Shown piece after piece: positions 1 to 64,000 of a DNA stretch of 64,000 nt; the first letter of the stretch is position 1; every line of letters starts with the position of its first letter. This stretch comes from Takakia lepidozioides (taxonomy: Eukaryota > Plantae > Bryophyta). The position numbers and the translations under genes are program-made. The notes beneath the pieces were generated by a model, which made no database searches, had not been told where the DNA came from, and saw only the letters and a program-made list of their open reading frames with translations. The stretch covers positions 53,816,001 through 53,880,000 of the forward strand of contig CM060733.1 in the NCBI GenBank assembly GCA_030704615.1. The letters run 5' to 3'.

Positions 1-613
1 AAAGGCTAAACTCAGTCGACTGTGAGTGCAACACTGAATTTAAGCCAAGTCCAATTGGAACACCCAGTCTGGCACTGTCCTTGTCCCATCCCATATTCCA
101 ACAGTTCAATGGGAATCATCCTGTCCTTGTGAAACTTGCACTAGACAGGTGCAGGAATAAGAAGCTGTTCTCAACCTCATTAATGTTGGAAATAAAAAAT
201 GCCAGACCTGCACCACATAGACATGGAGGCTGCCATAAACAAAAGAATGAACATCATCCAATCTGTCTGCAGAAGAGGGGGATATTTGGAGAGGGAGGTG
301 TCAAAAGCTTGGTAAAGCATTGCAGACAGTCATGAAAAGAGAGCAATCAAACAAGGGCAGTGGCCAGGATAGAGATCAAGATATGTGAAAAAACTACCAA
401 CAAACTACAACAGAAACTTAAAGAAAAAGAAGGGAGCTTGATAACATGCACAAAGAGACAGAGAAAGAAGCTGTATGACACCTGGGGGGGGGGTAGGGCC
501 TGATGGGACAAAGTAGCACAACAGTAAAAATCACATCAAATAGATCCAAGTCTGGACATGCCTCATGCAGGAAAGCTGCTAGACAGAGAAAATAAGAAGG
601 AAGGAGCTTCATG

Positions 614-650
<37 letters not shown>

Positions 651-2091
651 GCGGGACTATATAAAGAGAGACAGAGAGGCAAAACTACAGAAAGGTCATC
701 AGAAAAACATCCAGCAAAACAGTGAGTCACTTTTACCTAGAAACAACTCGGAGATGCAAGAATGGTCTTGCATGAACGTCCAAAGGGCTTTCTCAGGTCG
801 CTTTAGTCGGTTTGTGAGAGGGGTCGGGCCCTACATCATGAGATCCAACATTGATGTAGGGCCCCCTCATTACTGCTTGAGGAGAGAGCGGCTTGCTGGA
901 GTCGATTATGGGCTTTGTTCTCATTGAACTGCATTCCACCATCCACTGCCATTTAGTTCCACTCTCACTTCCGAAAGTCATCCACAGTGGGTGCGGTTCT
1001 GTACCCACGTGGTGATGGCGAGCGAAGCCCCATTTTAGTGCACTGCTCTCAGACGCAAAAGGGCGAGATTTTTGTGAATCATGAACTCGGCACAAGCCTG
1101 AAAGTCAAGCTCAAGACTCTCGTTCTCACTCCCACTCTCTGGTTCGTCACAGGGCGATGGAATCACATACATCATATCTTCCTAGCCTACCCTAGACACA
1201 CCCCAATGTGACTGGTTGTGCAACCATAGCCACCTCCGTCACATCTGTTCAAGCACAGAGCAACAGAAGTAGTGCCGGGTACGAACACCGACAACATCAC
1301 GAAGACAATAGAATCCCACTCCAAATATCCTTTCAATTTGTTAGAATTTCCTAAGCTATCACCTTGCACCCACCGAAAAAACAAGCTCTAATTGACAAAA
1401 CAAGATGCCAGGTTTTCGGCATAGAAAAGCCCAGTAGAGACGACTTACGTGAGAATGAACGGGAACGAAAGGCCTGCCGCAGCGAAGGCCACCAATCCTG
1501 CTGCCATCATTCCATTCCGAGAGAGTGGCATTGACCCTCTGCGTGGAGAAGGATGAAGAACAAAAACCAAAACGGAGAAGAAATTTTACTGTGACACGAG
1601 AGGCCGAGAGGGAGATCAGCCGAACACGATACTCCAATAGCGTTTCACAGTCTGTTGGAAAACAACAAAAGAATCCGCGACAATATGAGGTCTCCTATCA
1701 ACTCTGAATTAAAGAAGGACTCAGAGAAGGAACCAGACAACGCACATCTAAGGCGCGGCATGCTCGTGACCGCGGTTGCCTCTGCCAACCGTTCGATCCC
1801 CAGAATATTCGAGTAAGGCCGTCCGTTCCCCTACGGATTTGTCAAGCCAAGAAAAACAGAGCACCAAGATTTGACACCGCGAACAGTTACATCCCAAGCT
1901 CCTTCACCAAACCGAGCCAAAATCGTGTTCTGCAAACTGGAGCACGGATTTGGGACAGGAGATTAGTGGGTGGGTTGAATACATTGGTGGGTTCTTTGAA
2001 ACATGGCTGTCTTGTAGTTGATTATGCAGGCCTTTTGTGCGCATTTGACTTGATATCGTGCAGGATTTTTCTATCGGTAACAGAGATAGCT

Positions 2092-4085
2092 ATGGCGACT
2101 TTCACATGCCTTGCCGTTTCATCGGTGTCAGCTACTTCTTCTTGCTGTATGTCCGAATGCAGAAATAGTCGTCAAATCACTGCCTGTAAGAGGCTCAACT
2201 GTCTCTCTTTGCCCAATGTTTCGAAGGTGGCGAGGCTCCTAACTTCCACCTCCTATTACACTACTTCTCTAAGACACATTATAAGACAGAGAGAGAGAAG
2301 AGGAGTTTACTTTTCGCAGCAGCGTGTGGTTTCTACAGCTCGGTGTGATTCGACTTCGAATGGCGGCACTGAGGAAAAGGTGTTTCTTCGACCTCTGTAG
2401 GACAATTTGTGTTGTGTATTCACACCTTCACTTCCATAAGTGGGAACCATGAAGGTGGTGATCCGGACGTCTGTTTGGATCGCTACAATTGCTGTGATAA
2501 CTTCTTGACAGACTTAGGCTATCCTGCAGTTATCGCCACTGACCTGGCACCCAATTTGAATGCAACTGAAAAAGGACGGACGGGCGTCGAGGAGGAGAGG
2601 TGAGGGGGGGGAGGGCGTGTTGGGATATGAGAGAAGTGGGGGGCGACCATCGCTGAAGGCTCACTCAGTGGTGGGGCTCACCAAGCGAAAAGAATTGGTT
2701 CAGAACATGCTGTACCATTCCATCATTTTGATGGAAAGTGCACCTTCACATCTGCATCTATTTCAGAAGGATGGCTGTTGGATATTTATGAGAATTGGGG
2801 CTGTGGGCCAGATTCCATTTGGCTACACGAGAAAGGATGTACTGCTCATAGGCCTCGGCCTCACTGTCTTCGGCATTGGCCTCAAGTACGGCCTAGAGGT
2901 AAGAATAGCTTTCTCTCCTCTGTGAGCTCTGTGCCCAAAATTGTGGTGGCTACAGCCGTAGTCCTAGGATGAAGGGTGCTTGTAGCTTGATGTCCACACC
3001 AAGCTGTAGATCAACACACTCAATCCTCTGCAAGCAGGTGACAGTGGCTTGATGTTATGACTGTCATGATTTGGGCGTAGTTTCCAGATCCTGGTGGTTA
3101 GACACCCCACAACCAGCTTCTGGGGGATTGACAATACGCAGGGCTATGCCCTTATAGCCAGGAACTGCCTCTCTGCCCTTTGTCAAGCAAAGGGTGAGTG
3201 AGGGTCGACAATGTCCACATGTGTGACAAGTTTAGATGGGGGCGGTGCTGGGAACTATGCAACCCTTAGGTCAAAATTTAATTTTCTTTTAACTGGATTA
3301 TTGTTGGTTTGTGTGCCAGTGCTATAGCAATGTCAGGTTGAGGTGCGTAGAAACCTGACAACTGAGTCCAGGAGGGTTGATACCCTGCGGGGACTGGATC
3401 GTCAGCCAGTAGTTGATTTTCCAGGATGATCTTGGCTTATCTTGAACTCGTGAGGAATTTTGGGTTCCCTATCGAGATTTAATTCGGGACATCTCCTTGG
3501 ATGCAGTTTTTTGGGGTCGATTCCTTGAAGGCAGGCAACGTTGTGCAGGTGGTGATGGTGGCAGGGCTGACAGTGGGTTGGATCTCAAGCTACATTTTCA
3601 GAGTCTCAACAAAAGAGATGACGTATGCTAAGCAGTTGAAGGACTATGAGAACAAAGTCATGGAGGTATGCTTTGTCATGCCCATGATAATCCACGAGAA
3701 CCACATGGACCCCCTCTGAATGTCGTCTTACATTAAGCCTCTTGGTATTACGTGACACCCCTACAATGACTCGGGTGTCATGTGAGGCCTACCTTTTTCG
3801 GGATTGTGGATTCTGCCATCCCCAAGACGAGAGACAACAGTCTCGTTCTTTGCAAAAACTGGCGTCATTCTTACATTGTTGGTGTTTGTCAGTAGCTGAT
3901 TGACACAAAAACAAGTTTGATTCCACCAAAATTATGACAAAATTTGACCAAACAGTGGGATTGCGGGCATGCATTTCTAGAAACGATTGGAGGAACTTCC
4001 GGAAGCTGAGTTGGAGACAATGCTGGCTCAAATTGAGGAAGAGAAGAGGCGAATAAAAGAAAATAGGGATAGACTATCCTCTTGA
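2092..4085 (+). CDS. DUF3007-family plastid/cyanobacterial-type membrane protein, 4 exons, about 212 aa
   Basis: Exons 2092-2379, 2812-2898, 3507-3665, 3981-4085 join in frame through GT-AG introns. Ser/Cys/Arg-rich N-terminus resembles a transit peptide. Motifs PFGYTRKDVLLIGLG, GWISSYIFRVSTKEMTYAKQLKDYE and KRLEELPEAELE match DUF3007 as I recall the family. Confidence 0.88.
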
Positions 4086-5260
4086 ACACTTTTTTGAGTG
4101 GGTGGTTGTGGGTTTAGGTTCGGAGCTTTGTTTCAATAAGTTCACTAATTAGTGTTTCAAAATACACCGGTTGTGTTTTCTTCTCTCTTGTCCTTTATTG
4201 GCAAAAGCCTCCTTCTGTGATGTTCCAGCCTTTAAGTCAATGCTCCGTTTCGGTTGTAGCCAGCACTAAATAGGGGACCGTAGCTTATCATAATTATACT
4301 TATAAGATGTTGAAAATAGGAATTTATGTTCTTCCCCAGGGCCCTTACATACTCTACTACGCCCGTCTGATATTCTCCATGTGGGATTGTCAATGGGCTT
4401 TAGGCAGCAAAGGGAGGGAGAGGGAGAGGGACATAATATACCACAGACATCAGATCATGGTGAAAGACTAAATATGGACAGATTCTTCTTGTACCAGGGC
4501 TGTGGAAAGACATTGAGGGCTCGACGTCAAGAGGGCAATGTTCTCCACTTGAGGTCAAGCGGGGGCCAGTAGCTGATTAGTTTATATTGTTTCATCATGG
4601 TCCTTGAGCATGTTCAAGGTTGTGCTGTGTTCTGCAGCCTGTTGCATCCTACTTCCCCTGGCTCCTCTCTCTCTCTACCCCACTTCTTTTAGGCAGTGTC
4701 TCATGGCCTAGAATTGGCCATGCTAGAAAATCTTTGGGCCCTAGAGTTTGACATTCTTTCCTGTTTTCTCTTTGTGGTCCATAGTGTCCCACCAGCAGTG
4801 ATCAAATAGACAATTCATGTCAATGAAACTACTGTATCAATCAATGCATGTCATGTCAATCAAATTTTCCATTGATACAACCAGTGTGCTACAGTTTTGT
4901 AATAAAAGGGAGCACAGATACATGCTGCCCAAGCTGGCTTGGAGATTTGGTAGGTGCGTGATCACACTGGCTACCACAGAAAGTATTTTGATGTGGTGAG
5001 TGAAACTTTCTACAGCTGCAGATTGTTTGGCTTGTTTGGCTCTGACTGTATGTTCCTAGTTTTTAGAAAGCCTCAGTCCTCAAAGCTAACATGGTGAGGA
5101 AATCTCTACCTTTGTGCATTCAGTAATGTCACTAACCGGTCTTATTTTTTAAGGCGATCTTGTTTAGTTGATGATCATATAATCCAAGAAAGATCATCGA
5201 GCTGGTTGTTTGTGAGAACCTTTCGTTTTCTTAAACAATAATGGGGCCTCTTCCAAGTTG

Positions 5261-6811
5261 CTATTGCCTGTAGTTTGATTCGATTGGGAGAGTTGCGGCT
5301 GCGGATGTGTACACTCGATCCACGGCACCTTTGGCCTGTATCTCCCAGTTGGTGTAGAACGTACCCACGAGAAGTGTAGTCGTCTGTACCAGCATCGCAC
5401 ACAACATCCCAATCCACAATCCCTTACCATTGAGGTGCAGTACAAAGGCCATCACAATCCCGGTGGGCATCCCCACTACGTAATAGGACCCCAGATTTGT
5501 CCATGCTCCAAAAGTTTGCCATCCGCTTCCTCTTGCCACACCTACAAGAACGCCTAGAATGGCATCCAGGACTACCATGGCTCCAAGGAAGGGGATCGTA
5601 CTCTCCACATATTTGGCAACCTGAGCTTCATTAGTAAATGCCCAGCCCCACACATGGGCCATTGCCTTCAGTAGACTGGCCACTAGCACACCCTCAAGTA
5701 CACCGAATCCTACTGCCACTCTCACTGCTCGCTTGGCAGCTTGCGGATGATCGGCTCCAAGTTCATTGGACACTCGAGTGCTCAGTGCAGCACCAAGACC
5801 AAACGGTATCATGTAGAGCAACGTCGTCGTGCTCAAACAGATGGACAGGGCAGAAGTCTCCAACTTGGGGTTCGGAAGCAGCCCTGAAAGAAGCACCAGG
5901 GATTCAAAAGACCAGGACTCTAAGCACGTCATGACTGTGGAAGGGATGGCCAGCTTGAAGAAAGCCCCAAGATCATTAAAAGCCTCCCCAGAAAAGGACT
6001 TCCACGTCTTCTGACACCTGGGTGAGAACTTCACATATGTAGCCAGAAAGAAGACATTCAGCCAATTCGAAAGGCTGCTGGCCAAAGCTGCTCCGCGAAA
6101 GCCCACCCCCAACTTGTAGATCAGCAGCCAACAGATGGGGACATGGAAGCACAACGTGGTCAGTGAGAAAAGTGCCATTGGCAAGACCAAACTCTGTGTC
6201 TGCAAAAACTTGACCATGGGCTGAAGTGAAGCATAGGCAAACAAGCAGGGGATCAGCCACCTCGCGTACTCCCCTGCCTTCTCTGAGATTTCAGGATCCT
6301 GCCCGAAAACCCGAAGAATAGTTCCCATGTTGAACCAAACAACAGCAAGAGGTAATGCAGTGATGTACAAGACTAGCAGAACGCGTTGCATGTAGATACC
6401 CAGCATGTGGTACTGTTTGGCTCCGAAGGCCTGCCCACACAGAGTTTCAAGAGCACCTGCCATTCCTATTAGGAAAATTATGCCTGTAACGTTGGCGAAG
6501 GAATTGGCGATGGCTGCACTAGCAAGCTCAAGCTCACCCAAGTGACCCACAAACATGACAGACACAAAGGTCAGTGAGGACTGAAGAAAGGTCACGCAAA
6601 TCATTGGGCCCCCTAACCATAGCAGCTTTTTCATCTCTTCCCAAACCGGCCACTCGGTTTGGCGTGAGGCCACCTCCTCGTTGTCCCTCTCACTTGAACT
6701 ACTCGAAAGCCCATTTCCGAACGAAATAACAGCTGACTCTCTAGTGGGCGTTAGACTGGAGATATTTGCCTGGTTCCGTTCAATCAAAGGGTCTACCAGA
6801 GACTGCTCCAT
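5261..6811 (-). CDS. MATE (DETOXIFICATION/DTX) family efflux transporter, intronless, about 516 aa
   Basis: Single ORF; first in-frame ATG at 6811 (the track starts at GTG 6820). Plant MATE motifs ETLCGQAFGAKQYHMLGIYMQR, CLESWSFESLVLLSGLLPNP, STRVSNELGA, GVARGSGWQ; multiple hydrophobic helices. Confidence 0.95.
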   Translation of the reverse strand: MEQSLVDPLIERNQANISSLTPTRESAVISFGNGLSSSSSERDNEEVASRQTEWPVWEEMKKLLWLGGPMICVTFLQSSLTFVSVMFVGHLGELELASAAIANSFANVTGIIFLIGMAGALETLCGQAFGAKQYHMLGIYMQRVLLVLYITALPLAVVWFNMGTILRVFGQDPEISEKAGEYARWLIPCLFAYASLQPMVKFLQTQSLVLPMALFSLTTLCFHVPICWLLIYKLGVGFRGAALASSLSNWLNVFFLATYVKFSPRCQKTWKSFSGEAFNDLGAFFKLAIPSTVMTCLESWSFESLVLLSGLLPNPKLETSALSICLSTTTLLYMIPFGLGAALSTRVSNELGADHPQAAKRAVRVAVGFGVLEGVLVASLLKAMAHVWGWAFTNEAQVAKYVESTIPFLGAMVVLDAILGVLVGVARGSGWQTFGAWTNLGSYYVVGMPTGIVMAFVLHLNGKGLWIGMLCAMLVQTTTLLVGTFYTNWEIQAKGAVDRVYTSAAATLPIESNYRQ

Positions 6812-7750
6812 ATCGCTCACGAATTTGAGCTGCTTCTCCCAACTATTTGACTTGGTATCATGTTCGTGGGCAGGAAGTTTGTCTACATATTCAACATGTC
6901 ACTTGTACTTTAATTCTGAAGGCGCTGGTGCAATATAGCTGGGTGACAGAATGAGGACTCGCCTATATGAAGCGCCAGGCTCTTTTGTCTCTCGTACCAA
7001 TGATGCCCTTTATGGATGAATTCACAAGCTCACGAAAATCCAAGGATACACACAATTCCGAGGACAGTCCAGAACAACAGGTGGGTGACATGCCTACAAA
7101 CTCCGAAGGGACATCACTAACAGCTGAAAAGAAAGACTTTATATCGTCCAAGGGGACAACACCACACGAAAGCAGGAGAGAAGAGAGAAAGTAGGGCCCC
7201 GACAAGCGGCCAAACCTCAACTTCACAAAGCTGGAGAGCCCCATATAGAGGATATGCCGCTGTAAGAAGGACCGTCCTCAACACCGTTGCTTACTGCAAC
7301 CTACAGATAATTCTTCATTTCAACAGAAACCTACAAGGTAAAACGCCTACTAAAACCCAGAGCAGGATGCAGCCATGGGGCTCGCTTTCTCTTGCCATGG
7401 TTATCAACTTACTCGGTATGCCCCGTCACTCTCCTGTTCGAGCGTCACCTCCCTTACCACCCGAAACGGATCCAACCTCTTTTTCTCAATCCGCTCTACC
7501 TTCCTCGATTCAAAATCGTGACAAGCGGGCACATCAGTCCTTGCCCCCGATTCTTGAGCAGTGGGCCCGCCTGTAGAGCACGGGATTGGACCTCACCGCA
7601 TGCATATGCTCTTGTGTCACTTGACTTAGTGAAAGGTGGAGAGTAATTGCAGGAGGCGTCAAGGTCGTGTGATGAGGAACGGTTGCAATCGGTGAAGCAG
7701 TGATGGGAGGCCACTTGGCTGCTTAGATTAATTCAGGTTACCTAATCTAC

Positions 7751-8333
7751 CGAAGATAATAGGAATAATGTAAGAGCTTAATGCACACGTGCAACACCTG
7801 ACAAGATGGTACGCCGGTTTACTGCATGTGAAATCTTCCCCACCCTCACTTGAGAGTGATATGGAACTGAAGGAGTGTCAACTCTAGTCAGGGTTACACT
7901 GGGTTACACGACTAGGTGAGTAACTCCACTGGGGTTACATCAGGTTACACGATGAGGTGTGTAACCCACACTTGGTCTCGAAATTTGACTAAGTATAAAA
8001 TGGACTAACCAGAGTTACATGAGAAACAGGGGTTACATAGGGTTAGATAGGGTTACACCAATTGGAGGGTTACATCGACCGGGGTTACACTACAAGAGCC
8101 TCCCATCAAGATTTGAACCCAACCCTCGCCGCCTGCACCGTTATTACCTTACCATCACGCTACCCACCTTGCAACCCACTTGGATTCTTAAGTATTTAAT
8201 AGTGAAACCGAAGAGGGGGTGGGGAAGATTTGACATGGACCCCGGCCGGAGAGCCCAGGCTGCCAGAATCCGGTGAAAGTACAGTCAGATCACACACGTC
8301 CATTAAGTTCTTACATTATTCCTATTATCTTCG
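7751..8333. mobile_element. MITE-like element with about 35-bp terminal inverted repeats and internal GGGTTACAC repeats
   Basis: CGAAGATAATAGGAATAATGTAAGAGCTTAATG at 7751 is the near-perfect reverse complement of 8301-8333. Many GGTTACA/TGTAAC motifs at 7890-8090. No clear TSD. Confidence 0.55.
8098..8170 (-). mobile_element. tRNA-derived SINE-like head (degenerate)
   Basis: On the minus strand an A-box-like TAGCGTGATGG (8162-8152) is followed about 32 nt later by a B-box GGTTCAAATC (8119-8110); no intact cloverleaf. Confidence 0.35.
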
Positions 8334-8507
8334 AACTTAGCCTAAATAAGAGCTTCCCCTAAGGTTATCCATATAATCTATGGGGCCTTATGGACACTGT
8401 GTTTCTGGGTGAACTAATGTGTCTGGGTGTACTTGGGTGTGCTTAGATGAGCAAGGTAGATGTCCGATGTTGAGTGGTTGTTGCTAGGTACACTCTAGAG
8501 TTTGAAC

Positions 8508-9868
8508 CAGTGTTGGATTGGTATATAGTGTCTGGCCGGGTATCAACCAGGGTATTGAATAACCGACCCGACTGGTATTGGCAATTCGAATACTATGGTT
8601 GATAACCGGACCGGCTGCTATTGCCTACACGTCCAATACTTGGGCAAAAACAAGGACTATACCATGGTATGGATAGGAAATTGGGCGGGTACACATGCTG
8701 TCAGGGTAGGGGGTAAGAGGGTGCACATGTCAAGGAGGGCATGTCCAGCCCCAAAGGCCCGCCCCTATTCTTCATTCTTTTTAGCACATGTAGGGTGTCT
8801 TATGTGCGGGCTCATCCCAAGACCTCCGCAAGCAAGCAAGCTCGTGTCTTTCTGCAACGCTATTGTGTAATGCAAAGTTTGAATTTTGCAACATAATAAG
8901 TAATTTCTTTGTGAAATCAAGTATGCTGATTTGGGCCTTGGTGTGGGAAAAAACTAAACCGGCAAAGATCAGTGCCTTCCTATGGCAAATAGCCAACAGA
9001 GTTCTCAAGGTTGGTGAGTATTTGAACTTCAATGAGGCTCTTCTTTGCCAATGTTGTACTATGCAAACCATAGAATCCCTTGAACATTGTCTTCTTCACT
9101 GTCTTGCTCCTCACACCATCTGGCCCATGGTCCAAGATTTCTACAGGGCATGGGAGCTGAGATGCCTCTGGGATCCCTGGCCATTCTCCTTAACTATAAT
9201 CAAAGGCAGAAAACCAGAGCCTACGCATGCCCTGTATTTGAAGCTCTCAGATGCTCAGTGCTATGGAACCTATGGAAAGCCCGCTATGCATGGGCCCTCA
9301 ACAATGACAACACTAATGCTACAACTATCTTGTCTATAGTTTTCTTTGACCTCACGGTGGCTGCTAAAAAATCATGGGCCTTATTGTGTGCAGTAGTTGC
9401 CAGGAAGCCAGAGCGTCAACCTGCCCTCCTCCATACCTTCCGAGAGACATGGGCCAAGCACGGAATCATTTGTTGCAGCTCTCATGATCTCACCTGTATA
9501 TGGGCAAACAGAATCCCCACCTGTTGGGAGGGACACAGAGGTCACCTCTTCGGCCTCCACAGAATCTGGGGATCTGAAGTCTGAAGTCAATTGGAAGCAC
9601 ATTCGGTCTTCCTCAGGACCTGTCACCCCCAACCTTCCTTCTCCAAGGATCACCGTCTCTCCGTTCAAGTCCATTCGCCAACCGGGTGTATCGCCACCAA
9701 GGGTTACAGCATGATCTCGCTTATGCTCTCCGATGGCAGCTTTCCTTAGGGTACCGCTGCGTATTTTCTAGGTTGCTAGCATCCTAGTCATCATGGTGTC
9801 ATTTAATTGGCCGTATCTCGATTCTTGACCTGGCTGGTATTAGAAAAAGTAATACCCGCCCAACACTG
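8508..9868. mobile_element. hAT-type MITE (CAGTGTT termini) containing a LINE fragment
   Basis: Left end CAGTGTTGGATTGGTAT, right end ATACCCGCCCAACACTG; 8-bp flanks GTTTGAAC / GTTTGAGC (7 of 8, TSD). Confidence 0.65.
8925..9720 (+). mobile_element. 5'-truncated L1-type LINE fragment (zf-RVT / C-terminus of ORF2), decayed
   Basis: KPAKISAFLWQIANRVLKVGE...LLCQCC...ESLEHCLLHC and FEALRCSVLWNLWKAR; closely parallels 38990-39600 of the long LINE; frameshifted. Confidence 0.85.
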
Positions 9869-9877
9869 GTTTGAGCC

Positions 9878-10140
9878 CAGTGTTGGGCGGATCTAAACCC
9901 TTTTTTAATATCCACCAGTTCCGGATACTAAATACTTTTGGTTTTAGGTATCCGCCAATTTCGGGTATTACCAACATGACAAACAGCGGATCCCGGGTAT
10001 GCACATCCGGTTTTTAAGTTTAGGGCTCAGATCCGCCAAGTATTGACGGATATTGGCCGGATATCCGCTGGGTATTATAGGGTTTTTTTTTTGTATTTTC
10101 ATATCCGCAGATTATGCATCTAATCCGGATACTAAAAATA
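9878..10140. mobile_element. Left end of another CAGTGTT hAT-MITE
   Basis: Starts CAGTGTTGGGCGGAT 9 bp after the previous element; ATCCG/CGGAT subterminal repeats; right end not found. Confidence 0.45.
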
Positions 10141-13100
10141 TATATTTTTTGCTCAATCTAGTGATAGTATGAGGAGAGTCTTTATCATTGAGAAAGATGC
10201 AGAAGATCAACATTTGACCATGGACGAATAGCACCCCATGCATATTCATCGTTTTTTCTTTTTTACAGACTAGGGGACATTGGCCCTGGAAATTTTATTA
10301 TAAGTAAGGAAAAAATAACCTTACATGAGCCATGAAGGCAGAGAATTGAAGTACCACTCCGAGCCAGCAGTTCAAAGAGAATGGAGCAGAGATAAGGATT
10401 GAGATGAGAGATGGAAACAGAACCGAGTAGCAAACTAATTCATGCACATATTATCCATTTTCATTTTGGGAGCATCAAAGGACAATTGGGGTGAATGCCT
10501 AGCACTAAAAGAACTGCCAACAGGAAGGGAGAGCTTCTTGCCATGCAACTCGAGATTCTGAAACTCTCCTGCATAAGACATTATTTTTTCCCCAAGAGTT
10601 GTTGAAGGCCTGGGGAGGTCACTATATGTAGTTTTTCCATATCACGTGCGTACAAAGGTATATTTATACTAGGCTATATTTCTAAAATTTTGCATTTTTT
10701 TCCACCCCATCTTTAGATAATATTGTAAAACCCTTTGATTCCTAATACCCTATTTTTCTTTATAATTTTCTTTTGCAACAGTTAATTAGACCCTATTTTA
10801 AATTATCCTTTTAAATAATTTGCAAAATTTTAAAACATGTACACAAACAAGTACATTCCATACATAAGTCAAATGTCGGACCCAAGAAAAAGTTTAACTT
10901 TCATTAGCCACGAACTCATTTAAAGCGGCAGCATCAATTGCATCTAAAGAGTATAAGTTATGAGATGGTTCAAATGTCATAGTCAGTATTGAGATTATGG
11001 TCTCAACAGCAATCCACTGTCTATCACTGGAATCATATTTGAACTTCAGGTGACATCTACCTGATTTCATCCTAATGGATTAGAGCTGGATGAAATATGA
11101 GAAACTTCACAAGGATTGATACATTATATTGTAGATAAAATCTTTTATCACACTAACTTTTTAAGTAAAACTCTGGATTTTTTGTGACATTTTTTTTAAA
11201 AAAAAAACCAGGTGAAAGGATATTGCCCTACCATATTTTTTAAGTAAAAAATTTCTAGAATTTAGCTCAAAAAAATAAACTACACCCTATATTTGTTTTA
11301 ACTTCTCACGTGGTTTTGAAAATGCAGGGAGTGACCTCCCTAGGGTCGAAGGCTACGAGGAGCTGGGTCCTTCTCCTATTACCATATTTGGAAAGAGCTG
11401 TCACAAGAACACACCATGATTTTTGAGCTTCGGACGATAGGTCTGAGTGAGCTAAGAACAAAACCTTCTCTAGACAAGGTAAGGAATTTTGGAAAAGAAT
11501 AGGGTAACGCATTTTTTAAATATGCCAAAAAATAATGCCCCTGAGATACTCCCAAACAAGATAGGAGCAGAACACGTTCACATCCTTAATATTACGGAGA
11601 AGAGCAGAAGCAGGGTAGGTGAGGTTTTTGTTCCAAAGAGCATAGAGAGATGTAGCACGAGCCCCCATAGAAGTTGCAAATGAGTAGGAAACTAGGCAGT
11701 GTTCCAAGTCCTCCGGAAATATTCATATTGCATGTAGCACATGAAGTAGTGGGGTCAGAGATGAAGTCACCAAAGGTGAAAGCAAGCTATGGTGGCTCAG
11801 AAAAGTCCACATGGTGGCCTACACAAGAAGTCCCAAGGTTTTTTACAATTTTGATTATGGAAAAATTATAGTCGCTAGATTTATCCATGTTGAAAGATAT
11901 GAACCGTCTAAAGTTAACACTAATAGACACCATGTCATTTTTTCTATTTTTCCTAGTAACAGACATTATTTTTATTTTCTTATTTTATTTTTTATTTTTT
12001 ATATCTTCACTACATCGCATAGTGGGACTCATGATGCTCTTCATCCAAATGAAATGTACCTGTTAGTGAAGCAAGTCCATTGTTTTACTTTGTTTCCATG
12101 CATTCATGTACTTTGGCAAAAATCAGTTTTTCGAGGTTCACTATAATATATAGAAGTAAGAAATTTCACTTTTTTGATGTTTTCTATAGGACTTTAGTAT
12201 CTTCAAGAGTAGAGCAATACTAATATGAGTCCCTTTTATCACATTTGTTTTCTATAGTGAATACAAAAAGTCCGTAACACTTTTTTTTATGGACAGTGAC
12301 AATGTCGTACGCAATTTTCTATATTACTTCGACAAATCAACTTCATTTCTTGTTGAGAATTTAAATATTAGAGCTTGTAGTAGTTGGAAACATAGGAGTG
12401 AGTCTTATTTCATCGTTGTAATAAAAAATTGTCTCTAAGGTACAATTGAATCAAACTATGTCATGTAAAACATCTGCTGTGACACAAAAATTGAGCCACC
12501 GTAGTTTGCTTTCACCCCCAACAGGGACAATTCTATTTGCTATCTTCCACAAAATTGCTGGAATTTTTGAAGACCTATGTTTCTTCCACTGATCTGTCCA
12601 AACAAGTTTTCAAGAGATAAGATGACCTGGCGAGTGATCCCACTTTTTAGTCCATTTTCTGTCAAAACTTTGTTTAGCCGGCACAAGCATAGAGTAGCCA
12701 AGTAGGAGAAGAACTGGTCATGGTTTTTGTTCATCCAAAACCATTCATCTGGATCAAATTGGAACAAACTCACATGAGCAAAAAGGAACCAACAGAAGGA
12801 ATTGTTGCAATGGTGAAGCTCGAAAGGAGGAGTGGATTCGATTTACCAGAGGTGGAACAAAGAACTGTGATTTCATAGCAGTCAGTACTACCATGAAGCT
12901 TGACAGGCTAAGAGCAGGTTAAGGTACCGTTCCCCCGCACGCTGAAACGAATTCCCATGATGTGGTCTCGCCATGGAAGTAGCAAATTAACTAGCTTTAA
13001 GCATAGCCCCTGTGGAAAATCCTAGCCACCTAGGAAATTTTATGAGGTGACGTTGGGACATAAGATCTCTCCATCGGGGGGAAGGCTACCCATGATTATA

Positions 13101-16100
13101 TCCCATCCTAAGGCCACCCTTCTTAAGGAAAAACCAGTTGCAGCATTGCCAGTGGAAATGGCAGAGCCAGAATTCATGTCCCAAAAATGCAGGAGATGAG
13201 AATTCGTCTTAGAAGACCAAAAATTCTTTCGTAAGTTGTAAATAACATTTTTTGGATGAAAATTATTAATAGAGTAGACACAAGGTGTTTTTTTTATTGC
13301 ATTGTAAGGTGGGCACATTTGGCTACTGATGTTGAGCAAGTGAATTCGATAATAAGCCTTTCCAATCATTTTTCTAAACTAACTTTTTGTCTATCAATCT
13401 TCATGGATCCAATTTCGTAACATGCAGCTTAATTCTGCATTCAAGTAAAAAATTTGTTGAGAACGAAAAGGCGTAAGATTGTTATTTGCAGTAAAACTCC
13501 AACATGCATCCAAATTGACCATATTTAGGTCTTAGACAAAGACCAGCAGGTTCGTCAACGTGGTCCATTTACCAATCTCAACCAACGTTGATGAACCAAT
13601 CTCATGTTGTCCACTGATAAGATCATGGTAGAGGGTTAGCATCACTCTTCAATTTCTTATATTAGAGTTGTAGCTCATACTACTCTTGTTCTACATCTTT
13701 GTCCCAAGAAACAAACAACATGGTGATGTTTTTGAGTATCTATTGCTTAAGCCTATGCCACTAGCAGGTGCTCAAGTCTATGTTGCCAAAGTGCTAGCTC
13801 ATCTCTTCTCTTTAACTCTCCAATTTTCTAAAATAGGTTGACTCTCTCTAAAGCCTGTCTTGAAAATAAAATATTCATTAAAGATTATCTGATTTAGATG
13901 TGCACTCCATATTAATATGAGAAAAATCGGCTATCCATGTTACTAAGTAATGTTTTTTTTTCTTGGTAAAAAAACGTCGTTTGGTTATATGGAAAAATGG
14001 GTTGCGGCTGATATGTCACTGCAGAAGTATGGGGGTGAATCAGATATTTTCGCCAAAATCGGCAGATGCAAGGAGGCCCTTTCGCAACAAACTGGCCTCA
14101 TAATTGTCATGTGTCGCTTGCAAATTGCGAGGGTGGTTCTCGATGAAGGGTCAGGATCTTCTTAGGTTTAGGGCACAAGAGTCTGAACGACAACTTCCTC
14201 GCCTCCATCGCCAGCTCTTTCCGCCCGTGTATACTTAATGTTGTTGCCACTACCATAGATGTTGCCGCCACTACCAGGGATGAGTGTAGAGATGAAGAAT
14301 ATTGTGTGATTTTGCGAGTTATGGAGGAGGTGATGGGAATATTGAGAGGCAATGATGGACGGCGGCGCATTTCATCTAGTATGGCAGTGGTATAGCAGAT
14401 AAGTTGTGCATCCCACCCTCTGTTGTGTGTGTTTTGGGTGTTTTTGGGTCAATTTGGTGGTCACAGCTCCGCCACAGTGGTCATGGTGCATGGCTCCATT
14501 AAAAGTACCTTCCAACTTCAAGTATCACTATTTTTTTTCCCGATGATGTCCCTATTGATGCTTTGACTGCCCATACAAGTGAGGAGTCAACTAGCACTGT
14601 AGTCTCAAATCTAGTGTCAGCAACCACTAGGTGGAAGTCTGTCCGAAATTACTGCACTTACGTCTGCAAAACCAGTCGTAACGGACTTTGCGACTAGAGG
14701 GGGCACCAGTGCTAAGAGACTAGTTCATTCGGTCAACACAATGGAGTAGTGTCGAACAAGTTGCTCATGTCACTACTTTAGAATTTTGTGGAGGGGGCAC
14801 GTGGCGTAACCAAGTAGATCGCACGGGTATTCGACTTCGACTTTGATCTGTTTATTGACTTTTGACCGGTGTTATCGACTTCACTAACTCATTAATGTTG
14901 TTGTCGCATGCGCGTGGTATAGCCTCGGGATCGCACGTGACATCCATACATTGTTTTGGATAGCCACGTGTCACACTGGCACTGGAACGTCACACAACAA
15001 CCAAGTTGTTGTATATGACTTGTAGTGATGAATAGCCAATAAGGGAATGTACTAATAAGTCGGCGACTTACGACATGCTATTGTGAGTACTGGATATAAC
15101 TCTAGGAACCACTCAAGCCATCTTTTACTAGCTGGATAGACAATTGGAAGTGGTGGCTATTCAAGTTACATATCAACTATGGGACGTTTATTACATTGGT
15201 TTGTTGTTATTACTGAAGTGCTCTCTCTTTCAGAACAAGAACTCGTAGTGAAATGTGAGAGTTGTTATTGTGACTATTCGAGTTTTTTCTCCTTCAGAGC
15301 CACTACGGTTTACGTTCAGAGCAGCCCGGATCTTCAATAAGTCAATGTATTTACTGCCAAAATTTCTATAAAATAACAAACATAATATTTTATTAATTAA
15401 TAAAAAATCTTTTGTGTTAGGGTGTATTTCTATACTCTTTTTTCAAACACCAACTTGAACTACTGTGGTTAAACATGCTATTTAATCTAGCAATGCATAA
15501 CATGATAACACATCTAAATTGCCTAATCAGATAGAATGTGAAGCATATCGGACAATGCTACATCCTACCCTACCAACCATGAACATTGAAGATCACATGT
15601 AGTACATGAATTAAAGATAGAACGGCCCATGGAACTGACTTGCAAAATTCTACCAAATCTTTTACTTCAAAGCATTATTTGATAATAACATAGGGTGATT
15701 CATATGGATTTGCTCCAACTTTCACTATATACTTAGTGAATGTCAACCTTCCTCAGACTCTTTGTTAGCCACAAAGTGTAACTGCATAGTATGTGCTTAA
15801 GTCTAGTCTGAGGGGGATCATCGCTGATCCAGATGATCATCGCTGGATCATCGCTATTGGGAAAATGTATGACAACATTTGGATGGGTGCAGTCAAGGAC
15901 TTTCACCTTATATCAGCCTGGGCGTGTGTCCTTGTCATGGTACTTGTCTCTACCAAGTAGCCTGGCAACCATTTCAGTCCTCGTTGTGGACGCCTTATGC
16001 ACTTGTCATGAGGGTTCAAGAGATACATTGTCTCTTGCATCTGTAAAGAAAAACAACTAAGGCGTCAACAAAAGTGAAGGGAACCACGACAAATAAAGAA

Positions 16101-16474
16101 AACTGATTAATACAAATAATTGATGGACAACAAACATCAAAAAAAGGTTAAGACCCGAAAAACTATCAGAATCAACAATATGCTGCCCATTGTGAATATT
16201 GTCTCTAAAGGCTATGCCATTGCCATTGTTTAGTTGCCGACCTACCATAGGTACATCACCTGGCAAGGACAATGAGCCATTTTGATACTCCATTGGACGG
16301 GCGTTCCCCTGCTCTTCTGTACGTCCACCCGAACGACCACCATCATGTAGTTTCTGAGAGGATTGATGGGGGGCTGATAGCCCTGCCACTTGGGGACCAT
16401 TTTGCCTTGATTGATCAAGATTCTGCCATACACATGTGTCAGTGTAGCCATCAAATACACAAGTGCTTAACATA

Positions 16475-18210
16475 CTCATCTCATGCTTATCCCTTAACAT
16501 AGTCCTAGCCAAAGAACTACTCACTCACTGATTAAGTCACTGTGACAGTACTAAAATAACATCTTTGAAAATTAATCTCTCTCTAGAAATAAATCATCTT
16601 CCCGAGATTGGAGTCCTCTTCTGTTGGATTATCATAATGCTAAAAGTCCATCAAGATTCCAGGAAGAAAGCATGCAAAAACAAATTAGCTATAGCTGGTA
16701 AAAAATGACAGAATGTTTCAGCAATGACTATACCATTTGCTTAAGGCCTCATATATACAAAGCAGCTGTAAGCCCCGTATCATTTACTTCATGACCTTAC
16801 TCCCGACTCTCTACCTAGCTTGATACAATCTTCTCTCATGCTTATCCCTTGCCATAGTCCTAGCCAAAGAACTATTCACTCACTGATTAGTCACTGTGAC
16901 AGTACTAAAATAACATCTTTGAAAATAAATATATGTGTAGAAACACAGCCTCTTCCCGTGATCTGAGTTCTTCCCTATTGGATTATCATAACTCTAAAAG
17001 TCCATTAAGATTCCAGGAAGAAAGCATGCAAAAGGGAATTAGTTACAGCTGGTCGAAAATGACGGTACCATTTGCTTAAGGCCTCATGTATACAAAGCAG
17101 TTGTAAGCCCTGTGTCATTTACTTCATGACCTTAGTCCCAACTTTCTACCTAGTTTGAAACTCTCCTCTCATGTTTATCCCTTACCATAGTCCTAGCCAA
17201 ACTTCAAATAAGTACTCAATCACGAGTCACTCATTAAGTCACTGTGACAGTACTAAAATAACATCTTTGAAAATTAATACCTCCATAAAAACACAGCTTC
17301 TTCCTATGATCTGACATCCCCTCTGTTTCATAACTTTGAAAGTCCATCAAGATTCTAGGAAGAAAGCATGCAAAGGGAATAAGCTACAACTGGTCAAAAA
17401 TGACAGAACGTTTCAGCAACGACGGTATCATTTGCTTAAGGCCTCATGTATACAAAGCAACTGTAAGCCTCGTGTCATTTACTTCATGACCTTAGTCCCA
17501 ACTCTCTACCTAGTTTTACACAATCCTCTCTCATGTTTATCCCTTACCATAGTGCTAGCCAAAGAACTACTCACTCACTGATTAAGTCACTATGACAATA
17601 CTAAAATAACATCTTTGAAAATAAATATCTCACTAGAAACATAGTCTCTTCCCGCAACCTAAGTTCTCATTTGTTGAATTATCATAATTTTGGAAAGTCC
17701 ATCTAGATTCTAGGAAGAAAGCATGCAAAGGAAATAAGCTACAGCTGGTCAAAAATGACAGAACGTTTCAGCAATGACGGTACCATTTGTTTAAGGCCTC
17801 ATGTATACAAAGCAACTGTAAGCCCCGTGTCATTTACTTCATGACCTTAGTCCTGACACTCTACCTAGCTTGACACAATCATCTCTCATGTTTATCCCTT
17901 ACCATAGTGCTAGCCAAAGAACTACTCACTCACTGATTAAGTCACTATGATAATACTAAATAACATCTTTGAAAATAAATATCTCTCTAGAAACACAGTC
18001 TCTTCCCGTAACCTAAGTTCTCATTTGTTGAATTATCATAATTTTGAAAGTCCATCTAGATTCTAGGAAGAAAACATGCAAAGAGAATAAGCTACAGCTG
18101 GTTGAAAATGACAGAAAGTTTCAGCAATGACTATACCATTTGCTTAAGGCCTCCTGTATACAAAGCAGTTGTATACTTCATGACCTTGGTCTCGACTCTC
18201 TACCTAGCTC
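16475..18210. repeat. Tandem repeat, about 350-bp unit, about 5 copies
   Basis: Unit containing CTCATG(C/T)TTATCCCTT...CTAGCCAAAGAACTACTCACTCACTGATTAAGTCAC...CCATTTGCTTAAGGCCTC recurs at about 16476, 16833, 17165, 17526 and 17881. Confidence 0.9.
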
Positions 18211-18989
18211 TTGTACCAGCATAAGATGGCTGGCCAACTCATCCATCTCCCTATGTCTTTCTCTTTCTCTCTCTCTATCAAATATGAATAACGGTAGTCA
18301 ATGGCACAATCACTCCCTCCATCTTAACGTCCCTTCACCTCTTCCTACTGAAAAGCCATGGCTAGGGCTAGTAGACTAAGAAATAAACCAAACTTGACCT
18401 TGAGACTTCATGTGATTGTGACATTCCATGACACATACTTTGGCTTCGGCAAACACTTGAAGCGCATCACAACACGAAGTGCGGCAGCGAGCTAGAATGA
18501 GAACAAGGCCCAGACTGCGCTCCTCAATGGGATGGGGCTCCTTCATCCCCGATGCCTGAACTCCATATTGTATCTAACACATAGTAGACTTTCCTCGTCC
18601 GCTTAACTAAGAGCTTCACCTTCTCCACTCCCTCTTTTTCCTGAAACACTAGGTGATTTCCGTGCTCTCTTCCCACCCTTCATGTGCTCCCGCACTTAAC
18701 ACACTCACGCACTTCACATCTCTCTCATTCCCGCACCCTGCTCCATACTTCTATCAAAGCATGTCACAACAACAACTTACAATTGGAAACACTGTAGTCA
18801 CTGCAATGCACTTAAGAACATGGATGGTGCGCGAAGGCATGAGATTACTATTTCCTTAAGACTAATATTCTTTCATGTTCGGATAAAGATGTTGTATGTA
18901 TCTGTTGGTAGAGATAGTGTTATGGAACAAGTCATTGCTTCTACTAATGTGGATACCTAAATAAGAAGCTGGTCCAGATTGCTCTCATA

Positions 18990-19892
18990 TTTCATCTTTT
19001 GCCCCATGGTTGTCCAATGGTTGAGTATGAAAACATGCAATCATTGTTTTCCTGAAGGTCCAAAACTACCCTATAGGCTGTCAAGCACTGATTAGATAAT
19101 GTTGGGTAGGAAATGGCTGATTTCAGGGTAAAAATTGTTCTAGCTGCAACTAAGAAGGCCTTCCAGACTGCCAAGTTTGTGTCTTTCTCTGTAGATGAAG
19201 TGACTACGATAGATAACCAGAGCTGGTTGAGTATACATGGCTATGTGGTCAAGAATTGGAAGATGATGCCTATTCTCCTGACCCTTGAGCGTGTGGTTGA
19301 GGGATGCAATGCAGATACTTTAACTCAGATGATTTGGGGTGCATTGATTAACTATGGTGGGCTTATTTAGCATGAGCTTGCACAGAACGCCTCCTTTGCT
19401 TTGGAGCTGATGGAATGCTTGTATTTCAAGGCATAAAGGTTGGAGTTATAGTTCAGCTGAAGTCTCAGTATGTCCCTTACCTGGCGCATTGCAGAGCCTT
19501 TGGATGCTAGGCGATTGGACCTACAACAGTCTCTCTTTAAGTTGATTATGAGAATTCAAGCCAAAAAAGTGATGGCTGATCAATGTGAGGTCAATCCAGT
19601 CGCCAAGCTGTGGAAGCAGCTCTCTAGCAGTCCATTACTGGTTTCAAAAATCTCTGAATTTTTTAAGCTGGCTAAAATGGCTGAAGTGATGGTACTTGGC
19701 AGCGTGGAGGCTGAGCGTATATTTTTCAACTTGGCATTGATAAAAGACAAACTTTGGAATCGATTGGCTAGTCATTTGAATACTAACGTGAGAATGTTTG
19801 CACATGATTTCCACAACCCTACAACATCTCCATTCCAAAAGGCCATCAGCCAATGGCGAACTGATAGGAAGCATATTGCAACATTTGTTTAG
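18990..19892 (+). mobile_element. Internally deleted hAT (ZNF862-like) transposase remnant
   Basis: SFSVDEVTTIDNQSWLSIHGYVV, LCFGADG..VFQG, and a C-terminal dimerisation motif EFFKLAKMAEVMVLGSVEAERIFFNLALIKDKLWNRL; stops, frameshifts and a missing middle section. Confidence 0.85.
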
Positions 19893-21644
19893 ATACTCAG
19901 ATTTATCATGCTTCTTGTTGTGGTGCAACTTGTCACTTGATGGTGACAAGATACTGAAATTTATAGGTTACCTTGGATGCTCTAGGAAGACTATGAACAC
20001 TTAATTTTACCTTACCATGAAAAATGTATTTCTTTTTTGCAAGGATGCGTGGCTAATGTGGTATGTCTCATTTGTTCCCATCCTAATGTATGTGTATGTG
20101 CATTGTGTATTTTCCAATGTTGCTGCAGGTCCATTTTGAGTATGTGTATTTTCTAATATTGCCTCACAGGTCCATTATGCTTTGCAGATCCATTTTGTCA
20201 AAACTTGCACTTGTTCTTAATTCCAAATTACCACTTTGTATAATGTGACAGCGAGTTTAGCATATGTGGGACTTTGACGTATGTCAACCTCTCTAATCAT
20301 TAGCGAAAGCTTTTAAATCATACGCGTACGAGACTTAGCGTGACTGTAGTTATAGAAATTTGCTGATGTTATAAACAGTTTTGTAGATGTTGCTAATGAT
20401 GAAGCACTGAATGTGTAATGATCATGGAGGCACTTTCAGATGAGGTCGAAGGCTACCTTACATTGACCCCATGTATTGTTTCCTCAAAAGTAAGATTCTA
20501 AGAGCTATCATTGGCCCCATCAAAAGGCACACTAAAGATGTTAACACAGATGTTTTATATGCCACATTTGACCATGGTTGTACTTTACAGCTTTCAAATT
20601 GCCAGTGAGAACATGTGTAGGCTAGACAGAGAGGCAAAGAGAAATCATAGTGTAATAGAGTTAACAAGCCTAGGTGATCATTTCAACAAATAAAAGCTTC
20701 TCTTGTAGACTACTAGATGCAGCAATGTTTCAATGGAACCTCCTTGGACATGTTTACAGTTGGTATACTTGTGTTCACAACTACATTACATATTTGTATG
20801 GCTTCCCCCAAATTTTAGTATAATTGTAAATTTCGTTACATCTAATTTTATTTTCTTCATTTGTCTAGAATTAGGTGGGATGGCTAGGTGCTATCTGAAT
20901 AACATATGAGCAATGTCCAGCTCTTGGCACATATAATTCTTTTATGCTCAGAGAACATTTAACCTCATAGGATATCTCTCAATCTCATTCTTCTCTATAG
21001 AAGGAAGATCAACTCTTGGGACAGAGTATGGAGCTACCTAAACTTAAGATCAGTGGACATTGAATTAACATGAAGATTGAATGTATCTTTTGTTTTCATT
21101 AATTTGAATATGTGTTGATCATTTGAATTATTTAATCATTCAAGTTTTTTAGCAATTACATACATAAAGCTATAATAATACTAATTCTTGAAATAACGAT
21201 ACTATGCATACCAACTTTATAATGTCAGCCAAGTGCCAAATACTTTCGCATGAAATTAACATGTATTCCTTAATGACTGAACTATAACATCAATCTTCTC
21301 TTTATAAAAAATTTTAACAAAAAAACAGCAATCTAACACAGATATTGTGAACACGTTGGGAACACATTTTCCTTTATGGTGTTGAGTGAATCTGCAAACC
21401 TAAACTACATGAATGTACTTGCAACATAAAACCGCGCATGATGGACACAATCACAATATGAACATCAATCGCATTATTTTGGTATGATATTTTGTTGCAA
21501 TCATGATGATATCATAATTCTACGACAAATATGGTTTGGATGCAGCACGAATCCCCGAAATTTTGGAAAAAGTGTCGTATTTGTTTTGTATTTATGGCAT
21601 GACAACTTAGAGATGCAGAGCCTTGTTGTGCCCTAAGTTTTAAC

Positions 21645-22112
21645 CAGTGTTGTTCTGGTATGCGGTTTTAGGACATACCTTCCAGACGTATCACACAACT
21701 TTCATACCAGTCTGGTATATATATGGTGGATGTATTTTTTTTTTCCAGATACTGGTTTGAGTATGAGTATCATGACCACAACTTCCAGCTGGTATGAAAT
21801 ATCAATTCTGGTATCATTCCAAGGCCATCTTGAATTACAAGTTTATCAAAGAGCAAGTATCAAGTGAAAACAAATAAAATACACATAAAGTAGTAAATAT
21901 ACATAGTATGTAGGTATATGTACACATAAATTAGCATAGTACACATACTAGAGTAAATGAGGAAGATGGCGGGGGAATACTGGTATTGTGGCTGGTATGA
22001 AAAACTAATACCGCCTGGGTCTGGTATATGACCAAGTATTCTCCCAAATAATACCAGACTAGTCCGGTATCTAATACCAGTGCGTAAACCAGTATATACC
22101 AGTCCAGCATTG
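21645..22112. mobile_element. hAT-type MITE with perfect 8-bp TSD
   Basis: Imperfect TIRs CAGTGTTGTTCTGGTAT / ATACCAGTCCAGCATTG; identical flanks GTTTTAAC at 21637-21644 and 22113-22120; CTGGTAT/ATACCAG subterminal repeats. Confidence 0.85.
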
Positions 22113-23094
22113 GTTTTAACAGAGAAATGGTTTTTTTCTTCTTCTTTTGTCTTTGTTTCTTTTTTTGTTTTCGGGTTCTCTCTCCAAAATGGAATAACCT
22201 GGAGAGACCGCTCAGGCCCTTTAATGACAGTGAGAGGAGACAGTAACCTCTTCCAAAATCTCCTCACCATGAGGCGTTGTATGTTGATTCTTGCTGAAGT
22301 AATCATCGTTTTTGGCATCAAGTAAAATTATTGTTTTGTGGTTCACATGTAATTCTAACATGGATTGTTAGAATTTCACTAGAAGATCTTTGAATGGATG
22401 GATGATGTTGTTAGGAGTCGCATTGGATTTTAACCTATTAGATTTTTAAAGAAAATTCTTGTATTTTATTTTTTCAAAGAAACACTTGGCAATGACTGCT
22501 CACTCGTCCATCAAATCAGACCCCTTAAAATTGGTGAGAGGAGAGAATAATCTCTATCAAAGTAACCTTGCCCCGTGCGAGAAGCCCACAGAGGATTTGA
22601 ACGCCGATAATCACTTGGGTGGCACTTATCCAACTGAGCTAGCGACTGGCAATGGTCAATCAGGCTATCAACATTGCAATGCAGTTTATTCAAGTTTATG
22701 TATATTACAGGTAAATGGGAAGCCCACCCAATGTTTTAAGAAAAAGATTAAAGTTTGGGAAAAAAAAAAAACCTTATTTGATTACACTAGTAGGCGATTT
22801 GGTGGAATTAAATAATTTTTGAAAATACCAACAAGTTTGAAAAATTAATAATTTTTACAAAGCCAAATCAAAGTTCCCATGACATAAGAGAAATTTGATC
22901 CTAAGGTGTGTATTGACCAATCGAGAAGACTTGCACTAGATCTTGTCAAGTCACGTTACTCTCAATTTAGCTTGTGGGGTCCGATCAGGCCGCCAGCTAC
23001 AGCCGAAACCATTCAATAAAAGAAAAAGAAGAAACAACCCCAAAAACAGTCAAGTACAGTAATAATTGTAATAGTAATAATATTTCCCTTTTTC

Positions 23095-23128
<34 letters not shown>

Positions 23129-25615
23129 ATAGTAATATCGCATGGTGGGATAGGTACATCAAGTATGATCGTGGTGCGTACGTACTTGTGATACTCAACA
23201 GCTACATTCATCCACCCACTCATCTAATAGTGTCAAAATCACTATCAGAATTGTGATGCCCTTTTGACATACATTAACAAATAGACATTAACAGCCAGAA
23301 ATAGCCTGCCAGCTCATATCCACTGGGAAGTCTCTGCCTCACAAAATGATGATTTTCCGTCAGCTGCTAAGTGTTTGAAGTGACCTCTCTAAAGTTTCCC
23401 TGCTTCCAAAGATAGATATGGTTGGATTCTTCTCCTACTAACTAGAGTTGGATTCTGGCCGTAATTTCTAGTGACATATTCTGAATTCGGAATATGTCAC
23501 TGGACATTCCACACACATATTCCCACTACGTCCTTATCTTTTACAAGTGAATGGGAATTTTTTTATTGTCTTTTAAAGGGTTCTCAGTGAACACGTCCCC
23601 TACTGCTCACTATTTTCCTTTGTTATCCTGAGGGCATTAATCCGCACAATGACCTCCGTCGTCTCTGGGTGATTTCCTTGGGCGGAGGTGGAACAATGTC
23701 CCTAAGTTTCCTTTCCGAGTCAGCAACTGAAAAGGATGTAAAACAATATATCAGCAGGTTTCCAGGGGCAGCGTCACTAAAGCATCTTGAGGAGATTCCT
23801 CGATTTTCGAACCTGCCAGAAGGTCGGTGTGTTTTTATGGGATTATGTTTCTATTATCTCATTCAGGAATTGTTTTTCCAATAAACATTTAAGACTCCTT
23901 AGGCAGATGCTTAACACTACCTATTCGATAGTCGATTCTGTCCAGAATCGCGACCTTTTTCCGCGGGCATATAAATGGCCCTTTATCGTGGTCAGAATCC
24001 ACTACCTACTGACACATTACGTGATGTATGAGCCCAGTACGCTGCCCACCTCAGACGGGTCGCCAACTTTTCAACTTTTCTGGGCAGGCAACTTTTTGGG
24101 TAGAATGTCGTCTGCCGGCCCATTCCATAGTACGTAATGCCATGTGCTCACTTTCTGTTTGAATTCTAGTTCTTCATCAACGAACTAAGTAGCACATGAC
24201 CTTTCCGCTACATGGCCACCCAATCTCGGACTGCCAAGTACAACATGCACCTCCCCACGAGATTACGTCCGAAATCTGTCGATCTCTCATTCGTGCTTGG
24301 GGCCACGTGAGGCAAGGCTCCCGCCTCGACCCCAGAGCTGGGCACACAACGGACGGCGCCCTCGTGTCAGTCGAAGGCTCGCGGACGAGAGTGACCAGTA
24401 CAAATCATCACAAGGGTGCAGGGGTGGGCAGCCAATGAGGAGGCACAGCTGCCATCCACCCACGTGCGCGCATCGCTCGCGGCATCCAGAGCAACCCAAT
24501 CATGTGGCCGCCAATCGCCATCCATCGGTATACGCTAGTGCTTGCGTGGCATTATCCCATAATGGTTGCACGTAACTGCCCCCCCTCTGACGCCCCATTT
24601 AAGATCCGGGAGCCGACCAAGGACTGCCGTCGCCGGGCCCGACATGCGCGACGCCCCGGCGTCCAGTCACGTATGAGAATCGAGATCGTTCGCCACGTGC
24701 CCGCACCTGGCCCCACAATATCCGGGGGGAAAACCCACGCAAAGTGACGGTGCGAGGTGTGGGCAGGGCAGGGCATGGGCGGGCCGTATGTGGATAGGCC
24801 CGTCAGTCCGTGCTGCCCGTATTTCGGGTCCGGGCAGACCGTTGGGTGAGAGTGACGGCGTCGCAGGGTCGACCACAATAAAACAGCGATGGCGATGGGA
24901 TGTGGGCGACGGCGATGTGCACATGGCAACCGGTCCTACCCAGCGCTGTCTCCCAATCATCGTCCACCTGTCACGTGGACGCACACCTGTTCCGTGTGGA
25001 ATCGGCATTTGAGGTTTCCAATTATTCGAACTTATGTGTACTTAATTTATTTTATTTTTTGGCCCCAGCAAGGTGGCTTTAAGTTCACTTTAAATAATAC
25101 TTACAATAATTTTGAAGCGTAATATTTAGTGGTAGAATTCTAATTTATTTTAAGGAAAATGGAACGGTCAGGGGGCACTTTTGAAGTTTCTGAATTTCCT
25201 ATGTGTTGTTTTTCCTTTGAACCATGCCTGGTTTGGGTTTGAAACACCTAAAATGGATCATTTAAGAAATGTGTGCAGTTTCAGGTGTGCAGTGTCGTCG
25301 TGTATATTTTTCTGATGTGGGCACATAGAAATGAAATTTAATGCAAAAAAATAAAAAATAAAAAAATAAAATCCGAATTATTTTGTAATATTGGTGAATA
25401 TTTAATGTGAAATCATGGAATAACCTTGAATGGATTAGTAGGGGGTACTATTTCGAACAACAAGTACACTTTGTCTGGAGCCAAAGGTGCCCAAAAAGTG
25501 TGCATCCTCTTTCACTTTAGTGATTAAACAACATAGTTACATAGACCATGTCAATCAACTAACATACCGTAACCTCCCACCTTAAAGAAACCGGAGCTCA
25601 AGGTCCATTTGGATT

Positions 25616-25695
25616 AAACTCAATCTTGATCGTTGAACTAGGTGAAACTCAATCTTGATCGTTGAACTAGGTGAAACTCAATTGGGATCGTTGAT
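25616..25695. repeat. Short tandem repeat, 29-bp unit, about 2.5 copies
   Basis: AAACTCAATCTTGATCGTTGAACTAGGTG repeated. Confidence 0.75.
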
Positions 25696-26259
25696 CACGG
25701 AATGTGATCCCCTCTCCTACATGTTAGGATTTGTTCTTCTTGTCAAGTGCGCACCGGTGATTATTAACTTGTCCATTAAGTGGTGTCATCGCGATCATGT
25801 ATGAGTTAAAAGGGTTCATTGGAGTTCCATTGTGGCCCACCACATGACCTAATTCGGACCACTTGTGATCAAAGCACCTTTTAAAGATGGCATATGGTTA
25901 ATTTTATGTATTTTTCTAGGGGGTCCGTTTTGGGTACCACTCCATTTTAGGTGTTTCTACCTTAGGTTGTAGTATAACAATCGAAAATATAAGGTCTTGC
26001 ACTTCAGTTATAAATTTTTTACCCCTAATGATTCCAAATAATATTAGTAATGGTGGTACCATCTCACTCTATGTGCCACCGTTCTCAGAATAATTGTCGG
26101 AAATAATTCATGAGTTTGAACCCGAACCTTTTATTAAGAAACATGTTCCCAGCTGGTGTAAAAAGGAAACACAATAACTCCTCAAGTGTGATCTCCTCTC
26201 TTTCTCTCTCTCTCTCCTTCTCTCATGCCTGAGTTTTAAGGGTCTAATAGTTTGTTGCC

Positions 26260-29200
26260 TCACTTCACACTAGCTGCATCATCTCTTTGCGCCAACGGGA
26301 GCTCCACACTGACTAAAAAGTAACACTTACCTGTGTCACGAATGTATTGCACATCACCATTCATTAGCTTTACAAGTTTCCGACACATACTCAACCCCAG
26401 CCCTTCCTGCGTCATCCCCCTTCCCCGATCGAACATCTCATGGACAAGCTCCTCAGGAAGGCCTGATCCCGGATGAGTAACCCTGCGCCCAGGTTCCACA
26501 ATAGGGTTCCTCACTACTCATATAGGTTCACTAACCAGAAACCAAGAAAAATGAGAGGGATCAAATACTCCAGACATTCCGGTAGCGTGTACGGAGAGCA
26601 AGCCCACCTGAATTCTAAGTGCATGACATGAACACCGCCGCCTAGTTGTTTCCTCGTCGGCATGACCTTGATGCCGACCCAGCCCTCAGATGAAGGTGTG
26701 AAGCGCACTGCGTTCAACAAAAAATCTGCAAGCACTTGTTGTAATCGCACCTGATCTCCAAAAAGGGACATATTCTTGATTTCTCTAGGTGTCTCCCGGA
26801 TAAGTTGAAGGCCCTTCTCTCTTGATGTTATCATGCCTTGGCTGACAACAGCATCCATCACCGTACCCATCTCGAACTCTGATGTGTCAAGCTCCAGGTA
26901 CCTGTTCAACCAATGCAAACAACTCTTCTGAAACTGAGTACTCAATCTTCTTGTCTGCTAGAAGCCAAAGCTATATGATGTACTCAAAAAACTTTGTTTG
27001 CCGTAGCCTTGTGGCCATAGATCCCGCGCCCAGTTTGGATGGGAACATAGGGAATAGGCACTACCTTTGGGAGGAGCTCACTTGAGTAGTGTCACTTACC
27101 TTGATATAAACAACTCACCCCAAACAGTCACATAGCTGTTCCAACATGCTTTCTTTGAGCACCGCGACCTTAATTTAAAGGGTCCACTAAAAGGGCCAAA
27201 GCTACAAGAGTTAGAGATAGAGTGTCAGTGAGAGAGAGTGACATCCATACCCATCTTCGATACTCTCCAGGTCCATGTCATCTAGGATTTTCCGCAACTG
27301 CCGTTCACACACGGCACTTGTCTCCATAAACTGTTTCTGATCCTCTGAGAGATCTGTATCCTCCATCAGATTACGTGTAAACATGATTCCGAATAGGGGG
27401 TTCTTAATCTCCTGCCGAATGTAGGCCAGCTCCTTTAACTTGGCAAAGGCAACCTTCTCAGTGGCCCTTTGTACTGTGAGTGCCTGCAATAGGTTGCCAG
27501 ATCCCATCAGCATGGGAGGGGAGCTGGGGTGTGCAGAAAGACACACACAGACAACACAAATTAAAATCTATAACATCTGTGCAAAAGCAAACAAAGTCTT
27601 ATGAGCACAGTCTCTCGTGTGAATGGTTTTTTAGAGGAAATTAGGAAAACCCGAACTAGTTGTTTACATCAAGGTAAGTCCCACTACAGTAGTGTCTGGT
27701 CCCTCTTGTTCCACCTGAACTGGCGCGGGGTCTATGGCCACAAGGCTACAGCAAACATCTTTTGAGTACATTCTCTCTCAAGTGCATCTTGGGCTTCTTC
27801 TACATTTTATAACTTTTCTCCCTCTCTCTCTGGTTCTTGTTCCTTAGGCCCCCTTGTGGCCATAGACCCCATTCCCAGTTTGGATGGAAACATAGGGAAC
27901 AGGCACTACCTTTGTGAGGGGCTCACTCCAGTAGTGTCACTTACCTTGATGTAAAGATTGATATAACGATTCACACAAGAGGGCGGAGCAAAAGGGAACA
28001 GATACTACCTTTGTGAGGAGCTCACTCCACTAGTGTGACTTACCTTCATAGAGACAATTAGGAGGGGAGAGAAAGACCTGTAGCAACTCGACACTTGCGA
28101 TGTGCAAGAAACAAAATACACCAGTGATGACTCCTTCAGCATCAGTCCTCTTGTTGGCTGTGAGGAGAGCTTCGACATATTTTCCATGCCGATCAAAAAA
28201 AGTGAAAGGAAACTTCTCTGAGTCTTGACCATCCATGGCACTGTTGAGTACAATCATGAACTTGGTCATGGCGTCCTGACCCTTCAGGCGGCAGCACATC
28301 AATTGCATGCCAAAGATTTCGCCCACCAGCATTTTGCCAAGCACCTGGTTCAACCCCAGTGAATATTACTTGGATTTCAATCTATGACTGCATTGAGCAT
28401 ATTGAATACAGGGAACGGACTGATACAAACGAACACACACAGTTCAGAGAAATGAGATTACCTCCTCCCTCGTCCATCCAGAGAGTTTCTCCATAGCCGG
28501 ATTCCACTCGGAGCAATATCCGAATTCATCGGACCCAAATATAGGGGGTATCAAAGGGTTGGGATTTTGCACTATGGTCTGGTAGTCACCCTGGATGCGC
28601 GTAAACTTGTCCATGACCACTTTCTGCCCAGTCACATCTTGGCCCACGAAGCAGACACCAACAACATTTTCTGTTACATCCCGACTTGAGCATGCATTCA
28701 CTACCAAAATCACTGCCCCCTTGTCTTTCTGGAATCCGTAAGTCTTGAGCTTGATCTCCACATTTTGCTCTTCCTCACCTGCCACAGATCCCCCCTTAGA
28801 AATAGAAAAAACACGATGCAATTTATGCACATTTGATAGTACTAACCCTCCAACGTATTGTAATTGAGGTTACCTTGCAAGGCAAGATGAAGCAGTCGCT
28901 CAACGGCTTCAATGGATTCCTCTAAAACCAGGTCCTTCACCAGCGACCGGCCCATGGCCTCTCCAACTGGCAACCCTGTCAATTCTGCTACTTTGGCATT
29001 CCAGCCATTGATGAACCCACTTGAATCAATTGCCAGGATTGGTGCTGTTGCTGTCTCTATCAACCGAACCATCTCATTTGCCACAGTACTGAGCTCATCC
29101 ATGCCTTGCAGTTTCAAATCATTGAGTCGTGCATGTATCATAGTCTTGGTATCACTGTCATCTATGTCTTGGAAGGAACCCCTTAAAATGAGCTGAAGTG

Positions 29201-30920
29201 AATGAATAGCATCCATCTCTATATCCTCCCACGGCACACTTCGTCGCTTTACCACCTCCAAAAAGGCTTTGAAAGACGAGCGAGGATGCATTTTCCGTCC
29301 ATCATCCCTGTCATCAGGGTCATGCTTTGCCCCGCCCCACTTCATTTCTTTGGCAGTATGAGACCTGAACCAAAACAGAAAGTCCTTGGGTGTGATCTTG
29401 GCAGCTGCCATTCCACAGACAGCATCCCCAAGCAATGATGCCCCAGGGTAACCAGCATCCGCCAGGCTATCAGTACTCAAACCTGTCGAATCCTTGTGAT
29501 ACTCCAATAACCAATCAGCAATCTCCTTAATCTGTGATTCTGTAGGTATTGTCCCAAGGAGCCAAAACCGTTTACCGTAATACAGAGCAGCCCCATCACA
29601 CTTCACAAGGTCCATGATATTGGGTGATTGCGAGACAATGCCAATGGGGGCGTCCCGGAGAAGCATATCACATAGAAGGGTTTGTGTCCTCAAAATGTGT
29701 TTCTCTCTCATTTGTGCGCTCAGCTCAACTTCCATGTTGAGCTGGAGGCCAAACACCTGCATTAGGAACTCACATGCCGAGCGGAGAGGGAAGGCAACAG
29801 TCCGGGGACTCGTATGGTGGCAGACCACTAATCCCCACAGCTTCCGGCCCTTCTGTTGGTACCCCCGGCCAGAATAGTCTTCATCAGTGTCATTGATTAT
29901 CACCGCCATGACCAGCGACGCGATAGAACCCATGTTACCCATGTACTGGGCATGGCAGCCATGGGGCGCACGCAGGGTCGACCCCGCAAGACTCACAGGC
30001 TGCCGCAAATCCTTATCTTGTATCACTTTCACTGGCGGCGCACAGCAGTCGCCTATCAAGCGCACCCTGTTCTTCATAAAGAGGAAACGTGACGCTTGGG
30101 GGATGTCGGTCGCTGGATAGTGCAGTCCTAGATAAGGCTCTAAATCCGACCGGCGTATTTCAGCCACCACTTCCCCGTGTTCATCCTCATGAAACTTGTA
30201 CGCCATAACTCGATCATAGCCAGTGAGCTCCCGAACCTCTTCAACCACAGTGTCACAGAGAAGACCAATGTCTCCCCCAGGAAGCGATTGAAGTCGAGAA
30301 ATGGCTTTGGCAGCAAGCTTATGGGATTGTAATGCGCCAGCAGCTGAGACCGTCACATCGTTCGGCTTCACCGGCTCAAAATCCATCACCAATCCAATAT
30401 CAATTCGGTGAACTACGGCGTAGAAGGGCTTCCCTGTCCTCCTGCAATGGACGGAGATAGGGTTTAGCATGCTCACATCAACTACACCTGCTGCCTTCTC
30501 CAAGGCAGCAGCACTTGAGGGCGTAAAGAGCGTGCGCGCATCTGTCCCAATGCCCAGGACATCCTGCTGTCCAACACTTGGAACGTACTGCGGCATCAAG
30601 TCCAGCATCTCGGGTGCATTCTCACTGAAGGCAGCAACCCTAAAAGTCCCATCTTCCACAGCCAGCATGCAACCGAAGGTCTGAATCAGCCCGCCTCGTT
30701 GCATGCGCTGCAAGTAGGCAGTGACAGCCTGAGCAGGAACACTCTCACCGGTCGACTTGCTAGCATTGACGGACTTGGTGTAGTCGAAGGAGTCCCCCGA
30801 CTCCCCCGACTCCTCGTACACAGCTTGGAGCCTTGCATCTGCAGTGGTCTGTGTCGCCCGCACACTGTGCTTGGACTTGGCCGAACTCCCCGAGGAATAG
30901 GTCACCTTCGTAGTCGACAT
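26260..30920 (-). CDS. PHY: Canonical plant phytochrome (PAS-GAF-PHY-PAS-PAS-HKRD), 6 coding exons, 1126 aa
   Basis: Exons 30920-28874, 28778-28462, 28344-28078, 27483-27251, 26901-26608, 26482-26260 total 3381 nt in frame, with GT-AG introns of 95, 117, 594, 349 and 125 nt. Chromophore Cys in [24 protein letters not shown] tongue, [23 protein letters not shown]-terminus [21 protein letters not shown] is typical of bryophyte/lycophyte PHY. Confidence 0.98.
26978..28049. repeat. Four copies of a 60-140 bp dispersed repeat in PHY introns 3 and 4, one of them inverted
   Basis: Same-orientation copies 26978-27115, 27852-27955, 27993-28049; inverted copy 27658-27771. Shared core includes GCCTTGTGGCCATAGA and GTAGTGTCACTTACCTTGAT. 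Confidence 0.9.
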
Positions 30921-31539
30921 TTTGCATACTCACTCAACTTTTTAAACAAGTGCACACACAATATTCGCGCACCAGCTCGTCAATTGTGCCCACATTTACA
31001 TCGCTTGTCCCAACTCATTCTGCTATGCAAGCAAGATCTGGTTAGACAAGCAGACTAGCCCCACAACTAACGCACGCTGCTTTCTCTCTACAGTCTCAAT
31101 TCTCACATACACACCATCTACTCGCTATCTTGTACCCTTCTCTCTCTCTCTGCCTCTGTCCTAATCTCTCCCTCTCTGCCTCTCTCTCAATGCGCTCACC
31201 CCCGCCCATTATCCCCCTGCCTACACTTTCTCTCGATCTTCGCGCCACACCACTCGTATGCCAGCAGCGAATGTTCGTCCCCCTCTCGATTAAAGAGACG
31301 ATAAAGCAAGTCGTCCAGGATGCGTAGGACACAATCACCAATACTCACATGGAATACGTGCGATGCTAGCGAGCATTGTTGCGAAACTGTGCAAGCCAGA
31401 ATGGAGGGCTGGCGCAAGACTCGAGCGCGACGCTCATCAGCTCAGCTCACAAGGAGGTCAGCGTTCCAACTACCTACCGCCCGGCACCAGCCTGTGAGGG
31501 GATAACTTTGTGCCGGGGCTGCCCGCCCTCCCCCCTGCC

Positions 31540-31665
31540 CGCTGCGCCACGTCCTCCAAGCCACGCTGGCGCACCAGCCACCGCCGTTCTGCCCGCCCAT
31601 CCGTGCCACGTGGGCGCAGGTGCCCCCTGCGGGGCCCACCCAAGGCCCCCCTTGCCACGGTGGGT
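31540..31665 (-). promoter_or_regulatory. Putative PHY promoter: GC-rich patch with a G-box and G-box-like sites
   Basis: GCCACGTGG (CACGTG at 31607-31612), GCCACGTC near 31546, GCCACG variants at 31560 and 31654; GA-rich leader at 31140-31190. TSS not determined. Confidence 0.45.
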
Positions 31666-32132
31666 ATTTGGCCTTAACCTGGGTGATCCTGGGTTCAATC
31701 CTTCAACATCTGCCTTCAACCATCCATTGGCCCCTTGATGGGCTGTGTGTTGAGCAGTGGGCTCTGTAAATTCACTGGACATTAAACAAACTTTACTTCA
31801 CTTTACTCTCAAAGTGTACGGTTTAAAACAGGTTGAACCATACACTTTTGGAGAGTCTATGGCAAATTGTAGAAAAATACACTACACATATATCTTGGCA
31901 ATACCATATGTAAATGTGTTTCCTTTTTTCTTTTTTTGGTTTTGTAGTAGGTGTTCACGATCATGGTTGGGTTTAAGAATATGGTGCCATACATTACGAG
32001 TAAATCATTTGAAAATATAATAAAACATGACACATAAATATTAATATGGTGGATGGATTGCACTATATTTTTTCATTTTAAAGTAGCATTATTAGAATTG
32101 AGCGACAGTCCCTAAGCTTACTTCTTGTTATG

Positions 32133-32390
32133 ATGAACTTGATATATGTGAGTGATAATACGATGAATAACATGAACTTGATATATGTGAGTGATAATAC
32201 GATGAATAACATGAACTTGATATATGTGAGTGATAATACGATGAATAACATGAACTTGATATATGTGAGTGATAATACGATGAATAACATGAACTTGATA
32301 TATGTGAGTGATAATACGATGAATAACATGAACTTGATATATGTGAGTGATAATACGATGAATAACATGAACTTGATATACATGAGTAAT
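32133..32390. repeat. Perfect 39-bp minisatellite, 6 full copies plus a partial
   Basis: ATGAACTTGATATATGTGAGTGATAATACGATGAATAAC at 32133, 32172, 32211, 32250, 32289, 32328; partial at 32367. Confidence 0.97.
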
Positions 32391-32799
32391 ATTATTATAT
32401 CTTGTTCATTTATTGTTGAACGGTTTCGTTTTGTTTGTTTTCAAATGACTTTTAACCTAGATAAAGAGATTTTAGATTGTGAATGTCATTTAAATAAGTA
32501 GGCATTCATATCTCATCTAATATATTAACAAAAATATATGACATATTTTAGTACATTATAATATATATATATATAATTAAACAAAAAGTGGATTTAGGTG
32601 TGTCATCATTTAAGTGGGCCCTTAACATTACATTGGATGTTGATGTTCATATATATTAACAAAAGTGTATAGCACATGCTCATGTATTGACCATATGCAT
32701 ATACAAAACGTTGTAAAATTGGGTTTATGAGTGTTATTTAAGTGGGTTAGTATTACATTACATATTAACAAAATATACTTCAGTAAGTTGTCTGCCTCT

Positions 32800-35700
32800 C
32801 TTTGCTCTTCATCTCATGTTTTAAGCTCTTGCATTCTGCTGATCACAGTTTGGACTGCGTTATTCTAGCTCAATTCTTTTCCCTCTTCACACTTCCCTCT
32901 CCGTTATACCCCATGGGTCCTAACAGTATGTACCAGCGCTCCAAATCTTCATCTTGGCCACGTCGCCACCAAGGCCCGCCAGGAGCAAACCCAGCTAGTG
33001 GGGCCAGCCCTCCTCCTCCAGTCACGGCTTCTTCATGGCCCACCAAGCGAGATCCGCTGGCAGTCGGCAAATCTACAGACCGAAATAGCACCCCCTCCAT
33101 CGGCCCAAAACTCCCCTGGCCTTCCGGAGGAGGAAGGGTCCCCTTCAATTCTTGAGCAATACGTCACCCCGCCAGCGCCAGAGGACGAGCAATTCTCCCA
33201 CGACCCCCTCGAGGTGCAGGAATCAATGCGCAAAGACTTCCCCCTCATCGATATGGATATTTAGGATCTCCACAACCGAATCCCAGGTATGGAAGAGTCT
33301 GGACTTTTGCTGCATTTTCCAGAGAGGTGACCCGATCTTACGCAAGGGACTGGGCTATAAGATACTTCAGTGGCTCGGGAGAGCTTTCACACCACTTCTA
33401 TATTGCCAAGGGTCGTGGCTTTTTCTCGATTATGTTCGAATCAGCTGCAACTGCAGCTAAGGCTCTCCAATTCAACCCGCATCAAAAAGGTTTTAATGTA
33501 AACATCTTCCCATGGTCGTCCAAACTGGGTAACAAGAATGACAAGTTATGGGGGGCCTAGGATTGTATCACTACCTTTCATTCTAGATCAATACACTGCA
33601 AATCTCCCGGACATAGCAGGGACATAGCCAATCATTTTGGCTCCTACCTGGGTTGCCTAGGTGTTTTTGACCCCCTCATGAGCAACGAGGCCCTGAGGAA
33701 AATCCCATCTTGGAAATCTGCCACAATTGCCACCAAAATGAATGACAACGGATGCCCCAAAATGGTGCTGATGATGCCATATGAGGCATTACTGCCAGAT
33801 TATGTGTCCGCCAATTGACTTAGACGGGAATTACTTCACAATTTGAATGATTGAAGATGCTTCTTATTCAGCTTGTTTTGGCTATGGGAAACATGGACAC
33901 ATCAAGAAAAACTGCCCTTTCAGCAAGAGGAAATGATCTCCAACTATTCTAAACAATGTTCATGCCTCCCACCTCTGCTCAATTCAAACCAATCTCTCTT
34001 TCTTCTATCCCACCTCCGCCCCCACCTGCTCCCCCTATCCCCCCCTTTCCCTCGCTCTCGCTGATGTCTCCAACTCAGTCTCTATCCCCTGACCTTCTAC
34101 CCCCTGTGCACATTGCAAAAAGGCAAAAAGACCCATTGGACCCGATGCATCTTGAGGCCAGCCAGTCGTTGCATGCCCCTTGTAGAGTCCAGTCATGCCC
34201 ACCCTCTGTCAATGTGCAAACAGCCTTCAATGTCAATCCTGGCCCTTCTGATCCAGGCACCACCGTTGCTGATCCCTCGATGAAGCTCTCGGGCCTCAGC
34301 AATCGCAGGCAACCCAGTGATAGCCATCGTGCTTAAGTCAATAAAATCCTTTCCTGACTTGGTGTTGCCAGGCTGCCCATCTCTATCTATTAACGAGGTC
34401 CCTAAAGCCTCTTGTGTCACTCCCATTGTTTTCAAGATTGGCCCCCCTGCCTCAATTCTCATTACATCTGAGGATAGGCATGACCTGGAATCTCTATGGA
34501 TAACCAATCAGGATTATATACTAAGCTTCATTGAAAAGTCCCCTCCCAACAGCATCCCACAGTGTATGCTCATGGCCAAAATCCAAGAGTTCTTTTCCAC
34601 CCACTTGCCATGCTATCTTATTGCCCCCTCGACTGTCGTCACCTGGGGTGCTATGTGGAAGAACATCCATATTTAATCTGCAAGCCAAACACTCAGGTGT
34701 TGGCTCTAATGGAGGATGCGGACATCTACCACACCCACCCGGGAAAGTCATGGTGGATCGGGGAAGGCTGTTTGCCATGGGGCAAGCAACCAGCTCAGAT
34801 CAGGGCTAAGGATGTGCTCTCTAACGCCTTCACCCTGCAATCAAAATTGCTTGACCAACGCATGGATGATATCAACCATCAAGACGAGCTACAAAGAACA
34901 AGAGATCATCTCAGAGGAATTCGGCCTCTACCAGCTGCATCTTCTTCCTCCAATGGCTCTACTGGATTGCAGCCCATGGCTGGTGAAGATGACGACCAGT
35001 CTCTAATGGTGCTGCAGGGGCCAAACAAATACCAAATTGACCCAGCCAGCAGACATCTCACGGAGTGCAGCTACTCTTCTCCCCTCCATCCATGAGGTGC
35101 AGGCTGCGATCAGTTCTTTTTCAATCCCAACGTCTACCCCAACCCCGCCTCCAGTTGCCACACAAGAAGCAGCCTCTCCAATCTCTAAGGTACTGCCCCA
35201 GACCCTTCCTTGCTTTCTGTTCCAGGCTGATTCCAAAGATAGGAAGAGATGTTGGGTTCTTTGCATCCGTCCGGCTGCCAATGTTAGGGAATCAGCCAGG
35301 AAAACTCTTCCAGCCATCAATCTGCCTGCCGGTACATCACCATCTGACCTCACTCTCCTATCTGAACGGAATGAAACTCTCATTCATAGCTCCCAAAATG
35401 CTTCCTTCTTCCATAAAGTTCCCCCAAAACCCACCATTCTCTACACCCACCCTCATAAAAAATCAAATCCTCTATGCTTCCAACCCTAGCCCTTCCTCTC
35501 TTATCATGATTCAGATCTCCGGAAGGCCCCCTTCCCCTCCAAGTCCATACTATTGGGTAAACAGTCTTCTCCCTTGTGATAAAAGAGTCAAATTCAACTG
35601 CATCAGCCCATGGCCATCAAATGAGATTGACCATCTCCGCCTTGCCTTTCATCGGAATGTTGATTGACATACTCTCTTGGAACATCAGAAGGCTTGGAGC

Positions 35701-38700
35701 AGATAGTTCTTCCTCCAAGCATGCTAGTGTTAAGAACGTTCTGGCCCCCTACCTACGCAGGGATGCAATCATTTTCCTGCAAGAGCACAAGCTTGACTTG
35801 CGCAAAATCGCTTCTCTCTCTGACAATCTTTGGCCCCGTGCCAATTCCCTTTGGAAACCAACTTCCACTGGTTCCAGAGGAGGCACATCTATCCTAATCT
35901 CCCCATCTCTCATTCAATCTTTTGCCTCTGAAAGTGCTTGGGTTCCAGGCAGGGTGCAATTCTGCGCCATTGACCTTCCTCACAAAGGGGGCAGGCTCGG
36001 TATGGTTGACATTTATGCCCCAAACTCAGCGCCTGAGAGGGCACATATCTGGGAATCCATAGGAGCTAACATGGATGCGGAGCTAGAAGTGGATTTCTGG
36101 ATCCTGGCAGGAGACTTCAATATGGTTGAGTCTCCTGAGGACAGGCGGGGCCTTGGCCATTTAGCCCTGATGCAGCAAAGACTCAGCATTGGCACACCCT
36201 CACCCTCAACCACAACCTGGTGGAAATAGTAACAACTAACCCAGGACAGTACCCCCTCCCTGGCCCTGTCTTTACATGGTCAAATAATAGAGACCTGGCG
36301 AACCTCCAAATGGCTAGGCTAGACAGATTTTACGCCTCCATGGACTGCATCCAATGGACCCAAAGACTGCCCCAACACCCCATCCACCCGGGCCTCAAGC
36401 TGTCAGCTAGCATAAATTGGTCATCTAAGGGGGAAAAAATGTCTAAATATTTCTTTGCAAAAACAAGGCTCAGAAAGGCAGCGCAAGCTATATCTGAACT
36501 CACTGATCGTTCCTCTAGTGCATCTCTCTCAGACCCAAAAAAGATGGCGAGCTTTGCTGCCACCCACTTTCAAGCCTTTTTCCATAGTGATGTACCCGCA
36601 ACATCCACCTCTCATAATGCTTGCCTCGCCCACACTCCTATGTTGATAACCCCTTCTGTGGCTGATACCTTGGAAGGGCTGCTCTCGGAAGATGAACTTA
36701 CAGAGGCCCTGTCCAAGCTGAAGGATGGGAAATGTCCAGGCATGGATGGTATCCCTACGGAATTTTATAGAAATCTGTGGCCTGATATCGCGCAAGACTT
36801 TCTAGCTATGTCCAATCACGTTTTCTTCTCAAACCACATGCCTGCAGCCATGTCTCAAGGGGTCATTTCCCTACTTCTCAAAAAGGGGGACATGACTAGT
36901 TTGGCCAACTACAGGCCCATTACTCTCCTGAACGTTGCATACAATATCATAGCTAAAGGGCTGGCTCTCTGCCTTCAACCTCTTCTTCCTTCAATTATCA
37001 GACCCAGCCATCAAGCTTTATTAAAGGGAGATACATTATGGATAATCTACTTCTAGCGCAGGAGATTCCCCATTACGCCCTAAGAACCCAGCAAGCTATC
37101 GCCCTCATTCTACTGGACTTTGAAAAGACGTTTGACAGGGTTGAATGGCCTTTCATGCTGGGTACCCTGGAGAAAATTGGTCTGCCCCCCTCCTTCTGCC
37201 AGTGGATTCGAATTCTGCTTTATGGCTCAACCAGCAGAGTAATCATCAATGGCTCGGTGTCAAAACCATTCGACCTCCGGCGTTCAGTCCGTCAAGAATG
37301 CCTGCTAGCTCCTTTCCTTTTCATCTTTGCGGCGGAATATATGCTGCAAGCAAACCAACAGATCAGTGGTCTTCAAATCAACAACTACATAACACACCAG
37401 CCAACCCAGATTAGGGAATCCATGTACGTAGATGACACTTTCCTCATGCTTCAAGCAAGCCCAGCCAATCTGGACAATACTACAGCCACTTTGTCTACCT
37501 TCTGTGGGGCCTCTGGAATTAAGGTGAATTGGGACAAGACCAACGCCATCCTCGTTGGAGATATCTCTAAATCCCAACTAGCTGGGCATAGTCCCTCTTG
37601 GGGTGACAACATTGGTCATTCTTGGCCAAAACCAGGGCAGACAACAACGCTGTTGGGATATACCTTTGGAGTGGACATCTTTGATGAACAACGATTTGCC
37701 CCTATCCTCTCCAAAATCAAGGGAAACCTCACTTTCTGGGGCTCCTAGTTCCTCTCGATAAGAGGTCGGGCTCTTGTCGCCAGTCAGATTGTCTCGGCTG
37801 GATTGTGGTTCTACGTAGCATCTTGGAGGCCATCAAAAAGACAAATCCGCGAGTACAAAGCTCTGCTGCGAAACTTTATACGGGGTGCTAGCAAAGCAGG
37901 CCACAAAGTTAGACCACAAGTCTCCTGGAGACAAATATGCCAGCCAAAGAAACTAGGGGGGCTAGGGGTTCTTGACCCTGAGACCCAGATCACAGCCCTC
38001 CTTGGTAAATGGCTGCCTAGATTCTTGGGCCCGGAGGGGGGCTGGTGGAAATTTCTGGTTGTGGAAAACATCATGTTGTCCAGCCCTCTCAAGACCTCCA
38101 AATGGCAACCCTCCATTCGCTAGATCACACAAGGATTCAAGCATAAGATGGTCGGTTCACCCCTATGGTCTATAATCTGGAAAGCTTGGCCTTCACTAAG
38201 ACCATTTCTTCGCAAGAAAGAGCCAGACTCATTTGAGGAAACTCTCCGCCGGCACCTGTTTCTAAACACCAACGTCCCCACACCAATACAAAGGTCTCTG
38301 GCAAAGAGATGGTCAGCTTGGGACACAAGGGATATAAGCCAGCCCAAGCATCTCTTGTCACCATCAGGCTTCGTGCAGCTCCACACCATCACCCCCGTGC
38401 TGGGGTCTATTAGAGCCACAACAGGTCTGCAAATGGTCATCAATTCCATACCTCAAAACTGGATCTCAACGTCACAGGCAGGGCCACTCACCCCCTCCAT
38501 TAACTTCTGGACATTGGGTATTATAAACGGCAACCCCACTATCCTGCTGGTGCTTCATGTCACAGACTCTCACTTCTCAGGCTTCGCTTTCCACATTAAC
38601 CCTGATACACTGACCTTAATCCTTGCCTCTCAATCCCAATCCCTCTTTCCCTGATTCGTTCACACCCCAGTTAGGATCTGCAACTGGTCCTCCAAGTTCA

Positions 38701-39857
38701 AGGAATTCGATCCATAGCCACCCCTCACCATCCCTATCTTATCTTGGGTTGCATCAACCACATTTGTGTGGATCTCGGGTAGACCTCTCTCTGACCTCCA
38801 GCTCGACCCCAAGGAATGGGGATGGGCCTTTGGTCGCTCCCCATCCTCGCTTCTCACCTACACCCCAAAAAAAGCATACAAGGCACTTAACAATCCGCCT
38901 GCCCTCTCCTCCAAGTGGGGAGGCAAATGGAGCCACTTCAGATTCTCCAACGAAAACTGGCTAGTAATTTGGTCGTCTATCTGGCTGAAAATAAGACCCG
39001 CCAAGATCTTAGCATTTCTCTGGCAAGTAGCGAACAGAGCCCTAAAAGTAGGCGAGTGGTTGCAATTTCACGAAGCCCTGTTATGCTCATGCTGCTCCTC
39101 GAGCATCATAGAAACCCACGAACAGTGCCTCTTAACTTGTACCGCACCAGCGAAGATATGGCCCATGGTCAAGGTCTTCTACAGGCACTGGAGTCTTTCC
39201 GCCATCGGCCCTTTAGACCTACTACTCAACTACAACAGGAATGCAAGGGCGCGATCCTTTCCATGTCTAGTTTTTGAAACTCTCCGAGCCTCCACCCTAT
39301 GGCACTTGTGGCATGCTAGACACAGAAAGACCTCCAGTAATGAAACGATAAGTACCTCGGCTTTGCTGGCAATGGTGTATAAAGATCTTATTACGGAATA
39401 AAAAAAAGTATGGGCAAAATGTGTTGCAGATTGTCACAAGGCCCCCAAGCAGGCGCCCACAATCCATGCCACCTTCAGATCGACGTGGGCCTGCCATGGC
39501 ATCATTTGTCAAAGCGACGAGCACGCTGGAGAGACCTCAGAGCTCCATTCCACGGCCTCGCCTGAATTTAAGAGAGACGTAAAATGGAAACACGTCAAGC
39601 ACCCCACCACCACTTCCAGGCTTAACTTTCGCTAAATACGCTTCAGTTCTAGATTAGCTCCTCGGTAATCTCAGATGCATGTTGCGCTGATTGGAAGTCT
39701 CTCAGGATAAGGCTAGGCTAATTTTTGAGTTCTCTCTCTTGGTGCAGGATAAGGTTCACTCCTCACTGACTACGGTGTGTAACCCTCATGGTGTATCAGG
39801 GGTTTTATTTTTTTCCCCACAATTTTTGGAATAAATGATCTATATTGAAAAAAAAAA
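32800..39857 (+). mobile_element. Near full-length decayed L1-clade LINE retrotransposon
   Basis: ORF1 remnants (KGRGFFSIMF; CCHC knuckle CFGYGKHGHIKKNCP at about 33874). ORF2: AP endonuclease (SWNIRRL, FLQEHK, IYAPN, LAGDFN, RLDRFY), RT (CPGMDG, NYRPITLLN, LDFEKTFDRVEW, YVDD), GGLG, zf-RVT; then AATAAA and an A-tail at 39849-39857. Many stops and frameshifts; internal deletion near 36405 where the SDH motif is missing. 5' boundary approximate. Confidence 0.93.
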
Positions 39858-39869
39858 CAAATCCTGAAA

Positions 39870-39966
39870 AGTTAATTTATCCATACCCGGAGGGTAAACG
39901 ATTCGATAAAATTAATTTATGTATACCCTAAAGGTATATTGATATCAATATACCCACCCAACACTC
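39870..39966. mobile_element. Right end of a hAT-MITE abutting the LINE tail
   Basis: ATACCC subterminal motifs ending TACCCACCCAACACTC, followed by GTGTAAAC (same GTNNNNAC flank pattern). Confidence 0.45.
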
Positions 39967-40327
39967 GTGTAAACCAACAAGTACAAGTAAAGTGTCAATA
40001 TATATTTTCATATATTCGAGCTTATATGTACTTACTTTATTTTATTTTTATTTTTTTGCTCCAGCAAGTTGGCCAAGTTGAGCCTTGGGGGGGGGGACTT
40101 CCCTTGCAAGTTTTCTTTTTATTTCTTTTTTTTTGCAAGCCGACCTTGTGAATGGGCGGTGGGCTTATGAGCTCACCCCATGGGCCGTACTGGCGGGGCC
40201 CATAGGTGCATTCAAGACGCTAAGGTTAAAAAATGAGAGGCCTAAATATTACGATTCTTTATCATTGTATTATTTAAGGTGACCTGAAATTTTTCTAAGT
40301 CCTTGTTTACTTACCGCGGCGAACCTG

Positions 40328-40530
40328 CTAGCGGACTGGGCAGACCCTCCAACAGACTGATTCCAACCTTCTAGCGGACAGGCAGACCCTCTAGCAGATA
40401 GACGAGTGGACTGGGCAGACCCTCCTCTAGCAGACCGACAAACCCTCTAGCAGACGGACGAGCGGACTGGGCAGACCCTCCTTCAGCAGACCAACAGACC
40501 CTCTAGCAGACGGACGAGTGGACTCGCATA
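40328..40530. repeat. Degenerate tandem repeat (GCGGACTGGGCAGACCCTC / CTAGCAGAC units)
   Basis: Visible recurrence of these motifs several times each. Confidence 0.75.
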
Positions 40531-40631
40531 CCCTTCAACAAAATATATATTTGATAACACACATTACTACCACAGTACAACTTGACAGGATTTGAACACC
40601 AAACGTCATGTTTATTGTTCATTGTTCTTAA

Positions 40632-43600
40632 CCCTTAAGTGCCAAAACTCATTTCACCCTTTGGTGGAAAAACTTGACCCTCGCCCACAAAACCTTTTTT
40701 ATCTGGAGATTCTCTGTGTCCCTGTAAAACTAACCATTGGAATTACTTCCCACCTACCCCACCTCCTACCACAAAGTCAAAATCCAACTGCCAGATCTGC
40801 AGATTATAAGGTTTACAGTGGGGACAAAATCTCCACTAAGAAATAGGTGCCAAAAAAGCAGTTTTTTGCTCATATGTGGGCAATTTTTCTTTTTTTTCGT
40901 TTGACAGTCTCAAGAATGTTGTTCCATACCTGATAACACACATCCTCAGAAATTTTCAGTTTTTTCTGAAATGTTCTCAAGTGGGCTCCTTTATAGTGAC
41001 AACTTGGGGGGTCAAATTATGCCATTTTCTTTGGGCAGGCCAAAATCTCGCTTCCAAATATTCTGTAAAACATTTCAGCCATTCAATTCCTAACCCTCCG
41101 GTTGAAGTGTCAAGGGCATCCAAATGAGGTCCTAAAAACAAATTGAGACCAATCAGTAACTGCCATCACATCTTTAGGTTCCCTGCCCAAGACTTCAAAT
41201 GGCACACCTATGTGTCCTATGTGTCCTATGTGTCCTGCAGGCCTAGGACATTTGGAGCCATAGCCCACAAGGGTAGAAGGTTTTGGAGCTCCTCTAGCTA
41301 ACCGGCCCTGCTTTCTTGGGGGCCCACTCCACCCTCAACCCTATGAAACCCCCGCCCTAGGTTCGGCCCACCCCTAATAATGAGGGGTTTGGACTTTCCC
41401 ACCCCTCATAAGTATGGCATACCCGTCACCGGAAATGCATCCCCGGTTTTGCACATGAAGGTGATTTCACCGGAAATACATCCCGTATTTTTGACTTTAT
41501 CGGAATGTTTACAAACCACATAGCATATTCCAAACACTTTTGAAATTCAATCTGCAGGAGCCCCTGAATTTGTCTAAGTCCCATGTGTACTTGTGTCAAA
41601 AAGTTAGCCCCCTGCAATGCACGCACACCACCCTACCACCCTGTCATCCCCTACAATACATATTATCCATAAACAAAAATATAGCAATAGAGTGTCACCA
41701 TTGTCAAGAGTTCCAAGGTGTAGTCACTATCAAAATCGAGACATCAAATGCAACCTAGCGATGTCTACGGTGAACTCGAAGAAAACACTTGCCATGGCAC
41801 ATAAAGCGACTGTCACAATAGCCACAAAATGTGCGACACCTCTGGCTGCAAACAATGCATCTGCATCGTAAATGAGAACGCTCAAGCATATGAAGAGCCG
41901 GCGCATGTGAAGGTACCACCACAGATGTAGATGTGTAGCAATGTTGCCATCCCCTTGTCAGAGCCTCTGCAATCAACAATTGGAAGTGGGCATGAGTGAA
42001 TGCCTTTCTGCCCAAAGAAGCCATGTGTCTGCGGTACAGTAGCCACATATTCACCATGGATGTATCAAGGACGAAAAATCAGAGGCGGTGCCACCACTTG
42101 TGGGTGCGTGTTTGACAAGAGTATGATCCCCTCAATTGGTCCTGTACAGCAACCCCACGCATGTTGGCTTGATATTCCACATGAATGGGAGATGATTGCA
42201 CCTCCACCCGTGCACCAACAGTCCCATCCCACCGACAAACGGTTGCTGGTTCAGCAGCACTAGGGACAGAATTAGCACTAGTAGATAGCACAAAAAACCC
42301 ATTTATGGTCCCACCATAACAAGGCACAAATCTTGCGAGACCTATGCATCTTGTACCACACATCTCCACGATTCCCTCAAGTGTGCCCAAGCAAAGACAC
42401 AGGGACGCCAATACGATCAGTCCTGCAGGTGCCAATGGCATATGTTCCCAACTTCAACAACTCCCATAAAAGCATAGGAGATGTAAAGAAGTTATCAAAC
42501 ACCACTGTGTGACCCACATGGAAGAGCCCTTCCATCGTCTTCTTCACCACATCAAACCGCTGCCCGGCTACCCCTTTCCACTTACAATTCAGCCCAGCAC
42601 TGCCATCTTCAGCTCCCAAATACATTGAAATGTTGTACACAAACTTGGATTCAACATCAGCCACGCACCATACCTTGATACCCCATTTAGTAGGCTTTTT
42701 TTTCATGTACTGCCAGAAGGAATAGTACTTACCTGAGTAGGCAATCATCATCTCATCAACAGTAAGGTATTTTCTAGGGTTATACAAAGTACGACTGATG
42801 CGCCCCAAGTCCTCTACAAACCAGCGACACTTACCCAATCTATCATACTCAGGGCTGGACTTGTCTTGACACAATGTGGAATTGTCAACCAAATGAAGAC
42901 ATCGCATGATGGACTCAAAACCTATGTCTCTTCATCACCTTGCAGATGTGTGAGCAAGAAAAAAATTGGGAAGAAGGACACCAATACGATCCTATACTTG
43001 GCTGTTTTTCAGACCTATGTACAAGCATATGCCAATGAATACCTTCAACTCAGAAACAACCAATGGAATCCAGCCCTCCCCCCCCCCCCCCCCCCCTCGT
43101 TCTAACAGTAATTGGGTCAAGCACATAACCTGCATATCTGTTGGTCTGACAACATATACGGACCAGGTTGACTTGTGGAAAGAAAAGGTCAAACCAAGAG
43201 AGCAAGTGTCCCCTAAAAGAGCTAGGCAAAGTTGGGCCAGCAAAAGGACCAACAAATTTACCTAGGGTTCCAACCAAGTGGTCACTACTTGACTGCCAAT
43301 TGCTATCTTTGAAGAGATCCCTAAATTCCAAAGTATCCAAATCCAACCCGTCATCATAGATACCCAACTCATCCAACAGATCCTGAGGACTTTCCCCAGC
43401 CCAATTCCAATTGTCTTCATCATCCGTGTCCCCCTCATAAGCTGTAGGCTCATCACCATAGTCCTCGTCATCAGAAAATTCAGGGATGTCAATGACATCC
43501 ATCAAGTGTTGTGAGCACATATCCCCTCTACCATTGAGGACCAATTTTCCCCTTTTGTCACTTGTGCCATCCCCAAACAAAGTACTAGTGGGCAGCCTAA

Positions 43601-44102
43601 GCAAATCACATTGCGCAATGTGAAGTGCCCTCAAACCAAGTAATGGACCAAAGTCAGCCTCCACCATTTTATCTTGTGAAGGCACCTCAATCCAGGTCTG
43701 AACAATCTCACCATAACACCAATCTGATGTGGGATCCACCTATTCGTGAGACTCACCACAAACCACATGTTGCTTGACTCTAACAGGTACAGCAGGCCTG
43801 ATCGGACGTATTTCAGATCTACCAATAGATGTGCTAGTCAGATCTACTCTCTTTCGCAAATGAGAGTACACCCCAAGGTCAAACAAATTGCAAGAATCCT
43901 CCACATCAACACATTTTCCTTTTTCTGGACTAGAATTGGAATGAACACCTCTCCCTCTTAACTGCAAACTGGTCCTAAGAGGGGATGACAAGGCACTAGT
44001 ACCTTCAAAGTCAAGAGGCTGATTGTCAATCAAACCAGCAGGCTCAGAAGGTATAAGACCAGTTGGGGGCTGTTTCAAGGTCAAGTTCTGGCCATGGGAC
44101 AT
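40632..44102 (-). mobile_element. piggyBac-like (DDE_Tnp_1_7 / PGBD) transposon, decayed; transposase about 41755-43740
   Basis: LTVDEMMIAY, QYMKKKPTKWGIKVW, VVFDNFFTS, YQANMRGVAVQDQ (third Asp altered), KWWHRL, and a C-terminal Cys-rich domain CIVC...CGYC...CHGKCF; several frameshifts. Candidate end TTAA|CCCTT at 40628-40636; other end not found. Confidence 0.85.
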
Positions 44103-45151
44103 TAATTACTAGCGGGGATTGGGGGGGTCCGGATAGGGGCGCTCCCACCCTCCGCGACCCCTCTGCCACACGCGGGGCCCGCCGCAGCCACATGTGCGGG
44201 CATTCATGACCCTATTATTGTTAAATGAGAAGCGATATTAATATGTACATACAAAACCCGAAGAAAAACACTTACGTTCACTCGTAAGATAGTCACTAAG
44301 TTATATTGCAAGCGGTATATCTTCCATAAGTTGCCATGATTGAGCCATATACATGTGACATATGGGAGAGGGTACCGCAGCATAGGCCATAAAGTCCTCC
44401 ATAGAGTCCATGGCAAGGCCTGGCGGTAGCTTGTGTGCCAGCGTGGCAAGGAGAGGCGGGCAGGAGGGTAGTCCACAGGAGGGCTTGTGCACCAGCATGG
44501 CGTACAGTGGCTGCTATCCCGGCAGTGCGATCTGGGACATAATGCCAAGGACCGCCCGGTCGGTCTGCAGGTCACCCTTTCTCTCTCGCTGCTTGCCTCC
44601 GGGGGGCTATCCGATCCGTAGACTTAATGGAGGCGGCCCAACGTCATCCGTTCATACACCCTCATCTAGTCCGGGCTTCTCCCAGAGAGTTTTCATGCAT
44701 CCAAGCTACCCACCCATCGCAGCATGGCCGCGCCCGCGGGCGGGTCCGAGGTATCTCAGGAGCACCGGCAACAAGCTAATGAGAAAGCGGCGGCTTCCTG
44801 TTTGTTTTCGGCCGGTCACTCGAGCGCACTGCAGGAGATAAGCTCCCCGCTCCGTTCGCCCCACCCGCTATCACCCCTGCCTTCCCACCGGCTATCACCC
44901 GTTGCGGTCTGTCACCCATTTTGCTTTGTGTTTTTCGGTGGATTTTCAACTCTGGTTTGTTAGTCACGGATTTTTTATTTTTTTATTTTTTAAGGAAACC
45001 TGGGGGTGACTACTCACAATCCAGGCCCTTGAGGAGGGGGGGGGGATTAACCCCATTTCAGATAAGCCATTAGTCACACAGGAGGGAAACACACTGCCAG
45101 ACCACCCGGTCAAGAACAATCCACACACCGTGCAGGGCAGTAGGTTCGAAC

Positions 45152-46392
45152 CAGTGTTGTGCGGGTAAATCATTTACCCGGATTTACCCGGCGGGTAAAT
45201 CAGGGTAAGGGTATGATTTACCCTGATTGGCCCATTTCATTTACCCTTATCCTTACCCTTCAGACGGGTAAATAATCTGAGATACCCTTACCCTTACCCG
45301 TGTGATGGGTAAATAGTTTCCATATACCCTTTACCCGCGGGTAAATATATATTTTTGGAGGATAAATAGCAAAAGGGTAAATGAAAAACTACAGCCTTTC
45401 TTGGCAATTGGAGGGCCCATCTGGTGTGATCAGCATTTGGATTCGGGAAAAATGGAACAGGTAGTTATAAAGAATGCCCATGATTCAGCTGACTGCTCCC
45501 TTCACTTCGTGGCCAATGAACCTGTCTTGCTCACTGCTGCCACTGACGATTCCGTAAAGGTTGTTTTCGAGTTCTTGCCTTCCTATCTCAATTCAATGGC
45601 AGTTATTCAAGGCTTCTAGTTTGAAGTACCTATGCCCACCCTCCATCTCCTTTTCTCTGGTCAGAATTAACTTTCATGTTTTCTCTTCATTTGTTTGCTA
45701 CTTGGTCATAAAATTATATATAAGATAGGTCAGAGGTACATGAAGAGTTAATCTGATAGGAAAGTTGCTTCAAGAAGAAGGTCGATCTCGAGAGTGATCA
45801 GCAGAAACTGGTGGAGCAGACTAGGCTTGATGGCTTGCTTCATATATTGATGGTAGTACAGATTACAACTAGCTGCACTAACATATACTCATACCAGCTC
45901 CGTTTCGGCTTTTCTGCCGCCCCTCTCCATCCTACGCAGACTGAGCACAGGGTTTCTTGGGAGATGGGGATCTATTTTTCTTCGCTTTCCCTCTCGCATG
46001 TGGGATTTGTGGCAAGCATATGGTGTTAAACATGCAAGATGTAGCACAAGCTGGTCATTTTCCCTGATTTCTATCCCTAGTCAACATATGATACGATGAG
46101 CCTACTAAACCAATAAATAGACAATTGATTACCTTAATTAGTTAGTTATATTTTTTGAGTTGAGCATAACAAACTAAAAAAATTATATATCCTTCTATAT
46201 ATCCTTTATTTACCCAGCGGGTATAAAAAGGGTAAATCATATATCCTTACCCGGTATTTATCCTTACTTGGTCGAAAATATTGGCCTTTACCCTTTACCC
46301 GTAGGATAAATAAATGGACATATAAATAATTTTACCTTTACCCGGAGGATAAATAAACCTCTGATTTTTATTTACCCTATCCGGAGGATAAA
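45152..46392. mobile_element. hAT-MITE (CAGTGTTGTGCGGGTA end, TTACCC subterminal repeats) carrying host-gene sequence
   Basis: Left flank GTTCGAAC; dense TTACCC/GGGTAA at 45160-45385 and 46200-46390; right TIR absent (Helentron fragment follows). Confidence 0.6.
45392..45940 (+). pseudogene. Captured fragment of a UTP21/WDR36-like WD40 gene
   Basis: QPFLAIGG/SGVISIW...VIKNAHDSADCSLHFVANEPVLLTAATDDSVK followed by a GT donor, and later LRFGFSAAPL, resemble the plant UTP21 sequence as I recall it; frameshifted. Confidence 0.7.
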
Positions 46393-46457
46393 CAAGCGGC
46401 TAGACGCGTAATGGCTCCATCCTCCAATGTGGAGTGTGTAACGAAGTATTTTACATG

Positions 46458-47393
46458 CTATATTGTAGAATGATGATATTTAACAACATGGTTTGGTAGT
46501 TTGAAAGCTATATATATAGGTTTGTGATCTGTCCAATATGCCTCTGTAACTCCTGATATACATTGTTGGTTAGGCGTATTTGTCCAAATATGGTCCAACT
46601 GTTAATCATATATTGTAGTAGTTTTCATGAATTGAAGTGTCATATTGAACATCCTCATGAATTGTAGCAATTGTTTTGACATTGTTGAATCATTTTGTAA
46701 TATATTTATATTGAAATCCCCTATAATAATGGTGGGACAGAAAAGTGGTATTTTATAAAGAATTGTTTGTAGTTGAGACAAAAATATAGATATCGAAAGT
46801 GATGGAGGTTTGTAAATAGTAACTACATGAATAGCTCTTCTTGTATTTTTATTGAAAGTGGCCATTATATATTCAGCACCAGAGAATGAAAACACTTCAT
46901 GAGATACTAAGGACATTGTTGTGTCATATAACATCATGGTGCCATGACTACCATGTACAACGATATATGAATATTTTGTGGAATCCATAAACAGATTTAT
47001 ATTGGAATTAGGTTTGAAGTGCGTTTCACTAAAACATAAAATATGAGCCGTTTGTAAGTTGTGGTCTGCAAAAACATCTTCTTTATGTGATAACAATGAT
47101 CTTGTATTCAAGTGTTGTATAATTACATGTGATTGTTTGTATATGTGCAAAGTTGGAACGAGTAACTGCCATCGTGCGCTTGTATGTAGACGGTGCATCT
47201 CCTCTGCAACCCCATTGTCAACAAGAAGATTTTTCAATTGCAAATTCGCTAAGAGGTATAAGTTTTCTTTGTTACGTATGCGTGACAAAGTTGTATAACT
47301 TAAACCATGTTTATATACCCTTGTAGGATCGAATGCTAGATAGTCCAAAGTTAAGCTTTGAGAACGATGGATTGTTCGAGCGGCTGCTAATTG
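46458..47393 (-). mobile_element. Helentron-type rolling-circle element fragment: Pif1 helicase C-terminus fused to an AP-like endonuclease
   Basis: LAAARTIHRSQSLTLD...HGLSYTTLSRIR (Pif1 motifs V-VI), then HLNTRSL, CFSETH, TIYKPP, IIGDFN, QLDHIW, WTDHKPIY; one internal stop at 46602-46604. Confidence 0.8.
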
Positions 47394-47394
47394 A

Positions 47395-47710
47395 AACTCG
47401 CTGACAAAAGCTTGGCAAACCCAAATTCAATATGCATTCCACGCTGCACCCTTCTTCCTACCAGATATCAAAAAACTCGACAAAAAATCATTCATCTTAC
47501 CAAACGCGTATGCGGTTTACCAGTCAACACCCCCAATGCCTTAACGCAACTCCCAACCGATAGCTATGGAATTGGCTCAAGCCCATTAATTATTTCATAC
47601 GCCCGCACATGAGGTACACAGTTGAAAGAAACGCTAAATGACCCTGGGTGCCTTGGTATCATCTATCAGGGGCTCCTCAGATTCTTTGCCCAAAAGTACA
47701 ACGGTCTTCA
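47395..47710 (+). mobile_element. Non-LTR retrotransposon fragment (post-RT region, RTEX-like)
   Basis: KRVCGLPVNTPNALTQLP...YGIG...LNDPGCLGIIYQGL with stops. Confidence 0.5.
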
Positions 47711-48153
47711 CTCATTGTCATCCTTACACCCTCCCTCTCAAAACTTCATGGCGGCGAAGCCTTGCTGAAACTTAGAGCTACCATTTTAAAGAGCTTGAGA
47801 GGGAGGAAGAGATATGAGAAGGAGCGTTGGATTTTGCATTCTCGGCGCTCTGCATTAGTGTCTTCCATCAGCATCGGCATCAGCATCAGCAGTTTGTTTG
47901 ATTGTTTGTTAGATTCAGCAGTTTGGTTGATTGTTTGTTAGGTTCAGCTGTGTGGTGCGAATTCTCTAGCATTCAACAGGGCGATCTAGAGAGCTGGTGC
48001 TGTTGCTTTGGTAGTGCTTTGCTGGTACTTTGCTATGATTTGATTGGTGCGAATGCTCAAGAACCATGGCAGGACCAAACTCAAGGTATGCAATCTGCCT
48101 CAGATTGTCCCTTCGTATCTCCCCACAACTGATTGCATTATGATTATTTGTCA

Positions 48154-51100
48154 GGGGAGGTCTCCCGTGCTACTCAGGGGACCTCTCCCGTGCTAAATCC
48201 CACTGTTACCCTCATGGGAGGACTGTTTTGGTTATACTCGTGGTAGGTTAATGTCACGGGAGACCTCCCGTGATATTTAATACGTAGTGTCGAAGAGCGT
48301 CAAAGAGTGTATATTGGACAGGGAAAGAGGTCATTCGGCAAAGAGTAAGTCACTACCGTTTCACTGACCTATTATTTTTAGTTTGAAAAGGAGTATGGAA
48401 TCAGGCACTGCACACGCTAAGGGTCGGTCAAGGTGTCAGCCAAGGCGTTGGCCAAGGTGTCATTACCTAGAAGATGAAGAGTTGATGTCCGATATCCATA
48501 AAATATTGGAGGGGGACGGCAAGAACACCGATAGCAAAGTAAATGATGCCCCCCCAGAGTACATACCAGCATATTCACTAGAATACATCCCTGCAGAGGA
48601 CACGTATATACCGGCAGATTCACCAGTATACACCCCTGCAGAGGACACGTACATACCAGCAGATTCACCAGTTTACACCCTTGTAGAGCACACGTACACA
48701 CCAGTGTTGAGCGGGTATTGAATTTTTATTTACCCTCAGGGTAAGGATATCCTGAATTTTGAGAAAAGATTTACCCGTCGGGTCAGGGTATTATTATTTT
48801 TCAAATGGAAAGTAAGGGTCGGTTCCGGGTAATGCACATTTGTAGAACAAGCCGGGTCAAGGTATAACTGGGTACTTTCAAAATCCAACCTGAGGGTAAG
48901 GTTGTTTAACGGGACCAGATAATTTGGTATTACCCACCAAATAAGTAGAAGTTTAGGTAGGGTAAGGGTAGGGTAAATGGCAATTTCCCTAAGGATTTCA
49001 GATGAATTGGCAATATAACCAATATAAACCAATGAGATTCAAATAAGAAGAAATTAAAATTGAATATAGTTCAAAATAACTTGAGCATAATAAATCAATG
49101 GTAAGAAACTAAGTTTCAATCCCAAGAGTATAAAAACAAAATATAGGTACATCAATATACACGTGCAACGCACTAAAGCAGCCTAGAAAACCGCCATAAT
49201 ACCTATTTGCTTTGGGATTTGCGATTCGTCCTTGAGATACATTTAATGGCAATGGAATGACCTCGGCACAAGAACATCGGTAGCAAGCCCATTACCTGGA
49301 TTCCATTACCCGCCAAGAAAAACATTACCCGCCATAAAGGTCGGTAAATGCTGATGATTTACCCTTCATCCGGGTCCGGGTCCGGGGGAAACATAAATGA
49401 TACCCTTCATAATTAGGGTCCGGGTCCGGGTAAACAAAACCTGCCGGTCCGGGCATATATGGGTAACCTTACTTGGATATACCCGCCGGGTATACCCGGG
49501 TAAATTGTATACCCGCTCAACACTGAAACACACCTAGAGTGTACATACCAGCAAAGTCCAGACCAAACCACATCTCAGAACTTCACACCCCAAAAGAGCA
49601 AGCCATATGAATAGTAATCTGATGGAATTCGCGATTCGGCTGGGATTCACGGTCCCTACGGACGAAGACAACTTGGAGATTGAAATCCTCTCAAGAGCTG
49701 GGAATATCTTGACGGTATTCTCTACCATAATGCCCAGGAGAGACAGCAATTGGAGGAACAGCGAATCCAATCGGAACAGAAGCAGTTGGAGGACACGAAA
49801 AAAAAAACAAAACAAAACAAAACCTAAAGAAGGAAATGGAGATATGACGAAGAAGAAGGGGGAACAAAACGACGGAAGACCATCGATATCATGAATAGCC
49901 AAGAAAAGAGGCGTCTGAAGACTAACGAGATTTTCGACATGGATGAGGCCAAAAGAGTCGAGAAGACTCTCTTTAAGGAATACCAGGATATATTCCCGTT
50001 TGGATTTGACTTTGTCCAGGAAGTAGACGTCAACCGCTATTTTCTGGCCCCACAGCATATGGTAGATCGACCACTCTGTGAGAAGCACAAGTTGGAGATA
50101 AAATCATGACTAGTTGCGTACGACCTAATTGACTCAAAAATGCCTGTTTACTTGTTGCCACGACACGAGACAGACACCATGAAGGTGTGGAGCAGGAAGC
50201 CCGTCAATGAGCGCGAATTGCAGAAGACAACATTTTTTATTATCCGAGGCCAACACACATTGGTGGCAGCGGGCAGGTCTGGGGGAGGTCTCCCGTGTTA
50301 CCCCACCTTTCTGAAATTCTACTTACTGGTTGACTACGTAATTGTTCACTGTCCATTGTCCATTGTCTTTTCTGCTAATGCTAATCTACTGAAGTGTGAT
50401 GATTGCAGGAGCTTCTAGAGGATCCGACATTGAATAATGATGTGCTGATAAAATCTCTACGTTCATGGCCTGCTAAGATAGTGTGCTCGACGGATGAGTT
50501 GCGACTGGTGACTATCTCGAAGGTTCTGAACAAGCCCAACAAGGAGAATCTTTACGAACCGTCTTTCTATGAGAAGGCCCGTCACTGCCGAAAATATTAC
50601 CATTACAAGGAGAGGCCCCAAAAGTATGATGAGCATCGACGGGCCAAGACACAGAAGTGGAAGGTGAGTGTGACCACAGGAGGTCTCCCATCCTTTCTTC
50701 CCATTGTTCTATCAATGCAACGATGCAATGGATGTCTAGATTATATTTGATCTTTGGACTCAATCTCATTGTGTACTAGTCACAGGCGGCGATGGTCTCA
50801 TTTCGCCCCAAGATGATTGTCCAAACATTCTGGATTCCTTCTCTTCAGTTGAACAGAAGGAATTTCAGATCTTTCCACCATCTTCCGGGAACCAAATGAT
50901 CCCATCGTCATCCGAGATTGTGTTCACATCGAAGCTATAAGTTCGAATAGATTGATGGGTGTGGGAGAGCTTGATTAGTGTCGAAGAGTTGTCATGAAAG
51001 GTGCAAGATGCGAACAACCTTGGAGAGGCTGAAATGAGCAACCCCGCAAGGTTATTTTAAAATGATAGGTTGAGTGGCAAATGAGGAAGATTTGAGGACG

Positions 51101-52891
51101 AGAGATCTCCCGTCCTTTTGAATTGACTGAAGTTGAAAGTAGGGCTAGATTAGCACAGGAGACCTCCCGTCATAGATAGCTACACTTGCTAGTATGTGCA
51201 GGATTTCATTGTCGGAGCTCAAACCATTCTGGATGTGAAAAGTGACAAGGAGGCAATGCCACTTGTGTTCACCTCTGATCGGACCTGGAATTACTAGACA
51301 AAAGTGTTTTCAAGATGGGAGAAGTGCGAGCTCATTGATCCCAAAGGGAACATCCCCCAGAAGGAGCAGCCAGCACTCAAAAAATCTAGCGTGGCTCGAC
51401 TGCAGGGGTTGGACGACAGCCAGATTGCAAAGGTTGTCATCATGTTACTTAAGAACAAAGTGTTGATGCGTCATCCATACACTGGGCCTGACACCGATGT
51501 TCTGAGTCTAGAGGATTATTGCAAGTACAAGAAGTTGAGGAGGCACATTATTGATGATATCATGGTCGGCTTTGGATTTAAGGAGCTGACGAAGGAACCG
51601 ACATCCATAAACAAAGGCTGAGTGGACGGCCATCAAGCATAAGTACAAAAGGAATTTTGAGGCTCCAGTAATTCATCTCCATTTCATTCTTCCGATGGCA
51701 GAGTCGGAGTGGGAAAGAGTGGACAAGGTTGTGCGGAGGTGCATCACATCCAAAGATTGATACATTCCAAGAGTGCTACATACAGAGGCGGAAGAATCGA
51801 AAAATCCTTTGGAAAGTCGGTACTACAATAATGAGATCCGATCATCGGCCATCGACCAAGTCGTTGATCTCTTCTGTGCGGAGGGATCTTCCGCTATCAA
51901 TGTGTACTGTGGGGGGGTGGTCACATACTCGCTTATGGTAAGCACGTACAAACTCAATTCCTAATTTGACTTTTGGTAAACCTCATTAGCTTTCTATTGA
52001 ACATAGGGACTGTAACAGATGATCTAGGGGAGATCTCCCATCCTCCATTGACGGGAGATCTCCCTTCCTAGCTTTGACGGGAGACCTCCCATCCTCCATT
52101 TGATAATTCATATCTCTGTTTTGAGATGAACATCGCGTAAGACTAGACTGGCACGACACAATACTGATACCCAGATGATTAGAAGCATTTATTAGAGGAC
52201 TTTCCCGAGTGCATCCGTATTCGTACAAAGTGATACATAAGCCTTTAGGTAACACACTGGCGATGTTATCTAAGATCTTGGGTATCACTTTGTACACTGG
52301 CAATGTGTTATAAGATCTTATGGTTTACTTGATAAGTATGGCCAGGCATAATCTTGAAGTAATTCCCAGATTGTGAGAGCTCTTAGATATTGCTTCAGAT
52401 GATGGGTTGAAAGTGTGCGTAGGAATTCACCATATTTTTTAAGCTTTTTACCGTCATCCTTCGACGGGAGACCTCCCGTACTCCTTTTACCATTATCATC
52501 TGTTTTTTTTTCAGATTGTCAAGTTACTAGTATTAGGATCATTCGAACCTTCTCCCTTCCTCTCTTTGACGGGAGACCTCCCGTCATCCTCTTGGCCATT
52601 CTTATCTGTGTTTTAAGATAAAACTCGTGCAAGACTAGTCTGGCACGACACACTATTGATACCCAGGTGAATAGAAACATTCATTACAGGACTTTTCTGA
52701 GTGCATCTGAATACCTACAGAGTGTCACAGAAGACTTTAGATTACGCATTGGCGAGTTTGTGAGGGCATCTACCTACATATATGAGAGGGGATAGTTTAC
52801 AAGGATGTAACGTGGCTCGATTTATCCTGATTATCGATTACATCATATGACGGGAGACCTCCCGTTCTCCTTCGACGGGAGGCCTCCCGTC
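48154..52891. repeat. Dispersed 16-bp palindrome ACGGGAG-NN-CTCCCGT, about 14 copies
   Basis: Copies near 48154, 48177, 48255, 50282, 50675, 51097, 51154, 52027, 52050, 52076, 52463, 52568, 52849 and 52874. Confidence 0.9.
48702..49525. mobile_element. Complete hAT-type MITE inserted in an exon
   Basis: Perfect 17-bp TIR CAGTGTTGAGCGGGTAT / ATACCCGCTCAACACTG; flanks GTACACAC / AAACACAC; the interrupted Y-I-P-A repeat resumes after it. Confidence 0.88.
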
Positions 52892-53869
52892 CTTCTTTGA
52901 CCGTTCCCATCTGTGTCTTGGGACTATCCAGTTACTGAATGTTAATAACCGGCTTATGTTTGAACAATCAGGAATCAAAATGTAGGGTGTTGGAAGTAAC
53001 GCACCCTAGTCGTATGTTATCAACAAGAGCCTCTGCTGAGAAATCCTTCAAAATTCTCGCATTGCTGAGTACAAAGGGTCCCGCGGAAGAGGCCCATCGT
53101 TCTGACAGAAATCAAGGACGCCAGGAGAGGACACAGATGTCCCGCGACACCAACTCTCGAAGAGAATTACTAACGCAACCAGATCCAGCCAGAAATAGGC
53201 CTGTGCACTTGGAGGATGGTGAAGATGACAGTGAGACTGAATCCAACGGCGTGGAGCAGAGCCCAATGTTTCATTGGCGGTTTGCAAAAGGAAGATGGAT
53301 ATTTCGCAGGCGATGAGTGGGGAGAGATCCCTTCAGCCTCAGGTGCTTCCACTGCTCTTTACTTATTTTTCTAGCTAAAATATGTTCCATTCCAGTTTGG
53401 TACCTAGAAAAGATGGATATTTTTCAACTCTAGCTTGGGTTGAACTTTTTAAAATTTGGTTCGCTGCATGTGATTGCCGAACCAGGAACATAGACTAGTC
53501 TGAGACATTGGGAGGGAGATCCTACCGTTATTGTTTAGTTTCTTTCATATGATTTGGTTGCTTGGGCCTATCATGTAGAGAACAGACTCAGGGCCTCAAA
53601 TTACAAGGAATCCCCTACCTTCCACCATTAAAGGTTACTTTAGTTCAACTGAGGTGTGGAATGCAGTACATACTAGCATGAGCACCCAGCTGATACATGG
53701 AAATCAACATATACTAGTGCCCAGGTTGAATAGGCTAAGAGTCCTCAGTTCATACAAACTAGTGTGATAAGTATGGTTGGGGTGCTTGCTGGAAGAATTC
53801 TAGGTTGTCATTGCAACAAGGCAAGGATGTATGTGATTTGTGCAGAGGCATGGATATAGCTGAAGAAGT

Positions 53870-54510
53870 AGGGATAGAGTGTTGGTCCAGATTCATCCAA
53901 GAGGGCCAGATATCAAGCACAAGATTACCTATGATTGTCTGTGGACGGATAGCTACAAAAAACGTGCAGCGGCACAATGGATAAAATCAGGCACTGCTAC
54001 TGAAGGCATCATCTTCAGCACATTTCACCCTGTTTTTCCCTCTTATCAGGATCGGCCCTAATTTCCATGTTGAATTCTGCAAGTGAGCTGGTTGAGTGAA
54101 TATAGTTTGGAGTGACTTTGACACGATACTGCCAATGTGACAATAGGAAAGTATCAGAAAACAAGTAATAGAGATGAGGAGAAGCTGTGGAATGAATACT
54201 TTTCTGACCCCAGTCAATGATGGGACAACCAAGGCAGAAAGGTGAATGCCTGTTACCTTTCAAAGAGTAGCAGACGCAATTCAGCCTAGGAACTAATGTG
54301 ATAAGCTGAGTTAGGTGTTTCCTAGAATAAATCTAGGCTGTCCTTGTCAGCTACTAGCAGCAAGGCAAGGATGAATGCATGATTTGTGCAGAGGCATGGG
54401 TAGTTGAAGGAACAAAGATAGAGTGTGGGTCCAAACTCATCCAAGAGGGCCAGATTTCAAGCACAAGATTACTTATGATTCCCTGTGGATCAATAGCTAC
54501 AAGAAACTTG
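53870..54510 (+). pseudogene. Fragments of a PDF-motif (OSB-like organellar ssDNA-binding) gene
   Basis: HPRGPDIKHKITYDCLWTDS, EKLWNEYFSDPSQ*WDNQGRK|gt, GPDFKHKIT; stops present. Confidence 0.65.
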
Positions 54511-56308
54511 CATGGGTACATAGTCTATTCCATAGGACTCAATTTGCCACTGAGTCTTGCATTATGAGGATCACAATTGTTTGGCAGCTTACCTAGGCTT
54601 TGACCCTTAGGCAATCCCCAGAGCAGTAGTAGCTTTGGGCTGCTTTTTTACTTTGGTTTTTTCATTTTGTCCCATAATCTCTTTGAGCTTTCTGCAGATG
54701 TAATAAAATACCATTTTGTTTCATTTTCATTTCATTTTGTTTCTAGGCATGTCTTTCATCGTTTTCGCATTTCTAATGACATGATTAGTTCTCTTGTATG
54801 GCATTACATGAGTATGTATTAGTCGGCTCACTACAAACACCAAAACTTCAAAGCATGAACCACTATGAATGATTGTTCAAGTAATTTCAAGCATTTCATT
54901 TAAAGTAGTAAAGCAGTAGTTGCACCGACTTTCGTAGTCGCAGTTGCCACTAGGCATGTAGCACTGCAAGTTATGTGGTCGACTACCACGTTGCGTCTCA
55001 GGCCCGTGGCCATGTGGCAGCAGTGCTGCTCATCGCGGCGCCGCGACGTCGTCGTCCACATCCGCGTCCATGTGTCACTGCGGTCCGGTGAGTCATTCCA
55101 CTCATGCGGAGGGAAAAGTCAAAGTCAGCCCAAAAGGTCAGACACACAGGCGGCTGGCCTGGTTACGCCACGTGGTGACTCAACAATAATCGCAATAATC
55201 ACTAAGCAGTCGTTGACGCGTCTGCATCTGTTACCACTCCAATCATTGGATGTCCGATCCAACTGCCATGTTTGTTGTAACTAGTCGTTTGTAACTTCCA
55301 GTCGATCCCAATTTTTTTATTTTTACGATTGAAAATGATCCCTAGTGGTAAATGACACGAATGCTTCTAGTGCCAGTCGACACTTTCAATGTACGCAGGA
55401 CTTGTAAGAAAGATTTCATTTCATCCTTGGAAAGTACATACGGTGCAACAGACATTACCATTTTTCCAGGGTCACGTGGTGTGGGGCGGTTCCACTACAA
55501 CAGATCCTGGCTTTTAGATCTACCACATTTGCCTAGTCGTGGCATATATGTCTGCAAAATGCGAAGGGCAGTCCTGAATGCCAATGGAGACCACCAGAAG
55601 ACATATATACCATTGTGTGCCTCCGCCACGTCAGGATCTGCGGTCAAACACATTTGACCAGATAGATTGAGATGGTAGATACGACTACAAGTACAGTAGG
55701 ATGACATGGGCATCGCAATGTATGACTACTAGTATTCACGACTACACGTGGCGATTGATGGTGCCCAAGGAATGTTTATGTGGAAAATGCAAAGATAAAT
55801 GGATGAAATAGAACGAGGATGTGACTGCAAATGACGACGTGTCTACATATCATTGCTCGCGTGGTTGAGATATTGTGGTGTATTGGATGTAAGTGCATCT
55901 AACGGCTACAAATTATACGACTTCGAGGGTGACGTCCACTTACTGGTGATTTATTTTAAATTGTAAGCGGTTTCAACAAGTTCACTAGTAACTCCACAAT
56001 TATATTTTAAGTTCATGTAATTTGAAATGTATATACTAGTAATGAAATAGAATATACAGTCGTTTTAACCACTCATTTAATGACTATATATATATATATA
56101 TATATATTCAAATATATAAAGCTAAAAATACCTTCACATAATAACATGGAATATATAATTATTTTATATATTTTTAGGGTGCAAAACGTTCAAAAAATTC
56201 AAAAGTTGTCTCGAATGTAGGGTTGTTAGGTCGCAGAGTGCAGGCTTGGGACTTAGTGTTTTTTGGGGTCTGCGTCTTCTTAGTGCCAAAGCATCGTGAT
56301 AGAGGCCG

Positions 56309-57860
56309 TGTTTCAATCTCTACCTGCTCGAATGCACCATGGCCGCTCTCACAGACCTATCCGACATTACCTGACTATAGACACAAACAACATACACAAG
56401 AGGTCCTAGTGGGTTCATGGTCAGTCGAATCCTCCATGGGTCAAGATACAAGGTCGACGACAATGTGGTGAGGGCGCCTTCTTCTTCAACCTATTTCAGC
56501 CTGTTTTGCCCTCTCATCAGACTCGGCTTTGCATTTGCAGCACGAAGCAAAGCTGGCACGAGTTTTTGAAAGATCCTTCGCGATGGTGGGACAACCGCAA
56601 TCGGAAGGTGTGACTTTTTCTTAATGTACGATGTGAAGAAGATTGTCCATCCTGCAAATGTGGGCTCTCGGCTCCTGTTAGTACCATGATTTGGTATTCT
56701 TCCTGATGTTTACGAGGTTCTTGGGAGAGTCAACTTTGTCTTAGTAGGTCGTGTTTCAATCTCTGCCCGCTCAGTTGCATCGTGGTGGTTCTCACGGACC
56801 AATCCGACATTACCTTACTACGAACACAAGCAGCACACACAAGAGGTCCTCTTGGTTTCATGGTCAGTCAAATCCTCCATGGGTCATGACACAAGGTCGA
56901 GGACAATGTGGTGAGGGCACCTTCTTCTTCGACCTATTTCAGCCTGTTTTGCCCTCTCATCAGACTCGGCCCTGCATTTGCAGCACGGAGCAGAGTTGGC
57001 ATGAGTTTCTGAAAGATCCTTCACGATGGTGGGACAACCGCAATCGGAAGGTGTGGCTTTTTCTTAATGTACAATGTGAAGAAGATTGTCCATCCTGCAA
57101 ATGTGGGCTCACGGCTCTTGTTAGTACCATGATTTGGTATTCTTCCTGATGTTTACAAGATTCTTGGGAGAGTCAGCTTTGTCTTAGCAGGTTGTGTTTC
57201 AATCCCTGCCCGCTTAGTTGCACCGTGGTGGTTCTCACAAACCAATCTGACATTACCTGACTACGCACACAAGCAACACACACAAGAGGTCCTCTTGGTT
57301 TCATGGTCAGTCAAATCCTCCATGGGTCATGACACAAGGTCGAGGACAATGTGGTGAGGGCACCTTCTTCTTCGACCTATTTCAGCCTGTTTTGCCCTCT
57401 CATTAGACTCGGCCCTGAATTTGCAGCACAGAGCAAAGCTAGCATGAGTTTTTTTAAGATCTTTCACGATGGTGCGATAACCGCAATCGCAAGGTGTGGC
57501 TTTTTCTTAATGTACGATGTGAAGAAGTTTGTCCATCTTGCAAATGTGGGTTGTTGGCTCCCGGTAGTACCATGATTTGGTATTCTTCCTGAAGTTTATA
57601 CGTTCTTGGGAGAGTCAGCTTGGTCTTAGCAGGCCGTGTTTCAATCTCAGCCTACTCAGCTGCACCGTGGTGGTTCTCACAGATCAATCCGACAGTACCT
57701 GACTACAGACACAAGCAACACACATAAGAGATTCTTTGGGTTGATGGTCGGTCAAATCCTGCATGGGTCATGACACAAGGTCAAGGTCAACAATGTGGTG
57801 AGGGCACCTTCTTCTTCAACCTCTTTCTGCCTGTTTTACCCTCTCATCAGCTTGGCCCTA
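56309..57860 (+). repeat. Tandem repeat, about 442-bp unit, about 3.5 copies; the three full units carry a WWDNR-type exon end
   Basis: Units start GTGTTTCAATC at about 56309, 56751, 57194 and 57636; encode QSWHEFLKDPSRWWDNRNRK followed by a GT donor (degenerate in copy 3). Confidence 0.9.
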
Positions 57861-58536
57861 AGATACATATTGAATTCTGTAAGTTAGCTCGATGGGTGGA
57901 TCTGTGGTGGTTAGGAGTGACTTTGACAAGTTACTGACGATGTGGCAGCAGGAAAGTATCCAAAAACAGATCTAACATAGATGAGGAGAAGCTCGTTGGT
58001 GGATCTATGGTGGTTTTGGAGTGATTTGGACATGTTACTGTTTGTAGGGTTAGGGCGTCAGGGGGGCTGCTATTTCATGAGCCATGAGCCATGAGCGGCA
58101 TGAGCCATGAGCAGAGTCGTAAGTGTCGAAAAAAACATGAGCAGGATTATTTTCCGGAAATGAGTGTCCGCGGGAATAGGGTTCGGGGTGTCATGGTCAT
58201 AGGGGGAGAAGGACCTCCCGATGAAGGAGGTTCGGCAATGTTTTTTAGAATTACATATTGAAAGGCAATGTTTTGCGAATGGTAGGGTGGTACTGCTATG
58301 TACAATGGGGGCCCATTTCAGCCTACCAGCCACTTGCAAAATCCACCCACACTCCCAATCCCAAACGAAACGAGGAATGATGCATTTCTGGGAACGATGG
58401 ATACAGAATAGAACAAAAAGAGGGCACAATGAGGTTTTTATTGATCCACATGAATTGCATTTGAAGCACGTCTACTGTGCTGATTGTGCAAACAAATCTT
58501 TAGCCCTGTGCCTTCTGAATACAAGTCACGTTGTCA

Positions 58537-61146
58537 ATGGGACTTCGACTGCTCTGAAAACTAGCTCATGAGTCATCGGGCTCCTCCAGTGGAACACAGA
58601 CATTGGAAGACTACGTGACACGTTTCAGATGCGCGTACAAAGACAACCTCTTCGCCAGGGAGCTGCAGACAGCAAGAAGGAGCGTGGAGTTCACACATCA
58701 GGAGGGAGCGGGGAAAGCTGCAATGCGAATTGTTTACAGGTGAAGCCCAGCTGCCCTTATATGCGAAGCTTGGTTATGAGGTTTGTCTGGGAAATGTGGC
58801 ACCGCATTCGCATTTTATGATTTTGGTTGCACTCTGCGAATATGTTGGTCTCAACTTCTGCTCACGCATGCTGACTACCGTGCAGGTATATGAAATACGT
58901 GCTTCTTCAGACAGGGGCCCTGGCTCAAGAGCCCCCGTTCTTCATGGCTTGGACCGTGGCGGGCCCAAGCTATGTCTACACACCCGAGATGCAGAAACAA
59001 TGGCATGCCGCGCATCTCGTTGGATGCCCGTGGTACCTGGACATGTCTGGCGGAATTGTTGACGAGTCTGAGAAAGATCTGCACGCGAAAGCAGTAGAGA
59101 AGAGAAATGAAAGACGTGTCTCGGCCAGAGTCGGCAAAGGAAGCTGCTGCTCTGGAACAATCCAGAAAGGTAGCTGAGATGGCACAGAAGATGGTAGATG
59201 CAGCTGTGCAGACTCAACAAAAGGGGTCGAAGAAGAGGACTCACCAGCAAGGAGCAGCAGTTGTGACACCCAAGAAAACGAAGAAGCAGAAACAAAAAGA
59301 CCAGGAAGAGGGTGACGAAGAGGACTCCGATGGAGACTTTGCAACCAGCCCGCCCCCCGTAACGCAGCCGCAAAGAAGACACTCTTCAACCCCCCGGGGG
59401 GGGGGCACCCTTTCGAGCCGGTGGAAATTAAGAGGCCGAGAGTGGATCCCGATACAGTAGTCGAGTTTGTAAATGAGAGTTTCTTGGCGGCTTTGGATGG
59501 ACGGGCAGCCAAGTTGGCATACATCAAGACCATGGAGGGTCTGAAGGGCAGAGCACTGAAGAAGGCGGCTGCCGAAGAGCCTTCCGACACCCCTGGGTTT
59601 CTGAAGATGGTCTCGTTCTTTGAGAGGGTGTGTCCAGACAAGGATTGTAGGAGGGGTGGAAAAGCCACCGAGTTGTCTTGCGATATGATCATCTTGGATA
59701 TTTCGGACGAAGAGCCTGTGGAAGGACTGCAAGCTTTGCCATCTTGGAACAGGTACTCCGAGGACTTTTGGAAAAAAGGATTCGGGCTCGCCCGCATGGT
59801 GTTGGACGACAAAAGCTATGTGGTTGTCCTGGCGAGCAGAGGCAAAAACACTCAGACAAGAATTGCGAAGTGGACCCGCAAGAGCGCCGTCCCAATTCTG
59901 AAGAAGAAGTGGACGTGCATCAACACATTGGGCCTTTGGTCGGAAGGGAAGAAGGTAATTACGACATTGGCACTCGTCCTTTCATTTTGTTAGGTGTTTT
60001 GAAATGCGGTGCCGCATTCGATTTCTAATCGTTCCCCACTGTGTTTGCAGACGAAGCAGTTCGATGCATACTGCTTTGTGAAGGAGAACTCCACCTTTGC
60101 TTTCCGGAAGGATGGATTGTTGATTGACCCGAACTGCGACCCCATCGATTACGACGTCCTATTCAACAATGTTCCCACGGAACTTCTCCCTCATAGCCTC
60201 ACTTCAACGGAACCCCTGCGGTATTCACGGACTCGAAGCCCTGCCTTCATTCAGACAATTATGGAGACATGCACTGACCTGGAGGGCACAGTGCTCGACC
60301 TCATCTGTTGGACAGGTATGCAGAATCTTGTACTATGCTGTTCTGCAAATTCTCGTTATGCTTTAATTCACAACATCTGAAGGGCCATGTTATAATGTGT
60401 GGATGACATTGTAACAGGTGCCTCAATGTGGGCTGGGCGGTTTTCCGACCGGCACCTCTTTGCCTACGAGGAGGACATATCCGTTTGGGGATCCCATCTG
60501 GAAGGGCTTCAACGGAATGTGAAGGCTCCCATCAAAGCCAAAGATTCCTCGGATTCCTCGGCGTCGGAGGAAGAGACAGTGGACATTGATGCCGAGGAGA
60601 ACCCGGAATACGAGTGAGTGCAAACATTGTAAGTTTGCAAAGCCTTCTGGGTGATTTTTTATCAAACACATTTCCGGACTGTGGTTCTCATTGGTCTCGT
60701 GGGTGATTGTTATGTGCAGGATTCTAGGATCCGGGTCGAAACATGTAGGGCCTACACTTCCTGCCAGGAAGAATGTCCCGTTCTTTGCGAGGGCCGACTT
60801 CATGACGAGCCCGGTGAATGACTACTCCCTTCCTAGTTATGCAGCTAAACTTGCAAATACAGCGATTAGACGATGTGAGAATACCAGTAAAGTAGAGCAG
60901 ATTTTGGAGAGGGCTAGGGAGGACAGAAGGATAAGGAAAGAGTTGGCAGCAGCTGAGACAGGTAGACGGGTGCGAAAGTTCATATGTGATTCAGCAGATG
61001 AGAGCGATGCAGACAGGGAGGACGACGACCCAACGGAGGTGAGATGGTCGGTTCCGCAAGGGGAGGATGGGAATTTTGAGAGCCTGGCCAACGAGCAGTC
61101 CGCTGGAGATGACGGGGTGGAGGCGGAGCAGGACGGTCAAAGATAG
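58537..61146 (+). pseudogene. Spliced, frameshifted gene with a beta-class DNA N6A/N4C methyltransferase-like domain
   Basis: Phase-consistent introns 58740-58885, 59955-60050, 60316-60417, 60614-60719. SCDMIILDISD (DPPY position)...PSWN...ARMVLDDKSYVVVL...RSPAFIQTIMETCTDLEGTVLDLICWTG|ASMWAGRFSDRHLFAYEED. Early stop and two frameshifts upstream of the domain. Confidence 0.65.
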
Positions 61147-61312
61147 GACGACGATAGTGATGATTATCAAGATTAGTAGAATTTTAATGAACTCTCCGTA
61201 CATTTAAATTCTCTTCCAGAGTATATACAGGAAAATCTGCCCGTCCTTCATGTCCCCTCTCCCATGTGCTTCTCAACGACACCATCGTCCAAACCACGTC
61301 CCTCCCAAAATC

Positions 61313-62023
61313 GGAAATGCGGCACCGCATTTCCAAAACCGGGGCAAGAACAATTTTCCATTTCACGGTTTGGACATCAGAAACTGTTCGGCCAAACGGA
61401 AATGCGGTGCCACATTTCCGTTTTCGACATGGCAGTTTTGCCGATTGCCAGCTCCTTCCATGGAGGTAAATGGAAATGCCACCCTGCATGCGGAGGTCGA
61501 ACACATTATTTAAATGGCGGACATGGAAATGCGGTGCCGCATTTCCATTTTGGAGATGGACGTTTTTCCAACTCCAAACCCATTGACGGAACTGCGGCTT
61601 CGCATTCCATGATTCTGGACGGGAATGCGGCACCGCATTCCATTGTCCAATAAGAACTTTCGATTGCCAAACATGGAAATGCGGCGCCGCATTTCCAAAA
61701 CAGACATCGTTCATTGTCCAATTCTAGACCCTTCAATGGAAATGCGGCACCGCATTCCATTGTCCAATAAGAAAATTTGATGACGGACATGGAAATGCGG
61801 TGCCGCATTTCCAGAACGGACATGGACACATTGGCGATTGGACATGCTTGGACAATTCAAGGTCCAATATGGAAATGCGGTGCCGCATTTCCTATTCGAA
61901 GTATGGTAATGCCATGTCAAGAAATGAAATGCGGTACAATATATCCTTTACGACCACAACGGAGGAAAGGGAGCTGCCAGAAATCGCTGCATGGAGAAAA
62001 ATGAAATGCGGTCCTGAATTTCC
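61313..62023. repeat. Array of a 22-bp palindrome GGAAATGCGG-NN-CCGCATTTCC
   Basis: Good copies at 61313, 61398, 61525, 61621, 61675, 61738, 61791, 61871; degenerate copies at 61472, 61588, 61926, 62003; outliers at 58791, 60001, 63131. Confidence 0.92.
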
Positions 62024-62299
62024 GAGCTTCAGCATGTACATGTTTCCTTTTACTCATACATGGATTTCCTTCACCTCAGGACTCTGATATCGCTGACTCT
62101 GGTATATTCATGTGGACAGACACATTGTACAAATGAGACCACAAATTGTAAACAGTGGGCCAATTACGGCAGTTCTTGAACACATTGAAACAGAGCACAC
62201 AGAAATGAGGTACGATGGGTTGTTTTACTGATCGAACACGGTGTCTCACATTTAGCAACTCCAGACAAATCTAAGCCCTTCCTCCTTCTACATGGGCAT

Positions 62300-62866
62300 T
62301 ACCAAGTCGACGGAACTTCGATAGCCCTCAAAACAAGCTCATTACGGATGCGGCACCTGGAGGTAAATTGCAATGCGGTCGTTCTGGTGCCCTTGGTGGA
62401 GCTGACGACAATGTCATGCCCATCAATGATACCACCATCGTACATTGACAAGGTCACTGTGGGCCTCATATTCGTCTTCGCAACTCAGCCGAATGTCTCC
62501 ATACACTGGAAGAGCGGAGTGAACTCCACGAATATAGTTTTCCCCGGTGCCGTCCTCCCTGGTCCACTGGCAGCAGTTCCAGCGCCAAAGCGAGGCCGTG
62601 CGTGATTTGTCCGGCATCCCATTCCACCTTGGTATATCGAGGTCAACAATTTTCAGGACCCACGGACCGCATTGACCCTCGCCCTCACCTCGCTCAAAGC
62701 GGTAATAGCCCTCCAAATACTCCATTGCGCGCAAAGACTCCCGCTTGATTCCACAAGCGTCAGTGAAAACAGAGAGCCAGACAATGATGTCTCCTGATTC
62801 TGGTTTGAAAATAGCATAATCGTGGCCATGATAAGGGCAGTCAGCAGGATTTTGGCGGCACGACAT
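62300..62866 (-). pseudogene. Unknown protein, RWNCCQW family, copy 1 (frameshift near the 3' end)
   Basis: ORF 62423-62866 aligns with the plus-strand copy; the homology continues in another frame as DGGIIDGHDIVV. True start probably further upstream. Confidence 0.6.
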
Positions 62867-63254
62867 CCTTGAAAAAGATTAGCGGAGTACGCTCAATGAC
62901 AGAGGCGGCAGCGCGGTGGCTGGAAGAAGTTCAAGCAAACGCTGCAATTCCTCACTAACACTCCAGGGCACATTTGAATTTCCCCCTACAGGAACCTGCA
63001 CGGATGAAGATTGGCTGCTCCATGAATGTAGCCGCGTCAATTTCCTTCCCTGCCATGCAAACTATGGGCAGTAAGTGCCAGGTGGGCCTATAGCCACTCG
63101 AGACAACAAAGTCCATCCCCCCTTCGATGTAAATGCGGCGCCGAATTTCTATCCGGGGGATGGACTACGGTGGCAGATTTCAAACTATACCCCGTGGATG
63201 AGAAAGAGGTATCAGTTCATCCAGCGCTGGCGTGATGAACACGTTACATGATGA

Positions 63255-64000
63255 TTGGTGGGTACGTGGGACCGAGATGCTCCATTATTCGAGCCCGCAC
63301 TGCTCTTCCACTTCTCATCATTTCAAAAATCTAAGGGCTTCGTTGCTGTCCGCAAGGTCATTGTCATCGGCATCAAAGACGTCATCAGGTCCTTCTTTGC
63401 AAGGATGCCATGCTTCTGGAACTGGGACGACTGCCCTTATGGAGGCTTCGATTATGCAATGTATTCGGCCACATTGGGAGACATCGTTATCTAGTACACA
63501 GTTTACACAGAAGATACTGGTTCAAATGTGGAAACATTGTCCGCTTTTGAGAGTATCCCAGGCCACTACGCCTTCGAGCGGGGTGACGATCTTGGTCTGA
63601 GGAGTCCGTGGCTCCTACGCATCCTTGATTCCGATTTTCCCAGCTACGACGGGCACCCATGCAGAAGAATGCGCACTGCTATGATATTGCGGTGGAACTG
63701 CTGCCAGTGGACGTGGGTGGACTCTATCGGAGAGACGTATACTCCTGAAGGAGTGCGCTCCTCTTCTCCATTGTATGGGGACATTCGCATTGGTGTGGAT
63801 GACGAAAACGTGAAACTTTCCATATTCGATGGTGGTATGATTGAAGGGCACGCCATTGTGGTGAACATCAACAGGGGCGGTACAACGGCTGCAATCCAGT
63901 TTGACGTACAAGCCGAACGAATTTGTATGCATTATGACTTGCTCCTTCGCATTTGTCATTACCTGCGATTCCCACATGCATTGTCACGTAGCAGTTCATG
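63255..64000 (+). pseudogene. Unknown protein, RWNCCQW family, copy 2 (one TAG; runs off the window)
   Basis: FARMPCFWNWDDCPYGGFDYAMYSATLGDIVI*YTVYTE...FERGD...PWLLRILD...RTAMILRWNCCQWT...YGDIRI...DGGMIEGHAIVV in one frame. Confidence 0.6.

Follow-up and report, generated by a model that had tools for sequence, protein, structure and literature searches.

Two spliced genes, each accompanied by its own palindrome, occur in the 64,000-nt stretch of Takakia lepidozioides DNA analyzed here (the window). They raise the question of whether mobile-element proteins of a ParB- and DNA methyltransferase-like type are encoded next to their own binding sites. The genes are called gene A and gene B, and their surroundings locus A and locus B. 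The initial annotation had recognized two different spliced genes, and this is borne out: the exons of gene B are joined in frame through GT-AG introns, and gene A is also spliced. The distance of about 5 kb given there applies to the gene bodies (53.3 to 58.5 kb); between the methylase-like segments it is about 8 kb.

Two palindrome families

Matches to each palindrome were counted over the whole window. The A-type palindrome, ACGGGAG-NN-CTCCCGT, is a 16-mer (7-2-7), and its 10 matches at ≤1 mismatch all fall within 48153–52890. The B-type palindrome, GGAAATGCGG-NN-CCGCATTTCC, is a 22-mer (10-2-10) with 7 matches at ≤2 mismatches, every one within 61313–61892. Shuffled sequence gave 0 matches for either type. 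A looser census located 14 A-type 16-mers at 48153–52890, upstream of gene A and in four introns, and 11 B-type 22-mers at 61313–62023, directly 3' of the gene B stop codon. Outside the B array, three outlying B-type copies were found, two of them intronic (58790 and 60000) and one at 63129. The sites, none assigned to a strand, are as follows.

48153–48271 (48153, 48176, and 48256), three A-type palindromes upstream of the putative gene A start
50281–50296, degenerate A-type palindrome in the intron following the ParB-like exon
50676–50691, degenerate A-type palindrome in the intron following the exon 50409–50665
51098–51170, two A-type palindromes in noncoding DNA within gene A
52026–52890, seven A-type palindromes in the large intron of gene A
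58790–58811, degenerate B-type palindrome in a gene B intron
60000–60021, degenerate B-type palindrome in the 96-bp intron 59955–60050 of gene B
61313–62023, array of 11 B-type palindromes in the 3' flank of gene B
63129–63150, isolated B-like palindrome lying between a pair of divergent paralogous genes, with 3 mismatches

Locus B has no A-type site, locus A has no B-type site, and no palindrome lies inside any putative exon. The palindromes are non-random and locus-specific, in agreement with the earlier description of a different motif at each locus, built of half-sites around a 2-bp spacer and restricted to noncoding parts of its own locus. The proposed co-diversification of protein and motif is consistent with this arrangement within the window, where n = 2 loci.

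The B array begins about 170 bp past the gene B stop codon, and its spacing is irregular (53–150 bp). In ten of the palindromes in the array, the CpGs of the arms are retained at 18 of 20 positions and the central CpG in 1 of 10, which suggests constraint on the palindrome arms. The A-type sites at 52026–52890 were partly multiplied by a duplication of about 492 bp and by 25- to 26-bp tandem units. Because the arrays grew by local duplication, the number of independent sites is inflated. The idea that the central 2 bp of the A-type motif merely reflect CpG decay of a perfect palindrome was rejected, as the commonest A form is AC; counts of the central dinucleotide are confounded by the local duplication. 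A metagenome scan with the core of the B palindrome gave 13 single matches and no arrays, and these matches were taken as chance.

Gene structures and methylase-like domains

Gene A is a pseudogene that carries two in-frame stops and an inserted miniature element (MITE). The features of locus A outside the palindromes are listed below.

48383–48701, plus strand, possible 5' coding segment of gene A containing a 45-bp in-frame tandem repeat
48702–49525, no strand assigned, hAT-like MITE nested in the 5' part of gene A and dividing it
49891–50276, plus strand, exon with ParB-like motifs recognized by eye, with a box ending IIRGQHTLVAAG
50409–50665, plus strand, exon of 85 aa after the ParB-like box
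51701–51938, plus strand, exon with the methylase motif-I-like VVDLFCAEGSS

The assignment of 48383–48701 to gene A is inferred from the continuation of the 45-bp repeat across the MITE. The 24-nt terminal inverted repeats of the MITE are 92% complementary, and its 8-bp target duplication is imperfect, agreeing at 6/8 bases. The two stops are a TGA at 50107–50109, which breaks the exon 49891–50276, and a stop at 51758–51760 in the exon 51701–51938.

Gene B consists of four exons, preceded by an upstream part.

58886–59400, plus strand, upstream part with a CPW[WY]LD...GIV stretch, then a charged linker
59421–59954, plus strand, exon with methylase motifs IV–VI, the motif IV position being DISD
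60051–60315, plus strand, exon with the motif-I-like VLDLICWT at its end
60418–60613, plus strand, exon with the rest of motif I and the next helix, its reading frame and splice junctions taken from the sequence
60720–61146, plus strand, last exon, which encodes an acidic tail and includes the stop codon 61144–61146

The CPW[WY]LD...GIV stretch is conserved and common to the relative P0006. Two apparent frameshifts interrupt the upstream part, one in an A-rich run (~59100) and the other in a G10 run (~59398–59407); both fall within homopolymer runs, and either could be an assembly error. No similarity between genes A and B was detected by tblastx between the two loci or by searching the six frames of the window with the B-lineage HMM.

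Relatives of gene B were collected with phmmer (1.84 billion cluster representatives), a word-index search (5.8-billion-protein collection), and cluster members. They are only nine unnamed fragments, derived from ENA and Logan metagenome assemblies, with 26 to 34% identity and no named plant orthologue among them. A full HMMER search with a gene B exon returned six real fragments and one spurious match, and the word-index search with the B-lineage alignment returned one additional fragment; the word-index protein search with the gene B exon 59316–59990 returned nothing. P0001, a fluke protein, was rejected as a relative, being a low-complexity match. No related loci were found in a metagenome scan with the protein alignment or in a viral scan, and searches of PDB sequences with exons, lineage profiles, and P0006 gave nothing. 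Such a distribution over a few fragments is typical of repeat-masked transposon genes.

The initial annotation had noted segments resembling amino-methyltransferases in both genes, and this stands for gene B at the level of the family profile. The B-lineage profile was aligned with nine genuine N6_N4 methylases by hhalign with a probability of 92% and an E value of 6.6e-7. In this alignment, aDLIV-DIP-G of the B lineage is paired with DLI-TDPPY, and L-DsG-V-l-S with RvLK-G. The observed score was 49.9, compared with 12.5 for the reversed control and a mean of 10.3 (SD 2.1, maximum 17.1) for 100 column shuffles, and is therefore about 19 SD above the shuffles. The motifs of the B lineage follow the permuted order of the beta class, in which motifs IV–VIII lead and motif I is close to the C terminus, and motifs IV–VI map to template columns 23–90 and the motif I region to columns 201–230, colinearly, the second (motif I) alignment not being significant on its own. 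Among the relatives, P0008 weakly matched PF01555 with an E value of 0.06 and 13.7 bits (Pfam cut-off, 26.7) and the PHROG 67 DNA methyltransferase with an E value of 0.046; its neighbors in the protein atlas carry PF01555 in 30/30 of those listed. Taken singly, the gene B exons of the window gave no PF01555 match in Pfam. Statistically, these comparisons support, at the family level, a derivation of the B lineage from beta-class N6/N4 DNA methylases. The structure of P0008 was predicted with the B-lineage alignment (AlphaFold), and at a pLDDT of 41 the Foldseek rows obtained with it are meaningless.

For gene A, the methylase-like reading was not confirmed. The profile and database queries were single exons of both genes, used one at a time, and no gene A exon had a significant match to any family, structure, or protein in the libraries. 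The best match to the methylase profile spans 16 motif I columns (probability 2%, E value 0.023), and this exon ranks second of the 117 plus-strand segments, exactly at the motif I columns; after 117 tests, the match is not significant. PF01555 was not matched by gene A in Pfam, PHROG, or NCBIfam, and the word-index protein search with the stretch 50403–50747 found no relatives of the exon 50409–50665.

The catalytic motif was examined at both loci. In the B relatives, the motif IV position is occupied by D-[ILVM]-P-x-G and in the window copy by DISD, in place of DPPY. At loci A and B, [DNS]PP[YFW] is absent from plausible exons in any frame. The SAM-binding motif I (FxGxG) is a partial match to the consensus LDPFxGSGTT in gene B (LDLICWTG), P0008 (LDLTCNTGT), and gene A (DLFCAEGSS). 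With a motif IV that has degenerated throughout the B lineage and no [DNS]PP[YFW] at either locus, self-marking of the element by methylation, one of the functions first considered, is unlikely for the window copies.

The ParB-likeness first ascribed to both genes found no backing in the libraries searched. ParB/Srx (PF02195) was not matched by any exon of genes A and B or by P0006 in Pfam, PHROGs, NCBIfam, or PDB sequences, and one 55-aa exon of gene A gave no usable match in the protein atlas. These searches are low in power because the queries were single short exons of decayed genes, and single-exon queries were powerless even against the methylase profile. By eye, the arginine-rich box (GxxRxxA/DGxHR) may correspond to RGQHTLVAAG in A and QKQWHAAHLVG in B, with the arginine missing in both; a ParB identity of genes A and B may be read from motifs seen by eye only. 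No ParA-like domain was found among the open frames scanned against Pfam. A plasmid protein annotated as ParB was itself without a Pfam match.

Mobile-element context and interpretation

The surroundings are repeat-rich, with satellites, the MITE, and LINE and piggyBac remains; the Rfam scan of 44–64 kb gave nothing. The initial annotation had seen no transposase, which is correct for the part of the window that it described, but a piggyBac transposase pseudogene is present in the same window at 41758–43739, upstream of gene A and about 4.6 kb from its putative start. It looks separate from loci A and B, with no detectable link. No transposase domain was found by Pfam at 53.7–58.5 kb, and neither terminal inverted repeats nor target duplications were found bounding locus A, locus B, or the piggyBac gene. 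The window stops at 64000, and part of an element may extend beyond it. The suggestion that the loci are pieces of large mobile elements is upheld in part: pseudogenization, the nested MITE, and the few unnamed metagenome fragments as relatives fit it, but termini, target duplications, and a linked transposase were not found.

Here, we propose that genes A and B are probably decayed transposon cargo of the ParB/methylase-like type, accompanied by arrays of cognate binding sites, an explanation that we hold with modest confidence. They would be what is left of one type of transposon-carried accessory gene in two lineages that have diverged widely. The product would begin with a DNA-binding part, ParB-like as judged by eye, and continue with a domain derived from a beta-class N6/N4 DNA methylase and devoid of the catalytic tetrapeptide. 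The palindromes, distributed through gene flanks and introns, would most likely be binding or loading sites for the protein of their own lineage, and each protein would recognize only its own element through a private palindrome. The purpose may be to shield or organize the chromatin of the element rather than to methylate it. We infer the ParB identity, the protein–palindrome binding, the transposon-cargo status, and the biological role in this proposal. That the whole B lineage has lost the catalytic motif speaks for a methylase fold retained to bind DNA instead of marking it, and occupancy and chromatin state are then what to look for, rather than 6mA or 4mC. In a broader version, land-plant transposons would carry a fast-diversifying family of catalytically dead, methylase-derived DNA clamps or readers, each lineage paired with a parS-like palindrome; the protein would load at sites in flanks and introns and then spread along the element, keeping it from being silenced. 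Such a self-recognizing ParB/parS-type system of eukaryotes, with co-evolution of protein and site, is a tentative idea to which we assign a low probability.

The palindromes could also be cis sites of the carrying transposon, namely, subterminal transposase-binding repeats of the En/Spm- or Mutator-like kind that neighbor these genes solely through sharing an element with them and are not bound by the gene products. Subterminal inverted binding sites are familiar from other transposons, the B array forms a compact block at one end of its gene (61313–62023) as a subterminal repeat region would, and the ParB identity of the proteins is unproven. However, the A sites are spread over 4.7 kb, upstream and in four introns, instead of lying at one end, neither a terminus nor a matching array at the opposite end was found, and the neighboring loci carry different motifs, so that we regard this explanation as possible but unlikely. 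It is distinctly doubtful that gene A stands outside the ParB/methylase family, as an unrelated decayed gene or nongenic DNA whose introns were colonized by a short palindromic tandem repeat, its likeness to locus B being coincidental. The lack of significant matches for the A exons, a motif-I-like match of the sort expected by chance among 117 segments, and the origin of some A sites from the ~492-bp duplication and the 25-bp tandem units agree with that reading. It would leave to chance the second rank of the A exon at the exact motif I columns, the succession of a ParB-like box and motif I, made out by eye and in line with the family architecture, and the distribution of the sites over five separate noncoding compartments with zero in exons.

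Gene B might alternatively be a domesticated host gene encoding a dead methylase-like DNA-binding factor, with the 3' array as its own regulatory or structural element. Four exons with an intact frame and canonical splice sites would suit a host gene, as would upstream frameshifts that are possibly assembly errors in homopolymer runs and the failure to find transposon ends. A domesticated gene is nevertheless very improbable in our judgment, given relatives that are a few metagenome fragments of 26 to 34% identity with no named plant orthologue and surroundings rich in satellites, the MITE, and LINE and piggyBac remains.

Comparison with known systems

The proposal of cargo genes with cognate sites can be compared with several systems. 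In the ParB–parS systems of bacteria, plasmids, and phages, parS is 16 bp long, and each sopC repeat of the F plasmid contains a short inverted repeat. The palindromes of the window are likewise short (16 bp, 7-2-7), arrayed, and system-specific. Here, however, neither a ParA partner nor a significant ParB match was found, and the host compartment is a eukaryotic nucleus, where a partition function is implausible. VANC of VANDAL21 in Arabidopsis is a transposon-encoded anti-silencing factor that recognizes family-specific short motifs in the noncoding DNA of its element and causes methylation loss, the protein and the motif diversifying together. The proteins proposed here would likewise recognize motifs of their own element and diversify with them, but VANC belongs to an unrelated protein family.

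The brown-algal giant transposon Sola1-1_Ec32 of Ectocarpus carries an accessory gene with ParB-like and DNA-methyltransferase parts (Genome Biol 2025, PMC12477816). It resembles the present loci in having a domain derived from a prokaryote-type N6/N4 methylase, a spliced eukaryotic gene, a repeat context, and a proposed binding of its own element. Unlike it, the genes here are without a linked transposase or termini, have lost the catalytic motif, and have no demonstrable ParB domain; the host is a land plant, and the palindromes occur in introns as well as flanks. PAG3, encoded by Plavaka transposons of the red alga Bostrychia, combines a ParB-like N terminus with a 2OG oxygenase, and its gene adjoins tandem inverted-repeat arrays, to which its authors suggest that the protein binds (bioRxiv 10.1101/2025.02.11.637652). 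The direct adjacency of an accessory gene and an inverted-repeat array is shared, but the effector is an oxygenase there and a methylase-like domain here, and Plavaka elements encode a defined DDE transposase along with further accessory genes. Among bryophytes, MpDN4MT1a and MpDN4MT1b are N4-cytosine methylases of Marchantia sperm that keep TSPPY and are active; a ParB domain is mentioned 0 times in that paper (bioRxiv 10.1101/2021.02.12.428880). The amino-methylase fold of the prokaryote type, the permuted motif order, and the bryophyte host are common to both, whereas the genes of the window lack [DNS]PP[YFW].

The idea is not new; accessory proteins that bind and modify their own element have been proposed before, in the work on red and brown algal transposons. 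The window contributes two divergent, decayed lineages and no clean element, and it is a modest example of a known design. If the proteins do bind private palindromes, plant transposons would be a toolbox of orthogonal protein–site pairs made from bacterial partition and modification parts, and a mobile element would tell self from non-self without small RNAs.

Palindromes at the two loci

The palindrome and gene system spans 48–64 kb of the window. The A-type palindrome (the 16-mer ACGGGAG-NN-CTCCCGT), found with the putative gene A, had 10 matches at ≤1 mismatch in the whole window, all within 48153–52890. The B-type palindrome (the 22-mer GGAAATGCGG-NN-CCGCATTTCC), found with gene B, had seven at ≤2 mismatches, all within 61313–61892. 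Dinucleotide shuffles gave 0 matches for both types. The initial annotation, with each palindrome confined to its own locus, was largely right in what it observed. A looser census, in which sites were scored against the perfect A 16-mer and the perfect B 22-mer, gave 14 A-type sites in total and the B-type sites listed here together with the exons of gene B.

Palindrome sites in the census and exons of gene B
5′ of the putative gene A start: three A-type sites
Two short introns of gene A: one A-type site each
51098–51170: two A-type sites
52026–52890: seven A-type sites, large intron
58790 and 60000: degenerate B-type copies, two introns of gene B
59421–59954: gene B exon
60051–60315: gene B exon
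60418–60613: gene B exon
60720–61146: gene B exon
61313–62023: block of 11 B-type sites, starting ~170 bp past the gene B stop codon
63129: single B-like site

Across the window census, locus B held no A-type sites, locus A no B-type sites, and the putative exons neither; elsewhere in the window, sites appeared at the loosest threshold only, at the rate seen in shuffles. Some A-type sites derive from a ~492-bp duplication and from 25–26-bp tandem units, and the units of the B array are degenerate and spaced 53–150 bp apart. Because local duplication and tandem repetition made part of the sites, the independent ones are fewer than the raw counts. Ten B-array copies together kept 18 of their 20 arm CpGs (two per copy) and one of their 10 central CpGs, the center reading CG, CA, or TG. 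This pattern fits arms under constraint around a free 2-bp center and agrees with the variable spacer described earlier. Both palindromes would form hairpins if single-stranded, and neither matched an Rfam family. The proposed correspondence of palindrome type with protein lineage comprises two pairs within the window.

Gene B and its methylase ancestry

Reading of the DNA with piecewise translation gave four gene B exons joined in frame by GT-AG introns and ending in a stop codon. The frame changes twice 5′ of these exons, at an A-rich run (~59100) and a G10 run (~59398–59407), through either frameshift mutations or homopolymer assembly errors. Single exons had no match in Pfam, PHROGs, NCBIfam, or PDB sequences. 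An HMMER search of exon 59421–59954 against 1.84 billion cluster representatives yielded six genuine relatives, each a short, unnamed piece of an ENA or Logan metagenome assembly, and three more were obtained through cluster members and a profile search; one further HMMER match was a spurious, low-complexity one. The relatives share the motifs aDL[IV]v-D-[ILVM]-P-x-G, PxWN, L-D-sG-V, and W-C-I-N-T-L-P. One metagenome fragment, P0008, extends into the counterpart of exon 60051–60315, and another, P0006, is the sole relative extending upstream. No related locus emerged from two scans of metagenomes and one of viral sequences, and the 13 metagenome matches of the B palindrome core, all isolated and none in arrays, were taken for chance.

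The alignment of gene B with its relatives was compared with nine genuine N6_N4 methylases (Escherichia coli YhdJ and eight phage enzymes). YhdJ and two of the phage enzymes were Pfam-scanned (PF01555, E 1e-52 to 1e-64), and the other six were included on a tblastn match to YhdJ and record annotation. The profile–profile match (probability 92%, E 6.6e-7, 59 columns) placed D-P-P-Y over D-I-P-x and RvLK-G over L-DsG-V-l-S; its score was 49.9, as against 12.5 for the reversed alignment and 10.3 ± 2.1 (maximum 17.1) for 100 column shuffles. A second, colinear alignment, not significant alone, set QKP-aL-I-S-GD-VLDPF (motif I) over SPAF-QTI-E-C-G-VLDL with 37% identity. P0008 matched PF01555 (E 0.06) and a PHROG DNA methyltransferase (E 0.046) weakly, and 30 of the 30 neighbors among those listed in the protein atlas were PF01555 clusters. 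From these matches and controls, we accept a beta-class amino-methylase origin of the B lineage; the predicted structure was too poor for use. The catalytic tetrapeptide (motif IV) is absent throughout the lineage, gene B reading DISD there, and [DNS]PP[YFW] occurs in no frame of the plausible exons of locus A or locus B. Since the methylase fold lacks its catalytic motif, binding is more likely than marking.

Decay of gene A and the ParB question

Gene A is a pseudogene. Two in-frame stops interrupt it, a TGA at 50107 inside exon 49891–50276 and another at 51758, and the frame is lost between the donor past 50276 and the acceptor before 50409. The 5′ part is split by a hAT-like MITE (48702–49525, 824 bp) with 24-nt terminal repeats (CAGTGTTGAGCGGGTA..., 92% complementary), GGGTAA-type repeats in its subterminal parts, and an 8-bp target duplication that is imperfect; a single related end lies at 45152–45213. 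The putative 5′ exon carries a 45-bp in-frame tandem repeat (48559–48704, 3.2 copies) encoding a Y/P/A/D-rich peptide. By eye, gene A shows a ParB-like box (…FFIIRGQHTLVAAG) and, 3′ of it, a motif-I-like VVDLFCAEGSS. The exon with the latter ranked second of 117 plus-strand segments against the methylase profile and aligned exactly at the motif I columns, but with only 16 columns at a probability of 2%, the match is not significant. Of the proposed amino-methyltransferase-like segments, that of gene B has statistical support at family level and that of gene A has none. Gene A had no relatives in the protein search, its exons matched nothing in profile libraries or the PDB, the one exon searched in the protein atlas had no match there, and no similarity to gene B was detectable.

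The ParB likeness attributed to both genes is one of visual inspection. A ParB/Srx domain received no support from any tool, whether in gene A, gene B, or P0006; with single, short exons from decayed genes as queries, the test had low power. Profile searching for the two proposed folds yielded a methylase match for the B lineage and none to ParB.

Genomic setting and known systems

The host genes of the window, one for a MATE transporter (5261–6820, minus) and one for a phytochrome N-terminal photosensory module (28842–30920, minus, a single-exon 692-aa open frame), show that it is land-plant nuclear DNA. LINE remains with endonuclease, reverse transcriptase, and zf-RVT domains lie at 34535–39398 (plus) and 46605–47426 (minus). 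The initial annotation saw no transposase or element ends for these loci. Indeed, neither locus was found to be bounded by terminal inverted repeats or target duplications in the window, and no transposase domain was found between or after the loci, but a piggyBac transposase pseudogene is present at 41758–43739 (minus; PF13843, E 3e-33 at 42380–42931). Its acidic N terminus and Cys-rich C terminus lie in adjacent frames, which implies several frameshifts. It is oriented divergently to gene A, with ~4.6 kb of nested repeats between and no ends joining both, and is treated as a neighbor. As the window stops at 64000, an element with gene B could run past its end. Two divergently oriented paralogous genes at 62299–62866 (minus) and 63255–63998 (plus), 43% identical over 124 aa and with no Pfam or PDB match, flank the B-like site and may be part of that element; a short related fragment lies just 5′ of gene B (58489–58585). 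A 443-bp tandem repeat occupies 56303–57859 (3.5 copies, 89% identity), with related pieces at 54009–54186 and a duplicated 230-bp segment at 53757–54520.

We lean, by a modest degree, toward reading loci A and B as transposon cargo in decay: accessory genes of the ParB/methylase-like type, each accompanied by its cognate palindromes. The initial interpretation along these lines is reasonable, only partly supported, and not new in kind. The literature covered, mostly outside subscription journals, contained no description of such genes in land-plant transposons. The N4-cytosine methylases of Marchantia retain TSPPY, whereas loci A and B lack [DNS]PP[YFW], and the paper describing the Marchantia enzymes nowhere mentions a ParB domain (bioRxiv 10.1101/2021.02.12.428880). 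In Ectocarpus, the accessory protein of the Sola1 transposon combines a ParB-like domain with an N4/N6 methylase domain and is proposed to bind or modify its own element (PMC12477816, 2025). The same proposal was made in the Bostrychia genome paper for a ParB-domain accessory gene located beside tandem inverted-repeat arrays (bioRxiv 10.1101/2025.02.11.637652).
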